Positions 1 to 64,000 of a DNA stretch of 64,000 nucleotides are shown piece after piece. A program made the position numbers and the translations under genes. The notes under the pieces were generated by a model that worked only from the letters and a program-made list of their open reading frames with translations, had not been told where the DNA came from and ran no database searches. Source of the stretch: Candidatus Staskawiczbacteria bacterium (GTDB taxonomy: Bacteria; Patescibacteriota; Minisyncoccia; Minisyncoccales; Staskawiczbacteraceae); NCBI GenBank assembly GCA_041661545.1, contig JBAZUH010000001.1:544148-608147 (forward strand), written 5' to 3'. Positions within the stretch are counted from its first letter, which is position 1. Each line of letters opens with the position of its first letter.

Positions 1-114
1 TGCCAAACCTACAATTTCAAACCCGGGTAACCCTTTATTAGCTAAATTAATTTCAATATCAACTTTTATTGTTTCTAGCCCCAAACTCACCACCGACGGA
101 ACTTTAATAAGCAT
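1..114 (-). CDS. comM: N-terminal 38 codons of a ComM/YifB-type Mg-chelatase-like ATPase (gene continues past the window start)
   Basis: Own translation of the minus strand from ATG at 114-112 gives MLIKVPSVVSLGLETIKVDIEINLANKGLPGFEIVGLA. This matches the conserved YifB/ComM N-terminus (GLPGFxIVGL). Too short for the ORF track. Confidence 0.55.
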   Translation of the reverse strand, partial: MLIKVPSVVSLGLETIKVDIEINLANKGLPGFEIVGLA

Positions 115-140
115 AATAAAATTTTAAATTAATTATTATT

Positions 141-1070
141 TTAATTTATATAGTATTTACCGTTGTCGGAATTTATAAATCCTTTCAACTGCATTAACGA
201 TAAAGTGGTGCCAAGCTGGGCAACAGGGGTTGAAAAAAGTCGAGCCATTTCGTCAGCTTTCATAGACTCTCTTTTTAATTGTTCAATAATTTTATTCTCT
301 AAGGTGCCACGCTTACCCGCCGACTTGTCCGCCGAAGTTTTAACGAGGGTGGAAGCCTTTTGTGCACTAGGCAATATTTTAAAAAAATCTAAAATTTGTT
401 TGGCCTCAATTATTGGTTCAGCTCCCTCTCTTATCAATTCAATTGTTCCTTTTGAAACTTCGCTAGTAATAGGGCCCGGCACAGCAAAAATTTTTCTATT
501 AAATTTTTTAGCATAATTTGCAGTAATTAAAGAACCCGACTTTAAAGCAGCTTCTGTAACTAAAACTGCCTTACAAAGCCCGGCCACAATTCTATCTCTC
601 TGCACAAAAGAATAATTTGTTGGCTTAAACCCCGGCTCATATTCTGAAATTATTAGACCGTTATTATCTAAAATTTTATGATAAAGTTCTTTTTGCTGTG
701 GAGGAAAAATTATATCCACCCCACATGGCATAACAGCAATTGTTTTTCCACCGCATTTTACAGCAGCAGAATGAGCCGCTTCATCGCCTCCATACATAAA
801 TCCAGAAACAATTGTAATTCCAGATGCAGCAGCTTCTGTTACCAACTGCTCGGTTACTCTTCTGCCATAAGAAGTTAAATGACGCGAGCCTACAACCGCC
901 AAACAATTTTCTCCCGCCGCAGCGGGATCCCGCCTATCGGCGGGAAAAAATGCATTCCAATTTCCTTTATAATACAATTTTTTAGGACCCGAACTTGCAA
1001 CAAGGTTTTTTAACGCCTCTTTTAAAGCTTTAGGATATTTTGAATCTGTAATTTCAACAGCTTCTACCAT
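141..1070 (-). CDS. dprA: DNA processing protein DprA (Smf)
   Basis: 309 aa with DprA core motifs LAVVGSRHLTSYG, IVSGFMYGGDEAAH, FVQRDRIVAGL and LVTEAALKSGSLITA. Lies next to comM. Confidence 0.9.
   Translation of the reverse strand: MVEAVEITDSKYPKALKEALKNLVASSGPKKLYYKGNWNAFFPADRRDPAAAGENCLAVVGSRHLTSYGRRVTEQLVTEAAASGITIVSGFMYGGDEAAHSAAVKCGGKTIAVMPCGVDIIFPPQQKELYHKILDNNGLIISEYEPGFKPTNYSFVQRDRIVAGLCKAVLVTEAALKSGSLITANYAKKFNRKIFAVPGPITSEVSKGTIELIREGAEPIIEAKQILDFFKILPSAQKASTLVKTSADKSAGKRGTLENKIIEQLKRESMKADEMARLFSTPVAQLGTTLSLMQLKGFINSDNGKYYIN
315..355. repeat. GC-rich ACCCGCC-type element inside dprA, in frame
   Basis: ACCCGCCGACTTGTCCGCCGAAGTTTTAACGAGGGTGG stands out from the AT-rich coding context. 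It encodes the linker ..TSADKSAGKRGT.. and shares the ACCCGCC...GGGT termini with the other copies listed below. Confidence 0.5.
912..945. repeat. GGATCC-core double-hairpin element (copy 1), in frame in dprA
   Basis: TCCCGCCGCAGCGGGATCCCGCCTATCGGCGGGA folds as two adjacent hairpins (TCCCGC/GCGGGA and TCCCGCC/GGCGGGA). It encodes FPADRRDPAAAGE just before the conserved AVVGSR motif. Confidence 0.8.
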
Positions 1071-1113
1071 CTTTATTTACATAGTTACTATGTGTTTTTA
1101 AACAACTTATCCA

Positions 1114-2067
1114 CTATTTTATTGTGTTTATCAAAGGATATAGTTGTTTATCAATTGTTCTTGTAAAACAAGCCCTGCCCTCTTGATGATTCCAATTTTG
1201 CTCTATGCCCTTTTCCATATAATAAGCAGGTGTGGGTTGATTTTCTGGCGTTGGAACATTAAATGTTGCACATAGTTCAAAAGACAATTTATTGGCATCT
1301 ATTATTTTATATTCGTATGGTGTTTTTAATTGTGAATCTATTGGTACAATATATCCACTTATAGGATCATCTAGATCTGATAAAGAGTTTGGCAAAACTG
1401 CCTTTCTTTGATAGTAATATACAACTTGACCCTGGATATCTTGTAAGTTATAAATCTTTTGTTGGTCAAACTGGTTGAGCCTTGCAGAATTTGGAGAACC
1501 AATTATAAAAAATGCTCCAATAATTGCCGCTAAAACCAAAGCGCCTGCAACCCAAGCAAAGGGCTTCCCAAGTTTTGACGGAGTTTCTTTTCTTACATCG
1601 TCAAAATAATATCCAAAAACAAAACCTGCTACCAATAAAATAGATAATGCTTTTAAAATAAATCTTACTGTAGTTTCTCCTCCTAAAAGATTGTTTATTA
1701 CAGCTACCAAATCGCCTACAACAACTAGGGCTGCAATAAAAAGAGTTAAGTATAAAAGCCACTTTCTAATTTTAGATTCTCTTACAACTGCTTCTCTTCT
1801 ATAAATTTTATTTAAATACCATGAAACAATTATGAAAAGAGGGAATACAATAAATAACGATGAAACGGTAAAACGTATTAATTCTAAAGAATAACCCGAA
1901 GAATTATATAAGCCTAAATTTTCTGGCAAAATATAATTTATAAATTGCCAAAGCATAGTTGTAAATGTTATTGCCGACCAATAAAGAGTAACAATTGCCA
2001 AAAGATGCAAAAATAAATCTCTTGGAATATTTCGCTTAGGTGTTTGTATTTGAATATTTTCTTCCAT
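1114..2067 (-). CDS. Integral membrane protein, DUF5671-like N-terminus, function unknown
   Basis: 317 aa with several TM helices. LFLHLLAIVTLYWSAITFTTMLWQFINYILPE resembles the DUF5671-type N-terminus (from memory). Soluble C-terminal domain. Confidence 0.55.
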   Translation of the reverse strand: MEENIQIQTPKRNIPRDLFLHLLAIVTLYWSAITFTTMLWQFINYILPENLGLYNSSGYSLELIRFTVSSLFIVFPLFIIVSWYLNKIYRREAVVRESKIRKWLLYLTLFIAALVVVGDLVAVINNLLGGETTVRFILKALSILLVAGFVFGYYFDDVRKETPSKLGKPFAWVAGALVLAAIIGAFFIIGSPNSARLNQFDQQKIYNLQDIQGQVVYYYQRKAVLPNSLSDLDDPISGYIVPIDSQLKTPYEYKIIDANKLSFELCATFNVPTPENQPTPAYYMEKGIEQNWNHQEGRACFTRTIDKQLYPLINTIK

Positions 2068-2103
2068 GTTTTTTAGCGTCTTGCAACAACGCCCTTTAAT
2101 TAT

Positions 2104-2472
2104 TTATTTTTTACTTTTTGATTTAAAAAAATCATAGATTCCATATAAAATTCCTACTCCCAAAAGAGCTATTGCTATAGAAATAAAAAAAGCATTTCCT
2201 AAAAAATCCAACCGCATATTATAAATACTATTTATATAACCCATATAAAGCATTAAGATTCCAGCAAAATACATACTGCCCCCGACTAAACTTAACAAAA
2301 ATATAACACTCGCTACTATAATCGGCAAGCCGAAAAAAAATATAATCCATGGGGCGCTGCAACTATTTCCAAATGGTACGACCTGATGACAAGTGTTACC
2401 TGCAATTGCATTAACTACTATATATATTCCCAACACCATAAGCGTGCTCGCAATTATTTTTTTTGTTTTCAT
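2104..2472 (-). CDS. Small polytopic membrane protein, unknown function
   Basis: 122 aa, about 4 hydrophobic helices, Lys-rich C-terminus. Confidence 0.55.
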   Translation of the reverse strand: MKTKKIIASTLMVLGIYIVVNAIAGNTCHQVVPFGNSCSAPWIIFFFGLPIIVASVIFLLSLVGGSMYFAGILMLYMGYINSIYNMRLDFLGNAFFISIAIALLGVGILYGIYDFFKSKSKK

Positions 2473-2484
2473 AAATAAATTTCT

Positions 2485-2928
2485 TTAATTGTAAATTTTT
2501 TTATTTAAATATGCCTTTATCATTTTGGCGCTAGGGGGGAATACTTTTTCTGGTAGGTTATCTAAATTATACCACTTCCACTCTGTTATTTCATTGGGCT
2601 CCATTATTTGGGGCTCACCTTCAAAATCTTCACATAAAAAACCAACTGTCACATAATGATTATCATATACAATTTCATCAGCAACACTAATAACTTTTAG
2701 CTTGTCCTTATTTATTTTAATACTAGTTTCTTCAAATACTTCTCTGCATATGCCGTCTATTAAGGTTTCTTTAAAATCAAGCTTGCCCCCAGGCATTGTC
2801 CATGTGCCTTCACCATGCAAATCACTTGAAGCCTTTTTGGCATCATCATTTCTTTTTCCGAGCAAAACCCCATCCTTACTTAAAATCATCGCTCCTACGC
2901 CCACTTTTGGCCTTTGTTTTTCTTGCAT
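2485..2928 (-). CDS. NUDIX hydrolase
   Basis: 147 aa with Nudix box GGKLDFKETLIDGICREVFEETSI. Confidence 0.85.
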   Translation of the reverse strand: MQEKQRPKVGVGAMILSKDGVLLGKRNDDAKKASSDLHGEGTWTMPGGKLDFKETLIDGICREVFEETSIKINKDKLKVISVADEIVYDNHYVTVGFLCEDFEGEPQIMEPNEITEWKWYNLDNLPEKVFPPSAKMIKAYLNKKIYN

Positions 2929-2933
2929 AAGTT

Positions 2934-4841
2934 TTAAAAATTAGTCATTTTGGCTTTTATCTGCCCCTGACCTTTTATATCCAAATTATCTTGGTCATCC
3001 TCGTCAATAATCTCATCTATGTCCTCGTCACTTTCAGACCTTAAAAATCCACCTGCTTGTAACTCCCATAATTTTTTATACAAACTATTTTTATTTTTTA
3101 ATAATTCGGAGTGACTTCCTTGCTCAATTATTTTTCCTTGATCAATAACAATAATCCTATCCATTTTTTGAATTGTAGATAACCTATGAGCAATAACAAT
3201 TGTTGTTTTATGTTTCATTAAATTATTCAAAGCATCTTGAATTAAATGTTCTGAATTTGAATCTAAGCTTGAAGTGGCTTCATCTAAAATTAATATTGGA
3301 GCTGATTTTAAAATAGCTCTTGCAATAGCAACTCTTTGTCTTTCGCCACCAGATAATTTTATCCCTCGCTCTCCAACAAAAGTTTCGAAACCATTTGATA
3401 AATTTTTTATAAAATCATCGCAATGAGCTAATTCCGCAGCTTTTTCAATTTGTTCTTTTGTGGCCCCCCTACTGCCATATGCAATATTTTCTGCTAAAGT
3501 TCTATGAAATAAAATTGGATCTTGAGGAACCATTGAAATATTTTTTCTTAAACTTTCTTGAGTAACTTGTGAAATATCTTGCCCATCAATTAAAATCTGC
3601 CCAGAAGTAGCAGCATAAAATCTTAAAAGCAATCTTACAAAAGTTGTTTTACCAGCTCCCGAAGGCCCAATTAAAGCAATTTTTTCTCCAGGCTTAATTG
3701 TTAAATTAATATCTTTTAAAACTTGTTTGCCCTGTCCATATTTAAATTCTAAATCTTTAAATTCAATGCCTCCCTTATCTAATAAAAGCTCTTTAGCAAA
3801 AGTAACGTCTTTTATTTCATGTGGTAAAAGCTTAATTTCAACCATTTCTTTTGAATCAGCATATCCTTGATATAAATCTCTAACCAATCTGGTAAATCCC
3901 CATAATTGATTAATTATTCCTATTACATAAGTTTGTAGCATAACAAAAACACCAATTGTTATTAAACCTTGATCCCAATATTTAATTGCAAAATAAAACA
4001 AAACAAATTCAATTGCAAAACTTAAAAATGACTGCCCGCCTTCAATAATTGCGTCCAAGTTCCATGCAATTGTTGTTGTTTTTACTTGGTCATTTGTAAC
4101 TTTTTTATAACCCTGAGATTCAAACTCAAAACCATTAAAAAGTTGTATTGTATTTTGGTTAGATATTGTATCTGATAAATAGCCTGTAGCCACAGAATCT
4201 ATTTCTGCAACCTTAATATCATATTTTAATTTCCATCTAGAAAAAATAACATTAAATGACAAAAAAACAACCGTCCAAATTAAAATAATATATGCCATCC
4301 ATTTATTTATAAAGAAAACAACAACAAATATTGAAATTACTCTTACCACTAACGGCAACAAATTCCATACCAAATTGTCAGTCAATCTTTCAAATGCTCT
4401 AGAAAATCTATTAATTTTTTGCACCAGTGAACCTGCAAAATTATTAACGAAAAAAGAATATGAATGTTGCATCAAATGATCATAAGATTGCTGTTTTAAA
4501 TTTGCCATAACTATTGGCTCGTAATAATTATTAGCAACTGTGGCAAAGCGATAAAATAGCCAAATAATAGCATTTAAAAATAAAACCCAAAAAACTATTG
4601 AAAAAAGTTGAGGAACAATGATCGATTTATCAGTACCAGCTGATATAACATCAAAAAATTGTTTATAAAAAATAGGAATTATTATAGTTATAATGTTGGC
4701 TGCAACAACAGAAAAAACTAAAACAAAAAAATGTCCTTTTCTGGGCCTCATACCATTCCAAAAAGCTCTAAAAACTTCTTTAAGCCCTACTTTTGGATAT
4801 TTAATACTCTTTTCTTTTTTTGTTATTTTTTCTTTTTCCAT
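2934..4841 (-). CDS. ABC exporter, fused permease/ATPase (MsbA-like type)
   Basis: 635 aa. N-terminal 6-TM domain, Walker A GPSGAGKTT, signature LSGGERQR, Walker B ILILDEATS. Acidic C-terminal tail. Confidence 0.9.
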   Translation of the reverse strand: MEKEKITKKEKSIKYPKVGLKEVFRAFWNGMRPRKGHFFVLVFSVVAANIITIIIPIFYKQFFDVISAGTDKSIIVPQLFSIVFWVLFLNAIIWLFYRFATVANNYYEPIVMANLKQQSYDHLMQHSYSFFVNNFAGSLVQKINRFSRAFERLTDNLVWNLLPLVVRVISIFVVVFFINKWMAYIILIWTVVFLSFNVIFSRWKLKYDIKVAEIDSVATGYLSDTISNQNTIQLFNGFEFESQGYKKVTNDQVKTTTIAWNLDAIIEGGQSFLSFAIEFVLFYFAIKYWDQGLITIGVFVMLQTYVIGIINQLWGFTRLVRDLYQGYADSKEMVEIKLLPHEIKDVTFAKELLLDKGGIEFKDLEFKYGQGKQVLKDINLTIKPGEKIALIGPSGAGKTTFVRLLLRFYAATSGQILIDGQDISQVTQESLRKNISMVPQDPILFHRTLAENIAYGSRGATKEQIEKAAELAHCDDFIKNLSNGFETFVGERGIKLSGGERQRVAIARAILKSAPILILDEATSSLDSNSEHLIQDALNNLMKHKTTIVIAHRLSTIQKMDRIIVIDQGKIIEQGSHSELLKNKNSLYKKLWELQAGGFLRSESDEDIDEIIDEDDQDNLDIKGQGQIKAKMTNF

Positions 4842-4886
4842 AAGTTTACGTAGCGTAGCGATATAAGTTTGTATAGCGTATTATCG

Positions 4887-4957
4887 TGGACCCAGCGAGA
4901 GTCGAACTCGCGTTTCAGCAATGCGAATGCCGCGTCTTACCACTGGACCATGGGCCC
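4887..4957 (-). tRNA. tRNA-Ala (anticodon CGC), no encoded CCA
   Basis: The reverse complement GGGCCCATGGTCCAGTGGTAAGACGCGGCATTCGCATTGCTGAAACGCGAGTTCGACTCTCGCTGGGTCCA folds as a cloverleaf. It has the G3:U70 Ala identity pair and anticodon loop TTCGCAT. Confidence 0.9.
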
Positions 4958-4963
4958 GTTCTT

Positions 4964-5034
4964 TCGGGAGTGAAGGAATCGAACCTTCGTCCTACGGTTC
5001 CGAACCGTAGATTCTACCATTAAACCAACCCCCG
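4964..5034 (-). tRNA. tRNA-Pro (anticodon CGG), no encoded CCA
   Basis: The reverse complement CGGGGGTTGGTTTAATGGTAGAATCTACGGTTCGGAACCGTAGGACGAAGGTTCGATTCCTTCACTCCCGA has the C1:G72 pair typical of bacterial tRNA-Pro and anticodon loop TTCGGAA. Confidence 0.9.
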
Positions 5035-5055
5035 TTTTCTTTTACAAAGTAAATA

Positions 5056-6504
5056 TTATTTTACCCAATATTTTTGTTTTACCGATTCGTCTTCTTTGTT
5101 TTGAACTTCAAATTTATCTTCCTTCGATTTTTCTGCTAATTCTTTTAACTCTTTATCAGATAAGTTTATCAGTTTACTGGCCTCTTTTTCTAAAAATACT
5201 TTTGTATTTTTTTTAGGGTCATCTAAAACATAACTCAAAAGAATATCTAAAATTTGTCCAATTTTTGGCCCAGGTTTTACTTCCAAGGTAGACATCAAAT
5301 CATTTCCATTTATTTTTAACATTTTAACAGAAATAGGGTCTTTTGAAACCTTTTCAACCAAATATTTTAAATGTCTTAATTTATATGGTTCAGCTTTGGG
5401 CACGCCACTTCCAATTCTATCGGCCTGTCTTACTTGCAACAGTTCTTCCATATTTTCAGCACCAACATTTTTTACAAGCCTTCTAACCGAAGCCTCCCCC
5501 ACTTCGTCCACATTATAATAGAAGAGGTGATATCTTACTAACTTTGTAATTTTTTCAATTTCTTTTTTAGAAAATTTTAAACGATTTAAAATTTGAAAAC
5601 ACATTTTAGCTCCAATAATTTCGTGGTTATAAAACGTTGCACTTTCTCCTTGGCCAGCTTTTGACCTGGGCTTGCCAACATCATGAAGTAAAGAGGCTAT
5701 TCTTACATACATATTAAGTTTTTTCTTAGCAGTAAACTCTAAAGCTTTTATTGCATGCATATAGCAGTCATATATATGATGCTTGTTTTGAGCCACTCCA
5801 TAATTTTCTAAAAGCTCTGGCATAATATATTTTAACAAACCCAACTCTCGCAATAACTCAATACCGCCAGCTGCGTTGTCAGCCATAATTATTTTTATAA
5901 ATTCATCTCTAATTCTTTCTTGCGAAATAGCTTCTAACCAAATACTATTTTTTTTAATAGCCTCGGCGGTTTTTTCTTCAATTTTGAAATTAAGGGTTGT
6001 GGCAAATCTTACAGCTCTCAACATTCTTAAAGCATCTTCATTAAATCTTTCTTCTGGATTACCAACGGTTTTAATTATTTTATTTTTTAAATCCTTTTGA
6101 CCATCAAATAAATCTACAATTTTTTTATTTAGGTCCATTGCAAGAGCATTTATAGTAAAATCACGACGACTTAAATCATCTTCTAATTTGTCTGCATATT
6201 TTACTTGGTCAGGATGCCTTTTATCAGAATATTCTGCATCAAGCCTATAAGTTGTAATTTCAATTTCAGCTAACCCAGATTTTTTAGAACCAGTGCGCGC
6301 TGTTACTGTTAAAAAATTATTTTCATAAAAACTGTCGGGGAATACTTTTTGGATTTCTTCTGGCTTGGCATTAGTAGTAATATCCCAGTCTTTTGCTTCA
6401 ATTCCAAGCAAAAAGTCGCGCACGCATCCGCCCACAATATATGCCTCAAATCCAGTTTTTTCCAACTTTTCAATTATATTTTTAACCTCTTTTGGAATTA
6501 TCAT
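5056..6504 (-). CDS. cca: CCA-adding tRNA nucleotidyltransferase with HD domain
   Basis: 482 aa with GGCVRDFLLG..DWDITT head motif and HD motif LLHDVGKP. Adjacent to two tRNA genes that lack an encoded CCA. Confidence 0.85.
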   Translation of the reverse strand: MIIPKEVKNIIEKLEKTGFEAYIVGGCVRDFLLGIEAKDWDITTNAKPEEIQKVFPDSFYENNFLTVTARTGSKKSGLAEIEITTYRLDAEYSDKRHPDQVKYADKLEDDLSRRDFTINALAMDLNKKIVDLFDGQKDLKNKIIKTVGNPEERFNEDALRMLRAVRFATTLNFKIEEKTAEAIKKNSIWLEAISQERIRDEFIKIIMADNAAGGIELLRELGLLKYIMPELLENYGVAQNKHHIYDCYMHAIKALEFTAKKKLNMYVRIASLLHDVGKPRSKAGQGESATFYNHEIIGAKMCFQILNRLKFSKKEIEKITKLVRYHLFYYNVDEVGEASVRRLVKNVGAENMEELLQVRQADRIGSGVPKAEPYKLRHLKYLVEKVSKDPISVKMLKINGNDLMSTLEVKPGPKIGQILDILLSYVLDDPKKNTKVFLEKEASKLINLSDKELKELAEKSKEDKFEVQNKEDESVKQKYWVK

Positions 6505-6528
6505 CGTTTATATATCTTAGCCTAAAAG

Positions 6529-6557
6529 TTGCTTTTTTTCAATTTTTTATGTAAAAT
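6529..6557 (+). promoter_or_regulatory. Putative sigma70-type promoter for the GNAT gene
   Basis: TTGCTT, 17 nt, TAAAAT. It lies inside the 5' extension of the ORF-track model, which argues for the ATG at 6568 as the start. Confidence 0.4.
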
Positions 6558-6567
6558 ATTGGTAAAT

Positions 6568-6906
6568 ATGAATATAAACAAAAAAGAGGTTTCAGTTCAC
6601 GGAATAAAGTTTTTTATTGAGAAAGATGGCAAAGAAGTTGCCCGAGCTTTTTTATATATAATGAACAACAATTTACACAAAGAGCCTTTTGGATTTTTAG
6701 AAGATCTTTTTGTAGATGAAGACTTTAGAGGTCAAGGAATTGGCACAGAACTTTTAAATATAGTTATTAGCGAAGCTAAAACTCAAGGCTGTTATAAATT
6801 AATAGCCAATAGCAGACATGAAAACAAGCTCGTTCATAAAATATATGAAAAAATTGGTTTTAAAAATTTTGGCATAGAATTTAAAATGTATTTAAATGAA
6901 AAATAG
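6568..6906 (+). CDS. GNAT family N-acetyltransferase
   Basis: Acetyl-CoA binding motif FRGQGIGTELLNIVISEAK. Start moved from the TTG at 6529 to the ATG at 6568 (MNINKK). Confidence 0.8.
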   Translation: MNINKKEVSVHGIKFFIEKDGKEVARAFLYIMNNNLHKEPFGFLEDLFVDEDFRGQGIGTELLNIVISEAKTQGCYKLIANSRHENKLVHKIYEKIGFKNFGIEFKMYLNEK

Positions 6907-7870
6907 ACAAAAAATTGTAACTATTGGTGGAGGCTCTGGCAGTTTTATGGTTTTAACAGGATTAAAAAAATATCCCGTAGATTTGTCGGCGGTAGTTAAT
7001 ATGGTTGATGACGGAGGGTCTACTGGTATGTTACGCGACGAAATGGGCGTTCTCCCTCCGGGCGACGTAAGGCAATGCCTAGTCGCTCTCTCGCAAAATA
7101 CTGACGTTTTAAGAGAACTTTTTAATTACAGATACGGCCATGGCGGACTAAATGGGCATAGTTTTGGAAATATTTTTTTATCTACTTTAGAAAAAATAAC
7201 TGGCGGTTTTGATAAAGCTGTAATTGAGGCTAGTAGAATTTTAAGAATAAAAGGTTATGTTTTACCCGTTACGTTAAAAAGCACAAGGCTGGTTGCTGTT
7301 TTAAAAAATGGAAAAGAAATAATTGGCGAAAAGAATATTGAACTACACAAGAGCGGTTTTAAAAAACTTTACTTAAAGCCAAAAGCCGAATTAAATCCTA
7401 AAATTTTTAAAGCAATAAAAGAAGCAGACAAAATTATAATAAACCCTGGCGATTTATACACCAGTTTAATACCAAACTTTTTAGTTAATGGACTATCAAA
7501 GGCTATAGCAAAATCTAAAGCCAAAGTAATATATGTGGTCAATTTGATGACAGAGCCGGGACAAACTGATAATTTTTCTTCAACAGACTATATTGCTACT
7601 TTAGAAAAATATGTTGGAAAAGGAATTATAAAATACGCAATTTTAAATACCGAAACCCCAGACCAAAAACTACTTAAAAAGTATGCAAAAATGGGCGAAA
7701 AACCCGTTATAAAAGGAGACACAGAAAAGTTTCCAGAAATAATATTTTTAGAAAATAAAATATTAAGTCATGCAATCCATAAAATTAATAAAAACGATAA
7801 GCTTGCGTCTGAAAGATCATTAATAAGACACAACCCCGATAAATTAGCAAAAATAATTTACAATTTATGA
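6896..7870 (+). CDS. YvcK/CofD-family protein (gluconeogenesis factor-like, UPF0052)
   Basis: 324 aa with IVTIGGGSGS and VVNMVDDGGSTGMLRDE..PPGDVRQC. Confidence 0.85.
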   Translation: MKNRQKIVTIGGGSGSFMVLTGLKKYPVDLSAVVNMVDDGGSTGMLRDEMGVLPPGDVRQCLVALSQNTDVLRELFNYRYGHGGLNGHSFGNIFLSTLEKITGGFDKAVIEASRILRIKGYVLPVTLKSTRLVAVLKNGKEIIGEKNIELHKSGFKKLYLKPKAELNPKIFKAIKEADKIIINPGDLYTSLIPNFLVNGLSKAIAKSKAKVIYVVNLMTEPGQTDNFSSTDYIATLEKYVGKGIIKYAILNTETPDQKLLKKYAKMGEKPVIKGDTEKFPEIIFLENKILSHAIHKINKNDKLASERSLIRHNPDKLAKIIYNL

Positions 7871-8484
7871 TTTTACTTTTTGATTTAGACCATACTATTT
7901 TAGATGTAGAAAAATTTAAAAAAGAAAAAAGTAAACTTTTTAGATTAACTCCAGAAGAAAACGAAAAGCACGGTTTTGAACTTTTTAAAAAACACGGAAA
8001 AGGGTACAACCCATATCAACATATAAAATTTTTGCGAGATTCAAATCATATACAAACTGACAAAGAAGCTGAAATTATTACCCAACAATTTAATGAAGCA
8101 ATCAAAGATACTGATAAATATTTAATAGATGGGGCCGAAAACACCCTCTCTTACCTAAAAGAAAAGGGGTATAAAATGGTGTTAATGACTTTTGGAGACT
8201 TACAAATGCAAAAACCAAAAGTAGATAATTCAAGAATAAAAAAATATTTTGAAAAAATAATATATTCTGAAAAAGATAAATCAGAAAATGAATTTTTAAA
8301 AGAACTAGCCAACTCAAATGAAGATGTGCTCATTATTAATGATCATGCAGAACAGTCTCTAGCAATGCAAAAAGTTATAGGGCCTAAAGCTAAAATATTT
8401 TTAGTTAAAGGGCCTTATGCTGAAAATACTGATCATAAAGAAACTATACATAACAATATAAATGAGCTCAAAAACATACTCTAA
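7867..8484 (+). CDS. HAD-superfamily hydrolase
   Basis: 205 aa. Motif I is LLFDLDHTILD. The start overlaps the upstream gene by 4 nt. Confidence 0.65.
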   Translation: MILLFDLDHTILDVEKFKKEKSKLFRLTPEENEKHGFELFKKHGKGYNPYQHIKFLRDSNHIQTDKEAEIITQQFNEAIKDTDKYLIDGAENTLSYLKEKGYKMVLMTFGDLQMQKPKVDNSRIKKYFEKIIYSEKDKSENEFLKELANSNEDVLIINDHAEQSLAMQKVIGPKAKIFLVKGPYAENTDHKETIHNNINELKNIL

Positions 8485-8485
8485 A

Positions 8486-8514
8486 TTGTTTTTTAAGGCT
8501 TTTTAGGTTAAAAT
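8486..8514 (+). promoter_or_regulatory. Weak candidate promoter for the tRNA-Arg / pilin / tRNA-Lys unit
   Basis: TTGTTT, 17 nt, TAAAAT, about 18 nt upstream of the tRNA-Arg 5' end. Confidence 0.35.
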
Positions 8515-8531
8515 AACAATAAGTTAATTTT

Positions 8532-8607
8532 GCCCTCGTGGTGAAATCGGATATCACACTTGGCTTCGAACCAAGAATTCCGGGTTCGAGTCCTGGCGAG
8601 GGCACCA
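8532..8607 (+). tRNA. tRNA-Arg (anticodon TCG), CCA encoded
   Basis: GCCCTCG/CGAGGGC acceptor stem, anticodon stem CTTGG/CCAAG with loop CTTCGAA, T-arm CCGGGTTCGAGTCCTGG, 3' ACCA. Confidence 0.9.
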
Positions 8608-8615
8608 CAACAAAC

Positions 8616-8987
8616 ATGAATAAAAAAATACTTTTGTCGGTTATTATATTATCATTAGCCTTGACTCCATTATTAGCCATGGCAGTGGACGAGGGGCTAG
8701 TAAAATGTGGAAATGACGTTAATAATCCATGCGACTTAGATGATTTTATGACAATACTAGATGATATTTACACATTTATAGTTTACACAATAGCCGCTCC
8801 TCTAGCTGTTATTGCTATTATAATTGGTGGCGTATTAATGATGACTTCTGCAGGCAACCCCAATATGATGAGCCTAGGTAAAAAAGTTTTTTGGTCTGCT
8901 ATTATAGGACTAGTTTTAGCTTTTGGGGCAAAAGCCATTATTAATTTTGTTCTTGAAGTTGTCGGGTATAATAAGGAACCAATATAG
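8616..8987 (+). CDS. Free-standing T4SS-type (VirB2/TrbC-like) pilin-module protein
   Basis: MNKKILLSVIILSLALTPLLAMA signal peptide, then two TM helices separated by a short Gly/Lys loop (..IIIGGVLMMTSAGNPNMMSLGKKVFWSAIIGLVLAF..). The start was moved from 8538 because that extension overlaps tRNA-Arg. Confidence 0.6.
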   Translation: MNKKILLSVIILSLALTPLLAMAVDEGLVKCGNDVNNPCDLDDFMTILDDIYTFIVYTIAAPLAVIAIIIGGVLMMTSAGNPNMMSLGKKVFWSAIIGLVLAFGAKAIINFVLEVVGYNKEPI

Positions 8988-9008
8988 TAACCAAAATTAT
9001 AATCATAT

Positions 9009-9084
9009 GCCCCCGTAGCTCAATTGGTAGAGCAGTTCCCTCTTAAGGAATTGGTTCCGAGTTCGAGTCTCGGCAGGGGCACCA
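9009..9084 (+). tRNA. tRNA-Lys (anticodon CTT), CCA encoded
   Basis: GCCCCCGTAGCTCAATTGGTAGAGCAGTTCCCTCTTAAGGAATTGGTTCCGAGTTCGAGTCTCGGCAGGGGCACCA with anticodon loop CTCTTAA. One acceptor-stem mismatch. Confidence 0.88.
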
Positions 9085-9091
9085 TTAACTC

Positions 9092-9120
9092 TTTACAAAA
9101 CCATAAAAATAGAGTATACT
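9092..9120 (+). promoter_or_regulatory. Putative promoter of rpsO
   Basis: TTTACA, 17 nt, TATACT. Confidence 0.5.
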
Positions 9121-9142
9121 AAATTATAAAAATAAACTAATT

Positions 9143-9161
9143 GAAGTGCCGGAAGCACTTC
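9143..9161 (+). promoter_or_regulatory. Leader hairpin in the rpsO 5' UTR
   Basis: GAAGTGC-CGGAA-GCACTTC, a 7-bp GC-containing stem in an otherwise AT-rich leader, 17 nt before the ATG. Confidence 0.4.
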
Positions 9162-9177
9162 CTATTTATAAAAGAAA

Positions 9178-9447
9178 ATGGCATTAAATACAAAGGAAAA
9201 GTCAAAAATTATAAAAGACGTATCAATTGATGAAAAAGATACAGGTTCTGCAGATGTACAAATTGCATTGCTATCAAAACAAATAGATAAGCTAGTTTTG
9301 CATTTAAAAAAACATGCTCAAGATGTTCACTCTAAAAAAGGCCTAATAACAATGGTCATTAAAAGAAAGAAAATGTTAGCTTTTCTTAAAAAAACATCTG
9401 AAAAAAGATATACTGCTATCATCAAAAAAATAGGACTAAAAAAATAG
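9178..9447 (+). CDS. rpsO: 30S ribosomal protein S15
   Basis: 89 aa with GSADVQIALLSKQIDKLVLHLKKH..D.HSKKGL. Confidence 0.92.
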   Translation: MALNTKEKSKIIKDVSIDEKDTGSADVQIALLSKQIDKLVLHLKKHAQDVHSKKGLITMVIKRKKMLAFLKKTSEKRYTAIIKKIGLKK

Positions 9448-9984
9448 ATGCAACCAAAACCAAAAGAGCAGAGAGTAGAGGTGCTAATAGATGTACAAAA
9501 CTTGTACTATTCAGCAAAAAATCTCTATCACTCAAAAGTTAATTTTCAGGAAGTTTTAAAACAAGCAGTGGCAGGCAGAAAGTTTATTAGAGCTTTTGGG
9601 TACGTTGTGCGCACAAAAACTGGCGAAGAAGCGCCATTTTTTGATGCATTAAGTAAAATTGGAATTGAAACAAGAGTTAAAGATTTACAAGAATTTTATG
9701 GTGGAGCCAAAAAAGCCGACTGGGATGTAGGCATTGTAATTGATGCAATTAGAACAGCTCCGGGCGTTGATGTAATTGTGCTAGTTTCTGGCGATGGTGA
9801 TTTTATTGCATTGGTAGAATATTTAAAAAATATGGGCAAGAGAGTAGAGGTGGTTGCCTTTGGCCGTTCAACCTCTGGAAAATTAAAAGAAACAGCAGAT
9901 GAATTTATAGATTTAGATGAAGGATTAAGCAAATTCTTATTATCTAGCGATAACAGAACAAAAGAAAAAATTATTAAAAAATAA
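9448..9984 (+). CDS. NYN/LabA-like (DUF88) domain protein
   Basis: 178 aa with VLIDVQNLYYSAK, DWDVGIVIDAI and VLVSGDGDFIALVEYLK. Starts at the nucleotide after the rpsO stop. Confidence 0.8.
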   Translation: MQPKPKEQRVEVLIDVQNLYYSAKNLYHSKVNFQEVLKQAVAGRKFIRAFGYVVRTKTGEEAPFFDALSKIGIETRVKDLQEFYGGAKKADWDVGIVIDAIRTAPGVDVIVLVSGDGDFIALVEYLKNMGKRVEVVAFGRSTSGKLKETADEFIDLDEGLSKFLLSSDNRTKEKIIKK

Positions 9985-10081
9985 ATAATCGCAGTAGAGA
10001 GAAGAGGTGTGCGGCTATATGAAAGCGTTGAAAATCAACTTTTTCACATATTCGTACAATCATCTCTCGTTGCAAAAATAA

Positions 10082-12241
10082 ATGGCTACGAAAGATACGT
10101 TTGAGATAAAGGTTGGCGAAAAGCCAGTCATAATTGAAACTACAAATTGGACCGAGCAAGCATCGGGCTCTTGTTTAGTTTCTTGCGGAGAAACAAAAGT
10201 TTTAGTAACAGCAGTTCTATCCCCTTTCACAAGAGAGGGCATAGATTATTTTCCACTAACAGTTGAATATGAAGAAAGATTTTATGCTGCAGGAAAAATA
10301 TTTGGTTCAAGATTTGTAAGAAGAGAAGGCCGAGCAACAGATGAAGCAGTTTTAACCGCCCGCATGATTGACCGAGCAATAAGGCCTTTGTTTCCAAAAG
10401 ATTTTATGAAAGAAGTTCAAGTAATTGTTACTTGTTTATCTTGGGATGGCGAAAATGACCCAGATATTTTAGGAATGATTGGCGCTTCATTTGCATTAGC
10501 TACTTCACAAATTCCGTGGAATGGGCCCTTAGGAGCTATTAGAATTACTAAGAATAATGGCGAGTGGGTTTTTAATTCTAATTACGAACAAAGAAAAGAT
10601 TGCGACATGGATTTAACTTTATCAGCCATAGAAAAAGATGGCGACATATTAGTTAACATGATTGAAATGGGAGCAAAAGAAATTTTAGAAAAAGATGTTT
10701 TAGAAGCCTATGAAGTTGCTAAAAAAGAATTGAAAAAAATTATTGATGCACAAATTTTAGCTGTCAAAAAAATTGGCAAAGAAAAAAATGTTTTTGAGCC
10801 AGCAGTTGAATTAGATATTGCTAATGAAATAAAAGAATGGCTGGGAGACAAATTAGAAAAAGCAATAACTAATGCTCCAAAAGGAGAAAAAAATCTTGGT
10901 GCTACTGAAATTTTAAAACAAGAATTAGTAAAATATTTATCAGAAAAATATCCTGAGGGAAGCCTGCCTGCCGGTAGGCAGGGAAAAGCCAGCCAAGTTT
11001 TGTCTTTTTTTGAAAAAGAAATTGAACGAATAATAATTAAAAATATCATTGATAAAAATTACAGACCAGATGGTAGAAAAGATGTTGATATAAGACCATT
11101 ATCTTGCGAAGTAGCAGTTTTACCAAGAGCTCATGGAAGCGCAGTATTTTTTAGAGGATTAACAAGAGTGCTTTCAATTTTAACTTTAGGAGGGCCCGGT
11201 GACTCACAAATTTTAGAAGGAATGGAAATTATTGGTAAAAAAAGATTTATGCATCACTACAATTTTCCTCCATTTTCATCTGGAGAAACAGCTCCAATGA
11301 GAGGGCCAAAAAGAAGAGAAATTGGGCACGGTGCATTAGTTGAAAAAGCTTTATTGCCTGTTTTACCAGAAATAGAAAAATTTCCTTATACAATAAGAAT
11401 TGTTTCTGAGGTGGTTTCTTCAAATGGGTCTACTTCTCAGGCTTCAACTTGTGCAGCTTGCATTGCTTTAATGGACGCAGGAGTACCAATAAAAGAACCT
11501 GTGGCAGGAATTTCTGTTGGATTGGCCAAAGATGAACAAACAGGAAAATATAAAGTGTTAACCGATATTCAGGGCCCAGAAGATCATTATGGAGATATGG
11601 ACTTTAAAGTTGCAGGAACTCGCAACGGAATTACTGCAATTCAAATGGATATTAAAATAGACGGCATTGATAAAAAAATCATGGAAGAAGCTTTAAACAG
11701 AGCAAAAGATGCAAGATTTAAAATACTCGATATAATAAAAAAAGAAATATCCGAACCAAGAAAATCTTTATCGCCTTATGCTCCTAAAATTGCTACCCTA
11801 ACAATAAATCCTTCAAAAATTGGGGAAGTTGTTGGACCAAAGGGCTCGGTTATAAATAAAATAATTGAAGCCTGCGGAGGAGTAGCAATTGACATAGAAG
11901 ATTCTGGATTTGTTTCTGTAACAGGACAAAACCAAGAAGATGTTGATAAAGCTGTTGCCTGGATTAAAGGAATTGTTAGAGAAGTTCAAGTTGGAGAAAC
12001 CTTTCAAGGAAAGGTTGTAAAAATTATGGACTTTGGTGCTTTTGTAGAATTGTTTCCTGGCACCGATGGCATGGTTCATATTTCAAAATTTGTAAAAGAA
12101 AGAATAAATAGCGTTACAGAGGTGGTGCATGAGGGGCAAATAATTCCAGTAAAAGTAATGTCTGTTGATGAGCTAGGCAGAATAAATTTGTCAGCAATTG
12201 ACGCAGGGTTTCATCCAACTCCCAAGAACGAAAAGCACTAA
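10082..12241 (+). CDS. pnp: Polynucleotide phosphorylase
   Basis: 719 aa with two RNase PH domains, KH (GPKGSVINKI) and S1 (GKVVKIMDFGAFVEL). Confidence 0.95.
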   Translation: MATKDTFEIKVGEKPVIIETTNWTEQASGSCLVSCGETKVLVTAVLSPFTREGIDYFPLTVEYEERFYAAGKIFGSRFVRREGRATDEAVLTARMIDRAIRPLFPKDFMKEVQVIVTCLSWDGENDPDILGMIGASFALATSQIPWNGPLGAIRITKNNGEWVFNSNYEQRKDCDMDLTLSAIEKDGDILVNMIEMGAKEILEKDVLEAYEVAKKELKKIIDAQILAVKKIGKEKNVFEPAVELDIANEIKEWLGDKLEKAITNAPKGEKNLGATEILKQELVKYLSEKYPEGSLPAGRQGKASQVLSFFEKEIERIIIKNIIDKNYRPDGRKDVDIRPLSCEVAVLPRAHGSAVFFRGLTRVLSILTLGGPGDSQILEGMEIIGKKRFMHHYNFPPFSSGETAPMRGPKRREIGHGALVEKALLPVLPEIEKFPYTIRIVSEVVSSNGSTSQASTCAACIALMDAGVPIKEPVAGISVGLAKDEQTGKYKVLTDIQGPEDHYGDMDFKVAGTRNGITAIQMDIKIDGIDKKIMEEALNRAKDARFKILDIIKKEISEPRKSLSPYAPKIATLTINPSKIGEVVGPKGSVINKIIEACGGVAIDIEDSGFVSVTGQNQEDVDKAVAWIKGIVREVQVGETFQGKVVKIMDFGAFVELFPGTDGMVHISKFVKERINSVTEVVHEGQIIPVKVMSVDELGRINLSAIDAGFHPTPKNEKH
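10963..10983. repeat. GC-rich hairpin insert in pnp, in frame
   Basis: CCTGCCT-GCCGGT-AGGCAGG, a 7-bp stem encoding ..SLPAGRQGK.. in the variable linker region. Confidence 0.6.
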
Positions 12242-12256
12242 AAAAAATACATAAAA

Positions 12257-12286
12257 AATTCCCTAACTAGTTAGGGAATTTTTTTA
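12257..12286 (+). terminator. Rho-independent terminator of pnp
   Basis: AATTCCCTAAC-TA-GTTAGGGAATT followed by a T-run. Confidence 0.75.
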
Positions 12287-12360
12287 TTATGCGTACCCCG
12301 CTCCCCTCTCCACTTTTAAATTTAATAAATAAGGTTTAAAATAAAGTATAGAAAAAAATT

Positions 12361-13383
12361 ATGGTTACTAAAGACGAAGAAATACAAGCTAAAGAATTTT
12401 TAAAAAGGGCTGAAATTAGAACAATGAAAAAAGACTTAATGGCCCTTCGCGAAACTGATGCTCTAAAAGAAAGAGATAAAATTGTTAAGTTAAAAACGCT
12501 TGAAGAACAATTAACCGAAAAACAAAAAGCTAATGAACTAGCACAAGCAAAAACAGTTGCAGAAAAAATTGGAAGAGAAGAGGTGCTTACAAAAAATGAG
12601 GGCGAAGAAAGAATTGCAGAAAAAGATTTAAAAAATTATGCTGCCGAAGAAGAGCGCCAACAAATATTTTTGCTTGAATCACAACGGCTTGGTTTTGAAA
12701 AACAAGTTGACCAAATAGACCAACAAAAAGATCCTGCATTAAAATTAGAAAAAAATAAATTATTACTACAAAAACGCGAACAAGAAGCTAAATTAAATTC
12801 TGTTTTAGCAGAAGAAAAAAAGCTAGAAGATGAACAAAAGTTTATTGTAGATAAAGAAAAAACAACAACCGTTGATGCAGAAAGAAAGGGCTTAGAACAA
12901 TCAAGGTGGGATTTAGAAGAAAAAATAAAAGATGTAGAAAAAAGAAGGTGGGCAGCAGAAACAGACATAAAAAATACCAACAGCAAGGTAGCAGAAATAG
13001 ATAAATCTTCAGACCAACTTGTTATTGAAAAAAATGGTTTACGTGATAAAATATTAGGAACTGATAAATCATTAAGAGACATTTATTCTGCTGTAATGGC
13101 AAGAGAAGAAGAGCAAAGAAGAGGCTTAGCTGCAGAACAAATAGCAAAAAGAGAGGCTTTAGCTAAAATAAGATCTGTTGAAAAAGAACAAGTTCAACGA
13201 CAACAATGGGGTCACTCAACAGTTACTTCTGGTGGGAGAGCTGGAATACCAATACCTGTACCTCAAAGAAAAAAAGTGATAAAATCATTTGAAGCTGAAG
13301 AAGAAGCAAGAAAACAATTTTTAAAAGATGTTGAGCAAGGAGCTCAATCAGGAAGTCCGCAACAAAAAAGTAATATTAATTAA
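12361..13383 (+). CDS. Lys/Glu-rich coiled-coil protein, unknown function
   Basis: 340 aa, strongly charged heptad-like composition, no recognised motif. Confidence 0.5.
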   Translation: MVTKDEEIQAKEFLKRAEIRTMKKDLMALRETDALKERDKIVKLKTLEEQLTEKQKANELAQAKTVAEKIGREEVLTKNEGEERIAEKDLKNYAAEEERQQIFLLESQRLGFEKQVDQIDQQKDPALKLEKNKLLLQKREQEAKLNSVLAEEKKLEDEQKFIVDKEKTTTVDAERKGLEQSRWDLEEKIKDVEKRRWAAETDIKNTNSKVAEIDKSSDQLVIEKNGLRDKILGTDKSLRDIYSAVMAREEEQRRGLAAEQIAKREALAKIRSVEKEQVQRQQWGHSTVTSGGRAGIPIPVPQRKKVIKSFEAEEEARKQFLKDVEQGAQSGSPQQKSNIN

Positions 13384-13392
13384 ACCAAAAAA

Positions 13393-13749
13393 ATGAATAA
13401 AGAGTTAATTGATAAATTAAAAAAAACCCTAGAAGATCAAAAAGAATCTCTGCAAAAAGAATTAGAAAGTTTTGCTAAAAAAGATCCTAATGTAAAAGAT
13501 AATTGGGATGCAAAATACCCAAACAGAGAAGACACCGACAAAGATGAAGACGCCGATGGTGTTGGAGAATATGAAAACAAAGTTGCACTAGAACGCAACT
13601 TAGAATCAAAATTAAAAGACGTAAATAGCGCCTTAGAAAAAATAGAAAATAACACTTATGGAATATGTGAAGGTTGTGGCAAAAAAATTGACGAAGAAAG
13701 ACTACTCGCCTGCCCTGATGCAAAAACATGCTTGAAGTGCGGAGAATAA
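13393..13749 (+). CDS. DksA/TraR-family C4 zinc-finger protein
   Basis: 118 aa with C-terminal CEGCGKKI..(17)..CLKC. Confidence 0.8.
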   Translation: MNKELIDKLKKTLEDQKESLQKELESFAKKDPNVKDNWDAKYPNREDTDKDEDADGVGEYENKVALERNLESKLKDVNSALEKIENNTYGICEGCGKKIDEERLLACPDAKTCLKCGE

Positions 13750-13765
13750 CATCTAGCATGCAAAT

Positions 13766-13793
13766 AAAAATCCGAGATAAATCTCGGATTTTT
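13766..13793. terminator. Bidirectional terminator between convergent genes
   Basis: AAAAATCCGAGA-TAAA-TCTCGGATTTTT. Confidence 0.75.
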
Positions 13794-13810
13794 ATTTGCT
13801 CAATATTTAT

Positions 13811-14566
13811 TTATATGCCTGTATTTTGATTTTCTTGTGACTCAGTAAAGTTTCCATTTTCAAATTCAACCTCCTCACCCACTTGCGAAGACACACCTTT
13901 TTTTGGCACCTGCAATTGTTTTTGAAGATGGTTAATTTGAGATGATAACAATTGTTTTGTGTTTCTTGCATCGGTTATTATTTTTTCAATTAAACCTTGT
14001 AAGAACTTTTCTCTTTCTACTAATTCATTATCTTTGGCCTTATAATCAATAAGCAATGATTCATATTTCTTAATCCAGTCTTTTTTCTCAGCCCGGTCTT
14101 CTTTTAATATTTCTAAAAACTCTCGGTCAACGGTTATTTGATCGGGCGCATAAGCGGTGGGCTCGGCGCTTCTGCGATTTGGCTTAGGTTCTTCTGACCG
14201 CTTAAGCGGTTCTTCTAACTGACTAGATATTTCACTAGACTGTTCCGGTACCACCGCATAAGCGGTAGGCTCGGCGCTTAAGCGGTTTGGTTCAGGTTCA
14301 TCTGACCGCTTAAGCGCTTCTTCAGACCGCTTAAGCGGTACCGCATAAGCGGTTTCTTTTGCTATAGCTTCTAACTCTTTAACCCAAAAATCTTCTTTTA
14401 AAAGAATAACATTCCCCACTCCTTTGTCATACCTTTCAGTTAAAACTCCCTCTAATTTTTGTGGGTCTACCAATCTATACTTTCTAATTCTTCTTCTAAT
14501 CCTAACATCTGGAACTTCATATTTTTGAATAAATTCTTGTATTGTTAAAAATTCGTTATTATCCAT
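13811..14566 (-). CDS. HTH-like (excisionase/MerR-type N-terminus) protein with an internal tandem repeat and a C-terminal coiled coil
   Basis: 251 aa. N-terminus FLTIQEFIQKYEVPDVRIRRRIRKY. Two repeats of about 36 aa (..LKRS[DE]EP[EK]PNR.SAEPTAYA..). The CDS contains 4 perfect and 3 degenerate copies of the palindrome found upstream. Confidence 0.5.
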   Translation of the reverse strand: MDNNEFLTIQEFIQKYEVPDVRIRRRIRKYRLVDPQKLEGVLTERYDKGVGNVILLKEDFWVKELEAIAKETAYAVPLKRSEEALKRSDEPEPNRLSAEPTAYAVVPEQSSEISSQLEEPLKRSEEPKPNRRSAEPTAYAPDQITVDREFLEILKEDRAEKKDWIKKYESLLIDYKAKDNELVEREKFLQGLIEKIITDARNTKQLLSSQINHLQKQLQVPKKGVSSQVGEEVEFENGNFTESQENQNTGI

Positions 14567-14588
14567 TTTTTTTGTTTTATTTTTATAC

Positions 14589-14724
14589 CGCTTAAGCGGT
14601 AGGGGTGACCGCTTAAGCGCTTTTAGGCACCGCTTAAGCGATACCGCTTAAGCGCTTTTAGGTACCGCTTAAGCGATACCGCTTAAGCGCTTTTAGGTAC
14701 CGCTTAAGCGATACCGCTTAAGCG
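14589..14724. repeat. Array of 8 perfect CGCTTAAGCG palindromes (alternating 21/14-bp spacing)
   Basis: Copies start at 14589, 14610, 14631, 14645, 14666, 14680, 14701 and 14715. The higher-order unit is ACCGCTTAAGCGATACCGCTTAAGCGCTTTTAGGT (35 bp). The array lies directly upstream of the 13811-14566 gene. Confidence 0.95.
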
Positions 14725-14774
14725 ATTATTGATTAATTCTATCAACCAGATAAAGTGATGTCAACCTTAACAAT

Positions 14775-14804
14775 AAAAAAGCCCCGCCAAGGCGGGGCTT
14801 TTTT
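14775..14804 (-). terminator. Terminator of the LysM-M23 peptidase gene
   Basis: AAAAAAGCCCCGCC-AA-GGCGGGGCTTTTTT. Confidence 0.8.
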
Positions 14805-14808
14805 ATTT

Positions 14809-15957
14809 CTATTTATAATTAATTGTTGACCCTCTACTATATCCTGCCAAAGGATTTCTTACCCCCACAACTTGAAAGTGAACGTGACATCCCGTTGATC
14901 TACCAGCACCGGCCATACCCGGCTTGCCACCCATCAAACCAATATTTTGTCCTGTATAAACTTTTTCACCTGGCGAAACTAACACAGTCATTAAGTGTCC
15001 GTAATAGGTAACTGCTCCATTGCTATGTAAAATTGTAACATGGTTTCCCATACCAGAATTATATTTACCATTACCCACAGCTCTTTGAACAACTCCAGCG
15101 GCTGCAGCATAAATTGGAGTTCCACATTTATTGGCAACATCAACAGCATTAAAGTAGTGAAGTCCTTGAGTAATTCGTCCCTGTGTTGGAAAAATAAAGA
15201 AATTATTTGCTACAGGAATTCTAGTATTATTATTCTTTATTGGAGCTGCTTTCTTAGGCATTACTCCTTCTGGCACCACTAAAATATCTCCTATATAAAC
15301 ATCGTTTTGATTAGCCAAGTCATTATAGGCAATTATGTTTTCTGATTTAGATTTATATTGCGAAGCAATAGCTGAAATAGTATCTCCAGATTTTACAACG
15401 TGCAACACTCCATCTGTTGGCAAAATTACTAAACTATCTCCAACTTTAATTTTTGAAGAAGATGTTAAATCGTTTGCCCAGAGTAGGGTATCAAGAGATA
15501 TTTTATGGGCTTGGGCAATAGATTTAAATGTATCACCTGTTTGAACTTCGTAATCAATTATGTCTTTACTCTCTTGATAATTACCTCCAAAAACATCTCC
15601 TAAAACTTTGCCCGAAACAATGCACGGCGTTGATACAGCACAAACTGTATTGTCTTGTATTATTTTTAAATCAGGAGTTTCTAGGGCAATCATATCTGAT
15701 TGGCTAGAGAATAAACTATCTACAATTGCACCATTTGGGTTGTCAAAAGAATTTAAAAATATGCTACGGCTGTGGCCTAAATTGTCTGAAGCTTCGCAAG
15801 ACATATAAATACCAATAAATATAAAAATAGCTATTAAACCGAAAAAAAACAAAGGATTCTTTGATGATCCTCTAAAACCAGCCCCTTTCTTTGAGTTCTT
15901 TGTGGAGGGCCAAACCTTCTTTATCCCTATTAATAATTTGTTAATTATTTTTAACAA
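14809..15957 (-). CDS. LysM-domain M23 family metallopeptidase
   Basis: 382 aa. N-terminal TM, two LysM repeats (YEVQTGDTFKSIAQ.., HVVKSGDTISAIAS..) and M23 motifs HLMT, GCHVHFQV. Confidence 0.9.
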   Translation of the reverse strand: MLKIINKLLIGIKKVWPSTKNSKKGAGFRGSSKNPLFFFGLIAIFIFIGIYMSCEASDNLGHSRSIFLNSFDNPNGAIVDSLFSSQSDMIALETPDLKIIQDNTVCAVSTPCIVSGKVLGDVFGGNYQESKDIIDYEVQTGDTFKSIAQAHKISLDTLLWANDLTSSSKIKVGDSLVILPTDGVLHVVKSGDTISAIASQYKSKSENIIAYNDLANQNDVYIGDILVVPEGVMPKKAAPIKNNNTRIPVANNFFIFPTQGRITQGLHYFNAVDVANKCGTPIYAAAAGVVQRAVGNGKYNSGMGNHVTILHSNGAVTYYGHLMTVLVSPGEKVYTGQNIGLMGGKPGMAGAGRSTGCHVHFQVVGVRNPLAGYSRGSTINYK

Positions 15958-16093
15958 CTTGTTTCTAGCTTAGCATTTTCAAACAAGCTAGTCAAATAGT
16001 TATGCACAATTATTTGTCTGCTATTTTAAGAAAAAATATGTAAAAAAAGAGCGCCATATTTGTGAGATAGACGCATAACAGCAAGAAAGGATT

Positions 16094-17518
16094 TCACGGA
16101 ATGTCCGTAGATTTGGCTATCGCTTGGGCGGGGTTTTGAGCCTTCCATGCGCCCGAATCAGTAGAGCTGTAGACATATCCGCCCATGACCGTCGCAGTCA
16201 TACTGCGAAAGTCTACGGATGCGGACACGTCAGACCAATTCTGCTTGTCGGCAACCGGCTCCCAATCCACCCCGAAATTGCCAGAGGTGTAAAGCGAGCC
16301 TCCAGACTCTGCAGCCAAGAATCGACGACCATCGCCCGAACACTTAATGGCCACCCATTTCCGAACATTGTCGGTTAACCGTGGTTGCCACGTCTGCATA
16401 AAGTCAGTGGAGATGTAGATATATCCACCATTTACAGTGGCGCCCCAAAACTGGGCGTTATAATTGGTTGTTAGGTCCGTCCAATCGCGGGACTCGCCAA
16501 CGGGCTTCCATGTCTGGCCCCCGTTGTAGGACGCATAAAGCCAACTATTGGAGGCTGCTACCCCCCGAAATTGACCACCAAAATCCATCTCGCCAGCCAC
16601 CCAATTCGGGCCAGCAAACCCGGTCGTCTCCCAGCTATCCCCCCAATCATACGTCTGCCAGATGTATCCACCTGGATCAACGGCCATCAGAAGTTGGCCA
16701 TCATCAGAAGTTGCTACGGACCTCCACCGGATTTTCAGGTCGCCCTCATAGGGCAAGTCGTATGCTTTCCAGGTCTGACCATAGTCAGCGGACCCATATA
16801 ACTCTCCATCAAGGGTCCCTATAATCTGGTTTTGGCCATAATAGGACACGGCGACGCAGGAAGGTTTATCTATATCTACGGTCCGCCAAGTGCTCCCGCC
16901 ATCGGCGGAGACATAAACTGGCGCGTTGCCAGCGATAAGCGTCCTATATTTTCCGTCACCAGACATGGAAGCACCGTTCCATGCAAGACTGGGACTGCCC
17001 ACGGCAGGTGAGGGGGGATTGGGTGTGTTACCACCATCGCCACCACCACCATTGCCACCGCCAGGACCTCTGCTCCCATCTCCTCCACCAATGGGGCCGA
17101 AAGAATAAAATGGAACAGATTCCTTGGTCTTATGCCTGATTATGGGGCTCCAATTAGCATAAGCCGTTGGTGTCGTCGCAGGATTAGATGTTGTTGTGCG
17201 CGAACCAAAGTTGGTTCGTGCAATGCTCGCCTGCGGGGCAACAACCTCTGCTCGAGGAATATTCGTGCCAGCTCTCTTTAAACTGACTTGGCCTTCGTTG
17301 TGTCCACTGGATTTCAAATTCCAGGGCTTGTATTTGTTCGCGGTCAAGCCTTGACCCGACCTAAACAATTTCAACGACGGCCTTTCGGGCTCGCTGAGCC
17401 ACACTACAAAAAAGATCGGCACTAGCAGTGCCAGTAGAGTAGCGCCCAGTTTCTTGAGCCCTATCTTCTGCAAAACCGCCGTCGCGGTAGAAATCTTCTC
17501 AAGGCTTTTTGTGTTCAT
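16094..17518 (-). CDS. Membrane-anchored Asp-box (BNR) repeat beta-propeller protein, on a GC-rich island
   Basis: Seven SxDxGxTW-like boxes (SADGGSTW, SADYGQTW, TYDWGDSW, SYNGGQTW, STDFMQTW, TSGNFGVDW, STDSGAW). Gly/Pro linker and TM anchor. ATG at 17518 is preferred over the GTG at 17581 because AAGGAG sits 10 nt upstream. Confidence 0.7.
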   Translation of the reverse strand: MNTKSLEKISTATAVLQKIGLKKLGATLLALLVPIFFVVWLSEPERPSLKLFRSGQGLTANKYKPWNLKSSGHNEGQVSLKRAGTNIPRAEVVAPQASIARTNFGSRTTTSNPATTPTAYANWSPIIRHKTKESVPFYSFGPIGGGDGSRGPGGGNGGGGDGGNTPNPPSPAVGSPSLAWNGASMSGDGKYRTLIAGNAPVYVSADGGSTWRTVDIDKPSCVAVSYYGQNQIIGTLDGELYGSADYGQTWKAYDLPYEGDLKIRWRSVATSDDGQLLMAVDPGGYIWQTYDWGDSWETTGFAGPNWVAGEMDFGGQFRGVAASNSWLYASYNGGQTWKPVGESRDWTDLTTNYNAQFWGATVNGGYIYISTDFMQTWQPRLTDNVRKWVAIKCSGDGRRFLAAESGGSLYTSGNFGVDWEPVADKQNWSDVSASVDFRSMTATVMGGYVYSSTDSGAWKAQNPAQAIAKSTDIP

Positions 17519-17604
17519 GGCTGACTTTCTCCTTTCCAAAAAGTTTTCAATGCTAGAAGTGGTTGACAAAATGTCTTCCACGTTGCTTCTAGCGTGCTAC
17601 TTCA

Positions 17605-17633
17605 ATAATGCTATTTAAAGTGCATCTTGTCAA
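17605..17633 (-). promoter_or_regulatory. Putative promoter of the BNR gene
   Basis: The minus strand reads TTGACA, 17 nt, CATTAT. Confidence 0.45.
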
Positions 17634-17674
17634 GGGTTTTTCACTTGCTTCTATATATATGATATAATACACAA

Positions 17675-18535
17675 ATGAATTTAACTTCTCCAACCATAAT
17701 AAAAGAACTTCTTTCAAAATATAAAACCCGGCCTTCAAAAGGATTGGGGCAAAATTTTTTAATAGATAAAAATGTTTTAAGAAAAATTATTGAAGCTTCA
17801 AATATAAAACCAACAGATATTATTTTAGAAGTGGGGCCGGGCATTGGCATACTAACTCAAGAATTAGCCAAACATGCAAAAAAAGTTATAGCAATTGAAA
17901 AAGATTTTACAATGTGCGAAGTTTTAAAAGAAACTTTGTCTGATCTTAAAAACATTCAAATTGAAAATTGTGATATTTTAAAATTTATTGAAAATTGGAA
18001 ATTGAAAATTGAAAATTATAAGGTAGTTGCCAACATTCCATATTATTTAACTTCGCCATTAATTAGAAAATTTTTAGAAAACCCACCAGGTGGGGAACAG
18101 CCACAAGAAATAATTTTAATGATACAAAAAGAAGTTGCTCAAAGAATTTGTGCAAGCCCGCCAAAAATGAGTTTGCTAGCAGTGTCAGTGCAATTTTATG
18201 CAGAACCTAAAATTATAAGTTATGTTACAAAAAATTGTTTTTGGCCTGCACCCAAAATTGATTCTGCAATAATAAATATCAAGCCCAAAAATAATTTTAA
18301 TAAAGAAATAGATGTTGATGCATTTTTCAAAGTTGTTAAAGCAGGTTTTTCGCAACCAAGAAAACAACTTGTGAATAACTTGACTACCTTAAAATATTTA
18401 GATGGTGTAAAATTAACAAAAGAAGAAATTTCTAATTGGCTTTCTAAAAATAATTTAAAATCTAATCAACGGGCCGAAAGCCTAACAATCAACGATTGGG
18501 AAAATCTAACAAACAGTTTTTTAACTTTAAAATAG
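17675..18535 (+). CDS. rsmA: 16S rRNA (adenine1518/1519-N6)-dimethyltransferase
   Basis: 286 aa with GQNFLIDKNVLRKI, EVGPGIGILT and VVANIPYYLTSP. Confidence 0.92.
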   Translation: MNLTSPTIIKELLSKYKTRPSKGLGQNFLIDKNVLRKIIEASNIKPTDIILEVGPGIGILTQELAKHAKKVIAIEKDFTMCEVLKETLSDLKNIQIENCDILKFIENWKLKIENYKVVANIPYYLTSPLIRKFLENPPGGEQPQEIILMIQKEVAQRICASPPKMSLLAVSVQFYAEPKIISYVTKNCFWPAPKIDSAIINIKPKNNFNKEIDVDAFFKVVKAGFSQPRKQLVNNLTTLKYLDGVKLTKEEISNWLSKNNLKSNQRAESLTINDWENLTNSFLTLK

Positions 18536-18539
18536 AATC

Positions 18540-20525
18540 ATGTTTCAACAATTCTCATTTCTAAAAAATAAATATTTATTTTTCACTCTTTTCTGTTTTA
18601 TTATATTACTAGGAGCATTAATGCCCGTACACGTCTTAGCCGAATCAAATGACAGTGCTGGCTGGGGTAATACAGGAGATAGATCAAAAATAATAAATCT
18701 ATTTACTTCTGCATCTCCTGATTCTTTCTCTCCCGAAGGTGGTTGGGATGCAACAACGTGGCCCAAATATTTAATTGGATATTTATTATTTTCAATCGTA
18801 TGGCTAGCCTTCAAAATAGCTGCTTTAGCACAGTTGTTATTATCTTATGTATTGGGTGTAATTGTAAGCTTATCAATAACCAAAGATCCTAATTGGCTTC
18901 CAATATGGGGCAGCCTTAGAGATTTAGGAAATATGGTTATTGTATTGGGATTCGTAGTAGTAGGCATTGCTACATCTCTAAGATTTAAAGACTATGAAGC
19001 TAAAAAGATCTTGTTGCCTTTGATACTAGTTGCTATTCTAATCAACTTCTCCGGATTAGTTTGTGGATTAATTATAGATGCGTCTAATTTAGTAACTACT
19101 GGATTAATAGAGGGAAGTGAAGCTTCCATGATGCCATATAACGTCTTACAACAAATGATTCTCGTTAGCTCGTGCGTGCATACCACAGGACACGATGCGG
19201 GGCCCGATGCATATGTTGAAGTATCAACGTCAGTAAACACCCCCTCGTGTATTTCAACCGAAAATTATGATAAAGATCTTAAAATATTTATAGCAATATG
19301 TTGTTTATGGATGATTTTGTACTTAGCCATAGGTCTTACATTTTTATATATGGCAGTTTTACTTTTGGCAAGATATGCCATTTTAATAATGTTATTTATA
19401 TTATCTCCTTTAGCTTTCACTTTCTGGGTTTTTCCAATTACTAAAAAATTGTGGCAAGAGTGGTGGAATCATTTTGTAAAATGGTGTTTTGTTGGAGTCT
19501 ATGCATCGTTTACTCTCTACATAGCTACTACCATTATAACAAAAGTGCCCATCGTGGGAGGCACTGCAGACAACCTGAATAGTGACTTATGGCAACTAAC
19601 TCTTGTATATTCTATTGCAATAGTATTTTTGATTGTTGGATTTAAAATGACCGTCAGCAAGGTTGGAGGAGCCGCTGTAACAGCTATTTTGGGACTAGCA
19701 ACTGGTGGCGCGGCTTTGGCCGGTAGAGCAACCCTTGGTGCAACCAAACTTGCTGGAAGAGGAATCGGAGCCGGAGCCAGAGCATTAGATAATAAAGCTA
19801 CTGGCGGAAAGGTTACTTCGGCGATAGGCAACATGGGTAGGAAGGTTGGTAGCAGTACCGGAAGATTTCTGGATGCTATGGCAGGAACTCCTGGTGCTAG
19901 AGCTGGAGGTGTAGCGAAAGAATTCTCAGCAGGCTCTGATAGAATTGGAGATATGGATTTAGCCAGCCAAGTTAAATTAGCTTCAGGCAAAGGAATGGGT
20001 GGCATGGCAAGAACAAAAGAAAGAGCTGAGGCAGTACAAGCCTTGGCAAAAAGCGGAAATCTTTGGAGAATTAGCGATGATATAAATGAACAATCAAGAG
20101 CCGTTAATTTTGCAGATAAATATATGCAAAGCAAAGGGATAGATGCCACTAAATTTAGAGGGGACGTTAGCAAGAATGCTCCTGTGCTAGAAGCATACAA
20201 TCGTCCTATTGTAGAAAAAATTCAACAACAGCATCCAAATTGGAGCCCTGCTCCCGACGCAAGCTTGGGTGGATTAACTCGAGCTCAACATGAAGCGGTT
20301 GTACGTGCAGTAGCGAGAATGCCAGAAGACGGTTTAAATGCCAGCACGGCAAAATCAATGCATCATTCTGCTATAACAGCAGCGGGAGCTAGAATGAACG
20401 ATAGAAAAAAACAAACATGGCAAAAAGCTTCTTATAATGATATGCGCCAAGAGGCGCTGGCTATGAATGCTGGGCCAGAACAAACCGCCTTGGCAGAAAG
20501 AGCAAGAGCAATGTTTGATTTATAA
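18540..20525 (+). CDS. Polytopic membrane protein, TrbL/VirB6-like by architecture
   Basis: 661 aa. Signal peptide (..VHVLAES), at least 6 TM helices, Gly/Ala-rich segment, hydrophilic C-terminal third. No motif-level proof. Confidence 0.5.
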   Translation: MFQQFSFLKNKYLFFTLFCFIILLGALMPVHVLAESNDSAGWGNTGDRSKIINLFTSASPDSFSPEGGWDATTWPKYLIGYLLFSIVWLAFKIAALAQLLLSYVLGVIVSLSITKDPNWLPIWGSLRDLGNMVIVLGFVVVGIATSLRFKDYEAKKILLPLILVAILINFSGLVCGLIIDASNLVTTGLIEGSEASMMPYNVLQQMILVSSCVHTTGHDAGPDAYVEVSTSVNTPSCISTENYDKDLKIFIAICCLWMILYLAIGLTFLYMAVLLLARYAILIMLFILSPLAFTFWVFPITKKLWQEWWNHFVKWCFVGVYASFTLYIATTIITKVPIVGGTADNLNSDLWQLTLVYSIAIVFLIVGFKMTVSKVGGAAVTAILGLATGGAALAGRATLGATKLAGRGIGAGARALDNKATGGKVTSAIGNMGRKVGSSTGRFLDAMAGTPGARAGGVAKEFSAGSDRIGDMDLASQVKLASGKGMGGMARTKERAEAVQALAKSGNLWRISDDINEQSRAVNFADKYMQSKGIDATKFRGDVSKNAPVLEAYNRPIVEKIQQQHPNWSPAPDASLGGLTRAQHEAVVRAVARMPEDGLNASTAKSMHHSAITAAGARMNDRKKQTWQKASYNDMRQEALAMNAGPEQTALAERARAMFDL

Positions 20526-20543
20526 ATATTAATTAATAATATA

Positions 20544-21167
20544 ATGGTAAATAATCAACAAAAAATTATTATTTTTGAGAATCAAGGCTCTAAAAGCATA
20601 TGGGCGATTATTTCAGAAGTTTTAAAAGATAATGGGATGGAAGAAACAGCCATTGATTTTTTCAAAAAAGTGGACGAGAAGAAAATACCATTTTCAAGCA
20701 TAATATATAAATTATCTAGAAAACTTGCTCAAGAAGAAATTACAGAAGAAAATTTTGTTACATCAATCAAAGACCAATTAAAAATTGAGCAACAAGTTGC
20801 TGAAAAAATATTAAAAGATGTAAAAGAAAAAATTTTACCGCTGGCTAGAACGCTTGAAAAAGATGAACTAGTAAAAGATGAAACAATTAGCACTGTGCCA
20901 CAGAGCCTAAAAACAATAAATAAAAATTTCTCACCGGCAACAGAAAAAAATAACATAAATATTTCTGGCTCAGAAATTTTGGCTAATGAGCCAATAGATT
21001 CTTTGCCAAAAAATGAAACTCAAAATATTGCAAACACAATTACTCCTGCGACCATTGAAACACCAACAAAAAGAATTAGAAAACCTTTACCTAAAAAACC
21101 TTTTGTACCAGAAACTCAACCAACACAACCTAGCAAGCCAGATTCTTATAGAGAACCTATAGAGTAA
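20544..21167 (+). CDS. Hypothetical protein with Pro/Thr-rich C-terminus
   Basis: 207 aa, follows the VirB6-like gene on the same strand. Confidence 0.45.
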   Translation: MVNNQQKIIIFENQGSKSIWAIISEVLKDNGMEETAIDFFKKVDEKKIPFSSIIYKLSRKLAQEEITEENFVTSIKDQLKIEQQVAEKILKDVKEKILPLARTLEKDELVKDETISTVPQSLKTINKNFSPATEKNNINISGSEILANEPIDSLPKNETQNIANTITPATIETPTKRIRKPLPKKPFVPETQPTQPSKPDSYREPIE

Positions 21168-21180
21168 AAGCAGTAAACAA

Positions 21181-21209
21181 CCCCACACCAATTTCGGGTG
21201 GGGTTTTTT
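21181..21209 (+). terminator. Terminator after 20544-21167
   Basis: CCCCACACC-AATTTC-GGGTGGGG followed by TTTTTT. Confidence 0.7.
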
Positions 21210-21213
21210 ATTT

Positions 21214-21270
21214 AAAAAAAGGGGCGAGCTTCGTGGTGTCGTGTAAAAAACGACACCATCGAAGCCCGCC
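21214..21270 (-). terminator. Long-stem terminator of the GC-rich SPFH-like gene
   Basis: GGCGAGCTTCGTGGTGTCGT / ACGACACCATCGAAGCCCGCC form an imperfect stem of about 20 bp. The T-run is on the minus strand. Confidence 0.6.
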
Positions 21271-21289
21271 TTTGGGTTATGTTCTGAGG

Positions 21290-22468
21290 TTACAGGCCGT
21301 CCAAATCGTCCGGCCCCAACTCTATCGCTGGCGGAGGCGAACCTCCACCAGGCTGATTGCGTCTGTCACCACGACGATTCCCCCCGTCTCCCCGAGCCAA
21401 TGGCTGAAGAGCATTGCCGAGTTCGCGTGCCAACGTAACACCGGCTGCGAAGTTGGCCTCAATCGGTTGGCCACCGCTGGTGACATCAAACTTGGTGAAT
21501 CCGCGACCAGCGAGCGCCTGCGATCGTAGTTGCTCAAGCGCCTGTTTATGTTGAGCATATTCACCACTTCTTTTCAGCTTGGCAACGAGTTTCTTCATCG
21601 CCACCGAATCCGACGAGTCAACTCCCGCGAGCCTTGCTTCTTCGGTAATCCATTCTTGCATGGCAAGCTGGACCGGGCCAAAAACCCGCGCCTTTTCGCC
21701 TTCAGCCAACAATTGCTGTTTGCTTTTGGCCTCCAAGGCTTCCTGATATCCGGGCTGGTATCCCACATCTTCAACGATGACAGAATTTTCCAGAATCCGA
21801 AGACCCCAGTCATTTTCCATCGTCGTGAAAACAGGAAGCGATCCCTGATTAACCAGGTCTTGCCAAAGCTGGGCGCCATTACCCCTGGCGGCTTGAGCAC
21901 GCTCTTGTGAACCGCCACGAACCCATGCTCGCAACGTTGAATCCATCCGCCGTATAACCTGAGCGCTAACGTCGCGGGGTGCCACAAACAGCCATTTGTA
22001 CAGGTTGACGATTCTCATGACGGAAACGAATTTCACGTCAAGTGGAACGCTCTCAGGAGCTGCCGTTTCTGCTTTAGAGATCATGGGTTCAGGAGCGACG
22101 TTTCCGACGCGGACATGAATGCCCGCACCAAACATGTCGGCACTTCCATTCTGCTGAGCGTATCGAACGGCCGAGACAAACGGCCATAGATAAATCACCC
22201 AGCCCCCAAAACGGCACATAAACCATGACCCCTGGCCATAGCCGTCGGGGTAATCTCCCTCGACAACGTTGCCGTTTTCATCGAAGCCATGCCCCCTGAA
22301 ATTCATCCCTAGGTAGCAGAAGCTACCGAAGCTGAGAAAGGCAATGGCTGTGCCTTCTCGGATGATTGCCACCCTAATAATACGCAACGCCCAGAGGAGG
22401 AAGATTGTGAAAATCATCCACCAAAGGTGATCGCTCAGCCAATCGAACACTGAATATATCGCTTGCAT
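21290..22468 (-). CDS. Membrane-anchored SPFH/band-7-like protein, on a GC-rich island
   Basis: Start taken at MQAIYSVFDW (ATG at 22468). N-terminal TM. The segment IIREGTAIAF...VKFVSVMRIVNLYKWLFVAP.DV resembles an SPFH fold pattern. Coiled-coil and Gly/Arg-rich tail. Confidence 0.45.
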   Translation of the reverse strand: MQAIYSVFDWLSDHLWWMIFTIFLLWALRIIRVAIIREGTAIAFLSFGSFCYLGMNFRGHGFDENGNVVEGDYPDGYGQGSWFMCRFGGWVIYLWPFVSAVRYAQQNGSADMFGAGIHVRVGNVAPEPMISKAETAAPESVPLDVKFVSVMRIVNLYKWLFVAPRDVSAQVIRRMDSTLRAWVRGGSQERAQAARGNGAQLWQDLVNQGSLPVFTTMENDWGLRILENSVIVEDVGYQPGYQEALEAKSKQQLLAEGEKARVFGPVQLAMQEWITEEARLAGVDSSDSVAMKKLVAKLKRSGEYAQHKQALEQLRSQALAGRGFTKFDVTSGGQPIEANFAAGVTLARELGNALQPLARGDGGNRRGDRRNQPGGGSPPPAIELGPDDLDGL

Positions 22469-22609
22469 TTTGGTTGTTGGTTGTTGGTTGTGGTTGGTTG
22501 GTTTTGAACAGTCACTTAACGGTTGGCGCGAGAACACCTCGCTCCACACAGGAATTACCCTGCGTTCATAATGAAAACCGTGTTTGACAATGTTCTTTCA
22601 GATACATTT

Positions 22610-22638
22610 ATTATATCATATTATACGCACCTTGTCAA
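22610..22638 (-). promoter_or_regulatory. Consensus sigma70 promoter of the SPFH-like gene
   Basis: The minus strand reads TTGACA, 17 nt (AGGTGCGTATAATATGA), TATAAT. Confidence 0.6.
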
Positions 22639-22664
22639 TACGTACTCTAACGTGTGAATAACAC

Positions 22665-22695
22665 TTGTATCTACTAATAATTATTATGGTATAAT
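22665..22695 (+). promoter_or_regulatory. Candidate extended -10 promoter of the T4SS-like operon
   Basis: TTGTAT, 19 nt spacer, TGGTATAAT. Confidence 0.4.
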
Positions 22696-22712
22696 AAATG
22701 AAATCAGAAGCA

Positions 22713-22797
22713 CGAAATCCGAAACTCAAAATAAATTCAAATTTTCTAAATTCGAAATATAAAATACGTTTCGAATTTCGATATTCGAATTTCGAAT
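22713..22797. repeat. CGAAT/TTCGAA-rich repeat block in the operon leader
   Basis: CGAAW at 22713, 22720, 22753, 22772, 22779, 22786 and 22793. The last four are 7 bp apart (TTCGAATTTCGATATTCGAATTTCGAATTTC). Four TTCGAA palindromes occur within 50 bp. Confidence 0.7.
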
Positions 22798-22818
22798 TTC
22801 TTTTGCTTCACAAAAGCT

Positions 22819-23226
22819 ATGGAACAATATCCTATACCACAATTTATTGAAGCAGAAAGTAAAATTGCTTTTTTCATATCTTTTAAACAATTTTTCTACT
22901 TAGTAGGGGCGGGGCTTATTTGTTTTTTTCTATATTACATTTTGCCTCGTGCAATTTTTTATGTAGTCGCGTCTATAATTTTTATTGCTGCGGCAATATT
23001 AGCCTTTGCCACCATAAATGGAACTCCTATAATAAACATCATTTTAAATTCAATTGGTTTTTCTATGGGTGGCAAAAACTATACATGGAAGAAAAAAGAA
23101 TCTCCCTATCCATTTAAACCAATTTCAAGAACTAAAATTAAAAAAATAGATGTGGGGCCAGTGTTACAAGCACAAACAAGCCAGCTAAAAAAAACTAAAA
23201 CATTAATAGACTTAAAGACTAAATAA
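22819..23226 (+). CDS. PrgI/VirB3-like small membrane protein
   Basis: 135 aa. YPIPQFIEAESKIAFFISFKQFFYL followed by two TM helices, positioned directly upstream of VirB4. Confidence 0.6.
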   Translation: MEQYPIPQFIEAESKIAFFISFKQFFYLVGAGLICFFLYYILPRAIFYVVASIIFIAAAILAFATINGTPIINIILNSIGFSMGGKNYTWKKKESPYPFKPISRTKIKKIDVGPVLQAQTSQLKKTKTLIDLKTK

Positions 23227-23248
23227 TTTCTAATTAAAAATTAATATT

Positions 23249-23908
23249 ATGGCAGAATCTGCAACACAAGCATTTTTAGAAGTGCAAGATATAAGAGAAG
23301 GAGTTTTGCTTTTAAAAAATAATTCTATTAGAGGAATTTTAATGACTTCTTCTATAAACTTTGCTTTAAAGTCTGAAGAAGAACAAACTGCTACAATATA
23401 TGCCTTTCAAAGTTTTTTAAATTCATTAGACTTTTTTTGCCAAATTGTTATTCAATCAAGAAATATAAACATTACTCCATATTTAGATAGTTTAAAAGAT
23501 TTAGAAAATAAACAAACAAACGAATTATTAAAAAAACAAACTATCTCATACAGAGAGTTTATAAAAGAAATGGTGGTGGGGGATGTAGTTATGACAAAAA
23601 GTTTTTATATAGTTATACCATATAATCTTATGGAAATTTTTGGGTTAAAGGGTGCCCAAAAAAAATTCAACTTTGGAGATGCCTCGGGCGGAGCAAACAA
23701 CAAACCAATGGGTGATGATGATTTTGAAAGATGCAAAACACAACTTTGGCAAAGAATGGAATATGTATCTATGGGGCTAAGAAGATGTGGCCTAGAAGCT
23801 GTTCCATTAACTACGCCAGAACTCATAGAATTATTTTGGTCTATACACCATCCCGATCAAGCAGAGGTGGGGTATTATCCAGAAATATTACCCGAATTAT
23901 TAAAATAA
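23249..23908 (+). CDS. Probable detached N-terminal domain of VirB4 (ICE/Firmicutes type)
   Basis: 219 aa. FLEVQDIREGVLLLKNNSIRGILMTSSINFALKSEEEQTATIYAFQSFLNSLDFFCQIVIQS resembles the N-terminus of Orf16-type VirB4 ATPases (from memory). Confidence 0.4.
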   Translation: MAESATQAFLEVQDIREGVLLLKNNSIRGILMTSSINFALKSEEEQTATIYAFQSFLNSLDFFCQIVIQSRNINITPYLDSLKDLENKQTNELLKKQTISYREFIKEMVVGDVVMTKSFYIVIPYNLMEIFGLKGAQKKFNFGDASGGANNKPMGDDDFERCKTQLWQRMEYVSMGLRRCGLEAVPLTTPELIELFWSIHHPDQAEVGYYPEILPELLK

Positions 23909-23926
23909 TAATTTAAAATTATTGCC

Positions 23927-25732
23927 ATGGATTTTTTTAATAATATTTTTGGAAAAAAAGAGGAAGACTTAACAGAACAAATTTTTAAAGAAGAAGCTTT
24001 TGATGTAAAAGATATTATAGCTCCTCCATATATTGGGGTTCTTCAAGACCATATAAAACTAGGCGAAAGACTTGCTAAATCTTTTTTCGTTTTTTCTTAT
24101 CCTAGATATTTAAATACTGGTTGGTTTTCTCCTGTTATAGATTTAAATACTCCAATGGATATTTCATTTTTTATACATCCTGTTAGTAGTGAATTAATTT
24201 TAAAAAAATTAAGAAAAAAAGTTACAGAGGTTTCTTCAGAACTTTTAGAAAGAGAAGAAAAAGGTTTAATTAGAGACCCTTCTCTAGAAACAGCCTATAA
24301 AGATATTGAAGCGCTACGCGACAATTTAATGACTGCTCAAGAAAAAATGTTTAGGCTTGGTCTTTATATAACAATTTACGAAACCTCTGAAAAAGAATTA
24401 CGAGAAACCGAGCTTACATTAAGATCAATTTTTGAATCTAGATTAATTTATATAAAACCTGCTTTGTTCAAGCAAAAAGAAGGTTTTATTTCTTGCAATC
24501 CTTATGGAATGGATTTATTAGATGTTCACACCCCCATGGACACAGCTCCCTTATCAACTTGTTTTCCATTTATTTGTTTTGACTTAAGCTCTAACGAAGG
24601 AATTTTATATGGCATAAACAGACATAATAATTCTTTAGTTTTATTTGATAGATTTAGTTTAGAAAATGCCAACATGGTAGTGTTTGCAAAATCTGGTTCT
24701 GGAAAATCTTTTGCTATTAAATTAGAAATTTTAAGATATTTAATGCAAGGCATAGACTGCATAATTGTTGACCCAGAAAATGAATATGAGTTTTTAGCCG
24801 ATGCAGTTGGGGGAGCATTTTTAAAAATTTCTTTAACATCTGCAAACCATGTAAATCCTTTTGACTTGCCCGTGCCAGGGCCAGATGACAACCCACAAGA
24901 TATTTTAAGATCTAACGTTATAAACTTGGTGGGACTTTTAAGAATTATGTTAGGAGGCTTAACCCCAGAAGAAGATAGTATTTTAGACGAAGCTCTAACA
25001 GAAACTTATGCAATAAGAGATATAACTGCCGAATCAGATCCAACAACATGGGCTAACAACACTCCATTAATGTCAGACTTTCAAGAAGTTTTACAAAGTA
25101 TGACTGGAACAGAGTCTTTAGTAAAACGTATTGGAAAATTTACCAAAGGAACTTTTTCTGATTTCTTTAACCAACAATCTAATATTACTATGGATAAAAG
25201 TTTGGTTGTTTTTGGAATTAGAGATATGGAAGAGTCGCTAAGACCTATAGCCTTATATATTATTATGAGATATATTTGGAATACTGTAAGACAAAAATTA
25301 AAAAAAAGAATTTTAGTTATTGATGAGGCATGGTGGTTAATGCAGTCAGCTGATGGAGCATCTTTTCTTTTTGGGATAGTAAAAAGAGGAAGAAAATATT
25401 GGCTAGGCGTAACTACAATTACGCAAGATGTGGCCGACTTTATGAAATCAGATTATGGCAAAGCAATTGTTACCAACTCGTCTTTGCAACTTTTAATGAA
25501 GCAATCAACAGCTGACATTGATTCTGTTCAAAAAGTTTTTCAATTAACAGAACAAGAAAAATATTTATTACTAGAAGCCGCGGTGGGCGAGGGGTTGTTT
25601 TTTGCAGGCAAAAAACATGTATTTTTATCTGTAGTTGCAAGTCAAACAGAAAGTCAAATAATTACTACCAACCCTCAAGAAGTTTTAGCAAACAGACAAG
25701 CCAAAAAAGATTTAGAGTCAGCACAAAATTAA
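23927..25732 (+). CDS. VirB4/TrbE/CagE-family T4SS ATPase (C-terminal two thirds)
   Basis: 601 aa with Walker A FAKSGSGKSF, Walker B RILVIDEAWWLM and TTITQD. Confidence 0.85.
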   Translation: MDFFNNIFGKKEEDLTEQIFKEEAFDVKDIIAPPYIGVLQDHIKLGERLAKSFFVFSYPRYLNTGWFSPVIDLNTPMDISFFIHPVSSELILKKLRKKVTEVSSELLEREEKGLIRDPSLETAYKDIEALRDNLMTAQEKMFRLGLYITIYETSEKELRETELTLRSIFESRLIYIKPALFKQKEGFISCNPYGMDLLDVHTPMDTAPLSTCFPFICFDLSSNEGILYGINRHNNSLVLFDRFSLENANMVVFAKSGSGKSFAIKLEILRYLMQGIDCIIVDPENEYEFLADAVGGAFLKISLTSANHVNPFDLPVPGPDDNPQDILRSNVINLVGLLRIMLGGLTPEEDSILDEALTETYAIRDITAESDPTTWANNTPLMSDFQEVLQSMTGTESLVKRIGKFTKGTFSDFFNQQSNITMDKSLVVFGIRDMEESLRPIALYIIMRYIWNTVRQKLKKRILVIDEAWWLMQSADGASFLFGIVKRGRKYWLGVTTITQDVADFMKSDYGKAIVTNSSLQLLMKQSTADIDSVQKVFQLTEQEKYLLLEAAVGEGLFFAGKKHVFLSVVASQTESQIITTNPQEVLANRQAKKDLESAQN

Positions 25733-25759
25733 AATTTAAAAAATCCTATAATTATACAA

Positions 25760-28700
25760 GTGAAATTTTTTTATAAAAAACTTTTTTTCTTTTTTTGTAT
25801 TGCGCTTATTTTCTTGTTTGGTGCAAATTTTGTTTTAGGCTTAGAAGCAAATTATCCAGAATTTTTTGGAAAATCTTTAGATGATGACTCTTCAATAGGC
25901 GACTTTGTTTGTTATTTTTTTAACGCTGGTCTATCTATTGCCATAACTTTATGTGCAATTATAATAGCTTTTGGGGGAATTTATTATTTAGTTTCTTATG
26001 GCCGAGGAAAGTTTACCAGCGAGGCCAAAGACTGGATTAAAGCAGGCATTTTGGGGCTTTTAATAATTGTCTGTTCATCTTTGGTTATATATACAATTAA
26101 TCCCAATATAAGTTCTTGTAAAATTGGGATTTTAGAAGCCTTAAAATCAGTTGTATCTTTGGGCCAGGATTATAACTCATCTGAAGATACCTTAGTGCTC
26201 ACATATGACGAAATCCCAATAGGAGTATTAACTGAAAATCTTTTGACTCGAGCAGGATTTTGCTCTACTTTTGATAGATTTGGAGACCCGCTTCCAGAAA
26301 GTTTGGCGCAATCAACTGGTGGTGGTGTTCAAGCTGATACCAGTGAAGTAATTACTAATGACAGAGTAGATTGTTTAAGAAGACAATGGGAGAGTGCTAT
26401 AAAAAAAACTCAAGTTGTGGCATCTTTGTCCGATGAAATAGTTAAGTTAATGAATACTTGTGATTGCAGTATTAAAGATGCTAACGGTAAAAATAAATGT
26501 GAGCCAGTTTGCAACCCTCTAACTGGGTGCCAAACAACAGGGTCCTGCCCCAACGGTTCTTGCACCGGAAATTGCATAAATGGATTATGCCAACAAGCTA
26601 ATAATTCAACTGACTGTTGCCCCACAGGAGTAAAAGAAAAAATTGAGCACGGCCCAATTTTTGTACCAGCCAGCATTTTTCATAGTACAGCAGAAAACTC
26701 TAATGCTGGGAGCACCGGAACAGGGAGCGACGAAGCTAGCACTTGTTTTTTCACTTGTAATGTAGACAAAGACTGCGGGAATCAAGAAGTTTGCGACCCT
26801 GCAACTCATCAATGTGGAAAAATTTATAAAGGATTAGATGAATTTAGATGTGATGAAGAAAACAAAAGCCCTCACGGTCGCGATCCAACGTTACCAAATG
26901 AGGGAAAAGACCAATGCCATACTATAAGAGATTTAGTTTCCGATGGAACATTCCATGCGGGAACAAGGGGTGGATATGATTTAAGCGAAAAAAAGTGGAA
27001 GCATTTAACTCTACTACAGCAAATGACTTGGTTTGAAGAAAATATTGATTTTTGGGGAAATGATATTTTTGGCATACAACACGATATAATTAATTTAAAA
27101 CAAGCGAAAAATAAATTAAACTCTTGCTATAATCCTGTAAGTGCCATGGATATTGTAGCAAAATATCAAGTTTCAGAACAGAAAAAAACTGTTGTTCTCA
27201 AAGAGCCTACAAGAATTAAAGATTGGCAAAGTAATAAATTAATAGATTCTGGGCAATATTGCAAAGGTTTTAATTATAATAATTCTTCTTGTTTAGAGGT
27301 TTGCAATAATTCTTGTCCAGAAAGCGACAAAAATGCACTAGCAGCCCTGGCTCAATGTGCCGAAAATAGTAATTCTTCAAACTCAGAAAATGGCTCTTCA
27401 AGCGACGATGAAAGTGAAGATGAAAAGAATGAGCTACAAGAATGCGTTAAAAATGCAATGACCTCAAGGTCGTGTCCATATGGAGATGGTTATGGTAATT
27501 TTGAAGACTGCATAAGCTCTTGCCGAGACTCATGTCACGCATCTTGCGTTGCTCAGTTCTCGCCATGCACAGCGGAATTTGGTTTTTGTGCAAGTCAGTG
27601 CGCTAATAACGGACAATGTGTTTTAGATAATTTGGACAAATGTGTGCTTGACAAACGAGCCTCTCAAAATGCTGCTGATTGCGCTGAAGGCGTAACAGGT
27701 GATAGCAATATAAAATATTGCGTTGATAATTCTTTTTTATGCAAGGATGGCTCTCAGCAATATTCAGGTTATTATGATTGTATAAAGCCAGATAAACTAT
27801 CCAAATGCTCGGATGAAGAAAATAATGATTGGGAAGCGTGCCAAGTTTTAGGAGGTACTGGCGGAGGGTGCGTATGGAATGTAGCCAGGTGTGACGGAAC
27901 CCCTTGCGCTTATTTTAGCAAATTACAATGCGGAACAACCGAATTATCAACTTCGTGCGAATGGGATGATGAGGATGATGTTTGCTCGGGTAAATCTTGT
28001 CCTTCAGCAAATGCTCCAGAAGAATGCAATGCTATCCCTCAATGCGAATGGTTTGAGAATAAATGTAAAGAAAAGCCATGCACTTCTTTTTTAACAAAAG
28101 GGGTCTGTAATAGTCTTTCTCCTAGATGTTCATGGATAAAAGAGAGTTGCACTCAAGATTATTCAGCTTCATATTTATATGAAAACAAAGATATACAAAA
28201 ATGTCTTGCCACTGATGACTCTAACTCTAATGCTAAATGCCAAGAAACATATCCAGAAACTTCAAAATGCCCAACAGCTTCCAACTGCCCATATTGCCCT
28301 TGTAACCAATTAGATGAAACATTTAAATTTACTATTCCTAATGGAAGCACAGCTGTTAGCTTAGTTTTTTGCACAGATGATAATGATTGTTTTGAAGATC
28401 AAGTATGTGAGAAGAGCTTTCTCTCAACTTCTGTAGATAATTCAAATACTTCTGTCTGTAAAAAGAAAGAAAACAAAATACTTTGCGACAAAAAAGCTGA
28501 TTGTCACCCAGATCAAACCTGCGTAGAAACATGCTATTGCCCAGATAGCAAAATAGATAAAAAAAATCCTGATGTATGTTTAGTAGAGCGTGTTTGTAAC
28601 AAAATCTGTATGCATACTGGGAAAAATGACAAATCTTGTAACGAAGATGCCGATTGTTCTGATGAAGAAGCAGTTTGTAGCCCACGCGGGTTTTGTATTA

Positions 28701-29725
28701 GCAATGCTGGCCAAGAGGGTTATTCTGTTGCACAGCCTCAAATTGTTGGATATCAAATGGTGGGCCCTCAATGTACTGAATATGCTTATAATGGCGACCC
28801 TTTAACATTTTATTGTCAAAAAGAATTTTGGAATGATCCTCAAAAAGAGCAAGGTAAACCTCCAACGCCCATAGGAAGTGAAAAAAATGTAGATTATAGT
28901 TTAAAATCAGAGATACCAGTAGGTCAAACAGTTGACGATGCTTTGGCTTGGGCTAATAAATTAGTTACTACAAGTACTTATTTGCATAGAGATGTCCAAA
29001 GAATTGTAGAAGATATGAGAATAATGGGTAAGGCTCAGAATAATAAAATTCTAGATAAAAAAAATGAGGAAATTGATAATCCTGCTAAAGATTACTGCAA
29101 ATGTAATGCTAAATTAATAAATGGAGATCCTATTTGTACAGGAAACTGCAAGTATGCTGAAACTTTAATGCCAACATATGATGATCAGGGCACTTATTTG
29201 GGAGAAGAGTGGCAATGTAGCTGTAACTCAGAACCATGCAAGGGAAATCCTTGCCAACAAATGATAAATTATCATTCTCATCTTTGGAATGATTTTAAAA
29301 ATTTTAAAAGAGAATACATAAATTATGATACTTGGATAATTTCTGAACCCAGAAGTGATATTTTAAAAGAATTAACTTATTCTAGACAACAAATAGATAG
29401 TTGTAATGTAAAATCAACTGATTATGGATTATCCAAAGCTAGATTACTGAGTTGCTCAAAAGCCGAAAGAGAACTAGTGCCACCAATAAATACTACCGAA
29501 TATTTAAAAAAACAAGAATTATCTAACATTTTACACATTCCTTTAGAAACCGAAAGGCTTGAAAAACTTATAGATGAAAAAATAGAAGGAGTGTGTTATG
29601 GTCAAAAACTAGGGTTAATAACTGGTGTTGATATAATGGATAATTGGTTTTGTGTAACCCAGTGGGCTGATGACCGCGTTCCTAATAATAATCCAATATA
29701 TAATATAGAAAATAATAATTTTTAA
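25760..29725 (+). CDS. Giant Cys-rich surface protein with an N-terminal pilin-like membrane module
   Basis: 1321 aa with a GTG start. Signal peptide, TM, GG, Lys loop, TM ending YTINPNI. The ectodomain has about 98 Cys by hand count and repeated CxxDxDCxxxxxC and CxWxxxxC motifs. Confidence 0.6.
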   Translation: MKFFYKKLFFFFCIALIFLFGANFVLGLEANYPEFFGKSLDDDSSIGDFVCYFFNAGLSIAITLCAIIIAFGGIYYLVSYGRGKFTSEAKDWIKAGILGLLIIVCSSLVIYTINPNISSCKIGILEALKSVVSLGQDYNSSEDTLVLTYDEIPIGVLTENLLTRAGFCSTFDRFGDPLPESLAQSTGGGVQADTSEVITNDRVDCLRRQWESAIKKTQVVASLSDEIVKLMNTCDCSIKDANGKNKCEPVCNPLTGCQTTGSCPNGSCTGNCINGLCQQANNSTDCCPTGVKEKIEHGPIFVPASIFHSTAENSNAGSTGTGSDEASTCFFTCNVDKDCGNQEVCDPATHQCGKIYKGLDEFRCDEENKSPHGRDPTLPNEGKDQCHTIRDLVSDGTFHAGTRGGYDLSEKKWKHLTLLQQMTWFEENIDFWGNDIFGIQHDIINLKQAKNKLNSCYNPVSAMDIVAKYQVSEQKKTVVLKEPTRIKDWQSNKLIDSGQYCKGFNYNNSSCLEVCNNSCPESDKNALAALAQCAENSNSSNSENGSSSDDESEDEKNELQECVKNAMTSRSCPYGDGYGNFEDCISSCRDSCHASCVAQFSPCTAEFGFCASQCANNGQCVLDNLDKCVLDKRASQNAADCAEGVTGDSNIKYCVDNSFLCKDGSQQYSGYYDCIKPDKLSKCSDEENNDWEACQVLGGTGGGCVWNVARCDGTPCAYFSKLQCGTTELSTSCEWDDEDDVCSGKSCPSANAPEECNAIPQCEWFENKCKEKPCTSFLTKGVCNSLSPRCSWIKESCTQDYSASYLYENKDIQKCLATDDSNSNAKCQETYPETSKCPTASNCPYCPCNQLDETFKFTIPNGSTAVSLVFCTDDNDCFEDQVCEKSFLSTSVDNSNTSVCKKKENKILCDKKADCHPDQTCVETCYCPDSKIDKKNPDVCLVERVCNKICMHTGKNDKSCNEDADCSDEEAVCSPRGFCISNAGQEGYSVAQPQIVGYQMVGPQCTEYAYNGDPLTFYCQKEFWNDPQKEQGKPPTPIGSEKNVDYSLKSEIPVGQTVDDALAWANKLVTTSTYLHRDVQRIVEDMRIMGKAQNNKILDKKNEEIDNPAKDYCKCNAKLINGDPICTGNCKYAETLMPTYDDQGTYLGEEWQCSCNSEPCKGNPCQQMINYHSHLWNDFKNFKREYINYDTWIISEPRSDILKELTYSRQQIDSCNVKSTDYGLSKARLLSCSKAERELVPPINTTEYLKKQELSNILHIPLETERLEKLIDEKIEGVCYGQKLGLITGVDIMDNWFCVTQWADDRVPNNNPIYNIENNNF

Positions 29726-29736
29726 TATTTTATAAT

Positions 29737-30759
29737 ATGTTAAAATTTTTACAAAAAAATAAAGCGTGTCTAATATTATTCTCTACTCTTTTTTTAGGAT
29801 TTGCTAATTTAGCTTCAGCCCTAGAAGTCACCAATGGCCCCTGCTCTAATTCTGATAATTTAGGACAATGCGTAGTAAATATTTTTGATTGGGGAATTGG
29901 CATAGCTGCCATAATAGCCTCGGTGTCATTTGCTATTGGGGCTGTAACATTTATGTTATCTGGAGATAGTGGGGAGAGGTCCTCAAGCGGTAAAGACCGA
30001 ATGAAAGGAGCAGTTTTAGGATTAGTACTGCTGGGCGCTTCTTTCCTTATTATGAAAACAATAAATCCTATCTTAGTTAATCCTGACATTGACTCATTAG
30101 ATGAGGTAGAGCTAGAAACCCCTCCGCGCACCCCAGGTATATATTTTTATCCCGATGCATCTTGCGACAAAACATCTTTATATTATAGCAATACTAGTTT
30201 GGAAAACATTGGTGCCGAAGTTAATGGCATTGAAATTGTAAATGACCTAGGATATAAATATGGCGTTGTGCTACACAAGACTCCGGGACTTGGCGAGGGT
30301 GGAGATTGTCTTGAACCTATATTAGATGAGGGGTGTCACTCAACTGATAATTTTTATGGGGCTATTGATATCTTTTCAATAAATCCAAAACCTATCACGT
30401 CTGGTACTGGTGTAGAGTTTTATAGTGAAGCGCATGGATTGGATAAAGGCTCAAGGGGTGGCCACTATTTAATAAAAGCTGAAGATATGACGGGCGACGA
30501 GGGCACCCCTGGATTAAAAGACTTTGAATGGGATGGATCCATAAATGATATACAAAAACAAGAGTGCCCTGATTTTAAGACTTGTCCAGGATCTATGGAC
30601 GTGAAGGGGAGCTTCTTTGTTGCTGTATATTCTGATTCCAAAGAAGGTGGTCTATATTGTCAAACTTTTACCGATAAAGTTGCGGAGTTTAATGCCGAAC
30701 CAGTAGTACACGATGGCGACTCAGAAATAACTAAAGTTACTATTTTCCCTACTAATTAA
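29737..30759 (+). CDS. Pilin-module fusion protein (paralog A)
   Basis: 340 aa. Same N-terminal module ending KTINPILV, then PGIYFYPDASC.. in a Cys-containing domain. Confidence 0.55.
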   Translation: MLKFLQKNKACLILFSTLFLGFANLASALEVTNGPCSNSDNLGQCVVNIFDWGIGIAAIIASVSFAIGAVTFMLSGDSGERSSSGKDRMKGAVLGLVLLGASFLIMKTINPILVNPDIDSLDEVELETPPRTPGIYFYPDASCDKTSLYYSNTSLENIGAEVNGIEIVNDLGYKYGVVLHKTPGLGEGGDCLEPILDEGCHSTDNFYGAIDIFSINPKPITSGTGVEFYSEAHGLDKGSRGGHYLIKAEDMTGDEGTPGLKDFEWDGSINDIQKQECPDFKTCPGSMDVKGSFFVAVYSDSKEGGLYCQTFTDKVAEFNAEPVVHDGDSEITKVTIFPTN

Positions 30760-30786
30760 TTTTTGTGATATTTCTAATATATATAT

Positions 30787-32085
30787 ATGGAAAATTATAA
30801 AAAGAAACTATACAGATTAATTTTATTAATTATCTTTTTATTAGTTGGTTCTTTTTATTTCCCTATAAATAAAGTTTTTGCTCAATTAGAAGTTAAATAT
30901 CCTGCCCTCCCCACAATAACTGGGGGGACTACTGAACCAGTAAGCGATTTACCAAGCTATGTAAAATATCTGTTTGTGGGAGGAGTATCTATAGGATTTT
31001 TAATTGCTTTGATATCTTTAGTAGTAGCGGGTGTATTATATTTTATATCTCCCATAAATGTTAGCGCAAAAAAAGAAGCTAAAGATAGGATAATGGGTTC
31101 TATTTTAGGGATACTTATCCTTTTATTGTCATATTTAATTATAACAACTATCAACCCACAACTTAATATTTTTACCATAAATAAATTAGAATCTGTTAAA
31201 ACAGAATCGCCCAAAATTAAAAAAGAGCCAGGAGTTTATTTTTATAAAGAAAGCGGAGAAAGTAGGTGTGAGGGGAATACACCCGCTCACACAACAAATA
31301 TTGGAAATTTTGGCGATTTAAAAAATCAAATTAATTCTGTAGATATTGTAAGAGACCCCACATCTGATGTTGCTTATATAGCTATTTTATATGAACATCC
31401 TAATTTTTGGGGAAATTGCCATTATATCAACCCAGATGGGGGATGTGAGTGGCAAAGGCCTTTATATTCATCTGCCTCTATACATAGATATGATTTTAAA
31501 CCAGAGGGCGACGGAATATATTTTTTTCGCAAACCATGCTTCAACACCCAAGAGTACAAAAAAAATAACAACACTGATGACCCCGCAGTCGCGCCCACAT
31601 ATGATTATGACAAACCACTTGATGGAAAAGAATATACTGATATAGAAAAGGTAATTGAATATTGTAAAGAAAATAGTGGTGGTTGGTATCAAATTGAAAA
31701 CTCTGAGGTTACAGGTAAAATTTATACAACCACATTAGATGACTTAAAATTTAAAGATGTTCCAGAAGGGGAAGAAGATTGCATCAAATATGATAAATAT
31801 AACAGATGTACATCTACACAAGCACCATCACTTGGCGGGAAAAATATTTCTTCTATGATAATTGCTGGCGATTATTCAGTAGTTTTTTATAATAAAAAAG
31901 ACCCAAATGAAGGTGGTCGGGATATAGGCAATATTGGATCGGCTGATTGGAGTGCTTGCCAAGAGTTTCCTTCTTCTTATGATATTGATAAATCTGGCAC
32001 ACGACAAATAAAATGGGAAATTGTTATGAATCACAACGGACTCATACTTCCTGATTCTGTGGCTGTTATTCCTATACGTCCATAA
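30787..32085 (+). CDS. Pilin-module fusion protein (paralog B)
   Basis: 432 aa. Same N-terminal module ending TTINPQLN, then PGVYFYKESGESRC.., homologous to paralog A. Confidence 0.55.
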   Translation: MENYKKKLYRLILLIIFLLVGSFYFPINKVFAQLEVKYPALPTITGGTTEPVSDLPSYVKYLFVGGVSIGFLIALISLVVAGVLYFISPINVSAKKEAKDRIMGSILGILILLLSYLIITTINPQLNIFTINKLESVKTESPKIKKEPGVYFYKESGESRCEGNTPAHTTNIGNFGDLKNQINSVDIVRDPTSDVAYIAILYEHPNFWGNCHYINPDGGCEWQRPLYSSASIHRYDFKPEGDGIYFFRKPCFNTQEYKKNNNTDDPAVAPTYDYDKPLDGKEYTDIEKVIEYCKENSGGWYQIENSEVTGKIYTTTLDDLKFKDVPEGEEDCIKYDKYNRCTSTQAPSLGGKNISSMIIAGDYSVVFYNKKDPNEGGRDIGNIGSADWSACQEFPSSYDIDKSGTRQIKWEIVMNHNGLILPDSVAVIPIRP

Positions 32086-32100
32086 TTTATCCTTATAAGC

Positions 32101-32128
32101 AAAAAGCCCCGCTATAGCGGGGCTTTTT
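32101..32128. terminator. Bidirectional terminator (T4SS-like operon / jag)
   Basis: AAAAAGCCCCGC-TATA-GCGGGGCTTTTT. Confidence 0.85.
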
Positions 32129-32136
32129 AAATTAAT

Positions 32137-32643
32137 TTAATTAGGTTTTATAACAATATGTCTTTCTAAGCCTTCCCCTCTACTTTCTGTTACAACATCT
32201 GTTCTTTTAGCAAGCTCTGCGTGCACTATTCTTCTCTCATACGAAGACATGGGGGAGAGCTCTCTCTCCTCTTTATTAAAAGAAACTTGATCTGCATAAT
32301 CTTTAACTAAATATTTCAAATATTCTATTTTCTTTTTTTTATATCCATCTATGTCTAAATTAAGATAAAAATTTTGTTGGAATTTTTTATTTAAAACTGA
32401 CCTTAATAAGCGTTGAAGTTCAAACAATGTTTGCCCCTGTTGTCCAATCAAAATTTGAGGTTCTTCTATTTTAATATCTAAATCAATAATATCTAAATCC
32501 TCTTTAACAGATTCTTGTATATTTATTTGTTTTTTTTCTGCTAAAGAAGCCCCTATGTTTATATCTAAAATAGCTATAGTCATTTTATCAAAAAATTCTA
32601 TTACTGCCTCTTTAATTTTATCTATTTGATCTTGGTCTATCAT
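32137..32643 (-). CDS. jag: Jag-like KH/R3H RNA-binding protein
   Basis: 168 aa with R3H motif SSYERRIVHAELA. Located downstream of yidC. Confidence 0.85.
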   Translation of the reverse strand: MIDQDQIDKIKEAVIEFFDKMTIAILDINIGASLAEKKQINIQESVKEDLDIIDLDIKIEEPQILIGQQGQTLFELQRLLRSVLNKKFQQNFYLNLDIDGYKKKKIEYLKYLVKDYADQVSFNKEERELSPMSSYERRIVHAELAKRTDVVTESRGEGLERHIVIKPN

Positions 32644-32644
32644 A

Positions 32645-33388
32645 TTATTGTTTTATTAACTCTTCTACTTTATTTTTCTTGAAAATAAAATACTGTTGAA
32701 TTATAGAAAATAATCCACTAGCTATCCAATATAAGCCTAGTGCAGATGGCAACCCTATAAGTATTATTACTGTGAATATTGGAAAGAAATAAAGCATCTG
32801 TTTTTGCATTATTTGAGAAATATCAGCTTTTTTATCTTGGCCAGTTATGTTTATTTTGGTTTTGGGCATCAACATCTTTGTTTGAAAATATTGAACTGCA
32901 CCGGCCAAAATAGCTAAAATTATATTTGGTTTTGATAAATTAACTATTTGTAAAAATAATGGATTTATTTGACCTGGGTTTAAAATAAAATTATATAAAA
33001 CAGAAAGTTTTGCTTGGTTAAGACCATCCCAAAAAACTTGATAAAGGGCTATTAATATTGGCACCTGTATCAGCGCTAAAAATATCCCCGAAAAAGGATT
33101 TATTTTTTCTCTTTTATAAAGATCTAAAATTTCTTTGGCTTGTTTTTCTTTATCATTTTTATACTTGTCCTGTATCTCTTTCATTAAGGGTTGTAATTTT
33201 TGAAGAGCTTTCTGAGATTTAACAGCTTTTACCGAGATAGGGTAGAGTATAAGTCTTATAACTATGGTTAAAATTATTATTGCTATACCAAAATCATGTC
33301 CTGGAACAGAATTATATAACCAAACCAAGGAATTAAAAAGTGGCTGATATAGCACTACATAAAAAAAATTTACTACAGATTCAAACAT
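32645..33388 (-). CDS. yidC: Membrane protein insertase YidC (short form)
   Basis: 247 aa. Motifs NPFSGIFLALIQVPILIALY and GLPSALGLYW, plus synteny. Confidence 0.9.
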   Translation of the reverse strand: MFESVVNFFYVVLYQPLFNSLVWLYNSVPGHDFGIAIIILTIVIRLILYPISVKAVKSQKALQKLQPLMKEIQDKYKNDKEKQAKEILDLYKREKINPFSGIFLALIQVPILIALYQVFWDGLNQAKLSVLYNFILNPGQINPLFLQIVNLSKPNIILAILAGAVQYFQTKMLMPKTKINITGQDKKADISQIMQKQMLYFFPIFTVIILIGLPSALGLYWIASGLFSIIQQYFIFKKNKVEELIKQ

Positions 33389-33389
33389 T

Positions 33390-33752
33390 TTATTTTAAAT
33401 ATAATCCTGATTTAATAATAGTATTTTTCACCGCTTCTTCTAAAATGGGGAATTCTTTTTTTTCTATACCCCGCAAAGCTATAATAACCACGTCTTTCCC
33501 ATTTTTAAGTTTTTCTACCTGGTTAGCGCTATTAATTTCTTTTTTTATTATCTCCGCCAACCTTCTTCTAATTTTGTTTCTAATAGTAGCCCTTTTAGAA
33601 ACCTTACTGCTAATTATAAAACCAAATCTATTTATATCTAATTCGTTTTTTGTTATTTTAAAAATAAAGAGGTTATTTTTAAAGCTCTTTGAATTTTTAA
33701 AAATTGACTCAAAATCCTTTTTTTTTCTAATTCTATTGATTTTGGGCAACAT
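33390..33752 (-). CDS. rnpA: Ribonuclease P protein component
   Basis: 120 aa, basic, MLPKINRIRKKKDF. Synteny with rpmH. Confidence 0.85.
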   Translation of the reverse strand: MLPKINRIRKKKDFESIFKNSKSFKNNLFIFKITKNELDINRFGFIISSKVSKRATIRNKIRRRLAEIIKKEINSANQVEKLKNGKDVVIIALRGIEKKEFPILEEAVKNTIIKSGLYLK

Positions 33753-33759
33753 TTTTAGA

Positions 33760-33894
33760 CTATACGGTTATTTTAGCTCTTCCTTTTCTTCTTCTTTTCT
33801 GCATTACTTGTTTACCTGTTTTTGTTTTTTTCCTTCTCAAAAAACCGTGTGTATTGGCTCTTTTTTTCTTTTTTGGTTGATATGTTTTGCTCAT
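33760..33894 (-). CDS. rpmH: 50S ribosomal protein L34
   Basis: Own translation gives MSKTYQPKKKKRANTHGFLRRKKTKTGKQVMQKRRRKGRAKITV (44 aa). Too short for the ORF track. Confidence 0.92.
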   Translation of the reverse strand: MSKTYQPKKKKRANTHGFLRRKKTKTGKQVMQKRRRKGRAKITV

Positions 33895-34050
33895 TATTGT
33901 ATATTTTTTTAGTTAATATATAATATAGCCAGTATATCTTAAAAGTATGTTTTTTACAAGATATTATCTGTTGCGATATTTTGCGATGTTCACAAAGTGA
34001 ATGTTGTAAAATATCTATTGTGCGTCCATTTAAGATACATATAACACACG

Positions 34051-34059
34051 TTATCCACA
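34051..34059 (+). promoter_or_regulatory. Perfect DnaA box TTATCCACA upstream of dnaA
   Basis: Exact 9-mer consensus in the rpmH-dnaA intergenic region. Confidence 0.65.
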
Positions 34060-34148
34060 GTTTAATAACATCTCTATTGTATTTAAGTCTATTTGACAAA
34101 GACTTAATAAAAAGGAAAAATATAACTATTAGAAATAATTCTTCAATT

Positions 34149-35510
34149 ATGATTATGAACAATATAGAACTTTGGCAATCCGTCTTAGCACAGATGCAAT
34201 TTCATATTTCGCGAGCTAATTTTGCAACATGGTTTCAAAATACCGAAATTATATCTAAAGAAAACGAGAAAATAATAATTTCAGTTCCTAATGCTTTTTC
34301 TAAAGAGTGGCTAAGCAATAAATATAATAAATTAATTTTAAAAACACTTCACGATATAGATGACTCTATAAGAGAGTTAGAATTTATTATAAAACCTCAA
34401 CCAATAAAAAGCTCTCAACTTAAAACGCCTACTAATAGTGAAGAGCAAGAAGAGGTTCAATTAAAATTCGAGGAGTTTAAAATAAATAAAGAAACCAACC
34501 TTAACCCAAGATATACATTTAATAGTTTTGTAGTTGGGTCTTTTAATGAATTAGCTCATGCAGCTGCACTGGCTGTAGCTGACAGCCCTGGCCTTACATA
34601 TAATCCTTTATTTATTTATGGCGGTACGGGATTGGGTAAAACCCATTTAATACAAGCTGTTGGAAATAAAATAAACGACGAATTAAAAAAGAAAAAAATA
34701 AAATATATTTCTTCTGAAAAATTTGTTTCTAGTATTGTTTCTGCCATAAGAACCAATACAATGGAAACATTTAAAGCCAGCTTAGCTCCTATAGATGTTT
34801 TGATTTTAGATGATATACAATTTATAGCTGGAAAAAATAAAAGCCAAGAAGAATTTTTCCATATTTTTAACTCTTTATATGAAAAAAATAAACAAATTAT
34901 TCTTTCCTCAGATAGGCCACCAAATGCAATTGCAGAGCTAGAAGACCGCCTAAGATCTAGATTTGAAGGGGGAATGATAGCTGACGTTAGCTTACCAGAC
35001 TATGAAACAAGACTTGTTATTCTAAAAACTAAACTCCAAGAAAAAAATATGGATCTTTCGGAGGAAATTTTAGATTATATAGCTGCAAATGTTAAAAAAA
35101 ATATTCGCGAGCTAGAAGGAGCGCTAAATAAAATATTAGTGCATAGTAAAATAAATCCCGATTTAAATGTTGAAGTTGTAAAAAAATTACTCAGAGGATT
35201 TGTTTTTTCTCCATTTGATGTGGCTAATTATAAAAAAATTATAGAAACTGTTGCTAAGTTTTATAATTTAGAAGAAAAAAATCTATTTGATCCAACAAGG
35301 CGCAAAGAAATTGTAAAACCAAGACAAGTAGCCATGTTTTTATTAAGAAAAGAGTTAAAATATTCTTTTCCAGCTATAGCAAGAAAGTTTGGCGGCAAAG
35401 ATCACACAACTGCAATATATGCATACAAAAAAATTCTACAAGAAAATGAAGAAAATAATAAATTAACCGAGGAATTAAATTTAATAAAACAGAGAATATA
35501 TAGTGGATAA
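34149..35510 (+). CDS. dnaA: Chromosomal replication initiator DnaA
   Basis: Start taken at MIMNNIELWQSVL. Walker A GGTGLGKTHL, ILDDIQF, C-terminal DNA-binding HTTA motif (GGKDHTTAIYA). The ORF-track 5' extension from 33981 was rejected. Confidence 0.95.
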   Translation: MIMNNIELWQSVLAQMQFHISRANFATWFQNTEIISKENEKIIISVPNAFSKEWLSNKYNKLILKTLHDIDDSIRELEFIIKPQPIKSSQLKTPTNSEEQEEVQLKFEEFKINKETNLNPRYTFNSFVVGSFNELAHAAALAVADSPGLTYNPLFIYGGTGLGKTHLIQAVGNKINDELKKKKIKYISSEKFVSSIVSAIRTNTMETFKASLAPIDVLILDDIQFIAGKNKSQEEFFHIFNSLYEKNKQIILSSDRPPNAIAELEDRLRSRFEGGMIADVSLPDYETRLVILKTKLQEKNMDLSEEILDYIAANVKKNIRELEGALNKILVHSKINPDLNVEVVKKLLRGFVFSPFDVANYKKIIETVAKFYNLEEKNLFDPTRRKEIVKPRQVAMFLLRKELKYSFPAIARKFGGKDHTTAIYAYKKILQENEENNKLTEELNLIKQRIYSG

Positions 35511-35722
35511 CTGGTGTTAAAAAGTATAATAAATTTATAGATACAAAAGTTTAACTCTAATTTATATATATTAATCCATTAATTAATACACACCTTTTTC
35601 ACAAAAATATTTTAGACTAAAAAATAATTATTTAAGACTATTTATTTTTTAAAAAAAGAGAAAATTAAAGACACTAATAACAATAAGTTTAATTAATATA
35701 TAATTAAATTATTAATAATAAA
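35511..35722. other. Extremely AT-rich dnaA-dnaN spacer with degenerate DnaA boxes (candidate oriC / unwinding region)
   Basis: AGTGGATAA at 35502-35510 (8/9 match, reverse orientation) and TTTTTCACA at 35595-35603 (7/9 match). Long A/T-only runs. Confidence 0.45.
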
Positions 35723-36853
35723 ATGAAAGTAGAAATATTAAAAGAAAATTTAAAAAATGGATTAAGCGTTGTTGAAAAAATTGTTGGTAAAAATTCTTCT
35801 TTACCAATTTTAGACAATGTTTTAATAGACACAGAAGACAATTTTTTAAGTTTAAGCTCAACAGATTTAGAAACTGCCGTAAAATTATGGATATTAACTA
35901 AAATAGTAAAAAAGGGTAAAGTGGTTATTCCAGCTAAATTTTTTTCAAATTTTGTTTCTTTATTACCTAATGAAAAAGTCACATTAGAAGAAAGTGGCCA
36001 GGGTTTAAAAATAGAGTGTAAAAGTTTTAAAAATCATATACAGGGATTTAATCCAGAAGAATTTCCCTTAATACCAGAATTCAAAAATGAAGAATTTTTG
36101 GAAGTAAATAATAATAAGTTTTGCCAAGGTTTAGCTCAAATAGTTGATATTGCTTCGCCTTCTCAATCTAGGCCAGAAATAGCAGGTATTTATTTTATTT
36201 TTTCAAAAAATTATATTAAAATTGTAGCCACAGATAGTTTTAGATTAGCTGAGAAAAATATAGTTTTAGAAGATTCAATTAAAAGAGATATATCTTTTAT
36301 TCTTCCACAAAAACCAGCAAGAGAATTAATTAATATTTTAAGTGAAAAGGAGGGGAATATAAAAATGTATTTTTCTTCTAGTCAGGCAATGTTTGAACTT
36401 CCTATGAAAGATTCACCTCGTCCACAAATGCAAATTATTTCTAGACTAATAGAGGGCGAATACCCAAACTATGAAGAAATTATTCCCAAAAAATTTAAAA
36501 CACACGTTGTTATCAAAAGAGATGAGTTTTTAAATCAAATTAAAGCAGCTTCTTTATTCTCTGGTAAAGTTAATGAAATAAAAATAAAAATAATTCCCCA
36601 AAATAAAGAAATAGAAATATCTGCTCAAGATGCAGATATAGGAGAAAGTAAATCTACTATATCTGCAAAAATTGAAGGAGAAGAAATGGAAGCGTCGTTC
36701 AATTATAAGTTTTTATCAGATGGATTGTTAAACATAAAAAGCTCAGAAGTAACATTTGATTTAAGTAAAGAAGATGGTCCTTGTATATTAAAACCAGTGG
36801 GAGATAATAGTTATATTTATGTTGTTATGCCCATTAAGTCTACACAAATTTAA
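35723..36853 (+). CDS. dnaN: DNA polymerase III beta sliding clamp
   Basis: 376 aa, three-domain length, synteny after dnaA, ATDSFRLAE motif. Confidence 0.95.
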   Translation: MKVEILKENLKNGLSVVEKIVGKNSSLPILDNVLIDTEDNFLSLSSTDLETAVKLWILTKIVKKGKVVIPAKFFSNFVSLLPNEKVTLEESGQGLKIECKSFKNHIQGFNPEEFPLIPEFKNEEFLEVNNNKFCQGLAQIVDIASPSQSRPEIAGIYFIFSKNYIKIVATDSFRLAEKNIVLEDSIKRDISFILPQKPARELINILSEKEGNIKMYFSSSQAMFELPMKDSPRPQMQIISRLIEGEYPNYEEIIPKKFKTHVVIKRDEFLNQIKAASLFSGKVNEIKIKIIPQNKEIEISAQDADIGESKSTISAKIEGEEMEASFNYKFLSDGLLNIKSSEVTFDLSKEDGPCILKPVGDNSYIYVVMPIKSTQI

Positions 36854-36855
36854 AA

Positions 36856-36887
36856 CAAAAAACACTCCCTATTTTGGGAGTGTTTTT
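36856..36887. terminator. Bidirectional terminator (dnaN / PBP1A)
   Basis: AAAAAACACTCCC-TATTTT-GGGAGTGTTTTTT. Confidence 0.8.
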
Positions 36888-36891
36888 TGTT

Positions 36892-39075
36892 TTATGATTC
36901 ATCCATATTAATAGTTTCGTCTATTGGAGGAAGTGTTTCATCTACAGGGGGTAGTGTTTTAAATAGCCAATTATTTATGCCTGTTTGCCATAAATTATAT
37001 TGTGGATCATTGTAGGGATTTTGAGGCGGGGAACCTAATGGGTCACTTTTATTAACATAATATAAAATAGTATTAGTGTCTCCTGCGGGTAATTGTCCTA
37101 GTAATGCAGAACTTCTATTTTTTATAGCATCTGGTGCAATAAAATTTTCAACAGGAAGTAATGAGATAGATTTTTTCATAACTTTATTCCATATGGGGCC
37201 AGCAACGCCCGCTCCACTGTCTCTCATTGGTTTATTATTGTTATTTCCAGTCCATACACCTATTGCAACAGAGGGGGTATATCCCATTGTCCATCCATCA
37301 ACATATCTTTCAGTCGTTCCAGTTTTAGCTGCTACTTGATACCCCGGTATATGTAATTGAGAATTAGCTCCAAAAATAGAAATTCGGGCGTTGTTGTCAG
37401 ATAATACGCTATTAATTTGGCGGGCTATTTGAGTATCTAAAACTTTTGTTGATTGTTGTTTATTTTCTTCTATAATATTTCCTTGTGCATCTGTTATTTT
37501 TAATATACTTACAGGAGGTATATAATTTCCTTCGGTTGCAAAAACTCCATAAGCAGATGTCATTTCTAATAAATTAACATCTCCTCCTCCTAAAACTAAT
37601 GACAATCCGTAATCTTCAGTTTTTGTTAGAGTTGTTATGCCTAGGGCTTTAGCTGTTTTTAGTGTGTCTTTTACTCCAGCTAAATAAAGAACTTTTACTG
37701 CAGGAATGTTTAAAGAAGATCCAAGCGCTGTTCTAAGAGTTACAGGCCCTCTATTTCCTCCATCATAATCTTGGGGGTTATAACATTTACTGCCGTCTCG
37801 TCCTTTTTGACTGTCTCCACTTGGGTCGCAGGCAGGATTAAATTCAGTTTTAACATCCCATAATATAGTGCTAGGAGTATAACCTTTTTCAAAAGCAGTT
37901 ATATATGCAAATGGCTTAAAAGAAGAGCCTGGTTGCCTATGACCCATTGTGGCTACATCATATTTGGGTTCAAAATAACAACTTCCTGGGCCTTTATCAT
38001 CACATCCTTCGGGGTATGATGGAGCAAAGTAATCTTTAGACCCTATCAAAGCCAAAATTTGACCTGTTTTAGGGTCTAAAACTACCATAGCAGTATTATA
38101 TGCTCCCTTGGCTATATTGTTGCTGTCAGCCTCTTTTATTACTTGTTCAGCATATTCTTGAATTTCCCAATTTAAAGATGTATAAACTCGTAAACCTTTT
38201 TCCTTTAAATAGTCGCCACCATATTTTTCATCTAAATATTTTTTAACATACAACACAAAATCAGGAGCTTTTATAGATTTTGAATTCTTAGCAAAAACCA
38301 GTTTTTCGTCTTTTGCTGTAAGCAATTGTTCATCATTAATATATCCTAATTTTTTCATTCTATCTAAAACTAAATCTTTTCTTTGTAATAGCTCGGCTTT
38401 ATTAGGACCATAAGGAGAATAATAACTTGGTGCTGGTATCATTGCAGCTAGTGCCGCTGCTTCGGCTAAAGTTAGATCGTAAGCTGATTTATTAAAATGA
38501 GTTTGGCTGGCAGCCTCTGCTCCATAAGCATTTTCTCCAAAAGGTATTGCATTTAAATACCAATCAAAGATTTGGTCTTTAGAATATTTACCTTCAAGCT
38601 GTATGCTCAAAACAATTTCTTTGACTTTTCTGGATATACTTTTTTGGTTTGTAAGATATACAGACCTAATAAGTTGTTGAGTTAAAGTAGATCCGCCCTG
38701 TTTTTTTGATTGATGTGTTACATCAACCCATATAGCTCTTGCTATACCTTCTAAATCTATTGCTCCATGTTGATAAAATCTAGAATCTTCCGATGCTAAA
38801 ACAGCTTGTTTTAAATTATTAGAAATTTTATCAAAAGAAACAATTTCTCTTTTTTCTTCGCCATAAATATCATAAAGTATAACCTTGCCAGTGCTGTCGT
38901 AAATTTTAGTTGATTGTATAAAAGGAGTTTCTGTAAATTTTTCTGGTTGGGGGAGATTCCAGGTGTAATAGATAAACAAAACAAAAAGAAGGCCACATCC
39001 TATAAGAAATAAAAAGCCCAGATATTTCCATAAGACTGGTAAAGATTTTTTATTAAAAATATTAAATTTTTTCAT
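36892..39075 (-). CDS. Bifunctional penicillin-binding protein 1A (glycosyltransferase + transpeptidase)
   Basis: 727 aa with GT51 motifs EDSRFYQHGAID and GGSTLTQQL, plus transpeptidase motifs SSFKP and KTGTT. Confidence 0.9.
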   Translation of the reverse strand: MKKFNIFNKKSLPVLWKYLGFLFLIGCGLLFVLFIYYTWNLPQPEKFTETPFIQSTKIYDSTGKVILYDIYGEEKREIVSFDKISNNLKQAVLASEDSRFYQHGAIDLEGIARAIWVDVTHQSKKQGGSTLTQQLIRSVYLTNQKSISRKVKEIVLSIQLEGKYSKDQIFDWYLNAIPFGENAYGAEAASQTHFNKSAYDLTLAEAAALAAMIPAPSYYSPYGPNKAELLQRKDLVLDRMKKLGYINDEQLLTAKDEKLVFAKNSKSIKAPDFVLYVKKYLDEKYGGDYLKEKGLRVYTSLNWEIQEYAEQVIKEADSNNIAKGAYNTAMVVLDPKTGQILALIGSKDYFAPSYPEGCDDKGPGSCYFEPKYDVATMGHRQPGSSFKPFAYITAFEKGYTPSTILWDVKTEFNPACDPSGDSQKGRDGSKCYNPQDYDGGNRGPVTLRTALGSSLNIPAVKVLYLAGVKDTLKTAKALGITTLTKTEDYGLSLVLGGGDVNLLEMTSAYGVFATEGNYIPPVSILKITDAQGNIIEENKQQSTKVLDTQIARQINSVLSDNNARISIFGANSQLHIPGYQVAAKTGTTERYVDGWTMGYTPSVAIGVWTGNNNNKPMRDSGAGVAGPIWNKVMKKSISLLPVENFIAPDAIKNRSSALLGQLPAGDTNTILYYVNKSDPLGSPPQNPYNDPQYNLWQTGINNWLFKTLPPVDETLPPIDETINMDES

Positions 39076-39151
39076 TTTTTATTAAAAATATTAAATTGAG
39101 ATTTATGTATTATACATCTATTGGCTATTTTATAAAAGTGTTTATAGAAAT

Positions 39152-39189
39152 AAAAACTCCACCTATTAAATAGGGGAGTGGAGTTTTTA
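39152..39189 (-). terminator. Terminator after the acidic small ORF
   Basis: AACTCCACCTATT-AA-ATAGG(GGA)GTGGAGTT with flanking A/T runs. Confidence 0.6.
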
Positions 39190-39199
39190 TTTAAAATTT

Positions 39200-39382
39200 T
39201 TATTCTTCTTCTGGCGTAGAAATCTCTTCGCCTTCCTCATCCTCTTCTTCGTCTTCATCTAAGTCTAAATCATCATCTGCATCATCGTCTTTTGATGAAT
39301 CATCCGATGATCCATCATCCCAATTAGTATCTTCAAAGTCATCATCCTCACTTATTAATTTGCTTAAAAATTCCTCTTCCAT
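39200..39382 (-). CDS. Hyper-acidic 60-aa protein
   Basis: MEEEFLSKLISEDDDFEDTNWDDGSSDDSSKDDDADDDLDLDEDEEEDEEGEEISTPEEE. Has its own terminator. Confidence 0.45.
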   Translation of the reverse strand: MEEEFLSKLISEDDDFEDTNWDDGSSDDSSKDDDADDDLDLDEDEEEDEEGEEISTPEEE

Positions 39383-39470
39383 TTTTTTATTTTTTAATAT
39401 TATTTATTATTATATTTTATCTATTATATTTTTTCATGAATTATTGTCAAGTATATTTTCTCCACACACG

Positions 39471-39974
39471 CTAATAATTTTTTAACGCAGCGCAGATTGC
39501 CAAGCCTATAGCATCAAAAGCATCATCTTTTTTTCGATTATTCTTTGATAAATCAAAATTTTCTATATTAACAGTTTTTTTTATCATTTTCTGAACTTGT
39601 TTCTTTTCGGCTCTACCATATCCTGCAATAGCCATTTTCATTTGTAAAGGAGTAAATTCGCAAACACGTAATTTTTTTTCTGCTGCTGCTAATAAAATAA
39701 CTCCTTTAGTTTGGCTTACAGGTATTATAGTTTTAAGATTTTTAAAAAAGAAAAGCCTTTCTATAGACATTACATTGGGGCGATATTTTTCTATTAACTT
39801 AGTTATTTCTTTATGTGTTTGTTTTAAGCCCTCGCCAGTTGTAGAAAATTTATCAGTTATTATGCATCCAAAGTCAATAACATCTAATGACCCAGAGGGT
39901 GCCCCGGCGGTGTTTTTTTTGATAATTGCATATCCTGTAATTACAGAGCCAGGGTCTACTCCGATGATTATCAT
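39471..39974 (-). CDS. ruvC: Holliday junction resolvase RuvC
   Basis: 167 aa with IIGVDPGSVITGYA and DAFDAIGLAI. Confidence 0.9.
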   Translation of the reverse strand: MIIIGVDPGSVITGYAIIKKNTAGAPSGSLDVIDFGCIITDKFSTTGEGLKQTHKEITKLIEKYRPNVMSIERLFFFKNLKTIIPVSQTKGVILLAAAEKKLRVCEFTPLQMKMAIAGYGRAEKKQVQKMIKKTVNIENFDLSKNNRKKDDAFDAIGLAICAALKNY

Positions 39975-39980
39975 AAGAGA

Positions 39981-40709
39981 TTATGAGTTTTTAATGTTTG
40001 AGTAAATATCGTTTACCGCATCATTTTCATCTAAAGCTTCAAAAAGTTTTTCAGCTTGTTCTTTTTCTTTTTCAGACAACTCTACTTCTTCTTTGGCAAC
40101 AAAATCTATAGAAGAAGATTCAATTTTGATTTGCTTTTCTTCTAAAGCTTTTTTTACAGTTTCTAAATCTTCTGGTTTTGTATAAATATCTAAATTATTC
40201 TCGCGTACAGAAACATCATCTGCACCCAGCTCTATGGCAAGTAGTTCCAATTCTTCCTTTGGTTTGTCTTCTATATTTATGGTTATAGATCCTTTTCTTT
40301 CAAACATCCATCTAACTGCGCCCTCTCCCGCCATTTTGCCATTGTTTTGATTTAAAATAGATTTTATTTCGCTTAAGGTTCTATTTGTATTATCAGAAAT
40401 ACCATTAATTATTAAAGCAATTCCTCCTGGGCCAAACCCCTCGTAAGAAACTTCTTCTAGTGCTTCGCCAGCTAATTCTCCAGTACCTTTTTTAATAGCC
40501 CTTTCAATATTTTCTTTAGGCATATTAACTTTTTTGGCCTGCTCTATTATAGCTTTAAGCTTTGAATTTTTTAAAGGATCTCCAGAACCTCCTCCATCTT
40601 TTACGGCAATAGTAATTAATCTTCCATATTTAGAGTATATTTTGCCTTTTTTAGCGTCGTTAGCCATTTTTGTGGCCATAACGGTTTTCGCATGACTATG
40701 TCCTGACAT
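39981..40709 (-). CDS. yebC: YebC/PmpR-family transcriptional regulator
   Basis: 242 aa with MSGHSHAKTV..K.A.DAKKGKIY. Confidence 0.9.
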   Translation of the reverse strand: MSGHSHAKTVMATKMANDAKKGKIYSKYGRLITIAVKDGGGSGDPLKNSKLKAIIEQAKKVNMPKENIERAIKKGTGELAGEALEEVSYEGFGPGGIALIINGISDNTNRTLSEIKSILNQNNGKMAGEGAVRWMFERKGSITINIEDKPKEELELLAIELGADDVSVRENNLDIYTKPEDLETVKKALEEKQIKIESSSIDFVAKEEVELSEKEKEQAEKLFEALDENDAVNDIYSNIKNS

Positions 40710-40724
40710 GTTTGTGTTTGAGAA

Positions 40725-41687
40725 TTAGTCGTCAAATGTTGTTTCTTTTTTTCTTCCTAATCTCAATTTAATGAATAATGTAATTATTGCTAATATTATA
40801 GTTATTATTAAAACTATAAAAAATAAAAACCAAGGGCTTTTTATATTTTTATGTTGATCTGTTGCCAAGCTTTGGCTAATATCTGCTAACCCTATGGTTG
40901 CTAAGTCATTATTAGCAGAATTTTTTGTTTTTGACAAGGTTGTTGCGCCCGTGATAATGTTTTGAGCGCCAGGAGTTAGTGTTTTACTAAATGTCCAGCC
41001 ATTATTTGTTTTATTATATGATTGGCCCGTAGAAGCTTTTGGATATGAAGCAGAGTCTACGATATTCCCATCAGGAGATAATAAATTTATACCATCAGTG
41101 TCATTATTTAACATTATTTTAGTCTCGGGTCTTTTAAAAACTAAAAAGCTGTTTGCCAAAATATTTGTATCTTTAGGAATAGTAAAAGTTTTTGGAGACC
41201 CTTGAGTGTCTTGAATTTGCCAACCTGATAAATCAACATTAAAATTATTAGAATTATATAACTCTATCCATTCATCGATGTCATCAGCACCTTTAGGGCT
41301 AGGTAAAAGTTCATTTATATATATACCGTCAGAGTATGTTGTTGGAGACGGGGTAGGAGTAGGAGCTTCTTCGGATATCGCTGTTTGAGTGTTTGCTTGG
41401 CTCGCTGCAGCCTCGGTGGAGGTGGCGCAACTAACACAGGCAAATCCCTGGTCTTTTATTTTTTGTAAAGTTGAATCACCAATTCCTTTAACTCTGTTTA
41501 AATCGTCAACTGAAGAAAATGGTCGCGCATCTATTATGGCCTGTGCTTTTACTGGGCCTATTCCCGCTAGTTCGTCTAACTGCGATAACGAGGCATTGTT
41601 TATATCTATACTTATAGCTAAAATGTCAGCCACTTGTAGGCAAAAAAATAATATAAAAAATAATAAAAGTGTATATTTTTTAAACAT
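40725..41687 (-). CDS. ComEA-like HhH DNA-binding domain fused to a lamin-tail-like domain, membrane anchored
   Basis: 320 aa. LDELAGIGPVKAQAIIDARPF..LNRVKGIGDSTLQKI (HhH x2). INELLPSPKG..DEWIELYN..LSGWQIQD (LTD-like). C-terminal TM helix. Confidence 0.7.
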   Translation of the reverse strand: MFKKYTLLLFFILFFCLQVADILAISIDINNASLSQLDELAGIGPVKAQAIIDARPFSSVDDLNRVKGIGDSTLQKIKDQGFACVSCATSTEAAASQANTQTAISEEAPTPTPSPTTYSDGIYINELLPSPKGADDIDEWIELYNSNNFNVDLSGWQIQDTQGSPKTFTIPKDTNILANSFLVFKRPETKIMLNNDTDGINLLSPDGNIVDSASYPKASTGQSYNKTNNGWTFSKTLTPGAQNIITGATTLSKTKNSANNDLATIGLADISQSLATDQHKNIKSPWFLFFIVLIITIILAIITLFIKLRLGRKKETTFDD

Positions 41688-41778
41688 TATTGTATTTTAC
41701 AATAAAAAGAGTATATTTAAAATCACCTAAGGTAATTATAAACAAAATATAACAATTATTAAACTAATAAATAATAAT

Positions 41779-42453
41779 ATGAGTAAAAAGCAATTACTGT
41801 TCGCAATAATATTTACTATTTTAGGGCTTTTAGCCTTTCAGATTTCTGTTAGTCAAATTATAGGGTCTGCTCAAAAATTCACTTTATTTGAATTGTTGGG
41901 GCCCATTGGTGGCATGTTTTTAGGTCCAATTTTAGGAGCGGCATCTGTTTTCTTTGTTAGAGCTTTTAATATATTATTTTTTAATCAACCGGTAGATTTT
42001 TTAACAGTTATAAGATTTTTGCCAATGATGGCCGCCGCTGTTTATTTTGGATTAAAAACGAAAAAAACAGCAATTATATTTCCAATATGTATTGCGTTGT
42101 TTTTATTAAATCCAATAGGCAGGCAGGCATGGATGTATTCAGCAATTTGGTTAATTCCTTTTGTAGCTACATTTTTTAAGAAAAAATTAATTTTAAATAG
42201 CTTGGGGGCTACTTTTACAGCGCATGCTATTGGTTCTGTTATTTTTCTTTATTCCTTTGGATTAACTCCAGCAATTTGGATTTCTCTAATTCCCGTTGTA
42301 TTTATAGAAAGAGGATTTTTTACAATAGGAATTTGGTTTAGTTGTTTGGTATTTAATACTGCACTAGATAAACTTACAAATTTTAAATTTGCTTCGGCTT
42401 TAAAACCACTTGTTAAGCCAGAGCTACTTTTTAATGCTAGTAAAAGCAATTAA
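41779..42453 (+). CDS. Polytopic membrane protein, unknown function
   Basis: 224 aa, about 6 TM helices. Confidence 0.5.
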   Translation: MSKKQLLFAIIFTILGLLAFQISVSQIIGSAQKFTLFELLGPIGGMFLGPILGAASVFFVRAFNILFFNQPVDFLTVIRFLPMMAAAVYFGLKTKKTAIIFPICIALFLLNPIGRQAWMYSAIWLIPFVATFFKKKLILNSLGATFTAHAIGSVIFLYSFGLTPAIWISLIPVVFIERGFFTIGIWFSCLVFNTALDKLTNFKFASALKPLVKPELLFNASKSN

Positions 42454-43207
42454 AACACGTCCATTAGTTCCTCCACAAGATAATTTGCTATCTGTTATAA
42501 AGCAAAGCTTTTTAAAATATAAACTAAAAGAAGGGTCTATAATAGTAATTACCTCTAAGGTGGTATCTATCTGGCGCGGAGATTGCATTAAGATAAGCCA
42601 GATAAAAGATAAAGATAGCCTGATAAAGAAAGAAGCTAACTTATATATTGCTAGAAAAAAGGTTTCAAAAGACTGTTCTGTAATGCTAACAATTAAAAAC
42701 AATATTTTAATTCCAACGTCGGGCATAGATGAAAGCAATGCCAATGGGCATTATATTTTGTGGCCCAAAAATCCATTTGGCGATGCTAAAGAAATTTATA
42801 ATTTTATAAAAAAAGAATTTAAATTAAAAAATTTTGGTGTAATAATTTCTGATAGTCATACTACTCCATTAAGAACAGGAATTATAGGAATTGGAATTGC
42901 TTATTATGGGTTTTATCCTTTAAGAGATTATAGAAACAAAAAAGATATTTTTGGCAGAAAATTAAAAATGTCTCAAACAAATATTGTTGATTCTTTGGCT
43001 GTTAGTGCGGTTTACGAAATGGGGGAGGGTGCCGAGCAAACTCCAATTGCCGTTATTGAAAGCCCCGGCAATATAAAATTTGAAACCAAGAGTTACAAAA
43101 AAGACACATTATTAATTAGTATTGATGAAGATATCTATTCGCCATTTTTAAAAAGTGTAAAATGGCAAACCCTTCGACGTGACTCAGGGCGTGCAGACAA
43201 AAAATAG
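42434..43207 (+). CDS. CofE-like gamma-glutamyl ligase family protein
   Basis: Start taken at MLVKAIKT. Motifs GIDESNA, ISDSHTTPLRTG and GEGAEQTPIAVI. GC-rich 3' tail (QTLRRDSGRADKK). Confidence 0.72.
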   Translation: MLVKAIKTRPLVPPQDNLLSVIKQSFLKYKLKEGSIIVITSKVVSIWRGDCIKISQIKDKDSLIKKEANLYIARKKVSKDCSVMLTIKNNILIPTSGIDESNANGHYILWPKNPFGDAKEIYNFIKKEFKLKNFGVIISDSHTTPLRTGIIGIGIAYYGFYPLRDYRNKKDIFGRKLKMSQTNIVDSLAVSAVYEMGEGAEQTPIAVIESPGNIKFETKSYKKDTLLISIDEDIYSPFLKSVKWQTLRRDSGRADKK

Positions 43208-43208
43208 C

Positions 43209-43238
43209 TTGACAGTAGCTACTAGGGGGGGGTAAACT
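43209..43238 (+). promoter_or_regulatory. TTGACA / G-run / TAAACT promoter module (copy 1)
   Basis: TTGACA, 18 nt ending in GGGGGGGG, then TAAACT. Shares about 40 nt with 49177-49238. Confidence 0.5.
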
Positions 43239-43266
43239 AAAATAAAAATAATTAAATATAAAATAT

Positions 43267-44145
43267 ATGGTAAAATCAGAATTAAAAGAAAATCAAGAAA
43301 TAAAAGGGAGTGAAACATATAAACAGCTCGACATAGAAGGTCGCCTTAAACTTCTTGCTGAGCCACCAGAAAATAGGGAGAATTTTCCTGCTATAGACCA
43401 ACAAATCGAAAAATTTGATGAAGCGCATATGGATACGGTGACCAAGCCGCAGACTGAGAAATTTAGAAAAGCCGGTATGCCAGAAAAGGAGGTAGAACAG
43501 CAGCATGCTAATCATAAACAATGGCTAGCTGAGCAAAAAACTAATTTGGAAATGAATTTAACAAATTGTTTAACTAGAGCTCTAGAATTTATGGAAAATA
43601 ATAGATTTTTGGCTAGACCTACAGATAAAACTATTGATCGCTTAACGGGTAGAGAAAATGCTCTTGGAGATCTTAACTCGGTTAAAGGAGCTGACGTTCT
43701 AGAACAAATTCAACAAGCGAGTGAAGGCTTGGTAATTGGAGATATTAGAAAGGGTCTAGAAGGGGGTGATATGCGTGCAGCAAAGATGGCTTTGATATAT
43801 GCTATATCAGGTCTTGAAGTGAATATGCATAGGCTATATGGGATACGGGGCAAGAAAGAAGAAGAAAGTGCTGTAGCTGACATATCTGAAGCCAGGGATC
43901 CAGGACGATTTGAAGCTAAACGAGAAAGAAGCCACGATATGAACGAATTATCAGAAAGAGCGCGATATCTTTCTGCAATAAAGAAACAATATGAAGATTT
44001 ACTTTTTTCTATATCGCAATTGACTGGAGATAAGAGGTCGTTTGATGATCATGCTAAGTTAACAAAAGAAATATCCCCAGATTATGAGGAAAGATCAAAA
44101 GAAGCAATTATTCAAATTATTGATGGCGCCAAGCCAAAGGGATAG
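43267..44145 (+). CDS. Hypothetical soluble protein (orphan)
   Basis: 292 aa, charged and helical, no recognised motif. G+C somewhat above background. Confidence 0.5.
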   Translation: MVKSELKENQEIKGSETYKQLDIEGRLKLLAEPPENRENFPAIDQQIEKFDEAHMDTVTKPQTEKFRKAGMPEKEVEQQHANHKQWLAEQKTNLEMNLTNCLTRALEFMENNRFLARPTDKTIDRLTGRENALGDLNSVKGADVLEQIQQASEGLVIGDIRKGLEGGDMRAAKMALIYAISGLEVNMHRLYGIRGKKEEESAVADISEARDPGRFEAKRERSHDMNELSERARYLSAIKKQYEDLLFSISQLTGDKRSFDDHAKLTKEISPDYEERSKEAIIQIIDGAKPKG

Positions 44146-44156
44146 TTGAAAAATAA

Positions 44157-44180
44157 AAAATCACTCAATTGAGTGATTTT
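44157..44180. terminator. Bidirectional terminator
   Basis: AAAATCACTCAATTGAGTGATTTT (perfect palindrome). Confidence 0.8.
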
Positions 44181-44187
44181 TATTTAG

Positions 44188-45243
44188 TTAGAATAGGCCG
44201 CTTTGCTTGCGGAGATGGCCTAAGCCGAGGTGGTTGTAGGCAAGTGCAGTGGCCATTCGGCCTTTTGGGGTGCGTTCAAGTAAGCCACATTGCATTAAAT
44301 AGGGTTCATAAATATCTAAAATTGTTTCTTCTTCTTCCATAGCAGCTGCTGCTAAAGATTGCAATCCAACTGGGCCTCCTCCAAATTTTTCTATTAAGGC
44401 TAATAAAATATTTCGGTCGCTTGGTTCTAGGCCCATTAAATCTACCTCTAAAGAATTAAGGGCATGTTCGGCAATTGCTTTTGTTATTATTTCAGCATTT
44501 TGAACTTGGGCAAAATCTCTTACTCTTTTTACAAGCCTGTTTGCGACTCTTGGGGTAAACCTTGAGCGCTCGGCAATTGCTGTTATGGCTTCGGGTTCCA
44601 TTTTTATTTTTAAAAGTTTTCCAGATCTTTCAATTATTTTTTTAACATCTTCTATATTATAAAAATTAAGTTGAAAAGTGGCACCAAATCTGTTTCGTAG
44701 GGGAGCAGATAATAACCCAGGGCGAGTGGTGGCTCCAATTAAAGTAAACTTAGGCAATTTTAGCTCCATTGTACGGGCCATGGGCCCTTTGCCCAAAATT
44801 AAATTTAATTTATATTCTTCTAGTGCAGGATATAAATACTCTTCAATAGTTTTGTTAATTCTGTGTATCTCATCTAAAAACAAAACATCACCCTCTGACA
44901 AATTTGTTAAAATTGCAGCTAAATCTCCTGCTCTTTCTAGGGCAGGGCCAGAAGTAGATTTAATTTTTTTACCCATTTCGTTGGCCACTATATAGGCTAG
45001 GGTGGTTTTTCCTAAGCCTGAGTTTCCATAAAGCAATAAATGGTCTGGACTTTGACCTCTTTGTTTGGCTGCAGTAATAATTACTTGTATATTTTCTTTA
45101 ATTTTATCTTGACCAACATAATCATGCCAAGAAGTCGGCCTTAAAGCCGAATCTAGAGTTTCATCCGTTGCCTCGCCAAAGCTTTTAGCGGAGGCGGGTT
45201 CTTTCCTGTTGTTGGTTGGTGTAGGGGTTGACATATGATACAA
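44188..45243 (-). CDS. ruvB: Holliday junction branch-migration helicase RuvB
   Basis: 351 aa with GNSGLGKTTLA, LFLDEIHR and RFG..F.L.FY. Confidence 0.95.
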   Translation of the reverse strand: MYHMSTPTPTNNRKEPASAKSFGEATDETLDSALRPTSWHDYVGQDKIKENIQVIITAAKQRGQSPDHLLLYGNSGLGKTTLAYIVANEMGKKIKSTSGPALERAGDLAAILTNLSEGDVLFLDEIHRINKTIEEYLYPALEEYKLNLILGKGPMARTMELKLPKFTLIGATTRPGLLSAPLRNRFGATFQLNFYNIEDVKKIIERSGKLLKIKMEPEAITAIAERSRFTPRVANRLVKRVRDFAQVQNAEIITKAIAEHALNSLEVDLMGLEPSDRNILLALIEKFGGGPVGLQSLAAAAMEEEETILDIYEPYLMQCGLLERTPKGRMATALAYNHLGLGHLRKQSGLF

Positions 45244-45308
45244 ATAATGATATACTTGAAGATATTTAAGCTATGCGCAAAAAAGCGCTATTATTTCAAC
45301 TAAAAGAC

Positions 45309-45445
45309 TAAGCGGTTTTAGAGTTGGAGGTATTTATTTGGATTTACCTTAGCTTCGGATAATTCTGCTCCGGCTCAATTATTCCTCAGGCAAATCTTTG
45401 TTTATGTCCCAGACATAAGAACACCTCCAGCTCCAAGACCGCTTA
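45309..45445 (+). other. 137-nt element closed by 23-nt imperfect inverted repeats (structured 5' leader RNA or MITE)
   Basis: TAAGCGGTTTTAGAGTTGGAGGT ... ACCTCCAGCTCCAAGACCGCTTA. On the plus strand this gives 20 Watson-Crick pairs, 2 G-U pairs and 1 A-C mismatch. Internal hairpins GGATAATT/AATTATTCC and TTATGTC/GACATAA. Confidence 0.6.
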
Positions 45446-45475
45446 ATAGGTGGCTCCTTTACAACCAATCATGTC

Positions 45476-45895
45476 ATGAAAAAGCCGATAATGTATCTAG
45501 CGATAACCACACTCTCTGCATTACAGCCCATTCGTTTTGTAGCCATAGCAATCTCTCTTGGTATAATCGGGGGTCTTGCACAATATATATGGTTACTTAA
45601 GACACACGGGGCAAAGAAGATTCAGCGAGATGATGATACTGACATAGATGTGAGCGTTAAAAGGCTCATTGTGTTGGAACTCTTTGCATTTGCATCAGCG
45701 ATCACGGTGTTAACATATATTGGGGAGACGCCTTCCAATTGGGAAAGCTTTGTAAGGTCTACCCAATCTCTGTCCTTAACTTGGTTTTTCGGCACATTCG
45801 TTCTTGTGAGTGCCATACGTTTCTGGCATCCTGTAACTCATGACCTGCGGTCTCGGCGAGACTGTGCAAGCGACGAAGATTCTTCAGGCTCTTAG
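45476..45895 (+). CDS. Small 4-TM membrane protein, elevated G+C
   Basis: 139 aa with hydrophobic helices and an acidic, Ser-rich tail. Confidence 0.5.
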   Translation: MKKPIMYLAITTLSALQPIRFVAIAISLGIIGGLAQYIWLLKTHGAKKIQRDDDTDIDVSVKRLIVLELFAFASAITVLTYIGETPSNWESFVRSTQSLSLTWFFGTFVLVSAIRFWHPVTHDLRSRRDCASDEDSSGS

Positions 45896-45939
45896 TAACT
45901 TATAGTGAATAGGGCTTCTTTTTTTGTAAAATTACTTTA

Positions 45940-46290
45940 TTATTTTTGTTCGGGTGGGGGATTTTTGTTTGGATCTTTTCCTCCTTCATGGTGTGCTAAA
46001 TATATTTCAGCCCTTATAATTAGTCCTTCAGCATATTTTTTGTATTCGGGGCCGATATATTCAAGAAGGGGCTTCAATTCATCAACAGTAGCTTTTAGAG
46101 CATCTTCTTGATTTTTATAGCCGTATGCACCACCCAAAAGAGGGTTATCTAAATTTATTTTTCCCTTTTCCACATTTTCCATAAATAAATAAAGTGAAGA
46201 CAATGTTATTGATGCTTGTTGATGTTTATCTATTCCCTCATATTTATCTGGTTTGTCTTCTGATGGGCTTTCGCCTAGTTCTTTTTCCAT
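45940..46290 (-). CDS. Hypothetical protein downstream of the PilB-like ATPase
   Basis: 116 aa, 24 nt after the ATPase stop on the same strand. Confidence 0.45.
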   Translation of the reverse strand: MEKELGESPSEDKPDKYEGIDKHQQASITLSSLYLFMENVEKGKINLDNPLLGGAYGYKNQEDALKATVDELKPLLEYIGPEYKKYAEGLIIRAEIYLAHHEGGKDPNKNPPPEQK

Positions 46291-46314
46291 AATTTAAAAT
46301 TATTTTAATAAAAT

Positions 46315-47643
46315 TTATTCAGATATTTTATTTTCATCTTCTTCAACAACTCTTAAAACTTCTTCCATAGTTGTTTTTCCTTCAACAACATCTATCAACC
46401 CAGATTGATACATCGTTACCATACCTTTTTTAATAGCCAACTCTCTAATAGAAGAAACTGGGGGATTGGTTAAAATAAATTTTTCCATTTCAGAATCAAC
46501 TAAAAATGCTTCAAACAATCCTTGCCTGCCTTTATAGCCTGTAAAATTACAAGCTTCGCATCCATTTTCTTTAGCTTTAGCTATTTTAACAGCATCTAGG
46601 TCAGGGATTTTAATTGTTTTAGATAATGATTTTAATCCTTTTTTTATTTCTGCTAATTCTGTTGTGCTAGGCTCCACTAAGGTAGAGCACTTTTTGCATA
46701 CTTTTCTAAGTAATCTTTGGGCAACAGCCATTTTTAAGCCTGATGCAATAGATGAAGCATCTACGCCAAGATCTACAAGCCTTGGAATGGTTCCAGCTGC
46801 GTCGTTGGTGTGTAATGTAGATAATACTAAGTGGCCGGTTAGGGCTGCTTGCAGGGCTATTTTAGAGGTTTCTAAATCTCTGATTTCACCAACTAAAATA
46901 ACGTCTGGGTCTTGCCTTACAATAGATCTTAATCCATCAGAAAAATCATATCCTTTTTCTGGAGCCACTTGTGTTTGAGAAACTCCTTGTAAATGATACT
47001 CAATTGGATCTTCAATAGTAATAATTTTAATTTCTGGGTCTTGTATCTTTTTTAAAAAAGCATAAAGAGTAGTTGTTTTACCAGAGCCAGTGGGGCCAGT
47101 AACAATTATCATTCCATTGGGTTTTTCAATTTCTTTTTGGAAAGTTTTATAAAGGTCATCCCTTAAACCCAAATCATCTAAAGAAATTAAACTTTTTGGG
47201 TTTAAAATTCTCATAACTATAGATTCACCATATTCTGCTGGTAAGCTAGAAGTTCTAACCTCTATAAGTAAATTATCAACCTCAATTGTATATCTACCAT
47301 CTTGAGGTTTGTCTTTAATATTTAGTTTTAATTTTGAAAGAAGCTTTAATCTAGAAATTAAGTGGCCATATGTGGCGTGGTCAAAGAAAATAACATCTTG
47401 TAATATGCCGTCCAATCTAACTCTTAATCTAGCTTCTTTTTCTTGTGGTTCAATGTGAATATCAGAAACATCAAGTATTATTGATCCATATAAAATAACA
47501 TCTAATAAATCTGTAACACTGGCAACAAGATATTCTTCTATTTTTTTCTTAAATCCACCAATGTCTTTAACTTGGCTTTTGATTTCTTCAATAATTTTGG
47601 GCGAAATTGTTACTAGCCCAAGTAGCTTTTTATTATCTGCCAT
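46315..47643 (-). CDS. PilB/GspE-family secretion ATPase (short form)
   Basis: 442 aa with Walker A GPTGSGKTTT, VGEIRD, His box LSTLHTNDA and C-terminal CKKC..CEAC cluster. Confidence 0.9.
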   Translation of the reverse strand: MADNKKLLGLVTISPKIIEEIKSQVKDIGGFKKKIEEYLVASVTDLLDVILYGSIILDVSDIHIEPQEKEARLRVRLDGILQDVIFFDHATYGHLISRLKLLSKLKLNIKDKPQDGRYTIEVDNLLIEVRTSSLPAEYGESIVMRILNPKSLISLDDLGLRDDLYKTFQKEIEKPNGMIIVTGPTGSGKTTTLYAFLKKIQDPEIKIITIEDPIEYHLQGVSQTQVAPEKGYDFSDGLRSIVRQDPDVILVGEIRDLETSKIALQAALTGHLVLSTLHTNDAAGTIPRLVDLGVDASSIASGLKMAVAQRLLRKVCKKCSTLVEPSTTELAEIKKGLKSLSKTIKIPDLDAVKIAKAKENGCEACNFTGYKGRQGLFEAFLVDSEMEKFILTNPPVSSIRELAIKKGMVTMYQSGLIDVVEGKTTMEEVLRVVEEDENKISE

Positions 47644-47655
47644 ATAATTATAATT

Positions 47656-47720
47656 CGAATGTCATCCGAATAAATCCGAATGCCACGAATACGTATTCGA
47701 ATCATTTGGATAATTCGTAG
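47656..47720. repeat. Helically phased CGAAT repeats upstream of the PilB-like gene
   Basis: CGAAT at 47656, 47667, 47677, 47686 and 47698 (spacing 11, 10, 9, 12), plus a degenerate CGTAG at 47716. Confidence 0.6.
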
Positions 47721-47727
47721 ATTGGGA

Positions 47728-48435
47728 TTATGTTTTTTTGTAAATATTATTTATTATTTCTTTTAGGTCGGCTCCTTTTTTCATTAATGCTGAGGCTAAT
47801 GCAAAAACATCAGCAGTTACTTTATTTTTAAAATTGTCTGTATAGATAACCAGTCCCGTTAATAGGCATTTGCTAGATTCTAATTTTAATTCTTCAAATA
47901 AATTAACAATAATCTCTGAAAGAGACGTGCCTTCTATTAAATTAATTTTACCAAATTTTTGATTATCTTTCGAGTTATCAATGTTTAAGACCGGTGAATC
48001 AAGCAAAAATCCAAAAGAGTCTAATTTTTCAGCAAGCTCTTTTTGATAATCTTTAACCCCAACAGTAATAATTAAATCTGGTTTGGTTTCAGAAAAATAA
48101 AAAGCAATGTTCTCTTTTTTAATATTACCACCATCTAAAGTGAGATGTATTTTTAAAGCTTCATCATTTTTCTCATAATAAATTTGCGATATCTGCGCAA
48201 CTTTATTTGGTATAGATATTACAAAGTTTTTTGGATAAGAAATAAAATCTAAAGAAGGAGACAAAAATTTTAAATTTTCAGGCAAATTGTCTATGAGCAA
48301 GTTTACATTTTTGCCTAAATCTTTTAAAGTATAAAAAAGAGCCAGCGTAGCAACAATTGCTTCAGGCTCTTGCGAAGTTATTAAATAAATATTTTTAGCT
48401 TCGGCTATTAAATTTTTTGCTTCTTGATTTTCCAT
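47728..48435 (-). CDS. DHH-family (NrnA-like) fold protein with degenerate catalytic motifs
   Basis: 235 aa. Layout ..IYLITSQEPEAIVATLAL.., NIDNSKDNQKFG and LLTGLVIYTDNF parallels DHH motifs I-IV, but the Asp/His residues are replaced. Confidence 0.4.
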   Translation of the reverse strand: MENQEAKNLIAEAKNIYLITSQEPEAIVATLALFYTLKDLGKNVNLLIDNLPENLKFLSPSLDFISYPKNFVISIPNKVAQISQIYYEKNDEALKIHLTLDGGNIKKENIAFYFSETKPDLIITVGVKDYQKELAEKLDSFGFLLDSPVLNIDNSKDNQKFGKINLIEGTSLSEIIVNLFEELKLESSKCLLTGLVIYTDNFKNKVTADVFALASALMKKGADLKEIINNIYKKT

Positions 48436-48442
48436 AGGCTTG

Positions 48443-48500
48443 CCCGGTTAAATAATTTTGCTTCACAAAATTAAAATCTAAGAGATTTTATTTAACCGGG
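48443..48500. repeat. AT-rich three-way-junction element B1
   Basis: CCCGGTTAAATA ... TATTTAACCGGG (perfect 12-bp closing stem) enclosing hairpins ATTTTG/CAAAAT and AAATCT/AGATTT. Confidence 0.65.
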
Positions 48501-48534
48501 TGAATTAATATACCCTATAAAATTTTGATAAATA

Positions 48535-49074
48535 ATGCAAGTGGATAAGAAATACACAACAACAAGTTTTAAACAAACACAAAAGCTTGGAAAAGATTTT
48601 GCCCTTCAGCTACATTCGGGGCAAGCCAAAAAAATACCACAAAAAACGGCTACGGTCTTAACATTGCACGGAGATTTAGGTGCAGGCAAGACTACATTTT
48701 TGCAGGGTTTTGCAAAAGGACTGGGTGTTAAAGAAAAAATATTAAGCCCAACATATGTAATTTTGAAACATTACAAAATTACAGAATATGGAATTAAGTA
48801 TTTAGAAGCTAGAATAAATTCTAAATTCAAGATACAAGATACAAGATTCACAGAGCTATACCATTTTGATTGTTATAGACTAAAAAACGAAAAAGATGTT
48901 TTAGAATTAGGTTTTAAAGAAATAATTTCTAATCCTAAAAATATTGTAGCAATTGAATGGCCAGAAAGAATAAAAAAAGTTCTCCCAAAAAATATAATTA
49001 GAATAAATTTTAAAATGGTAGGGGAGAACAAGCGAGAAATTACAATAAAAACTAACCTTAAAATATCAGGTTAA
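48535..49074 (+). CDS. tsaE: tRNA t6A biosynthesis ATPase TsaE
   Basis: 179 aa with LHGDLGAGKTTFLQGFAKGLGV and ..YHFDCYRL... Carries an insert of about 30 aa. Confidence 0.8.
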   Translation: MQVDKKYTTTSFKQTQKLGKDFALQLHSGQAKKIPQKTATVLTLHGDLGAGKTTFLQGFAKGLGVKEKILSPTYVILKHYKITEYGIKYLEARINSKFKIQDTRFTELYHFDCYRLKNEKDVLELGFKEIISNPKNIVAIEWPERIKKVLPKNIIRINFKMVGENKREITIKTNLKISG

Positions 49075-49082
49075 ACATTATT

Positions 49083-49136
49083 AACCTGCATCATAATCTA
49101 CGCTATCGCGTGAAATATGATGTGGGTTATTTTTTT
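49083..49136 (+). terminator. Terminator of tsaE
   Basis: AACCTGCATCATA ... TATGATGTGGGTT (13 bp including 2 G-U pairs) followed by ATTTTTTT. Confidence 0.6.
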
Positions 49137-49176
49137 GGTTACATTGCTCATTTTTGCTATTTTAGTCGCGAGGCGC

Positions 49177-49202
49177 TTGACTTTCTGTTGGGGGGGTAAA
49201 CT
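49177..49202 (+). promoter_or_regulatory. TTGAC / G-run / TAAACT promoter module (copy 2)
   Basis: TTGACT, 14 nt ending in GGGGGG, then TAAACT. The downstream leader is similar to copy 1. Confidence 0.4.
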
Positions 49203-49238
49203 AAAAGAAAATAATATAATTAAATAAAATAAAATAAT

Positions 49239-49592
49239 ATGACAATAGGAGAAAAAAGAGAGCCACAAAGAGAAGAGAGCCCTAAGCCAGTAGAGTTTTG
49301 GATATCTGAGCGCGATGATCTGTCCGCCAGTATTGATAAAGTTTTTACCGCAGAAGAATACAAAGCCTTAAATGATGATGAGAAATATGACCCCGGTACT
49401 GTCTTCCGAAGGATTATTGTAGCAAGCGAAGAGGATAAAAAGAAGTATCTAGAGTTATTATCTGAACAGCTATCTCTTTCATGGGCTTCTAATCAAGGAC
49501 CTGAAGAAATAACGAGCAATAAGCCAAAAATCGCCAGCTTAAAAGAACAGATGAGGACATTAGAAGAAAAAGCTATGGATGTTAAAGAGTAA
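49239..49592 (+). CDS. Hypothetical soluble protein (orphan)
   Basis: 117 aa, acidic, no motif recognised. Confidence 0.45.
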   Translation: MTIGEKREPQREESPKPVEFWISERDDLSASIDKVFTAEEYKALNDDEKYDPGTVFRRIIVASEEDKKKYLELLSEQLSLSWASNQGPEEITSNKPKIASLKEQMRTLEEKAMDVKE

Positions 49593-49604
49593 AGAGGAAT
49601 ATGA

Positions 49605-49635
49605 AAAGACCTGCACTTGTTGTGGGTCTTTTTGT
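49605..49635 (+). terminator. Terminator after 49239-49592
   Basis: GACCTGCA-CTTGT-TGTGGGTC followed by TTTTTG. Confidence 0.65.
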
Positions 49636-49650
49636 TTCTAAAATTTTAAG

Positions 49651-49689
49651 ACCCGCCTGCATCCTTGCGGATTATGGCGAGGCACAGTA
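49651..49689. repeat. ACCCGCCT...GGCGAGGCACAGTA element, intergenic copy
   Basis: ACCCGCCTGCATCCTTGCGGATTATGGCGAGGCACAGTA, 10 nt before the exonuclease ATG. Compare 51785-51819. Confidence 0.65.
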
Positions 49690-49698
49690 GAATAAAGA

Positions 49699-50613
49699 AT
49701 GGAAAAAAATCAGAGGTTAATTATTATAGATTCTAATGCATTGTTGCACAGGTCGTTTCATGCTTTGCCACCGCTAAAAACAAAATCAGGGCAGGAGACT
49801 GGGGCTGTTTATGGATATTTGCTTACACTTTTTAAGGCACTAACTGATTTATGTCCCTCCGGGACATCTCCCGAAGGGAGAAAACCTCTCTATATTGTTG
49901 CTTGTTTTGATACAAAAGGGGCAACATTTCGCCACGAAATGTATAAAGATTATAAAGTGCAAAGGCCAGCAACTCCTAGTGGAATTGTTTCACAAATTCC
50001 TGTGGCAAAAGAAGTTGTTGAAGCCTTGGGCATTCCTATTTTTGCTAAAGAGGGGGTAGAGGCCGATGATTTAATTGCTACTATTTGCACAAAAAATTCA
50101 GAATTAGAAATTTTTATTGTTTCTGGAGATATGGATAATACTCAACTAGTTAATGAAAAGATAAAAGTTTATACTTTGGGCAAAGGGATAAAAGATACAA
50201 TTATTTATGATATTAACAGGGTGCGAGAAAGGTTTGGAGTAGAGCCTTCGCAAATGGTAGATTTTAAAGCTTTAATGGGTGATGCTTCTGATAACATCCC
50301 AGGAGTTGAAGGTATTGGAAAAAAAACAGCAGCAGAAATAATACAAAAATATGGCAGTATAAAAAATCTTTATGAGGAGTTGGCCACAGACACAGCTGTT
50401 TTAAAACCAAAAGTAAAAGAAGCTTTAAAGCAAAACAAAGAATCTGCTTTAATGTCTCTTGAATTAGCACGAATGAAAGCAGATGTTGATATAGATTTTA
50501 AAATTGAAGATTGTAAATTTGGAAATTTTGACAAAAATAAAGTTGCGGAAGTTTTTAATAGTTTAGAATTTTATAGTCTCGTTGACCGCTTGTCACAGTT
50601 GGGCTATAATTAA
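49699..50613 (+). CDS. Stand-alone 5'-3' exonuclease (Pol I N-terminal/FEN-type)
   Basis: 304 aa with IIDSNALLHRSFHALP, GVEADDLIAT and H3TH motif GDASDNIPGVEGIGKKTA. Confidence 0.87.
   Translation: MEKNQRLIIIDSNALLHRSFHALPPLKTKSGQETGAVYGYLLTLFKALTDLCPSGTSPEGRKPLYIVACFDTKGATFRHEMYKDYKVQRPATPSGIVSQIPVAKEVVEALGIPIFAKEGVEADDLIATICTKNSELEIFIVSGDMDNTQLVNEKIKVYTLGKGIKDTIIYDINRVRERFGVEPSQMVDFKALMGDASDNIPGVEGIGKKTAAEIIQKYGSIKNLYEELATDTAVLKPKVKEALKQNKESALMSLELARMKADVDIDFKIEDCKFGNFDKNKVAEVFNSLEFYSLVDRLSQLGYN
49853..49881. repeat. GC-rich double hairpin insert in the exonuclease gene, in frame
   Basis: GTCCC-TCC-GGGAC A TCTCCC-GAA-GGGAGA, encoding LCPSGTSPEGRK between conserved blocks. Confidence 0.7.
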
Positions 50614-50646
50614 TTAATAAATTTAATAAATTGAATATTTTAAAAT

Positions 50647-51243
50647 ATGCAAAAAACTTCATTTAAGGTGGCGCTTCCGGTTATTTTAGCAGGTATGTTT
50701 TCAATAGTTGTTTTTTTAGCACTTAACCCAGAAGGATTAGAGCCTAGTTTTTATATAATTCTTTTTTTATTATCTATTTTTATATTTTTTTATGGTTTGC
50801 ATATTGGGCAATCAGTGGCAATGCCTGTAAAAAAAATATTAAAAAGAGCAATTGATTTAAGTAAAGGAGATTTAAAAACTAGATTTTATTTAGAAACAAA
50901 AGATGAATTTGGTGAGCTAGCTCAAATTTTTAATAAAATAGCAGATGACTTAGAGCAAAGTAGAATGAATGCTGAAAATTCAGAAAAGTCGGTTGGCATA
51001 AAAGTAAAAGCAAAAACCCAAGACTTAGAAGAAACTATTAATGCCCTTGAGCAAAAAGTTAAAAATAGAACCGTAGAAATTGAAAAACTTATGCAAGAAT
51101 CGGCTAGATTGCAAAATCAAATAAAGACCAAAGAAGTAGAAAACACAGATCTTTCTGGAGAAATAAGCAAAATTAAATCCAGTGTTCCTAGCCGTGCTCC
51201 TAAAAAAGAAATCGTTACAAATAGTGATGAAGTGATTAAATAA
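50647..51243 (+). CDS. Membrane protein with HAMP domain and coiled coil
   Basis: 198 aa. Two TM helices, then PVKKILKRAIDLSKGDL..DEFGELAQIFNKIADDL. Confidence 0.6.
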   Translation: MQKTSFKVALPVILAGMFSIVVFLALNPEGLEPSFYIILFLLSIFIFFYGLHIGQSVAMPVKKILKRAIDLSKGDLKTRFYLETKDEFGELAQIFNKIADDLEQSRMNAENSEKSVGIKVKAKTQDLEETINALEQKVKNRTVEIEKLMQESARLQNQIKTKEVENTDLSGEISKIKSSVPSRAPKKEIVTNSDEVIK

Positions 51244-51255
51244 AAAATTTAAAAA

Positions 51256-52167
51256 ATGCCAGAGCTACCCGAAGTAGAAACAACAGTGAAAGGTTTAAAT
51301 GCAAAGGTCCTTAATAGGACCTTTGTTTCTGTTTGGTCTGATTGGAAAAAGTTAGTTAAAAAACCGAAAGATTTTTTGCAATTTGAAAAACAAATAAAAA
51401 ATAAAAAAATTATAAAAATATGGCGTAGAGCCAAAAATATAATATTTGATTTGTCTGGAGGCCTCTCGCTTTTAGTGCATCAAAAAATGACGGGTCATAT
51501 GTTGGTGGGCAAGTGGTCCCGCCACAGCGGGATCCCGCCCGAGGCGGGAAGCATATGGAAACCAATAAAAGAAGGTCCGCTTAATGATCCATATAATAGG
51601 TTTTTGCATTTGATATTTTTTCTTGATAATAAAGAAATGATAGCTCTTTCAGATGCTAGAAAATTTGCAAAAGTTGAGTTATGGGAAAAAAAAGAATTAG
51701 AAAGCGAACTTAAAAAAATAGGGCCTGAGCCCTTGGAAAAATCTTTTACTTTTGAAAAATTTAAAGAAAATTTGTTATGGCAAAACCCGCCTTCGCCAAG
51801 GCTACGGCAGGGCACAGTAAAGCAGATTTTAATGGTGCCAGAAGTGATAGCTGGCATTGGAAATATTTATGCATCAGAAATTTTATGGTGGGCAAAAGTT
51901 CATCCCCAAAAAAGTGTTGCAAAGCTAAATGAAAAAGAGTTAAGGTTAATTTATAAAGCTATAAAAAGCGTTTTACAAAAAGCAGTTAAATTGGGTGGAG
52001 AAAGTTTCTCTGATTATAGAAAGCCAGATGGAACCAAAGGAGATTTTGATACAGAAAGAAGAGTTTATAAAAGAGAGGGGCAAAAGTGTGGCAGGTGTAG
52101 CGTAAAAATTAAAAGAATTAAATTTGGCGGTAGAAGCACCTTTTTCTGCCCCAAATGCCAATCATGA
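51256..52167 (+). CDS. mutM: Formamidopyrimidine-DNA glycosylase
   Basis: 303 aa with MPELPEVET, GIGNIYASE and zinc finger CGRC..CPKC. Confidence 0.92.
   Translation: MPELPEVETTVKGLNAKVLNRTFVSVWSDWKKLVKKPKDFLQFEKQIKNKKIIKIWRRAKNIIFDLSGGLSLLVHQKMTGHMLVGKWSRHSGIPPEAGSIWKPIKEGPLNDPYNRFLHLIFFLDNKEMIALSDARKFAKVELWEKKELESELKKIGPEPLEKSFTFEKFKENLLWQNPPSPRLRQGTVKQILMVPEVIAGIGNIYASEILWWAKVHPQKSVAKLNEKELRLIYKAIKSVLQKAVKLGGESFSDYRKPDGTKGDFDTERRVYKREGQKCGRCSVKIKRIKFGGRSTFFCPKCQS
51517..51549. repeat. GGATCC-core double-hairpin element (copy 2), in frame in mutM
   Basis: TCCCGCCACAGCGGGATCCCGCCCGAGGCGGGA, encoding SRHSGIPPEAG. Confidence 0.85.
51785..51819. repeat. ACCCGCCT...GGCAGGGCACAGTA element, in frame in mutM
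   Basis: ACCCGCCTTCGCCAAGGCTACGGCAGGGCACAGTA, encoding NPPSPRLRQGTV. Confidence 0.7.
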
Positions 52168-53114
52168 TTTATTTTATATACGGCGAAGATTCATACAGGT
52201 CAAAAAAGAAATTAGAAGAAATAGTTTTAAGTTACAAAGAAAAACATAAATCTGGGTTAAACTTAATTTATGTAGATACTCTTACCAACAGCTTTGGCGA
52301 TTTTTATAACAGTTTGAAAATTAATTCCATGTTTGCTGAAAAAAAATTAATAGTTTTGAGAAATTTATTTTTAACTAAGAGCGAATCAGTTTCTGGTTGG
52401 CAAGAAGATTTTTTAGAGAATATAAAAAAAATAGAAGAATTAAAAGACATAGTTGTTGTGTATGAAAGTAGTTTGCCAGATAAAAGAACAAAACTTTTTA
52501 AAGCTTTACAAAAAAATACCAAGTGCCAGGAATTTAACTTATTAACAGATGTTAATTTAAAAAAATGGATAGCTAGTGAGTTTTTATTACAAAAAGTAAA
52601 AATAAATAATGATGCAGTTGATTTGCTTGCCAGCTATATTGGGAGTGATTTGTGGCGAATGGCAAATGAAATAAATAAATTATCAAACTACAAAAAAGGA
52701 ACAATAGTATTAAAAGAAAATGTGGAACTATTAGTAAAGCCTAATATAGATAATGATATTTTTAAAACAATAGATGCCCTAGCTTCTAAAAATAAAAAAT
52801 TAGCCCTTTCTCTTTTGCATAAGCACATGGATGGGGGAGACTTTCCTTTATATTTATTATCTATGATTGCATATCAGTTTAGAAATCTTTTGATAATAAA
52901 AGATTTATCCGCTCAAGGTGGACCAGCCTCGGGTTGGCAAAAAAAATCTGGTTTGCACCCCTTTGTTATTCAAAAAAGTAGTTATTTGTGTAGTCAATTT
53001 TCTATGGTTGAATTGAAAAAAATTTACCAAAAAATTTTTCAAATAGATTTAAATATAAAAACAGGAAAAATTGAAGCAGAAACAGCTATAGACTTATTAA
53101 TTTCTGAAATCTAA
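52155..53114 (+). CDS. holA: DNA polymerase III delta subunit
   Basis: 319 aa. N-terminus IYFIYGEDSYRSKKKLEEI, with length and organisation typical of HolA. Confidence 0.75.
   Translation: MPIMIYFIYGEDSYRSKKKLEEIVLSYKEKHKSGLNLIYVDTLTNSFGDFYNSLKINSMFAEKKLIVLRNLFLTKSESVSGWQEDFLENIKKIEELKDIVVVYESSLPDKRTKLFKALQKNTKCQEFNLLTDVNLKKWIASEFLLQKVKINNDAVDLLASYIGSDLWRMANEINKLSNYKKGTIVLKENVELLVKPNIDNDIFKTIDALASKNKKLALSLLHKHMDGGDFPLYLLSMIAYQFRNLLIIKDLSAQGGPASGWQKKSGLHPFVIQKSSYLCSQFSMVELKKIYQKIFQIDLNIKTGKIEAETAIDLLISEI
52908..52937. repeat. GC-rich double hairpin insert in holA, in frame
   Basis: TCCGC-TCAAG-GTGGA CCAGCC-TCG-GGTTGG, encoding SAQGGPASGW. Confidence 0.55.
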
Positions 53115-53141
53115 AAACCGCCCTGTTGGGCGGCTTTTTTT
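53113..53141. terminator. Bidirectional terminator (holA / rpsT)
   Basis: AAAAACCGCCC-TGTT-GGGCGGCTTTTTTT. Confidence 0.85.
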
Positions 53142-53403
53142 ATTGCTTTTTATCAATTAACTTTGTAAGTCTAGACTTTCTTCTAGAAGCATTATTTTTT
53201 TTGATAACGCCCACTTTAGCAGCTTTATCTAATGCTTTATAAATATCTGGTAAAAGCTTTTTAGCATCTGCAAGTTTCTTTTTAGAAACTAAACTCCGGG
53301 CCTCTTTTACTAGTGCTTTTATTTTGTCTTTATAGACAATATTGCGTTCTTTTCTTCTCGCAGTTTGTCTTATAGCTTTTTTAGCTGATTTTGTTATTGC
53401 CAT
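53140..53403 (-). CDS. rpsT: 30S ribosomal protein S20
   Basis: 87 aa with MAITKSAKKAIRQTARRKERN. Confidence 0.92.
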   Translation of the reverse strand: MAITKSAKKAIRQTARRKERNIVYKDKIKALVKEARSLVSKKKLADAKKLLPDIYKALDKAAKVGVIKKNNASRRKSRLTKLIDKKQ

Positions 53404-53460
53404 ATATTTTATTTAGTAGAGCAATAATAGCATATGATATTGATTTTTGCAAGGGACGCG

Positions 53461-55476
53461 TTATTTGTTATTCAATTTTTTTATTAAATCTCTTATCTCA
53501 GCTGCTCTTTCAAAATCTAAATTTTTTGCCGCTATTTTCATTTCTTTTTCTAAAAGTTTTTGGTCATGTATTGCAAAAAATTCTTCATTAATGCTTTCTT
53601 TATCTGAGTTTGCAGAAGAATCTTTAGAAAATTTCCAATCTCTTATGTTAGAAACAATTGTTGCAGGAGTTATATTATTTTTTTTATTATAATCTTCTTG
53701 TATTTTTCTTCTTCTGTTTATTTCTTTTATAGCATTTTTCATAGACAGAGTTTCTTTATCAGCATACAAAATAACTCGTCCATTTAAATGTCTAGCAGCC
53801 CTTCCCATAGTTTGTATTAATGTTGTTTCGTTTCTCAAAAATCCTTCTTTATCAGCATCCAAAATAGCCACTAAAGAAACTTCTGGTAAATCTATTCCTT
53901 CTCTTAGTAAATTAATTCCTACAAGTACATCATATTTGCCCTCTCTGAGATTTTTTAATATTTCGGGCCTCTCCATAGTTTTGATTTCAGAATGTAGGTA
54001 TTGAGTTTTTATCCCTTTTTCGGTTAAATAATCAGAGATTTCTTCAGCCAGTTTTTTTGTTAAGGTAACAACAATTGTTCGATGTTTTTTATCTACTTGT
54101 TTTTTTATTTCTTCTATTAGGTCTTTAATTTGGTTTTCGGTTTTTTTTATTTCTATAGATGGCTCTAAAAGTCCGGTAGGTCTTATTATTTGCTCAATAA
54201 TATGGCTATTAGCCTTTTGCTTTTCAAAAATAGCGGGGGTGGCCGATACATAAATTGTTTGTTTTTGTCTTTCTTCAAATTCTTTAAAATTTAAAGGTCT
54301 ATTATCAATGGCCGAGGGCAATCTAAACCCAAAATCAATTAGGGTTTGTTTTCTAATTCTGTCTTGTACTGACATGGCCCTAATTTGAGAAATAGAAATA
54401 TGTGACTCATCTATAAAAATTAATGACCCGCCAGGGGCCTGCTCTGAGCCTGCCTGCAGTGAGCTTGTCGAATCTGTCGAAGGGTTAAAATAGTTAAAGT
54501 AATCAACTAAAGAGAAAGGGGCTTGCCCGGGTTTTCTAAACTCCATATGGCTAGAATAATTTTCTATGCCCTGGCATCGGCCAGTTTCAGCCAACATTTC
54601 TAAATCGTAGTTTGTTCTTTGTTCTAATCTTTCTGCTTCTAAGTTTTTGCCTAATTTTTTAAGTTTTATTAGTTGGTTTTTTAATTCTGTTTTTATATTT
54701 TCAATTGCAATTTTAAATTTATCTTGAGGGGCTACCCAAAAAGTAGCGGGGAATAATGTAATTTTATCTCCCGATGATTGGTATTTTTTATCTAAACTTG
54801 GGGTGGACTCAGAAATTTTTTCTATTTTGTTTCCATTAAATTCAATGCGAAATATTTTTTCTCCTGTAACTATATATATTTCAACCATATCTCCTCTAAC
54901 GCGAAAAGTGCCCGGCTTAAAATCAATATCATTTCTTTGATATTGCAAGCCTGTAAGTAAAATCAAAAAATCTTTTCTTGTAATTTTTTCATTTACTTTA
55001 ATTTCTAAAGAAGTGCGTCCATAGTTTTCTGGAGAACCAATATTATAAATACAAGAGACCGAAGCAACTACTATAACATCTTTTCTTGCTATAACATCTT
55101 GAACAGCTGCATGGCGCAACCTATCTATTTCTTCATTAATTTTTGCGTCTTTTTCTATATATGTATCTGAATGCGGTATATATGCTTCTGGTTGATAATA
55201 GTCATAATAAGAAACAAAATAATGAACTGCATTGTTAGGAAAAAATTCTTTAAACTCTTGATATAGTTGAGCAGCCAAAGTTTTATTTGGAGAAATTATT
55301 AGGGTTGGTTTTTGTATTTTTTCAATAACATTTGCTAAAGTAAAAGTTTTTCCCGATCCCGTTACGCCCAAAAGCACCTGGTCTTTTATGCCAGATTCTA
55401 AATTATTGGTCAGTTGTTTTATAGCATTTGGCTGATCTCCTGTGGGTTTAAATTTTGATTTTAGTTTAAATTTCAT
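53461..55476 (-). CDS. uvrB: Excinuclease ABC subunit B
   Basis: 671 aa with GVTGSGKTF, FIDESH, helicase motifs and a C-terminal UVR domain (LDFERAAEIRD). Confidence 0.96.
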   Translation of the reverse strand: MKFKLKSKFKPTGDQPNAIKQLTNNLESGIKDQVLLGVTGSGKTFTLANVIEKIQKPTLIISPNKTLAAQLYQEFKEFFPNNAVHYFVSYYDYYQPEAYIPHSDTYIEKDAKINEEIDRLRHAAVQDVIARKDVIVVASVSCIYNIGSPENYGRTSLEIKVNEKITRKDFLILLTGLQYQRNDIDFKPGTFRVRGDMVEIYIVTGEKIFRIEFNGNKIEKISESTPSLDKKYQSSGDKITLFPATFWVAPQDKFKIAIENIKTELKNQLIKLKKLGKNLEAERLEQRTNYDLEMLAETGRCQGIENYSSHMEFRKPGQAPFSLVDYFNYFNPSTDSTSSLQAGSEQAPGGSLIFIDESHISISQIRAMSVQDRIRKQTLIDFGFRLPSAIDNRPLNFKEFEERQKQTIYVSATPAIFEKQKANSHIIEQIIRPTGLLEPSIEIKKTENQIKDLIEEIKKQVDKKHRTIVVTLTKKLAEEISDYLTEKGIKTQYLHSEIKTMERPEILKNLREGKYDVLVGINLLREGIDLPEVSLVAILDADKEGFLRNETTLIQTMGRAARHLNGRVILYADKETLSMKNAIKEINRRRKIQEDYNKKNNITPATIVSNIRDWKFSKDSSANSDKESINEEFFAIHDQKLLEKEMKIAAKNLDFERAAEIRDLIKKLNNK
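54426..54485. repeat. GC-rich insert of about 60 nt in uvrB, in frame
   Basis: ACCCGCCAGGGGCCTGCTCTGAGCCTGCCTGCAGTGAGCTTGTCGAATCTGTCGAAGGGT. It encodes NPSTDSTSSLQAGSEQAPGG immediately before the DESH box, where E. coli UvrB (from memory) has only ..DYLPADGLLVVDESH. Confidence 0.7.
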
Positions 55477-55498
55477 ATAGAATTACTTTAATACATAT

Positions 55499-56092
55499 AT
55501 GATAGCATTTTTAGAGGGAAAAATTATATTAAAAAAGGAGAAGTTTGTGATTGTTGAAGTGGCCGGCATTGGCTACAAGGTTTTTTTAAACCGCCAAGCC
55601 CTAATAACTTTACCCGCCTCCGCTCCAGAAGAGCTTCGGCAGGGCAAGCCAGAAATTAATTCTGTAAAACTCTTTATATACCATGAGACAAAAGAAGACA
55701 AGTCTGATTTGTATGGATTTCTTACTTATGAGGAATTTGAATTTTTTGAGATATTAATGGACATTAGAGGAGTGGGGCCAAGGTCAGCATTAGATATTTC
55801 AGCTTTAGGTTCTTTAGACAAAATAAAAGATAGAATTTTAAAACAAGACGAAAAAATATTTGAGGGCATTCCAGGAATTGGTTCAAAAAAGGCAATGACT
55901 ATAATTTTAGAGCTTACAGGTAAAATAAACATACTCGGTCAGAAAAAAAGTTCTGGCGACGAAGCAGAAAGCGCTTTGGTTCAGCTTGGGTTTTCAAAGC
56001 AACAAGCCAAAGATGCTTTGAGTCGTGTGCCCGCCTCTATAAAAGATTCAGAAGAGCGCATAAAATTAGCTTTAAAAAATTTAGGCAAATAA
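55499..56092 (+). CDS. ruvA: Holliday junction DNA helicase subunit RuvA
   Basis: 197 aa with VEVAGIGYKV and HhH motifs IRGVGPRSAL and IPGIGSKKA. Confidence 0.9.
   Translation: MIAFLEGKIILKKEKFVIVEVAGIGYKVFLNRQALITLPASAPEELRQGKPEINSVKLFIYHETKEDKSDLYGFLTYEEFEFFEILMDIRGVGPRSALDISALGSLDKIKDRILKQDEKIFEGIPGIGSKKAMTIILELTGKINILGQKKSSGDEAESALVQLGFSKQQAKDALSRVPASIKDSEERIKLALKNLGK
55612..55650. repeat. ACCCGCCT...GGCAGGGCA element, in frame in ruvA
   Basis: ACCCGCCTCCGCTCCAGAAGAGCTTCGGCAGGGCAAGCC, encoding PASAPEELRQGKP in the OB-domain loop. Confidence 0.7.
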
Positions 56093-56093
56093 G

Positions 56094-56522
56094 ATGAAGA
56101 AAGGGGAAGATTTTATTGGAGTTACGGTTGTATATTTCTGTCATGATGGAGATGGAAATTTTTTGTTTAATAAAAGAAGTAAAAATTGCAGAGATGAAGT
56201 TGGAAACTGGGATTGTGGGGGAGGTGGGCTAGAATTTGAAGATACGGTTGAAGATACTTTAAAAAAAGAAATTAAAGAAGAATATTGTGTAGACATTTTA
56301 AATTATGAGTTTTTAGGTTATAGAGATGTGCATAGGAATAGAAATGGAATTAAGAATCATTGGATTGCTTTAGACTTCAAAGTTTTAGTTGATAGAAATA
56401 AAGTAAAAAATGGGGAACCTCATAAATTTGAAGAAATTGGTTGGTTTAAAATAGACAATTTGCCCTCGCCATTGCATTCTCAAATTCCCAATGCTATAAA
56501 ACTTTATAAAGATAAATTATAA
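56094..56522 (+). CDS. NUDIX hydrolase
   Basis: 142 aa with Nudix box GGGLEFEDTVEDTLKKEIKEEYC. Confidence 0.8.
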   Translation: MKKGEDFIGVTVVYFCHDGDGNFLFNKRSKNCRDEVGNWDCGGGGLEFEDTVEDTLKKEIKEEYCVDILNYEFLGYRDVHRNRNGIKNHWIALDFKVLVDRNKVKNGEPHKFEEIGWFKIDNLPSPLHSQIPNAIKLYKDKL

Positions 56523-56525
56523 ACA

Positions 56526-57812
56526 ATGAGCGTTAAAGAAATAATTCACCCGATTAAATACCGCGAAGCGTTGATTTCGTTTTTAACGAAATCATTTAAC
56601 CGGGTAAAAAAATTTATACCGAAATTTTTGATAAGAATTTATCATTATAAATTAGCTTTGTTGGGAGCTGTGGTTTTTGGTTTTCCTGGCCTTAATAAAA
56701 ATATAAAAATAATAGGGGTAACAGGCACCAGTGGGAAATCAACTACAGTAGATTTTGTAACCAGAATTTTTGACGAGGCAAATGAAAAGGTGGCTTCGGT
56801 GTCTTCTATTAGATTTAAAGTTGCAAATAAAGAATGGGAGAATAAATATAAAATGACAATGCCTGGCCGTTTTGTAATTCAAAAACTATTGAGCCAGGCA
56901 AAAAAAGCAGGTTGTAAATATGTTGTTTTAGAGGTTACATCAGAGGGAATAAGACAATTTCGTCATAAATTTATAAATTTTGATTGTGTGGTTTTTACTA
57001 ACTTAACACCCGAACATATTGAAAGTCATGGAGGGTTTGAAAATTATAAAAAAGAAAAATTAAAATTATTTAAAGAAAATAAAAATATACATATTATAAA
57101 TATAGATGACAAAAATTCAAAAGAATTTTTGGATATTCCAGCTAAACAAAAAATTGAATTTTCTATCAAAGATGCAGAAAATATAAAGTTTGATTCCAAC
57201 TTAATTAGTGGGTTTAATATTTATAATGCTTTATCTGCTATTTCTGTTGCAAGAGTTTATGGGATTAGTTTAGATGTTTGTAAAAAAGCTTTAGAAAAAA
57301 TAAAAGTTATTCCAGGAAGAATGGAAGTGGTGTTAGAATTTCCTATTAAAGTTATTGTTGATTATGCGCATACCCCCGACCAACTTGAAGCAGTTTATAA
57401 AACATTTTCCGCCAAAGGCGGATCCGCCTTTGGCGGAAGCCTCGTTTGTGTTTTAGGTTCTTGTGGTGGGGGAAGAGACAAATGGAAAAGGCCTGTTTTA
57501 GGAGAAATAGCAAAAAAATATTGTAAAGAAATTATAATTACCAACGAAGACCCATATGACGAAGATCCACTTTCTATTATGAAAGAAATAGAAAGTGCCC
57601 TGTTGTATGACGGGGCTAATTCTAAGCACCATATGATTTTAGACAGGAAAGAAGCCATAGAAAAGGCAATAAAGCTTGCTAAACCTGGAGATGTGGTTAT
57701 AATTACAGGAAAGGGGTCTGAACCTTGGATGTGTCTAGAAAATGGACGCAAAATACCATGGAACGATAAGCAAATAGCACAAGATGCTGTTAAAAAATTT
57801 TTTACCCCGTAA
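56526..57812 (+). CDS. Mur ligase family protein (MurE-like)
   Basis: 428 aa with IGVTGTSGKSTT, DYAHTPDQLE, GGGRDKWKRP and GKGSE. Confidence 0.8.
   Translation: MSVKEIIHPIKYREALISFLTKSFNRVKKFIPKFLIRIYHYKLALLGAVVFGFPGLNKNIKIIGVTGTSGKSTTVDFVTRIFDEANEKVASVSSIRFKVANKEWENKYKMTMPGRFVIQKLLSQAKKAGCKYVVLEVTSEGIRQFRHKFINFDCVVFTNLTPEHIESHGGFENYKKEKLKLFKENKNIHIINIDDKNSKEFLDIPAKQKIEFSIKDAENIKFDSNLISGFNIYNALSAISVARVYGISLDVCKKALEKIKVIPGRMEVVLEFPIKVIVDYAHTPDQLEAVYKTFSAKGGSAFGGSLVCVLGSCGGGRDKWKRPVLGEIAKKYCKEIIITNEDPYDEDPLSIMKEIESALLYDGANSKHHMILDRKEAIEKAIKLAKPGDVVIITGKGSEPWMCLENGRKIPWNDKQIAQDAVKKFFTP
56548..56605. repeat. AT-rich three-way-junction element B2 (within the annotated 5' end of the Mur ligase gene)
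   Basis: ACCCGATTAAAT ... ATTTAACCGGGT closing stem (1 mismatch) enclosing CGC-GAA-GCG and GATTTCG-TTTTTAA-CGAAATC. Confidence 0.55.
57417..57448. repeat. Perfect 32-nt palindrome with GGATCC core (copy 4, variant), in frame in the Mur ligase gene
   Basis: TTCCGCCAAAGGCGGATCCGCCTTTGGCGGAA, encoding SAKGGSAFGG between DYAHTPD and the GGGRDK block. Confidence 0.85.
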
Positions 57813-57844
57813 AATATTTAAAGATTATTAAAATCAATAACAAT

Positions 57845-58324
57845 ATGCCAGAGCAAGAACCAACAATTGAAAATGCACTAGAAACTAATGCAGAAGGAGT
57901 GTCTACTCCAGAAGGAGCTGTGGGCACTGCCATGTCAGCTCTTGAAAAAGAAGCTGGCGGAGACGAATTTATTTTATCAGAATCTTTAAAGGATTTTGTT
58001 GAATGGGTAAAATCTGGCTCAGATGTTTTAAAATCCAAAATAGGGACCGGCAAAGATGCGGGCAAGGCTCTTGTTGAACAATTTAAAAGAGAACATCCAG
58101 AGGCAACTGAAAATCTAGTTTTAGGGGGCAAGGTAATTGGGAAGACAGCAAAAGTTGGTTGGAATGTTGGAAGAATAGGATTATATGTTGCGTTTAAAAT
58201 GTTGTGGCCTCTTTTAAAATTTGCTGGATTAGCACTCTCTAAAAAAGGAAAGGTTGGATGGAAAGACGGTTGGAAATTAGGTGGGCAAATGTTTGATTAC
58301 AAAGCTAAAAAAGATAACAAATAA
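57845..58324 (+). CDS. Hypothetical protein with a C-terminal amphipathic/hydrophobic segment
   Basis: 159 aa. The 5' part has elevated G+C. Confidence 0.45.
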   Translation: MPEQEPTIENALETNAEGVSTPEGAVGTAMSALEKEAGGDEFILSESLKDFVEWVKSGSDVLKSKIGTGKDAGKALVEQFKREHPEATENLVLGGKVIGKTAKVGWNVGRIGLYVAFKMLWPLLKFAGLALSKKGKVGWKDGWKLGGQMFDYKAKKDNK

Positions 58325-58599
58325 TGGCACAAGATGATTTTTTAAAAAATTTAACTGATCAGCAAGAGAAATTAGGTTTAAGAATTTTTGATTTGATTTT
58401 AGGTAGAATTTTTAAAAAAGTATATGCTAGGTTAGATGAAGCAGGAAAAGACTATATGGGTAAAGTTTTTTTAGTTGGTGATGATAAACAAAAAAATGAG
58501 TTTGTAGAAAAATTTATTTCTGATTTTCAGAAGTTGTTTGAAGAAGAGGCTAAAAACATAGAAGCAGATATTAAAGAAAAAATAGAACAAGTAGTTTAG
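58324..58599 (+). CDS. Hypothetical small helical protein
   Basis: 91 aa. The start overlaps the upstream stop (TAATG). Confidence 0.45.
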   Translation: MAQDDFLKNLTDQQEKLGLRIFDLILGRIFKKVYARLDEAGKDYMGKVFLVGDDKQKNEFVEKFISDFQKLFEEEAKNIEADIKEKIEQVV

Positions 58600-58631
58600 G
58601 TTGTCTTTTAGATAAGTTTATGATAAAGTTT

Positions 58632-58655
58632 AAGACACAAAAAGTGTCTTTTTTA
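58632..58655 (+). terminator. Rho-independent terminator
   Basis: AAGACAC-AAAAA-GTGTCTT followed by TTTT. Confidence 0.75.
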
Positions 58656-58690
58656 AATAAATATTATTAATTTAAAAAAAATATATAATT

Positions 58691-59647
58691 ATGAAAATAC
58701 AAGACATATTTCAATTAGCAATAAAAATGGGCATAGACGCTGATTTTAGAGGCAGAGAAGGTGTAGAGAAATTATTAAAACGTAAAAAAGAGTTTTTTGA
58801 TAATCTTTCACAAAAAGATAAAGAAGAGTTTGACCAAGAAGCTTTGACAAACCCCTATATGGACTCGGGAGTTTATAATATTTCAGAAGACAAAGAGGTC
58901 AAAAAAGTTTTAGTGGGCATTGATATTGAGCCAGCAGAAATATTGCTAGCCAAGCAGTTGGGCGATATTGATTTGGTTATTGCTCACCACCCAGAGGGTA
59001 AAGGGTTGGCACAATTGGCAGATGTTATGCATTTACAAGCAGATGTTTTAAGCCAATATGGAGTGCCAATTAATATTGCAGAATCTTTAATGAAAATTAG
59101 AATTTCTGAAGTAGCCAGAGGAGTTAATGCTATCAACCATCAAAGAACCATTGATACAGCTAGAATTTTAGGAATTAATTTTATGAATTCCCATACGCCA
59201 TGTGATAATTTGGTTGCACGATACTTAAAAAATCTTATAGAAGAAAAAAAACCGGAAACTGTGGGAGAAATTACTTCTTTGTTAAAAGAATTACCAGAAT
59301 ATAAAGAAGCAATGAAAATTGGAGTGGGGCCTAAAATATTTGTAGGAAGCCCAGAAAATAGGGTTGGTAAAATTGCTGTTTCCGAAATTACAGGAGGCAC
59401 AGAAGGCTCAATAAAAATGTATGAAAAAATGTCACAAGCTGGCATTGGCACAGTAATTGCAATGCACACCTCCGAAGAACACAGAAAAGAAGCTGAAGCA
59501 GCTCACCTTAACATTATAATTGCAGGCCACATGTCATCGGATTCTTTAGGAGTTAATTTGCTTATGGATGAATTAGAAAAACAAGGAATTGAAATTGTAC
59601 CATGTTCAGGATTTACTAGATGTTCAAGAGTTCACCCAGTTAAATAA
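58691..59647 (+). CDS. NIF3/YbgI-like (DUF34) dinuclear-metal family protein
   Basis: 318 aa with DLVIAHHPEG, NSHTPCDN and IIAGHMSSDSLG. Confidence 0.55.
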   Translation: MKIQDIFQLAIKMGIDADFRGREGVEKLLKRKKEFFDNLSQKDKEEFDQEALTNPYMDSGVYNISEDKEVKKVLVGIDIEPAEILLAKQLGDIDLVIAHHPEGKGLAQLADVMHLQADVLSQYGVPINIAESLMKIRISEVARGVNAINHQRTIDTARILGINFMNSHTPCDNLVARYLKNLIEEKKPETVGEITSLLKELPEYKEAMKIGVGPKIFVGSPENRVGKIAVSEITGGTEGSIKMYEKMSQAGIGTVIAMHTSEEHRKEAEAAHLNIIIAGHMSSDSLGVNLLMDELEKQGIEIVPCSGFTRCSRVHPVK

Positions 59648-59697
59648 ATTCTGGCTTAGCCAGAATTTAAAATCCGAAGGATTTTATTTAACCGGGG
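59635..59697. repeat. AT-rich three-way-junction element B3 (supplies the stop codon of the NIF3-like gene)
   Basis: CCCAGTTAAATAAA ... TTTATTTAACCGGG closing stem enclosing TTCTGGC-TTA-GCCAGAA and AAAATCC-GAA-GGATTTT. Confidence 0.6.
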
Positions 59698-59731
59698 TAA
59701 ATAAATAATTTTTTGAGGGGATATTTATACA

Positions 59732-59759
59732 TTGACATTGAGTTTTTTTAGAATAAAAT
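59732..59759 (+). promoter_or_regulatory. Promoter of a candidate small RNA
   Basis: TTGACA, 16 nt, TAAAAT. Confidence 0.5.
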
Positions 59760-59764
59760 AGATA

Positions 59765-59936
59765 GTTATGAGGGGGTGCGAGATTCATCTCAAGGACATA
59801 ATATTTTGTAACGAAAGAGGAACAAGTATATACCTAAATTCATTGTCCGAATTAGGCTCGAGAAAAATCCAATATCGTTGCAAATTATTTACCCCCTCCA
59901 CAAAGTCCGCTCCGACGCACGTCGGAGCGGTTTTTG
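59765..59936 (+). ncRNA. Candidate small RNA of about 170 nt, family unknown
   Basis: Bounded by the promoter above and an intrinsic terminator (CCGCTCCGAC-GCAC-GTCGGAGCGG plus TTTTT, 59907-59935). Long-range pairing GAGGGGGT/ACCCCCTC and hairpin CCTAA(A)TT/AATTAGG. Confidence 0.4.
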
Positions 59937-59949
59937 ATTGTTATTTGGC

Positions 59950-59978
59950 TTGACATAATTTGAATTCTATTTTAAGCT
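59950..59978 (+). promoter_or_regulatory. Promoter of the GC-rich membrane protein gene
   Basis: TTGACA, 17 nt, TAAGCT. Confidence 0.5.
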
Positions 59979-60018
59979 GTACGTAGTCCTTTGAATCATG
60001 AACTAAGAAGAGAACAAC

Positions 60019-60651
60019 ATGAAAAAGATAAACAGCATTGCATTAGCCGTTGCATCGGCTTTGATTTTATGTGCCCAAGGCCAAGTCGAGGAGAAGGTAG
60101 AAATAGATCAAAAAGGCAATGTGAGAGTCGTCCCGATAGAACCGGTTTGGCGAGATCTGACTCCAGCCGAGCAGATAGCTCGCAGTCAACCGGGCATGCC
60201 TGTGCCCATTAATCTCGCGACCAGATGGGAGAGGAATTGGAAAGAGGACTTCTTCCATGCAATCGAGGTTGAACTCAGTTCCGAAGTGCTGATCTTTAGC
60301 GAGGACCAGATTAAGCCTATTAGCTCTGAAACACGAAAGGTCCAGAGAAAGAGTTTTTTGTGGAATATTCCACTGACGTTTTTGGCAATCAGTCTGCTGG
60401 CAACTAGCAATGCTTTACGTTGGAAGGGCATGCGCGTCTCCGCCGCTTTCTCCGTTCTCTTCGCTGCCATTAGCACCTTTATCAGTGCTTTCTTCGCTCT
60501 TAGCTCCCTTGCTATCGTAGTTGGCCTTTTGGGCGTTATTGTTGTTGTTCTGGTCACTATCTCTGCTTTCGTCGACGATGATGTGAAAAGTTATAGGATG
60601 TTGAGTATTTTTTCCTATATTCTGCTGTTGGCAAGGCTCTTTGTTCTCTGA
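60019..60651 (+). CDS. Secreted/membrane protein, elevated G+C
   Basis: 210 aa. Signal peptide (..ASALILCAQG), soluble domain of about 90 aa, then 3-4 TM helices. Confidence 0.5.
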   Translation: MKKINSIALAVASALILCAQGQVEEKVEIDQKGNVRVVPIEPVWRDLTPAEQIARSQPGMPVPINLATRWERNWKEDFFHAIEVELSSEVLIFSEDQIKPISSETRKVQRKSFLWNIPLTFLAISLLATSNALRWKGMRVSAAFSVLFAAISTFISAFFALSSLAIVVGLLGVIVVVLVTISAFVDDDVKSYRMLSIFSYILLLARLFVL

Positions 60652-60663
60652 CATTTCTAGTTT

Positions 60664-60697
60664 GCCCCAAGGAATTTTCTTTGCGGGCTCTTTTTTT
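60664..60697 (+). terminator. Terminator of 60019-60651
   Basis: GCCCCAAGGAA ... TTCTTTGCGGGC imperfect stem followed by TCTTTTTTT. Confidence 0.55.
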
Positions 60698-60720
60698 GCA
60701 AAAATATTTTTTTGATTGCT

Positions 60721-60749
60721 TTGAGAGCGTTTTTTTGATAGAGTAAAAT
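60721..60749 (+). promoter_or_regulatory. Candidate promoter for 60780-63330
   Basis: TTGAGA, 17 nt, TAAAAT. Confidence 0.45.
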
Positions 60750-60779
60750 ATAGTAATTATTATTAATTTTTTAAAAATT

Positions 60780-61115
60780 ATGCCTGCAAAAAAGAAAATA
60801 ATAAAAAAAGTTTCTCGAAAAATTAAGTCAAAAATAAAGATTAAAATTAATGTTAAAAGCAAAGCCGAAGGAAAACCTGTTGGTAAAATAACTCATTATT
60901 TTTCTAATATAGATGTAGCGGTTATTAATTTGGTTAGCCCCTTAAAAGTAGGAGAAAAAATAAGAATAATAGGGGGTCAAGAAACTGATTTTGAGCAAAA
61001 AGTAGGGTCTATGCAAGTTGAGCATAAAGATGTAAAAGTTGGCAAAAAAGGAGAGTCTGTTGGAATAAAGATTGAAGAAAAAGTTCATGAAGGTTACAAA
61101 GTTTACAAAGTTTAA
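60780..61115 (+). CDS. Small protein with Lys-rich N-terminus and an EF-Tu domain-2-like beta-barrel
   Basis: 111 aa. GKITHYFSNIDVAVINLVSPLKVGEKIRIIG...VGKKGESVGIKI resembles translation-factor domain II. Confidence 0.45.
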   Translation: MPAKKKIIKKVSRKIKSKIKIKINVKSKAEGKPVGKITHYFSNIDVAVINLVSPLKVGEKIRIIGGQETDFEQKVGSMQVEHKDVKVGKKGESVGIKIEEKVHEGYKVYKV

Positions 61116-61126
61116 AATTTAAAATA

Positions 61127-62098
61127 ATGATAGAAAATATAAAAGAAGAAATTGAAGATAAAATTATAGATTATATTAATTCTAGCGTAACTGGTAGATT
61201 GATAGTTTTTAAGCCCGATAAAAAGGGGATGGATGACTATTTAGTTGTAGAAAGAAGAGGAAAATATAAAGAAGATAAAATATATCTTGAAATTAATAGT
61301 TTAGTTTTGCCAGCCCAAAATAAAAATTTTATAAAAGATTTTTCGCAAGAAAAGTTTAAAGCAGACAAAAACTTTTATTTAATTTTTGCTTACTTTGACG
61401 AAGTTACACAAAAAATAAATGATTATATATGGATTATTCCATCATTAAAGTTTCAAGATATAGCGGAGGTTGTAAAACATTCCAACAACAAGAAGTCTCT
61501 AAGGTTTGAGTCTTCTTCTAATTTTAAAGATAAAAATAAATATTCTGAATTCTTAATAAACATAAAAGATTTAGGAGATATATTATTAGGGGCTTTAAAA
61601 GACAAAAAGCAAGCTAAATTTCAGGCAGTTGATTTTGATGGTAAAAGTTTGATAAATTTAGAAAATTTAAAAGAATTTTTATGTAATGCTCGTCAAAATA
61701 CTTATGCAGCAAACTCATCGGGAATAGATAATCCAAGGCTTTTAGAATCTAAACAGCTAGAATTTCAAAAGGGGGAATATTTTTATAGGGATGTTTATTT
61801 TACTGGTAAAACAAAATTTATAGGCCAAGAAATTATTTATCAAGATTTAAAGCCTATTTGGGGTATGAATTATATAGGAAAAGCTATTGGCAAATTAGAA
61901 ACAAATTTTTTAAAAGAATCTTTAATGGAGTTATCTGATAAATGTCGTCTTGGACAAGAATGTGAATATAATAAAAGAGAATATAAATATAAAGACAAGG
62001 GGGTTGGAGATGTTAGTGAATTTTCTGGTAAAGAGGAAATTCTCTTAAATGAAAAAAGTATTTATAAATTAGATTATCAGGGCGGTTTAATCTCATGA
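61127..62098 (+). CDS. Two-domain protein: unassigned N-terminal domain plus DUF5680-like C-terminal domain
   Basis: 323 aa. The C-terminal part (FLCNARQNTYAA.., PIWGMNYIG, FLKESL, FSGKEEI, YQGGLI) matches my recollection of DUF5680. ATGA overlap with the next gene. Confidence 0.45.
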   Translation: MIENIKEEIEDKIIDYINSSVTGRLIVFKPDKKGMDDYLVVERRGKYKEDKIYLEINSLVLPAQNKNFIKDFSQEKFKADKNFYLIFAYFDEVTQKINDYIWIIPSLKFQDIAEVVKHSNNKKSLRFESSSNFKDKNKYSEFLINIKDLGDILLGALKDKKQAKFQAVDFDGKSLINLENLKEFLCNARQNTYAANSSGIDNPRLLESKQLEFQKGEYFYRDVYFTGKTKFIGQEIIYQDLKPIWGMNYIGKAIGKLETNFLKESLMELSDKCRLGQECEYNKREYKYKDKGVGDVSEFSGKEEILLNEKSIYKLDYQGGLIS

Positions 62099-63330
62099 AG
62101 TTTATAGCAGATTTTCATATACACTCAAAATATTCTAGGGCAGTGTCTCCTTTAATGAATTTAGAAAATTTAGCTAAGTGGGCAGAAATAAAAGGAGTAA
62201 AAGTTTTAGGCACAGGTGATTTTACTCACCCTAAATGGCTTGGCGAAATAAAAAAACAACTAAGCCCCGCAGAGCGGGGTCTTTTTTCCCGCCACAGCGG
62301 GATCCCGCCAAAGACGGGAAAGCTTGGCAGTAAAACTCGTTTTATTCTTACAACTGAGATAAGTTGTATATATAAAAAACTAGGAAAAGTTAGAAAAATT
62401 CATATTATTGTTTTTGCTCCATCAATAGCCACGGTAGAAAAAATAAACTTAGCATTATCTAAAATTGGCAATTTACATTCAGACGGTAGGCCAATTTTGG
62501 GGCTAGATGCAAAAGAGTTAGTAAAGATTGTTTTAAATATAGATAAAAATTGTTTAATAGTGCCAGCTCATGCCTGGACACCATGGTTTTCTATTTTTGG
62601 CTCAAAGTCAGGATTTAATTCTTTAGAGGAGTGTTTTGAAGAATATACAAAATATATTTATGCAATTGAAACTGGGTTGTGTTCAAATCCTGCTATGAAT
62701 TGGAGAATATCTAAACTAGATAAAATTACTTTAATTTCTAACAGTGATGCACACTCTCTTGCTAAAATTGGACGGGAAGCAAATGTTTTTGATACGGAGC
62801 TGAGTTATAAGGGGATTGTTGAGGCCATTAAGTTTCCAGAAAAAAAGTTTTTATATACTATAGAATTTTTTCCTGAAGAAGGTAAATATCATTATGATGG
62901 TCATCGTAATTGTGGTATAAGTTTAGCTCCTCAACAATCTAAAAAGAATAATAATATATGTCCTAAATGCAACAAACCCTTGATAATAGGGGTTTTAAAT
63001 AGGGTAGAAGAATTGGCTGATAGGCCAGAAGGATTTTTGCCTAAAAAAGGAATTCCATTTAAAAGTTTAATTCCTTTAAATGAAATAATAGCTGAATCAA
63101 TTGGCGTTTCAACAGCATCAAAAAAAGTTATAAAATATTATGATAATTTAATAAAAAATTTAGGACCAGAGTTAGAAATATTATTAGAATCAACAGAAAA
63201 AGATATAAAAGAAAAATCTTTACCAGAAATTGCCAAAGGGGTTATAAAAATGCGCAAGGGGCGCGTTTTTATTGAGCCAGGATATGACGGTGTTTATGGA
63301 AAAATTAATATTTTATTTAATAATGGTTGA
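62095..63330 (+). CDS. PHP-domain endonuclease Q-like protein
   Basis: 411 aa with FIADFHIHSKYSRA, PAHAWTPWF, SNSDAHS and Zn-ribbon CPKCNKP. Confidence 0.72.
   Translation: MKFIADFHIHSKYSRAVSPLMNLENLAKWAEIKGVKVLGTGDFTHPKWLGEIKKQLSPAERGLFSRHSGIPPKTGKLGSKTRFILTTEISCIYKKLGKVRKIHIIVFAPSIATVEKINLALSKIGNLHSDGRPILGLDAKELVKIVLNIDKNCLIVPAHAWTPWFSIFGSKSGFNSLEECFEEYTKYIYAIETGLCSNPAMNWRISKLDKITLISNSDAHSLAKIGREANVFDTELSYKGIVEAIKFPEKKFLYTIEFFPEEGKYHYDGHRNCGISLAPQQSKKNNNICPKCNKPLIIGVLNRVEELADRPEGFLPKKGIPFKSLIPLNEIIAESIGVSTASKKVIKYYDNLIKNLGPELEILLESTEKDIKEKSLPEIAKGVIKMRKGRVFIEPGYDGVYGKINILFNNG
62287..62319. repeat. GGATCC-core double-hairpin element (copy 3), in frame in the EndoQ-like gene
   Basis: TCCCGCCACAGCGGGATCCCGCCAAAGACGGGA, encoding SRHSGIPPKTG. 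The first 24 nt are identical to copy 2. Confidence 0.85.
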
Positions 63331-63392
63331 CATTTATAACGTGCTGGAATAATATAATACAATAAAAAGGTTAAATAAAAAGGTTAAATGCG

Positions 63393-63869
63393 ATGGAAGA
63401 TAAAATTTTTTATATAACTAGAGAAAAGTTGCAAGAGTTAAAAAAAGAACATGAACAGCTGGTGGAGTTTGAGCATAAAAAAGCTTTAAGTGAAGAAATG
63501 CCCAAAATTTTTGAATCGGAAGATTTGAATCCCGAATTTGTAAGTTTTCAAGAAGACATAGGTTTTTTAAGGTCTAGGATTGATGAACTAAGGCATATTT
63601 TAGATAATCATAAATTAATAAAAAATCCGGGGAAAAATTTTAAAGATACAGTTGGATTGGGGTCTAAAGTTAAAATAGACGTAAATGGTCAAAAAGATGA
63701 ATTTACAATTGTGGGCACTCTTGAAGCAAATCCAGCTTTAGGAAAAATTAGTAATGAATCTCCAGTTGGTAAGGCTTTATTAGGTCATAAAATTGGAGAC
63801 GAAATTGTTGTTTCTTCACCAGTAAAGACAACATATAAAATTAGAAACGTAAAATACGAATTAAGTTGA
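63393..63869 (+). CDS. greA: Transcription elongation factor GreA
   Basis: 158 aa with an N-terminal coiled coil and C-terminal VGLGSKV...ISNESPVGKALLGHKIGDE. Confidence 0.9.
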   Translation: MEDKIFYITREKLQELKKEHEQLVEFEHKKALSEEMPKIFESEDLNPEFVSFQEDIGFLRSRIDELRHILDNHKLIKNPGKNFKDTVGLGSKVKIDVNGQKDEFTIVGTLEANPALGKISNESPVGKALLGHKIGDEIVVSSPVKTTYKIRNVKYELS

Positions 63870-63885
63870 TTTGTTTATTCTTAAA

Positions 63886-63912
63886 AGAGCGGGCATACAA
63901 TGCCCGTTTTTG
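63886..63912 (+). terminator. Terminator of greA
   Basis: CGGGCA-TACAA-TGCCCG followed by TTTTT. Confidence 0.75.
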
Positions 63913-63951
63913 TTTAATTAAAAAATACGATATGTGGTAAAATATATAAAT

Positions 63952-64000
63952 ATGAGAAATCAAGAATTATCTAAAATATTTTTTACAATCGCAGATTATT
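63952..64000 (+). CDS. First 16 codons of a possible PolX-family protein (truncated by the window end)
   Basis: Own translation gives MRNQELSKIFFTIADY, which resembles PolX N-termini (M.N.EIA..F..IAD). Very short. Confidence 0.35.
   Translation, partial: MRNQELSKIFFTIADY

Follow-up and report, generated by a model that had tools for sequence, protein, structure and literature searches.

How has the same short, GC-rich double hairpin come to lie in frame within several conserved genes of one bacterium? The question is raised by a 64-kb stretch of DNA (the window), part of the 738-kb genome of a Staskawiczbacteria-like CPR bacterium that is AT-rich and tiny. Three near-identical copies, in dprA, mutM and the gene of an EndoQ homologue, lie exactly where an earlier note on this DNA had placed them (912, 51517 and 62287), with the letters it quoted, and the four peptides it had derived are correct (Table 1). 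Its fourth copy, in a MurE-like ligase gene, is indeed a perfect 32-nt palindrome (TTCCGCCAAAGGCGGATCCGCCTTTGGCGGAA), although the position given for it, 57417, is the middle of the element and not its start. The repetition itself is established: GCGGGATCCCGC occurs exactly three times in the window against 0.01 expected, and a longer pattern has four matches (three sites, one matched on both strands) compared with none in 100 dinucleotide shuffles. The motif is far above chance, which bears out the claim of a repeated family.

The three canonical copies share the layout TCCCGCC-loop-GCGGGA/TCCCGCC-loop-GGCGGGA, in which two hairpins stand flush against each other within 33-34 nt of 0.70-0.79 GC. 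Folded as single-stranded DNA, they give two flush hairpins (-11.7 to -16.4 kcal/mol, z -3.9 to -4.7), with one mismatch in the second stem of the EndoQ-gene copy and with T/A flanks that extend the dprA copy by an outer stem. The MurE-like gene copy instead prefers a single 14-bp hairpin (-18.4 kcal/mol, z -6.9). The central GGATCC, previously taken as the core of the family, cannot be kept in that role. Relatives carry GGGACCCC, GAGGATCCAC and similar sequences at the centre, and the hexamer is a by-product of the foot ...GGGA joining the next foot TCCC..., with no functional core. The element has no stop codon in any of its six frames and is about 3n nt long. A further GC-rich, flush double hairpin with feet TCCC...GGGA, in a 5'-3' exonuclease gene (-9.2 kcal/mol, z -3.0), is probably a fifth and more divergent copy, its membership being inferred from form only. 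An assembly artefact was rejected as the source of the copies: a Logan assembly made independently (L001) has the identical sequence, and many separate projects contain related copies.

Table 1. Double hairpins in the window and the peptides read from them (a slash separates the two parts of each sequence).
Feature	Position	Host gene	Gene position	Strand	Sequence	Peptide
Copy 1 (34 nt)	912-945	dprA	141-1070	minus	TCCCGCCGCAGCGGGA/TCCCGCCTATCGGCGGGA	PADRRDPAAAG
Copy 2 (33 nt)	51517-51549	mutM	51256-52167	plus	TCCCGCCACAGCGGGA/TCCCGCCCGAGGCGGGA	SRHSGIPPEAG
Copy 3 (33 nt)	62287-62319	EndoQ homologue	62095-63330	plus	TCCCGCCACAGCGGGA/TCCCGCCAAAGACGGGA	SRHSGIPPKTG
TCCGCC-subfamily copy	57407-57438	MurE-like ligase	56526-57812	plus	TTCCGCCAAAGGCGGA/TCCGCCTTTGGCGGAA	SAKGGSAFGG
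Divergent double hairpin, probable	49851-49881	5'-3' exonuclease	49699-50613	plus	TGTCCCTCCGGGACA/TCTCCCGAAGGGAGA	CPSGTSPEGR

Judged from aligned sequences, all four copies in the first four rows are lineage-specific, in-frame insertions into loops. The earlier note had proposed such insertion into conserved genes and had named ancestral segments, conserved in other phyla, as what would refute it; orthologs are mostly without the segments, which at these positions of the proteins are not ancestral and show no conservation across phyla. The closest ortholog (L184, 80% identity) has an empty site, GAAATTTTC/CAAAATTGT, against which the dprA copy is a clean gain of 33 nt (11 aa). An insert is found at exactly this one site in 11-12 of 120 DprA orthologs, and its distribution is patchy: the carriers are scattered over the tree, at least 8 changes are required, and their nearest neighbours are mostly without it. 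The mutM copy is missing in 31 of 33 aligned orthologs, and a structure model places the insert at a beta-hairpin tip with lowered model confidence. At the EndoQ-gene copy, alignment with P. furiosus EndoQ (5zb8) leaves a gap of 11-12 residues exactly there, and comparison with a syntenic relative (L181) gives a gain of 8 aa between otherwise collinear flanks. The MurE-like insert is unique among 120 orthologs, and the exonuclease-gene segment is a 10-aa gain relative to L181. Only DprA has the full net gain of 11 aa (MutM +7, MurE +7, EndoQ +8), because a few resident codons were replaced in the other three. Empty-site comparison found no target-site duplication at any of these four genes. 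More broadly, the window holds six GC-rich double hairpins against none in 21 kb of L181, and of the 15 internal indels of at least 3 aa that separate the two genomes, 11 have a GC content of 0.48-0.70 (0.34 genome-wide), with such GC-rich indels running in both directions.

Conservation of the element also extends to the level of nucleotides, as is seen in a 75%-identical ortholog of the window mutM (L002). The two copies of the element agree at 32 of 33 positions, that is 97% compared with 77% for the remainder of the gene; identity at third codon positions is 91% versus 61%, and the same codon is used at 10/10 shared residues (52-65% elsewhere). Another mutM (L003) carries a decayed copy at the same site.

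Exact 20-nt matches were sought in 185,579 species genomes, yielding at least 120 stretches; the stems of the scanned copies are invariant owing to how the copies were selected. Among the matches listed are CPR, Omnitrophota, WOR-3, Planctomycetota, Bacteroidota and other phyla, and so the family is not specific to CPR, the copies outside CPR being mostly between genes. The Bacteroidota hosts are real, because their loci carry type IX secretion sorting domains. Again among the matches listed, 35 of 96 low-GC copies (~36%) lie inside long ORFs, where they use both orientations and all three phases, i.e. all six frames, and where a single open frame is maintained through the element in all 35. 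Copies in different genes and different phyla share exact identity over 20-23 nt. Further members of the TCCGCC subfamily come from L075, L081 and L124, and one in L140 lies upstream of a GIY-YIG gene. The flanks, rich in T on the 5' side of the element and in A on its 3' side, follow the consensus AAWYTT(G/T)[DH]AAAWTTY, where DH is the double hairpin. Their complementarity is weakly above that of random positions (2.22 versus 1.53 pairs of 6) and not above that of shuffled partners. A phage origin was set aside with only 4 matches in 2.9 million viral contigs, as was a CRISPR repeat, there being no spacer arrays; where L092 has a triple copy, a 130-nt tRNA fragment has been duplicated in tandem. 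No prior description of the element in bacteria, CPR or others, was found in the literature searched, which did not cover most subscription journals.

What might move such a sequence is suggested by its neighbours. A tRNA gene lies within 300 nt of 10 of 107 copies (3.2 expected), a general association that is real but limited to a minority of copies. Copies also lie within tRNA fragments, in the D, anticodon and T arms; their boundaries are exactly TCCCG...CGGGA, and the six fragments with an empty-site comparison have no target duplication. Insertion at the apex of pre-existing hairpins, suggested by the dprA empty site and these tRNA arms, is not claimed. An ORF for a GIY-YIG protein adjoins the element at three loci (L092, L069 and L008). 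In a set of 38 loci, picked by the GIY-YIG protein alone, a flush double hairpin is observed 12-50 nt before the GIY-YIG ATG in about 22, where it sits within a duplicated 5' fragment of the neighbouring tRNA gene. The resemblance to tRNA stops about 8 nt past the hairpins, from which a nuclease cut near that distance is predicted. These are longer versions of the same double hairpin, with conserved feet and covarying inner stems, and they form the 5' module of a cassette. In most of ~37 low-GC loci, its GIY-YIG gene precedes a tRNA on the same strand by 5-400 nt. The encoded protein (~80 aa) matches PF01541, and among solved structures its nearest relatives are UPF0213 proteins, followed by SLX1; it is a bare catalytic domain of this type, without a DNA-binding domain. 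The 64-kb window contains no GIY-YIG or other nuclease gene, which counts against a nuclease-mobilised reading, and the ORF between its two tRNAs encodes a TrbC/VirB2-like pilin. Having no GIY-YIG ORF alongside, the window copies would be non-autonomous.

The interpretation towards which we lean is that of a short (~33 nt), GC-rich, non-autonomous mobile palindrome, translated as a loop and probably moved via the GIY-YIG nuclease. Mobility is supported by repeats above chance, empty orthologous sites, recurrent gain in DprA, nucleotide conservation beyond coding, spread across phyla, lineage-specific expansion, mixed coding frames, clean insertion into tRNA fragments and the GIY-YIG link. Under this model, two flush hairpins with feet TCCCG...CGGGA would land in AT-rich DNA without target duplication, and the insert, whose translation is inferred, would be read as an 11-residue loop rich in Pro, Gly, Arg, Ser and Ala. 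Given six stop-free frames and a length of about 3n, insertions in tolerant surface loops would survive, and many surviving copies would be genic because CPR genomes have almost no intergenic space. The break may be made by the structure-specific nuclease of UPF0213/SLX1 type, with the hairpin module as the cis element that it recognises; both roles are inferred. Copies might then spread through repair or gene conversion, a route that is likewise an inference, and conserved targets (tRNA genes) together with DNA uptake could allow passage between lineages and phyla.

At present, movement has not been shown by any experiment or by within-population polymorphism. GIY-YIG enzymes cut DNA and do not join it, and to reach sites without homology, dprA and mutM among them, the element would therefore need a repair or templated-insertion step that has not been shown. 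The hairpins of the cassette could have a regulatory part, as a 5' stabiliser or processing site, and none in mobility. Exchange of alleles or repeated loss, instead of repeated insertion, could account for the recurrent presence at a single DprA site. A wider reading remains speculative and, in our judgement, doubtful: that the double hairpin and the bare GIY-YIG nuclease make up an unrecognised class of structure-guided mobile elements, in which the cassette homes into tRNA genes and sheds 33-nt modules that remodel CPR protein loops. The nuclease would then recognise the branched DNA of hairpins or of tRNA-gene cruciforms, the conservation of tRNA genes would permit spread between phyla, and the double-hairpin elements (DHEs) of fungal mitochondria would be an organellar branch, with no DHE sequence yet compared.

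Other explanations have been considered for the same observations. The element could be MITE- or REP-like, moved by a RAYT/IS200-IS605 Y1 enzyme or by a DDE enzyme that duplicates ~7 bp, with the GIY-YIG cassette only a frequent neighbour or landing site. Its inverted-repeat ends (TCCCGCC/GGCGGGA) agree with this, as do the many intergenic copies elsewhere that are bordered by direct repeats of a locally specific unit of ~7 nt, sometimes in arrays, and a longest direct repeat between the two flanks that averages 4.09 nt (3.22 with shuffled partners); such repeats could have been left by another enzyme that transposes with target duplication. However, the phase of the arrays is unbroken by the element, in keeping with its insertion where an array already stood, and target duplication is lacking at every site with a known empty allele, in the four window genes as in the six tRNA fragments. 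An all-against-all BLAST of 1,476 ORFs flanking copies recovered no recurrent large gene or transposase, and in place of a GTAG/CGTC tag the flanks have TT(G/T)...AAA, leaving this explanation unlikely. We also think it improbable that the double hairpin is a signal selected by the host at the DNA or RNA level (for protein binding, RNA processing or stability, recombination or uptake), not selfish, its coding copies being tolerated side effects. Such a signal would explain why nucleotides are conserved beyond coding constraint in mutM, and why feet, covarying inner stems and position upstream of the GIY-YIG start codon are kept; it leaves unexplained the patchy presence at orthologous sites, with the closest relatives lacking the element, and the use of both orientations and all frames. 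The enrichment of DNA-repair genes among the window hosts recalls the bias of uptake sequences, but repair genes are clustered in this part of the genome in any case, and 4-5 copies per 64 kb is far under the density of uptake sequences. The hairpins are not followed by the uridine run that an intrinsic terminator would need, and the window copies lie within ORFs; in the window and 10 loci with the element, a search against Rfam at the family gathering scores returned tRNAs only, with no ribozyme, intron or riboswitch family.

Independent local origin, by template switching or hairpin-primed repair at fragile loops that converges on GC-rich sequences, appears very unlikely. There are several perfect palindromes among the copies (that of the Mur ligase, L025 and L096), the loss of a few resident codons accompanies insertions, and other GC-rich hairpin inserts, unrelated in sequence, occupy the same hot spots in many orthologs, all in keeping with local processes; the exact identity over 20-23 nt across genes and phyla is nevertheless beyond their reach, and the flanks are not the source of the inserted sequence. 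We give hardly any credence to an element acting at the RNA level, removed as a mini-intron or skipped as a translational-bypass segment to leave a protein without the insert. Very stable hairpins and the precedent of byp elements, GC-rich inserts of yeast-like mitochondria that are bypassed by the ribosome, can be cited for it. Yet the single frame that stays open in all genic copies speaks against removal, excision at the hairpin boundaries would shift the frame for elements of 30, 31, 32, 34, 35, 44 and 50 nt, and ribozyme and intron families gave no match.

If the mobile reading is correct, a 33-nt bacterial element crosses phyla and writes loops of 7-11 residues into MutM, DprA, EndoQ, MurE and probably other proteins, which would account for part of the protein-length variation and GC-rich islands of CPR bacteria. 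It would provide a candidate mobilising enzyme for hairpin elements (DHEs, GC clusters and RPEs), whose mechanism has been obscure for decades, and a role for the widespread, uncharacterised UPF0213/YhbQ-like GIY-YIG proteins beside tRNA genes. The inserts can also mislead alignment of CPR proteins, gene calling and phylogenomics.

Several known systems share individual features with the element. REPs are extragenic and carry a GTAG or CGTC tag (PMC3733652). Like REPs and REPINs, the bacterial double hairpins are short GC-rich palindromes, often paired and with many copies per genome; unlike them, they have no such tag, ~36% lie in long ORFs, and no transposase recurs among the flanking ORFs, whereas REPs depend on a Y1 transposase (RAYT). 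Set against MITEs, they have inverted ends and, at many intergenic copies, ~7-nt direct repeats, but no duplication at known empty alleles. The G+C clusters of yeast mitochondria, found in frame in var1 and not removed from the RNA, are considered mobile and are thought to transpose at the DNA level like DNA transposons (PMC2800124). Both these clusters and the bacterial element are GC-rich, palindromic and optional in AT-rich DNA; their sequences differ, and the bacterial element lacks target duplication at known empty alleles. For the cassette, a parallel is SegB of phage T4, a free-standing GIY-YIG homing endonuclease in a tRNA gene cluster (PMC2330249). Here too a small GIY-YIG gene lies among tRNA genes, and the partial duplicate of the neighbouring gene fits break-and-repair insertion, but the bacterial protein is a bare 80-aa domain, its cassettes are chromosomal with a double-hairpin module (~22/38), and homing is undemonstrated.

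The closest known relatives of the element are mitochondrial DHEs and Rickettsia palindromic elements (RPEs). RPEs are palindromic repeats of ~100-150 bp, restricted to Rickettsia and close relatives, that lie in frame in conserved protein genes and add a surface peptide while leaving the host protein intact. To our knowledge, neither a mobilising enzyme nor a linked nuclease cassette has been identified for them. The resemblance to RPEs put forward in the earlier note holds in its core, namely a palindromic repeat in frame in conserved genes, with intact host ORFs and orthologs mostly empty in a patchy pattern. RPEs are, however, several times longer than the 32-34 nt elements of the window, which have a CPR host, and are not two flush GC hairpins. 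In two sources that summarise Paquin et al. (2000), DHEs are described from the mitochondria of Allomyces, other chytrids and Schizosaccharomyces octosporus and S. osmophilus as ~35 nt sequences of >75% GC, made of two adjacent hairpins and dispersed in copies through an AT-rich genome (PMC10085805, PMC2800124). According to the same sources, they occupy intergenic DNA and non-critical positions of rRNA and protein genes without flanking duplication, are near-identical across species, which is taken as horizontal spread, and are reportedly retained in transcripts (PMC10085805, PMC2800124). The bacterial element is likewise a pair of adjacent GC-rich hairpins (33-34 nt, GC 0.70-0.79) without target duplication at the empty sites of window genes and tRNA fragments, and both are dispersed in many intergenic and genic copies that are near-identical across species. 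It differs in occurring in free-living or episymbiotic bacteria of several phyla and not in organelles, in the in-frame placement of roughly one copy in three within protein genes, in its defined TCCCG...CGGGA feet, and in its link to a UPF0213/SLX1-like GIY-YIG cassette at tRNA genes.

The claim of the earlier note that a GC-rich double-hairpin element sits in frame inside conserved genes is confirmed as an observation, and its interpretation is supported, with corrections. The three near-identical canonical copies are present where they had been placed (see table), in a window of 33.6% G+C. Their 12-mer GCGGGATCCCGC is found three times where chance predicts 0.01, and a 24-nt pattern was absent from all of 100 dinucleotide-preserving shuffles. 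Single-strand folding recovers the two adjacent hairpins in each canonical copy (z -3.9 to -4.7). The fourth copy is indeed a perfect 32-nt palindrome, but the position given for it, 57417, is its centre, and a single 14-bp hairpin is preferred to two (z -6.9). All four host ORFs are intact: DprA, MutM/Fpg, an EndoQ homologue (E = 6e-47 against PfuEndoQ) and a MurE-like ligase.

Positions of the elements and other features (window coordinates unless a locus from another genome or metagenome, L-number, is named)
Feature	Location	Strand	Remark
Canonical element	912-945		dprA
Canonical element	51517-51549		mutM
Canonical element	62287-62319		EndoQ gene
Palindromic element	57407-57438		MurE-like gene
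GC-rich segment, other sequence family	51784-51817		mutM; insertion vs L181
GC-rich segment, other sequence family	54423-54464	minus	uvrB; insertion vs L181
GC-rich segment, other sequence family	55613-55645		ruvA; insertion vs L181
GC-rich island	52909-52938		holA; seen as GC-rich island only, not among L181 indels
SPAERG hairpin	62265-62279		7 nt 5' of EndoQ element
Element in tRNA-Tyr fragment	L092		D loop
Element in tRNA-Thr fragment	L092, L069		anticodon stem
Element in tRNA-Ser fragment	L075		anticodon loop
Element in tRNA-Arg fragment	L094		D loop
Element in tRNA-Arg fragment	L008		D stem; longer hairpin pair
Element in tRNA 3' fragment	L005		T loop; exception to 5' pattern
130-nt tandem unit	L092, 2880-3180		adjoins intact tRNA-Thr(GGU)
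GIY-YIG ORF	L092, 660-899		in-frame TGA
Pilin gene region	8532-9081		gene 8538-8987, between two tRNA genes
14-nt palindromes	14197-14353		four copies, two adjacent
ORF with palindromes	13811-14566	minus	no Pfam family
GC-richer ORFs	16094-17581; 21290-22549	minus	43-47% G+C
Intergenic hairpin	59907-59930		10-bp stem
Intergenic hairpin	32101-32128		between convergent genes

Ortholog and empty-site comparisons at all four hosts bear out that the segments are insertions and not ancestral, conserved sequence. Alignment of EndoQ with 5zb8 leaves an 11-12-residue gap precisely where the element sits, and in L181, a syntenic relative of the window, the flanks are identical, including the SPAERG hairpin, with 8 residues fewer. 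This hairpin (CCCCGCAGAGCGGGG, translated as SPAERG) is itself no insertion relative to PfuEndoQ. The MutM segment is missing from 31 of 33 aligned orthologs and present at the same position in orthologs P0002 and P0027. At this site, L004 has the empty allele, TGG-18 nt-TGG; the filled one is TGG-(33-nt element)-AGCATA-TGG, and L003 holds a decayed copy. In an AlphaFold model of MutM, the element lies, at reduced confidence, at the tip of the beta-hairpin that strands 87-91 and 99-103 form. In the closest DprA ortholog (80% identity), the empty site is GAAATTTTC joined directly to CAAAATTGT, and the window has 33 nt more between the halves. An 11-residue insert occupies this exact position in 11-12 of 120 DprA orthologs; its carriers are dispersed on a neighbour-joining tree, requiring at least eight changes, and their nearest neighbours mostly lack it. 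Among 120 MurE orthologs, only that of the window has the palindrome, which adds a net 7 residues; other lineages hold unrelated 7-residue inserts at its position. No target duplication is visible at the EndoQ, MutM, DprA or MurE sites.

Conservation at the mutM site lies in the nucleotides. The window and L002 share 97% of the element's nucleotides against 77% of those in the remainder of mutM, and third codon positions are 91% against 61% identical. Shared residues use the same codon in 10/10 cases within the element and in 52-65% elsewhere. Either nucleotide-level constraint or recent arrival could account for this similarity.

The window holds six GC-rich double hairpins, whereas L181 has none across the 21 kb in which it is syntenic (75-83% protein identity). 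Eleven of the 15 internal indels of at least three residues between them have a GC content of 0.48-0.70; such segments occur in both genomes, several with stable folds. One is a divergent double hairpin in a 5'-3' exonuclease gene; others are inserts in UvrB, in RuvA, in HolA and at a second MutM site. The expansion in the window is a lineage-specific burst within a wider phenomenon, and alignments of MutM, DprA and MurE reveal several hot spots whose inserts are rich in Pro, Arg, Gly, Ser and Ala but differ in sequence. Peptides of the GC-rich segments in neighbouring repair genes are NPPSPRLRQG, TDSTSSLQAGSEQAPG and PEELRQGKPEI, the first type occurring in about half of MutM orthologs. A second DprA hot spot, five residues upstream of the element site, is unfilled in the window; about 13 of 120 orthologs have a GC-type insert of another kind there (PALSEAEG, PASRQGG or PVLSKAEGTCPEPAEGTCPEPAEG).

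A scan of 185,579 species genomes with the pattern TCCCGCC-N3-5-GCGGGATCCCGCC returned at least 120 stretches. Among the matches listed, a few come from genomes of 67-74% G+C, where they fit chance. The others lie in low- to mid-GC MAGs of many CPR classes, Omnitrophota, WOR-3, Planctomycetota, Bacteroidota, Armatimonadota, Ignavibacteria, Bdellovibrionales and uncultured Gammaproteobacteria, some genomes having several loci. Type IX secretion sorting domains at Bacteroidota loci indicate that non-CPR hosts are real. A viral collection gave only four matches. Long ORFs contain 35 of the 96 low-GC copies among the matches listed, in both orientations and all three phases, most commonly the SRxSGIPPxAG phase (19/35); by our own count of these matches, genic copies occur more often in CPR than in other groups. 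The loop of the second hairpin may reach ~23 nt, and some copies end in GGCGGTGA. The TCCGCC subfamily, which includes the Mur-ligase copy, occurs together with the main type in L075, L081 and L124. In 47 unique short elements among the matches listed, the loop on a 6-bp first stem is mostly C-N-C-A (CACA, CGCA, CTCA, CCCA). The feet TCCCGC/GCGGGA and CCCGA/TCGGG form the same helices as common acceptor and T stems of tRNAs, with the order swapped, which may hint at a tRNA-derived origin or be coincidence.

At several loci, the element is cleanly inserted (TCCCG...CGGGA boundaries, no duplication) in a partial 5' duplicate of a tRNA gene, immediately upstream of the intact tRNA. In L092, L069 and L008, the hairpins are separated from the intact tRNA by an ~80-aa ORF. 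It matches PF01541 (GIY-YIG) at E = 1e-16; among solved structures it is most closely related to the UPF0213 proteins 1ywl and 1zg2, and then to SLX1 structure-specific endonucleases. As an unbiased test of the link, 52 metagenome loci were retrieved by protein alone. In most of ~37 low-GC loci so chosen, a tRNA on the same strand follows the ORF after 5-400 nt, and ~22 of 38 protein-chosen loci share the order tRNA 5' fragment, flush double hairpin, 5-10 more tRNA nucleotides, ORF, intact tRNA. The hairpins, 12-50 nt 5' of the ATG, have the general form TCCCGA-stem-loop-stem-TCGAGGA abutting TCC(A/T)CGA-stem-loop-stem-TCGGGA, with covarying inner stems (e.g. ATTCCGC/GCGGAAT, ATTTTCC/GGAAAAT) and conserved feet. 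Since cassettes also carry the minimal TCCCGCC type (L130) and the TCCGCC type (L140), the window elements are the minimal form of a module belonging to the nuclease cassette. Of 107 copies among the matches listed, 10 have a tRNA gene no more than 300 nt away (3.2 expected), so most are solitary. The unit duplicated in tandem in L092 joins the 3' half of tRNA-Thr to a double hairpin and a degenerate 5' half. In the window, a TrbC/VirB2-type pilin gene, whose listed GTG start overlaps the first tRNA, occupies the slot of the GIY-YIG gene in other genomes.

The element is repeated, inserted, patchily distributed and conserved at the nucleotide level, and its cassette has a conserved architecture with a nuclease of structure-specific type. 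We infer that this nuclease may cut branched or cruciform DNA, with the hairpin module as its cis element, and that copies would spread via repair or gene conversion. The few resident codons replaced in MutM, MurE and EndoQ fit break repair with templated insertion. Insertions would persist, and be translated, only where they lack stops, keep the frame and fall in tolerant loops. Precise removal of the element from RNA is argued against by frames that stay open even across elements of a length not divisible by three. Mitochondrial double-hairpin elements within genes are reported to be retained in transcripts (PMC2800124).

Insertion is clean and without duplication at every site with a known empty allele. 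Many intergenic copies in other genomes lie inside arrays of a locally specific ~7-nt unit, in continuous phase across the element. Repeated target duplication, hairpin-provoked slippage or a preference for arrays are all possible causes, and the arrays keep movement by a classical transposase alive as a rival reading. Such genome-specific units (e.g. CCGAAAT, TAATTTC, AGTTCTC, CAAGTTT, AAGATTA) surround elements in L090, L097, L006, L032, L122, L039, L025, L057, L080, L081, L033, L095 and L120. In L081, two elements of different subfamilies, 16 nt apart, are both flanked by the same unit.

Other features of the window include the 14-nt palindrome ACCGC(T/A)TAAGCGGT, whose copies fall within a repeated PLKRSEE...PNRxSAEPTAYAV protein motif. 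The two GC-richer ORFs, one with a weak Sortilin-Vps10 (BNR-like) match, may be horizontally acquired, given 33.6% G+C for the genome. Two strong intergenic hairpins are CCGCTCCGACGCACGTCGGAGCGG and AAAAAGCCCCGCTATAGCGGGGCTTTTT, the latter resembling a bidirectional terminator.

Assignments to REP/RAYT, terminator, CRISPR and Rfam families each leave at least one defining feature unmet. For a MITE, the ends are inverted repeats; no target duplication is visible where an empty allele is known, and direct repeats of ~7 nt flank many intergenic copies. No bacterial description of such an element, or of a GIY-YIG/tRNA/double-hairpin cassette, was found in the literature covered; most subscription journals lie outside that coverage, so an earlier description cannot be excluded. 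We rate the element as a bacterial, cross-phylum double-hairpin element, and the cassette offers a new, testable lead to its mobilising enzyme. Rickettsia palindromic elements are similar in their in-frame behaviour but differ in size, form and host. In form and behaviour, the nearest known counterpart is the mitochondrial double-hairpin element, described as GC-rich, ~35 nt long, without flanking duplication, present in rRNA and protein genes and identical or nearly so across species (PMC10085805, PMC2800124).

Follow-up and report, generated by a model that had tools for sequence, protein, structure and literature searches.

An in-frame GC-rich insert in uvrB of a Candidatus Staskawiczbacteria bacterium as a probable nested copy of a very small dispersed repeat

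The uvrB gene of a Candidatus Staskawiczbacteria bacterium contains a short GC-rich tract just ahead of the codons for the DESH box, which raises the question of where this extra DNA came from and whether it matters to the enzyme. A preliminary description of the 64-kb stretch of DNA analysed here (the window) had interpreted the tract as a 20-residue low-complexity insertion. The tract (54426-54485; plus-strand sequence ACCCGCCAGGGGCCTGCTCTGAGCCTGCCTGCAGTGAGCTTGTCGAATCTGTCGAAGGGT, protein across it ...SLVDYFNYFNPSTDSTSSLQAGSEQAPGGSLIFIDESH...) was 63% GC compared to 31% for uvrB, and the next-highest 60-nt window elsewhere in the gene reached 48%. Only 0.37% of the 60-nt windows in the 64 kb attained 63% GC, and a separate GC-rich block (16-22.6 kb) accounted for most of these. 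The positions of all features are given in Table 1.

Table 1. Positions of uvrB, the parts of its insert and a second member of the repeat family in the window
Feature	Position	Strand	Description
uvrB	53461..55476	minus	671 aa, intact apart from the insert; Candidatus Staskawiczbacteria
GC-rich tract	54426..54485	minus	60 nt, residues about 331-351, 63% GC
Insert-spanning peptide of UvrB			STDSTSSLQAGSEQAPGG
Outer repeat copy, 5' half	54475..54486	minus	AAC CCT TCG ACA (N331-T334); AACCC stem side and box TTCGAC
Inner 24 nt	54451..54474	minus	GAT TCG ACA AGC TCA CTG CAG GCA (D335-A342); second copy in the loop of the first
Canonical 13-mer	54460-54472	minus	TTCGACAAGCTCA; inside the inner copy, exact match
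Outer repeat copy, 3' half	54436..54450	minus	GGC TCA GAG CAG GCC (G343-A347); box GCTCA, CAGGC tail
GC-rich tail	54427..54435	minus	CCT GGC GGG (P348-G350); APGG or AQGG in relatives
LIFID codons	54409..54423	minus	L352-D356; beta-strand into helicase motif II (DSSP on the AlphaFold2 model)
DESH box	54400..54411	minus	D356-H359; Walker B / helicase motif II; aligns to D338-H341 of 2FDC
Second family member in the window	43169..43190	plus	ACCC-TTCGACGTGACTCA-GGGC; in frame, close to the C-terminal end of an F420-ligase-like ORF, 42410..43207 (Pfam assignment)

The gene product was identical to P0001, whose source name is 'excinuclease ABC subunit UvrB [Candidatus Staskawiczbacteria bacterium]', and carried the precomputed Pfam domains UvrB_inter, UvrB and UVR. 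Residues 2-668 aligned to residues 4-654 of the solved Bacillus structure 2FDC (B. caldotenax UvrB; E=8e-229), a full-length match that ran end to end outside the insert. Against both B. caldotenax structures (2FDC and 1D9X), HMMER left a gap of exactly 20 residues (F329/P330), and the DESH of 2FDC (338-341) aligned with that of the window's UvrB; DESH itself was invariant in 52 homologues. The GC contrast and this alignment together bear out a GC-rich stretch ahead of DESH that is a true insertion relative to canonical UvrB, so that B. caldotenax leads to the conclusion originally drawn from E. coli UvrB. Its length depends on the comparison. Twenty residues hold against B. caldotenax, but the UvrBs of the nearest relatives read NYFNPDGSLIFIDESH, which leaves an excess of only 16 residues (48 nt) as the GC-rich insert; the remaining four residues, NYFN, are AT-rich and common to all Staskawiczbacteria. 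The tract is, as described, one of a set of GC-rich inserts in genes of the window, and calling it the longest is roughly true, although an AT-richer in-frame element of 57 nt lies at 56548-56604.

An AlphaFold2 model of UvrB (mean pLDDT 67.5, used for secondary structure and disorder only) gave, with DSSP, coil at 331-351 followed by a strand at 352-356, with pLDDT below 50 at 335-348. The insert is close to the catalytic motif in sequence only, contrary to what had been claimed: it lies in the low-confidence coil (pLDDT below 50) where the strand starts, and the five residues of that strand, LIFID, stand between it and E357-S358-H359. The model places the insert in a predicted loop between helix 323-330 and the motif II strand 352-356, and this loop tolerates extra residues. 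The inserted peptide, composed of Ser, Thr, Gly, Gln, Ala and Pro, would be disordered, lie at the protein surface and take no part in catalysis, and conservation of the reading frame suggests that it is translated.

Most of the 120 closest UvrBs (85) read NP[DEGNK]G-SLIFIDESH at this position, which is the ancestral, empty state. About 30 carried variable inserts at exactly the same point, typically ST[GS]SGQAQGG, shorter than that of the window and scattered over the tree. At least seven sister pairs differed in the presence or absence of the insert, in a neighbour-joining tree whose star-like shape makes counts of gain and loss soft. The window's own sister (P0006/L084) lacks the insert and reads AAC CCC GAC GGT TCT. 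Size (5-16 extra residues), sequence and presence all varied between close relatives, and this patchiness indicates an insert that is young or variable. A comparable insertion in unrelated bacteria had been named as a sign of an ancient feature; inserts do recur independently at the same loop in several Parcubacteria lineages, but their sequences differ and their distribution is patchy, and for these two reasons the comparison marks the loop as a putative insertion hot spot and not an ancient feature of UvrB. That the tract stems from misassembly, a sequencing error or a chimeric read has nothing but the unusual base composition in its favour and a negligible chance of being correct: the reading frame is intact, and homologous inserts were found at the same codon in many independent assemblies (NCBI, JGI, ENA and Logan).

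The tract is built of short direct repeats, as had been reported from its sequence: TGTCGAA twice (54466, 54475), GAGC twice (54446, 54461) and GCCTGC three times (54437, 54448, 54452), not two. These resolve into a composite in which one copy of a repeat unit lies within another. The outer copy, whose 5' half was defined by codon alignment with 11 insert-bearing relatives and by the family consensus, has its TTCGACA...GGCTCA split by the inner copy, while the inner copy carries the motif TTCG[AG]C, 3-4 variable bases and (G)CTCA without interruption. Its exact TTCGACAAGCTCA would be expected by chance 0.02 times per window. In the unit, CCC/GGG usually forms the stem and CARG(C) follows as the 3' tail; the outer copy shows CCC...GAG, with one mismatch where GAG replaces GGG on the degenerate 3' side, and the tail CAGGCC, whereas the inner copy is flanked by AGA...CTG and has no stem. 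In the GC-rich tail, CAGGGC(A)GG may be partly repeated. Tandem duplications in frame, one of 9 nt and one of 15 nt, could also produce the A-A'-B'-B layout.

The core of the tract was found in many other places, with a unit consensus of about 24 nt: (A)ACCC, TTCGRC, 3-4 variable bases, GCTCA and GGGCARG(C). Copies occurred at non-orthologous positions with unrelated flanks; in related genomes they lay in the genes for Mur ligase, HolA, Fpg and NIF3 and at two additional sites in UvrB. In the Mur ligase (L029) the unit filled exactly 24 nt compared to the empty orthologues. In 1.45 Mb of Parcubacteria DNA, 31 of 34 stem-supported copies lay inside long intact ORFs, using three frames and both orientations, and every intragenic copy was in frame and free of stop codons. 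The recurrent peptides NPSTGSGQA, PFDFAQGR and TLRQAQGK are one unit in different reading frames. The unit was also present in more than 120 metagenome contigs (GC 0.3 to 0.7), in more than 120 viral contigs, and in plasmids of Moraxella, Sphingobium and Comamonas, with the same few spacer variants everywhere. One DNA unit is therefore present in unrelated genes and genomes, is present or absent at the same site among sisters, and is read in all three frames with each frame kept open, which contradicts the original view of a one-off low-complexity expansion.

Nesting was not peculiar to the window. At L085 a complete 24-nt copy, of another subfamily and in another frame, interrupts a resident copy at the internal position that the inner copy occupies in the window. 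Aligned over 38 nt, the composite at L283, intergenic on an unrelated contig, and that of the window are set apart by 4 transitions. Among 453 units, 19 nested layouts were counted versus 5 tandem-like ones; the composite pattern had no match in viral contigs. Local stuttering alone, to which the internal repeats might have been attributed, thus does not account for a copy-within-copy layout that recurs elsewhere. Growth of the tract in place by replication slippage, with no dispersed element, would explain the three sets of direct repeats, agrees with the 9-nt and 15-nt duplications and fits the length variation among relatives, but it would require the unit and its exact 13-mer to have arisen in unrelated genes and genomes with unrelated flanks, and a near-identical composite at L283. 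It is largely refuted and very improbable as an origin of the sequence, though slippage may explain part of the length variation.

Several known classes of sequence were compared with the unit. Rfam gave no match around the tract at E<=1 and none at the gathering score in six repeat-rich viral loci, and Pfam gave none for the repeat-encoded peptide. Literature searches with the repeat peptides (FDKLR, RPELVEG and others) and the DNA strings returned nothing relevant, and no paper came up that connected in-frame insertions of REP, MITE or palindromic type with Patescibacteria or the candidate phyla radiation. A CRISPR array suspected at L138 from its 70-nt periodicity had identical 'spacers' and was a tandem REP array. 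The tRNA T-arm, KOPS, Chi, uptake sequences and integron attC did not match the unit consistently.

Many of the genes with inserts in the window serve DNA repair (DprA, 5'-3' exonuclease, Fpg, HolA, UvrB and RuvA), and one could propose that the extra loop is an adaptive change at the protein level, tuning the UvrB ATPase or its contact with UvrA or UvrC, or producing a mutator phenotype. The independent, different inserts at this loop in several Parcubacteria lineages agree with such a role, and a mutator phenotype has been speculated upon for REP-decorated repair genes (PMC3733652). Yet the length, sequence and presence of the insert vary between close relatives, its region is predicted to be disordered, and the excess of repair genes is expected because the neighbourhood is a repair-gene cluster. 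Moreover, the peptide is not the conserved entity, since copies of this DNA at other sites are read in different frames. We consider adaptation of the loop improbable.

What is conserved is the DNA. Among 8 carriers, four-fold synonymous sites of uvrB were 46% identical, compared to 85% for the 21-nt core and 84% for its third codon positions, so that the nucleotides of the unit are conserved far above the synonymous sites of the surrounding gene. The boxes TTCGRC and GCTCA were kept across phyla while the flanking stem varied, and one orthologous site showed a compensatory stem change (CAC/GTG versus TGC/GCA). Such strong conservation of the nucleotides, like the compensatory stem changes, could reflect a selected function in the host in place of selfish spread. 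Folding gave a divided picture. The unit version from GC-rich hosts folded significantly better than shuffled sequence (z=-3.4), whereas the tract, folded as DNA and RNA, showed no excess structure (z=0.02), and the minimal unit and the window composite folded no better than shuffled (z about 0 to +0.3). Because there was no gain over shuffled sequence, a stem of only 3 bp is what speaks for a hairpin in the Parcubacteria copies.

These observations raise the alternative that the hairpin or motif is kept by a function of the DNA or RNA, such as a protein-binding site, mRNA stability or pausing, or a recombination or uptake signal, and that coding regions accommodate it. The conserved third positions and boxes, the compensatory change and the fold in GC-rich hosts all speak for it. 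Against these stand the low copy density in Parcubacteria loci (about one per 40-85 kb), the presence and absence between sister lineages, the stemless copies of the window with no excess stability and the lack of an Rfam family; the conservation could just as well follow from a recent spread of the unit or from gene conversion between its copies. A host function of this kind is unlikely, though less so than the other alternatives.

The data instead suggest, with a probability of roughly 0.7, that the tract derives from a very small dispersed repeat, is present in frame and translated, with one copy within another, and is carried as a REP/RPE-like selfish passenger in a permissive loop. In GC-rich hosts the unit makes up the loop of a stable REP-like hairpin together with its inner stem. 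The repeat may spread as selfish DNA or be re-copied repeatedly, and only copies with multiple-of-three lengths that land in permissive surface loops would survive selection, which could give rise to apparent hot spots. The window's copy, with its outer CCC/GAG stem, its stemless inner copy and no excess folding energy, may be decaying. The gene is intact, and the tract is most likely a tolerated passenger and not a new catalytic feature, and it is probably harmless.

No mobilising gene came to light in the sequence covered, 64 kb of the 738-kb contig and the flanks of relatives. Comparison of filled and empty sites gave neither a consistent target-site duplication nor defined termini, with boundaries differing by 15-24 nt between carriers; as to MITE features, the inverted ends measured only 3-4 bp (ACCC/GGGT-like). 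We offer as a tentative and rather doubtful extension that the TTCGRC-N3-4-GCTCA unit of about 24 nt is an undescribed cross-bacterial mobile element, far smaller than any transposon, which nests into the loops of existing copies and which, in candidate-phyla-radiation genomes with almost no intergenic space, is found mainly inside protein-coding genes. If this were true, an unknown, widely conserved mobilising activity would be implied; it might be an HUH-type nickase that works on the loop, or else uptake and capture of hairpin DNA that resists nucleases.

In proteins of the candidate phyla radiation, many GC-rich 'low-complexity' loops appear to be copies of small hairpin repeats shared with very distant bacteria, plasmids and viral contigs, and essential genes in these tiny genomes are likewise among the places where such repeats settle. 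The copies inflate apparent protein novelty, cause alignment and annotation artefacts, and mark permissive loops of essential enzymes. They also raise the question of the route by which a 24-nt sequence spreads, and their presence or absence between sisters could be a fine-scale marker in uncultivated groups.

Among known systems, the closest parallel is with intragenic REPs, the GTAG- or CGTC-tagged palindromic repeats, many of which lie in replication and repair genes including excinuclease ABC, among them the Rickettsia conorii uvrB, and are thought to occupy loops or linkers (Di Nocera et al. 2013, PMC3733652). The unit resembles them as a short (20-40 nt) dispersed stem-loop repeat with some copies inside ORFs and an open frame (PMC3733652). 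It differs in being flanked by neither tag nor its complement, with the family consensus AACCC...GGGCARG; in that conservation falls on a 13-14-nt loop containing the two boxes and not on the stem, which is only 3 bp in Parcubacteria; and in that its host is a candidate-phyla-radiation bacterium with most copies intragenic. Like the Rickettsia palindromic elements, it sits in frame, with the frame open, in a small AT-rich genome, in many essential genes unrelated to one another, and would be translated and tolerated at the protein surface. Those elements are reportedly selfish palindromic DNA in protein-coding genes (Ogata et al. 2000; summarised in PMC3733652); RPE-1 measures about 100-150 bp and occurs in Rickettsia only, whereas our unit is about 24 nt (48 nt as a composite), extends across phyla (Parcubacteria, Proteobacteria plasmids and viral contigs) and showed no sequence similarity to RPE. 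The small dispersed repeats (SDR) of Nostoc/Anabaena reportedly measure 21-27 nt, have no transposase of their own, and include some hairpins and some nested copies (Elhai et al. 2008, Genome Res 18:1484, cited in PMC3116915); the unit is likewise a tiny, mobile-looking repeat with nested copies and no transposase of its own, but SDR are cyanobacterial families of reportedly different sequence. Yeast mitochondrial GC clusters and 'byp' translational-bypass elements are also GC-rich short hairpins that invade coding regions of an AT-rich genome. A byp element breaks the frame and the ribosome skips it, while the 31 intragenic copies here, in contrast to byp or introns, keep an open frame with no stops, which makes read-through translation a simpler reading than bypass.

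On re-reading, the 60-nt sequence reported at 54426-54485 within the minus-strand uvrB gene matched exactly, and every direct repeat listed for it was present. The tract is 63% GC compared with 31% for the uvrB gene and 33.6% for the whole window; all other 60-nt segments of the gene were at or below 48% GC. The encoded protein was identical to a Candidatus Staskawiczbacteria MAG protein, from a 737,971-bp contig, labelled UvrB by its source. HMMER alignment with solved UvrB (2FDC, 1D9X) yielded a single clean 20-residue gap at F329/P330 of B. caldotenax UvrB, five residues upstream of D338-E339-S340-H341, and outside the insert the proteins aligned end to end with all invariant positions retained. 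The tract itself is real, and alignment with solved UvrB bears out the 20 extra residues before the DESH box in the preliminary description. However, only 16 residues (48 nt) are the GC-rich insert proper, because the remaining four, an AT-rich NYFN extension, are lineage-wide among the aligned Staskawiczbacteria-like UvrBs.

That alignment comprised the 120 closest UvrBs (75-85% identity, all Staskawiczbacteria-like), 85 of which read ...DYFNYFNP[DEGNK]GSLIFIDESH. Extra residues were found at exactly the tract's point in approximately 30 of the 120, usually as ST[GS]SGQAQGG, with a shorter STDAQGG and a longer STPFDSAQGGGSGQVPG variant, and a few proteins carried different inserts two residues upstream. 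On a neighbour-joining tree built with the insert masked, carriers were scattered and at least seven sister pairs were discordant, including the window's UvrB and its sister P0006, whose empty site reads AAC CCC GAC GGT TCT. Among 80 species-representative genomes, most Parcubacteria had the canonical 4-residue loop (DYFPxDfL..DESH), and unrelated GC-rich hairpin inserts occupied the same loop in several distant lineages. The loop before DESH is an insertion hot spot. A comparable insertion in unrelated bacteria had been proposed to make the feature ancient; the distant inserts share the loop and not the sequence, and the insert is neither unique nor ancient.

When the window's genes were aligned with their orthologues in the 80 loci, 211 minority insert segments emerged, with a mean GC of 0.50 versus 0.36 for the host genes. 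The UvrB insert sequence recurred as AACCCTTCGACAGGTTCAGGGCAG within a NIF3-family gene and as CCCTTCGACTCCGCTCAGGGCAAG in a Mur ligase (peptide PFDSAQGK), with further copies in the HolA and Fpg genes; this dispersed repeat unit was also carried at two additional places in UvrB, one near residues 401-426 and the other within its C-terminal tail. Its Parcubacteria consensus is AACCC-TTCG[AG]C-N3-4-(G)CTCA-GGGCA[AG]G, and the flanks are AT-rich and unrelated. In the Mur ligase of locus L029, comparison with empty orthologues gives a fill of exactly 24 nt. The most common 13-mer of the unit, TTCGACAAGCTCA, occurs exactly at 54460-54472, with 0.02 expected by chance per window. Copies flanked by a stem of 3 bp or more numbered 34; 31 of these were inside long intact ORFs, and the intragenic copies represented all three reading frames and both orientations. 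Bypass elements were ruled out as a reading of the tract because every intragenic copy is in frame.

The coding strand of the tract reads AACCCTTCGACA / GATTCGACAAGCTCACTGCAGGCA / GGCTCAGAGCAGGCC, then CCTGGCGGG, a layout in which a 24-nt copy of the unit is placed between the two boxes (TTCGRC and GCTCA) of another copy. The direct repeats of the preliminary description are the halves of these two unit copies. Alternatively, a pair of in-frame local duplications, 9 and 15 nt long, may have produced the tract; they would yield a layout identical to that of nested copies. Among 453 fetched units, nested layouts numbered 19 and tandem-like ones 5, and in locus L085 an entire copy from another subfamily, read in another frame, is lodged at the internal point where the window's inner copy lies. 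A near-identical composite, differing by four transitions over 38 nt, lies directly 3' of a ribonucleotide reductase stop codon in L283, an AT-rich metagenome contig; therefore, the nested composite of the window may have been acquired as a single piece.

Among eight carriers, uvrB showed only 46% identity at four-fold synonymous sites, a saturated level, compared with 85% for the 21-nt core and 84% for third codon positions within it. By this comparison, the insert is not an old neutral relic; such conservation needs either recent gains, independent of one another, from a source that is itself conserved, or conversion between copies, or nucleotide-level constraint. A compensatory 3-bp stem change (CAC/GTG vs TGC/GCA) was found at a single orthologous site of a different gene. 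Both stems of the window copies are degenerate, and no excess folding over shuffled sequence was detected in the short Parcubacteria units or the window composite.

An AlphaFold2 model of the window's UvrB, of modest quality (mean pLDDT 67.5), placed a helix at 323-330, coil at 331-351 and a strand at 352-356 (LIFID) leading into ESH, with pLDDT below 50 at residues 335-348. The insert adjoins the catalytic motif, as had been described, in sequence only, with the five-residue strand intervening in the model. In RecA-like domains, a strand carries its Walker B residues at the C-terminal end; by analogy, the insert would sit about five residues away, at the strand's N-terminal start, on the sheet edge opposite the nucleotide. 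For UvrB biology, the tract is ordinary.

Other repeats and features were found in the window and its relatives, as follows.

Positions of uvrB and of further repeats and features in the window
Feature	Position	Strand	Location or content
uvrB ORF	53461-55476	minus	encodes 671-aa UvrB
Second member of the unit's repeat family	43169-43190		
Double hairpin, central GGATCC	913-943	minus	DprA ORF 141..1070
Double hairpin, central GGATCC	51518-51547		Fpg gene
Double hairpin, central GGATCC	57409-57436		Mur ligase gene
Double hairpin, central GGATCC	about 62288-62321		
ACCCGCC-3 nt-stem-loop-stem-3 nt-GGCAGGGCA, in frame	55612-55646		RuvA
ACCCGCC-3 nt-stem-loop-stem-3 nt-GGCAGGGCA, in frame	51785-51814		Fpg
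Y-shaped element, ~60 nt	48443-48501	minus	intergenic
Y-shaped element, ~60 nt	56548-56604		5' end of Mur ligase ORF
Double hairpin TCCCTCCGGGACATCTCCCGAAGGGAGA, in frame	49854-49881		5'-3' exonuclease ORF 49699..50613; peptide CPSGTSPEGR
GC-rich block	16000-22600		55-62% GC vs 30-35% elsewhere in window
Long ORFs in GC-rich block	16094..17581, 21290..22549	minus	

Of the GGATCC double hairpins, e.g. CCCGCCACAGCGGGATCCCGCCCGAGGCGG, three lie in frame within genes and the fourth comes after a terminator-like hairpin; their near identity suggests a second dispersed family. The ACCCGCC stem-loops, with a loop of about TTCGCCAAGGCT[TA]C, share their ACCC...GGGCARG ends with the UvrB unit, and the RuvA-site copy is common to several related species (L001, L004, L017). 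The Y-shaped elements follow the plan ACCCnGTTAAAT-hairpin-hairpin-ATTTAACnGGG, also in L009, L018 and L034, with a conserved outer stem and inner hairpins that vary in sequence while retaining pairing; UvrB of L018 and of L009 contains the element in frame. Most orthologues are without the exonuclease double hairpin. The palindrome CTGCCTGCCGGCAGGCAGG (peptide LPAGRQG) in the PNPase ORF at 10967-10982 recurs in L002, L017, L030, L053 and L059, in differing host genes and Parcubacteria genera. A second insertion hot spot, likewise where a nucleotide-binding strand begins, is a Mur ligase loop (about 56680-56700) just upstream of the strand-plus-P-loop KIIGVTGTSGKST; it holds four different GC-rich hairpin inserts by species (L002, L004, L029, L084). 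The palindrome (A)CCGCTTAAGCGG(T), or CCGCATAAGCGG, is repeated many times at 14136-14352 and 14588-14655, clustered in and upstream of minus-strand ORF 13811..14566, and the cluster resembles either arrayed binding sites or a protein region rich in repeats. The GC-rich block may have been horizontally acquired. A bAvd-family gene (PF22296) lies near uvrB in a related Staskawiczbacteria contig (L083, 1527-1829); bAvd is the accessory variability determinant of diversity-generating retroelements.

Beyond Parcubacteria, exact-pattern scans found the unit at no fewer than 120 viral-contig and 120 metagenome-contig loci across 30-70% GC, and among the matches listed its spacers were everywhere drawn from a few variants (AAG, AGG, TCCG, TTCG, TGCG). 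BLAST located it, unannotated, on Moraxella, Sphingobium and Comamonas plasmids. In GC-rich hosts, the unit makes up the loop plus inner stem of a more extended hairpin, CCGTTCRCCC...GGGCGAACGG (z=-3.4 against shuffled sequence), and is arranged as inverted pairs and tandem arrays. On viral contig L138 (minus, ~9180-9400), inverted pairs of the repeat, GTGAGCTTGTCGAACCA / CCCTTCGACTAGCTCAGGGCGAACGG, form a tandem array of 70-nt period whose identical spacers led us to reject a CRISPR array; it resembles a BIME-like cluster of REPs (short palindromic repeats).

Taken together, the tract is probably (about 0.7) a translated and likely neutral passenger, a copy of a tiny dispersed repeat lodged in a UvrB loop that tolerates insertion, and one case of a 24-nt repeat, very widespread and apparently undescribed, that colonises genes in candidate-phyla-radiation bacteria. 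Our literature search found no paper with the repeat sequence and none tying these bacteria to REP- or MITE-like (small inverted-repeat) elements. The small dispersed repeats of Nostoc that Elhai described in 2008 are reportedly alike in size and nesting. REPs have been documented within genes, many of them with roles in replication and repair, among these excinuclease ABC genes and Rickettsia conorii uvrB, and such inserts were argued to lie probably in loops or linkers (Di Nocera et al., PMC3733652). These intragenic REPs and the Rickettsia palindromic elements are the closest precedent for the unit. The unit differs in several respects: it has no GTAG or CGTC superfamily tag, conserves a two-box loop rather than a stem, is only ~24 nt long, is found across phyla, and is hosted here by a candidate-phyla-radiation bacterium with most copies intragenic.

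Follow-up and report, generated by a model that had tools for sequence, protein, structure and literature searches.

The locus shown here raises the question of why genes of a Candidatus Staskawiczbacteria genome should harbor short, G+C-rich, palindromic stretches within their reading frames. An earlier note on this DNA had described three of them, in ruvA, in mutM and in an intergenic spacer, as a family particular to this genome, with self-complementary termini and a variable core. All three sequences are present in the window (the whole 64,000-nt stretch of DNA that was analysed) and have these properties, and further copies were found in the form of a ruvB copy, a dprA relic and near-identical copies in at least 120 metagenome contigs. 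The G+C-rich stretches of the window are probably copies of an ultra-small, non-autonomous, palindromic insertion element, which is dispersed among unrelated genes and genomes and is absent from orthologous sites.

Copies in the Window and Their Host Genes

The window holds five copies, four of which are genic (three firm ones and a marginal relic in dprA) and one of which is intergenic and probable; all are in sense orientation, in or adjoining ruvA, ruvB, mutM, dprA and the gene of a 5'-3' exonuclease (FEN). The pattern ACCCGCCT-N(8-30)-GGCRRGGCA was found four times (ruvA, mutM, ruvB and the intergenic copy), compared with 0.00 matches expected from 100 dinucleotide-preserving shuffles. Scores were obtained with a covariance model built from canonical copies found outside the window.

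The ruvA gene (55499-56092, plus strand; Pfam RuvA_N, HHH_5 and RuvA_C), the product of which is identical in sequence to a RuvA that NCBI assigns to Candidatus Staskawiczbacteria, carries its copy at 55613-55648 on the plus strand (CCCGCCTCCGCTCCAGAAGAGCTTCGGCAGGGCAAG; 29.2 bits, E=3e-5). The apical stem of this copy is enlarged (GCTC-cagaa-GAGC) and its 3' basal arm has a bulged A. About 12 additional RuvA residues had been noted, and the figure is exact, since the copy adds 12 codons (36 nt; PASAPEELRQGK) relative to close orthologs. In the AlphaFold model of RuvA, the block 41-50 has a mean pLDDT of 46 and residues 45-52 lie below 50, while the rest of the fold is confident; the insert lies in this low-confidence loop, which suggests that it is tolerated. 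The mutM/fpg gene (51256-52167, plus strand), identified by Pfam (Fapy_DNA_glyco, H2TH and zf-FPG) and by ortholog alignment, carries a copy at 51786-51816 on the plus strand (site A; CCCGCCTTCGCCAAGGCTACGGCAGGGCACA; 34.5 bits, E=1e-6), which reads N-PPSPRLRQG-T and adds a net 8 codons relative to orthologs. The same gene has an unrelated double-hairpin insert at 51504-51558. In ruvB (44188-45243, minus strand; Pfam RuvB_N, AAA_lid_4 and RuvB_C), a copy that had been overlooked in the earlier note lies at 45167-45199 on the minus strand (ACCCGCCTCCGCTAAAAGCTTTGGCGAGGCAAC), where it matches the pattern at 45169-45199, scores 21.2 bits (E=0.003) and reads E-PASAKSFGEA-T in the N-terminal tail of RuvB. 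The relic in dprA, a gene identified by Pfam PF02481, is a decayed full-length copy at 324-354 on the minus strand (TTCCACCCTCGTTAAAACTTCGGCGGACAAG, reading …STLVKTSADK…) that aligns end to end with the model (14.7 bits, E=0.13); after it, the 3' arm recurs in part as TCGGCGGGTAAG (SAGK).

The intergenic copy (49651-49687, plus strand; ACCCGCCTGCATCCTTGCGGATTATGGCGAGGCACAG), which lies 5' of the FEN gene, is a probable member of the family. It shares the termini and the stem/internal-loop/stem architecture of the other copies, its DNA fold being ((((((...((((....))))...)))).)), but its interior differs and it gives no covariance-model match at E<=10; with only termini and fold architecture in common, it is the weakest member. 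The orthologous spacers of the related loci L001, L045, L004, L002 and L003 lack this copy and have a TATGAT-type -10 region in its place.

It had also been proposed that all genic copies are read in the frame that gives ..RQG.., which holds only in ruvA and mutM, at the 3' end of the copy, whereas the frames at the 5' ends differ (P-A-S-A versus N-P-P-S) and the ruvB copy reads ..SFGEA.., so that a fixed reading-frame rule is not supported in the window. The pnp hairpin, formerly regarded as related, reaches 14.4 bits with the covariance model only as a generic CCTGCC/GGCAGG hairpin, and its membership is not demonstrable. A possible collapsed element in uvrB (ACCCGGGCAAGCC, 54522-54532) was rejected as probably due to chance, because the conserved PGQAP motif is encoded there.

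Structure of the Unit

The canonical unit is 30 nt long, CCCGCC-TYC-GCY-NA-RGC-TWC-GGCGGG-CAAG (observed lengths 30-36 nt), and consists of a 6-bp G+C basal stem, a 3x3 pyrimidine internal loop, an apical stem-loop of variable length and an unpaired CAAG tail, for which a longer form, CAAGCC, is common in GC-rich copies. At the free apical positions, 104 of 134 cells are paired, compared with 75.5±4.1 in permutations, and 101 of the paired cells are Watson-Crick and 3 are G-T. Columns 13 and 16 form T-A (27 copies) or C-G (25 copies), the pair that closes a 2-nt loop, and none of 500 shuffles gave a value as high. As the apical stem is almost entirely Watson-Crick and a covarying pair closes a 2-nt loop, the symmetry appears to be one of DNA rather than of an RNA fold. 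Compensatory changes also separate orthologous copies, in ruvA (window, L001 and L215) and in the seryl-tRNA synthetase gene (SerRS; L125 and L147). The decayed arms of the window read GGCAGGG and GGCGAGG.

The stability of the hairpin is unexceptional, with z-scores of 0.0 to -2.1 relative to shuffles, and exceptional stability was therefore rejected as a property of the family. With Rfam 15, the window gave tRNAs only and no match at the element copies, and no match was obtained at element positions in 14 phage loci (gathering threshold) or in three loci searched at E<=10. A reading as a structured RNA was set aside on the grounds that there is no Rfam family, that G-T pairs are nearly absent and that the covarying pair closes a loop of 2 nt.

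Presence and Absence at Orthologous Sites

Among ~73 MutM orthologs the insert is present in four, namely in the window, L001, L023 and L011, and the ruvA insert is found in 2 of 29 locus orthologs and is absent from 27; in a wider set of database homologs of RuvA, it is present in ~45 of 120 and absent from ~75. The ruvB insert has no counterpart in orthologs, apart from a shortened remnant that is kept in L001. Alignment of the host proteins hence shows that the residues are not conserved in orthologs, and the earlier description of a genuine family of short, GC-rich palindromes, in frame and absent from orthologs, is borne out. As these alignments show, the window copies are lineage-specific in-frame insertions.

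An empty and a filled site can be compared directly in ruvA, where L245 has TTG followed by CCAGAAATT, while L246 has TTA, then 36 nt and then CCAGAAATT, with otherwise near-identical flanks. This is a clean 36-nt insertion between a Leu and a Pro codon, which shows that a previously empty site acquired a copy in one piece and without duplication of the target. The window copies are shared with relatives at 75-88% protein identity, and there is no sign of recent movement in the source genome. Between lineages, the mutM element is identical at 28/30, 26/30 and 24/30 nt, compared with an identity of the gene of 0.71-0.75 overall and 0.56-0.60 at third positions, a hint that the element is constrained, repeatedly inserted or converted and not neutral junk.

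Other Parcubacteria have copies at independent sites, including two more in the MutM gene of L033, one in the uvrB leader of L023 and others in L034, L058, L047, L046, L040 and L039. MutM has three different insertion sites, and in the mutM-centred loci it received 5 of ~14 independent events, although it represents 5.6% of the sequence (p=7e-4). Nested hairpins were seen in L001 mutM and in L033, and decayed copies comprise that of L011, the ruvB remnant of L001 and the dprA relic. The density is 4-5 copies per 64 kb in the window and 17 matches per 1.27 Mb in related loci (~1 per 75 kb).

Distribution in Metagenomes and Phages

Contrary to the earlier note, the family is not specific to one genome, since GC-rich phages and many lineages in metagenomes have a near-unchanged 30-nt unit. 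Both the viral and the metagenome set were chosen by an exact pattern and are thus unusable for measuring the conservation of the arms. The copies are near-identical across lineages with 30-70% GC, lie in unrelated genes and occur in both orientations. In 44 GC-rich IMG/VR contigs with portal, terminase and capsid genes, 46 strict copies were found, one of them as a loop insertion within a portal protein, and the ruvA copy of L001 is identical over 33 nt to phage contigs. Essentially no copies were found in cultured phages, plasmids and E. coli genomes. The other hairpin families of the window gave no matches in phages, and hence the cosmopolitan spread is specific to the 30-nt family.

Of the 86 copies listed for the AT-rich set, 62 fall within an ORF of 100 aa or more; of these 62, 45 are in frame 0 (p=3e-10), which is the favored frame and encodes Ala/Ser/Gly, and 41 are sense and 21 antisense (p=0.015). 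The length is divisible by three in 43 of 55 genic copies listed (78%), 38 of which are exactly 30 nt long (p=1e-11). With the window and the CPR loci taken together, all eight independent events are in sense orientation (p=0.008), yet a strict orientation rule was rejected on account of the 41:21 ratio in the wider sample. Specificity for DNA-repair genes was likewise rejected as a pattern of the window only, as the 61 host ORFs among the metagenome matches listed contain 126 Pfam families; hosts in this sample include SerRS, MetRS, GatB, glycosyltransferases and ABC transporters. We infer that the clustering in DNA-repair genes seen in the window is for the most part a coincidence of this locus. 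Some excess in mutM is left over after this rejection. Literature searches by concept and by DNA words retrieved no publication that describes the 30-nt element.

Comparison with Known Small Repeats

On the best reading, the element behaves like several known classes of small repeats, namely RPE, REP and SDR, yet belongs to none of them. Rickettsia palindromic elements (RPE), reportedly described by Ogata et al. in 2000, are palindromic repeats of ~100-150 bp that are confined to Rickettsiales. The element shares with them the palindrome, the AT-rich reduced genome and the in-frame insertion into ORFs of essential genes, which would be translated as an extra surface segment and is absent from orthologs, but it is set apart by its length of 30-36 nt rather than ~100-150 bp and by a single consensus that extends over CPR lineages and GC-rich phages. 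REP sequences are extragenic and species-specific, carry GT(A/G)G at the 5' foot, often occur as inverted doublets and co-occur with a RAYT gene. The REP/REPIN-RAYT system provides the best mechanistic analogy, given an imperfect palindrome of 20-40 nt, a short conserved non-palindromic tetranucleotide at one foot, the lack of target duplication and a hairpin that is presumably recognized on single-stranded DNA; in contrast to REPs, the 30-nt element is mostly genic, has CAAG at the 3' foot instead of a 5' GT(A/G)G, and displays a cosmopolitan consensus; no RAYT/Y1 gene was found in the fetched DNA with approximate queries.

Small dispersed repeats (SDR), which are said to have been described in heterocystous cyanobacteria by Elhai et al. 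in 2008, are hairpin-capable repeats of 21-27 nt. SDRs have no known mobilizing enzyme, and neither a 10-codon in-frame lifestyle nor an occurrence in phages is known for them. The resemblance to SDRs is one of behavior only, comprising dispersed tiny hairpins, presence or absence at orthologous loci and nesting, while sequence and host range differ. The paper on SDRs is cited in PMC5861425 and PMC3116915 (Elhai et al., 2008).

The element lacks the terminal inverted repeats and target-site duplications of MITEs, and it differs from REPs and MITEs, which are species-specific, in that AT-rich CPR bacteria have one consensus in common with GC-rich phages. In the IS200/IS605-derived PATEs, the two subterminal hairpins differ from each other, and insertion takes place 3' of a tetra- or pentanucleotide that is conserved. 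The absence of target duplication and of terminal inverted repeats and, presumably, the hairpin-based recognition are similar, whereas the 30-nt element has a single hairpin, no distinct left and right ones, and no conserved sequence upstream that could be a target. Among mitochondrial repeats, the GC clusters of yeast and the byp elements of Magnusiomyces are G+C-rich palindromic insertions of 30-50 nt in very AT-rich genomes, some of them within coding sequences; byp elements are skipped by the ribosome, and their length may be other than a multiple of three. Those elements are organellar, while 78% of the genic copies listed here are multiples of three and the frame runs through, which makes translation the simplest reading. 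DNA uptake sequences (DUS/USS) are species-specific short motifs with a frequency of ~1 per kb, in contrast to the density given above and to a motif that also occurs in unrelated taxa.

Alternative Explanations

It is unlikely, in our view, that the copies represent a functional cis-element kept by the host, in which a conserved factor would bind a cruciform or hairpin of DNA, or a hairpin of RNA, so as to tune the expression, recombination or repair of genome-maintenance genes, or which would tag DNA for uptake or recombination in CPR cells with natural competence. The confinement of the window copies to DNA-metabolism genes and their surroundings, always in sense, the MutM excess, the conservation of the mutM element beyond that of synonymous sites, the maintenance of the hairpin by compensatory changes and the presence of competence genes in the window (dprA, a ComEA-like HHH protein and a PilB-type ATPase) all suit such a role, but the hosts of the wider sample are diverse and include phage portal and terminase genes, both orientations occur there, the density is far below that of known uptake sequences and decay is visible in L011, the ruvB remnant and the dprA relic; an RNA fold is further disfavored by the near-absence of G-T pairs, the pair that closes a 2-nt loop and the lack of an Rfam family. 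Little probability is assigned to a single rare insertion per site whose later spread was due solely to homologous recombination or the transfer of gene segments between related Patescibacteria capable of natural transformation, with the element no longer or never independently mobile. In neighbor-joining trees of one or a few genes, read without support values, the carriers of mutM site A (window and L001; L023 and L011) are split by non-carriers; moreover, all RuvA carriers have a linked downstream signature, FIYH..KEDKSDLY, while P0012, the closest overall relative of the window RuvA (91.6% identity outside the insert), lacks both insert and signature, which is the pattern expected of a mosaic gene. 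Transfer of segments leaves unexplained, however, why 30-nt units that are almost the same occupy dozens of sites without homology, in unrelated genes and across phyla of 30-70% GC, and why MutM has three different sites; the supporting trees are limited to one gene or a few.

A similarly improbable explanation is that nothing moves and a mutational process recurrently rewrites the same sequence de novo, for example by template switching at stalled forks or by copying a tRNA or some other conserved RNA that would serve as a short, universal template. Microhomology at the ruvA junction, where the empty site TTR-CCA provides a CC that extends the CAAG tail to CAAGCC, a pre-existing AAGGGCAAG in mutM that provides 7 nt of the 3' end, and an apical remodeling that always keeps dyad symmetry, as intrastrand template switching would, are in line with such a process. 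The decayed 3' arms GGCAGGGCA and GGCGAGGCA also resemble the 3' ends of the tRNA-Lys and tRNA-Arg of the window, but the GCCCGCC acceptor stem needed for a tRNA origin occurs in none of the 93 tRNAs of the fetched DNA, so that the resemblance was taken as coincidence and a tRNA-derived origin was rejected. No Rfam family matches, and the conserved non-palindromic TYC/TWC loop and CAAG tail are not the product of a palindrome-generating mutation; template switching would be a mechanism of copying rather than an origin, because a donor copy is still needed. Chance resemblance or an assembly artefact has next to no likelihood: G+C-rich 30-mers do fold well by chance, and the z-scores are unremarkable, but this reading is effectively refuted by the excess of pattern matches in the window over shuffles, by the recurrence of the same inserts at orthologous codons in genomes that different studies assembled independently, by the 33-nt identity with phage contigs and by significant covariation.

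A Probable Palindromic Insertion Element and Its Possible Mobilization

The reading as a palindromic insertion element raises the question of how copies move. No target-site duplication of 3 nt or more was found above control at any offset, no conserved target is present upstream (position -1 is A in 48% of copies) and, the palindrome apart, terminal inverted repeats are lacking; hence no known transposition chemistry is indicated. A larger parent element was rejected, as the flanks share orthology only. Neither a transposase nor another candidate enzyme was detected by Pfam in the 66 window ORFs, no Y1/RAYT protein was found by phmmer in ~2.4 Mb of fetched loci with approximate queries, and the phage loci gave no candidate mobilizing enzyme. 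By analogy with REP/RAYT or with the "peel-and-paste" of IS200/IS605, a trans-acting enzyme that recognizes DNA hairpins on single-stranded DNA is the foremost candidate mover, though a rather doubtful one, and microhomology-guided template switching and the spread of already inserted gene segments by homologous recombination may contribute.

In the proposed mechanism, the unit would fold into a hairpin as single-stranded or cruciform DNA. The unit has exactly 10 codons, a G+C-rich composition and few or no stop codons, and its preferred frame encodes a bland peptide, PA[F/S]AxA[S/T]AGK (on the other strand PAEALAKAG), which may explain why insertions survive in genes. In compact genomes with ~90% coding sequence, in-frame landings in surface loops, termini and spacers would survive, which could account for the occupation of the RuvA loop, a linker of MutM and the N-terminal tail of RuvB. 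Once inserted, a copy would be remodeled in its apical part with retention of the dyad symmetry and would later deteriorate through small indels and G/C-to-A/T substitutions, as suggested by the GGCAGGG and GGCGAGG arms and the dprA relic. The biases in frame and length would reflect selection as a filter.

The element may even be the smallest horizontally spreading DNA element so far, a claim that we would sooner doubt than rely on: a selfish, coding-compatible module of 30 nt, exactly 10 codons with stop-free favored frames and a harmless Ala/Ser/Gly-rich peptide, with one recognition sequence across phyla of 30-70% GC, that moves between CPR, other bacteria and phages by an unrecognized enzyme or by an enzyme-free single-stranded-DNA route. 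If so, mobile or parasitic DNA could be far smaller than MITEs and RPEs, and a 30-nt unit would persist as a recognizable cross-phylum family within essential genes. The element would mark recent insertion, excision and recombination in uncultured lineages, caution would be due in alignments, phylogenies and structure predictions of CPR proteins, and finding the hairpin-recognizing factor would become a co-occurrence problem. The odd low-complexity peptides PAFAKASAGK, PPSLKLRRA and RLRRGFGG of CPR and phages would then be one DNA in different frames, and LPASAPEELRQGKPEI is an example of the peptide expected if the element is translated.

Copies in the window and their host genes

The three copies quoted in the earlier note, in ruvA, in mutM and in the spacer before the 5'-3' exonuclease (FEN) gene, have the sequences described there, but the family in the window is larger, as the pattern ACCCGCCT-N(8-30)-GGCRRGGCA has four matches against none expected (100 shuffles), and the fourth, a minus-strand copy missed by that note, falls within the N-terminal tail of ruvB. 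The hosts were assigned by Pfam to RuvA, MutM/Fpg and RuvB, with a 5'-3' exonuclease 3' of the intergenic copy, and the ACCCGCC end is on the coding strand in every window copy. R1, a covariance model built from canonical copies found outside the window, recovers three firm copies and a decayed one in dprA. The window is AT-rich (33.6% GC), and the nearest species-level relatives found by MutM are Staskawiczbacteria MAGs (Parcubacteria/Patescibacteria). At 54522-54532 (minus strand, in uvrB), ACCCGGGCAAGCC resembles a copy that has lost its interior, but it encodes PGQAP, a conserved motif of UvrB, hence the resemblance is probably due to chance.

Alignment of the host proteins to orthologs, which the earlier note had proposed, showed that the insert residues are not conserved in MutM, RuvA or RuvB. 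Among ~73 MutM orthologs from the fetched comparison loci, the 8-codon insert at site A (NPPSPRLRQG and variants) occurs only in the window and in loci L001, L023 and L011, and all the others read ..K-[G/N/D]-KKGK.. at that place. The extra RuvA residues between LP and EI are limited, among the locus orthologs, to the window and its sister L001, and the extra N-terminal residues of RuvB to the window, with a shortened remnant in L001. The intergenic copy is missing from the orthologous spacer in five relatives; a TATGAT-type -10 region lies there before the start codon. In a database search for close RuvA homologs, ~75 of 120 lack the insert (184-187 aa, LPEIGE), while ~45 carry it in forms such as PASAEASAGKP, PAFAPEELRQGKP and PASPAKRGEP. 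The cleanest evidence for insertion into ruvA is a pair of contigs, with the empty site in L245 (..AAA TTG CCA GAA ATT GCT CAG CCC GTA..) and the filled site in L246 (..AAA TTA [CCC GCC TCC GCT TCA GAG GAG CTT CGG CAG GGC AAG] CCA GAA ATT GTT CAG CCC GTA..), followed by 17 identical codons. The block is 36 nt long, target duplication is absent and the junction is ambiguous by one CC. In the AlphaFold model of window RuvA (mean pLDDT 82; 46 for block 41-50; below 50 for residues 45-52), the insert is predicted to sit in a low-confidence loop that joins a helix and a strand. The loop after LPEIGE (window residues ~39-52) also holds unrelated insertions in other lineages, namely SSNLAKPSDDGHG, TINP.. 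and the L023-type SRLDRGSSTTSSSG (database homologs P0041, P0049, P0053, P0057, P0068, P0083, P0102 and P0109), and looks like a hot spot for insertions.

Architecture and symmetry of the unit

The less decayed orthologous copies in ruvA of L001 (CCCGCCTCCGCCGAGGCTTCGGCGGGCAAG) and in mutM of L023 (CCCGCCTTCGCCAAGGCTTCGGCGGGGCAAAG) show what the ancestral form was. Over 122 distinct copies from outside the window, the modal unit is 30 nt, CCCGCC-TYC-GC(Y)-NA-(R)GC-TWC-GGCGGG-CAAG, with a 6-bp basal stem, two opposed pyrimidine triplets and an apical stem of 2 to ~7 bp. Covariation was counted only at positions left free by the search patterns: of 134 such apical cells 104 form pairs, compared with 75.5±4.1 in 2000 permutations (maximum 89), and 101 of these pairs are Watson-Crick and three G-T. 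In the 30-nt form, columns 13/16 hold T-A 27 times, C-G 25 times and T-G once, and are unpaired twice, which was reached by 0/500 shuffles. Compensatory changes are seen in ruvA (GCTC-cagaa-GAGC in the window, GCC-ga-GGC in L001, GCTCC-aaa-GGAGC in L215) and in SerRS (CCACGT/ACGTGG in L125 vs CCGCGT/ACGCGG in L147). Because columns 13/16 close a 2-nt loop, which RNA cannot form, and wobble pairs are nearly absent, the symmetry points to a DNA-level dyad, unlike a selected RNA fold; it could reside in a hairpin or cruciform of single-stranded DNA or in a duplex site that is symmetric, or result from palindrome-preserving copying. Folding energies are within the usual range for strings this rich in G+C (z-scores 0.0 to -2.1), so that structure is argued from architecture and covariation rather than from stability.

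Among the element copies, neither target duplication of >=3 nt above control nor a conserved upstream target was found. The CAAG tail is conserved and, by the empty/filled ruvA pair, is part of the inserted block. The flanks of different copies have nothing in common beyond orthology, hence the element is not the tip of a larger unit.

Distribution in metagenomes and phages

A metagenome scan with the strict pattern described below and an A/T-rich downstream filter yielded at least 122 copies, and among the matches listed 86 of 122 are in contigs below 46% GC. Within this AT-rich set of listed matches, 62 copies lie inside ORFs (longest stop-to-stop frames) of >=100 aa and 24 outside, the latter being 28% compared with an assumed ~10-12% of non-coding DNA in such AT-rich genomes (p=5e-5). 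The genic copies are sense in 41 cases vs antisense in 21 (p=0.015), and 45 of the 62 are read in the frame CCC GCC .. GGC (p=3e-10), giving PAFAKASAGK (PAEALAKAG on the opposite strand). Length is divisible by three in 43/55 genic copies, exactly 30 nt in 38 (p=1e-11), and in 10/18 non-genic ones. The hosts are a diverse set, their 61 ORFs matching 126 Pfam families, including SerRS, MetRS, GatB, UvrD, SMC, RecA, glycosyltransferases and ABC transporters. Two contigs have paired copies. In L203 (1482-1570) the two are identical, are spaced by 61 nt and stand in a CAACAA context that is itself repeated, and in L202 (1262-1907) two different copies lie in different frames of one 445-aa ORF; both cases suggest local duplication or repeated hits within one gene.

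A strict pattern built from copies of the candidate phyla radiation (CPR), with both arms matched exactly, found 46 copies in 44 contigs of the viral collection IMG/VR, nearly all of 56-73% GC and encoding lambda-type portal, GpA terminase and capsid genes. The viral and metagenome sets were both selected by exact match to both arms and are therefore uninformative on arm conservation; the tail CA(A/G)GCC and the most frequent apical variants (CGAG, CAAG), which were left free, match those of CPR copies. Between the L001 ruvA copy and contigs L080 and L082, 32-33 of 33 positions are identical. Compared with its closest homolog, one portal protein carries the element as a loop insertion in frame, and in related phages the element stands immediately upstream of the portal start. 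In the cultured phages, plasmids and E. coli genomes searched, the element is essentially absent.

History in Patescibacteria

Across the MutM-centred Patescibacteria loci (1.27 Mb), R1 has 17 hits, including three further sites in MutM (L033 twice, L034) and the uvrB leader of L023 (19470-19560, minus strand). This last copy has the genuine uvrB start (MTNFKLKSKFSATGDQP) on one side and, on the other, a truncated second version of the gene's opening 14 codons (MKFKLKSKFKPTGD), and thus goes with a target duplication of ~40 nt, in contrast to the clean ruvA case.

Carriers at mutM site A appear not to be monophyletic, as non-carriers separate the window and L001 from L023 and L011 in neighbour-joining trees with short internal branches. 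Between lineages the mutM element is 93%, 87% and 80% identical, the gene 71-75% overall and 56-60% at third positions, the difference being individually significant only in the first comparison (p=0.008). A linked signature farther downstream, FIYH..KEDKSDLY, is common to all RuvA carriers; P0012, the closest homolog to window RuvA outside the insert (91.6%), has neither insert nor signature, and P0031 has the signature without the insert. Such patterns are consistent with some mixture of precise loss, gene-segment transfer by recombination and repeated insertion at preferred sites. Junction microhomology, 7 nt (GGGCAAG) in mutM and 2-3 nt in ruvA, is a suggestive but anecdotal clue.

Nature of the element

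It is established that the 30-36-nt inserts form a real, dispersed family present across very different genomes, that they enter new sites cleanly and show DNA-type dyad symmetry, that a filter leaves them at in-frame, benign-peptide, loop or terminal positions, and that they are later remodelled, decaying toward A/T. Selection would be the filter, and we infer that the element is, or once was, mobile as such. By analogy with REP/RAYT or IS200/IS605, it might move as single-stranded hairpin DNA with a trans-acting enzyme; no mobilising enzyme was found among the window ORFs (Pfam), the phage loci or ~2.4 Mb of fetched loci (Y1/RAYT queries). A function of the element for its carrier genes has a low probability. 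An excess of insertions in mutM (p=7e-4 in a post hoc test) and the sense orientation of 8/8 independent events in the window and CPR loci leave room for such a role. Local gene content and the diversity of hosts elsewhere account for most of the clustering of window copies in DNA-repair genes. A replication origin is likely at 32140-36850, where jag and yidC (minus strand) and dnaA and dnaN (plus strand) lie on either side of the window's most AT-rich stretch (27-28% GC); this puts the ruvB copy and the other right-arm copies on opposite strands, hence copy orientation follows transcription, not replication.

Since the element lacks some defining features of each kind compared, it is placed among the miniature palindromic insertion elements but set apart from each of those kinds. 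It behaves like Rickettsia palindromic elements (RPEs) in being in-frame and presumably translated, and its size fits neither these nor MITEs. With REP/REPIN it shares a hairpin plus tetranucleotide without duplication, but it is genic, cosmopolitan and without GTAG. Like cyanobacterial SDRs, for which we know of no mobilising enzyme, it is tiny and nested, and like mitochondrial GC clusters it is a G+C-rich palindrome in AT-rich DNA. Unlike IS200/IS605 derivatives, it has no conserved target and no paired ends. Its 10-codon unit, a single consensus common to AT-rich CPR bacteria and to phages rich in GC, and the lack of any sign of a movement route are unusual. No Rfam family covers it, and a literature search by concept and by sequence words found no description.

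Other hairpins and neighbouring regions

The window genome seems to be colonised by several hairpin families. A double hairpin, TCCCGCC-ACA-GCGGGA-TCCCGCC-NNN-GGCGGGA, lies in frame in dprA (908-946, minus strand), in mutM (51504-51558, plus strand; in the window only, among ~73 orthologs) and in the gene at 62095-63330 (62285-62318, plus strand). Two of these genes read it as ..SRHSGIPP[E/K][A/T]G.., and dprA reads its opposite strand. A third family, CCGCC-CAA-GGCGG-A-CCAGCC-TCG-GGCTGG, is found in holA (52909-52939) and at other positions in four relatives (L001 11417-11449, L023 7522-7554, L002 262-305, L011 17307-17352). Neither has a match in IMG/VR, the former by a strict pattern. Further genic G+C-rich hairpins lie in a Mur ligase gene (57408-57444), FEN (49853-49878), pnp (10952-10985), ruvC (39887-39916) and uvrB (54422-54457); one is a perfect palindrome with 15-bp arms, TTCCGCCAAAGGCGG-AT-CCGCCTTTGGCGGAA, read as FSAKGGSAFGGSL, and the CCTGCCTGCC..GGCAGG type also occurs in L001, L023 and L003.

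Decayed 3' arms of the element (GGCGAGGCA, GGCAGGGCA) match the 3' ends of tRNA-Arg and tRNA-Lys (8579-8607 and 9057-9084; GGCGAGGGCA, GGCAGGGGCA) bar one G; this is probably coincidence, as a matching 5' acceptor strand is present in 0/93 tRNAs of the fetched DNA.

Elsewhere in the window, 14000-22600 may be acquired DNA, with G+C up to 0.47 vs 0.33 overall, several large ORFs without a Pfam hit, and genes for a Sortilin/BNR-like protein, an M23/LysM peptidase and KsgA. Region 22750-32082 encodes a PrgI-like protein, a TraG/VirB4-type ATPase, a 1330-aa protein without domain hit and a T4SS pilin, and is a putative conjugation/type IV secretion-like cluster.
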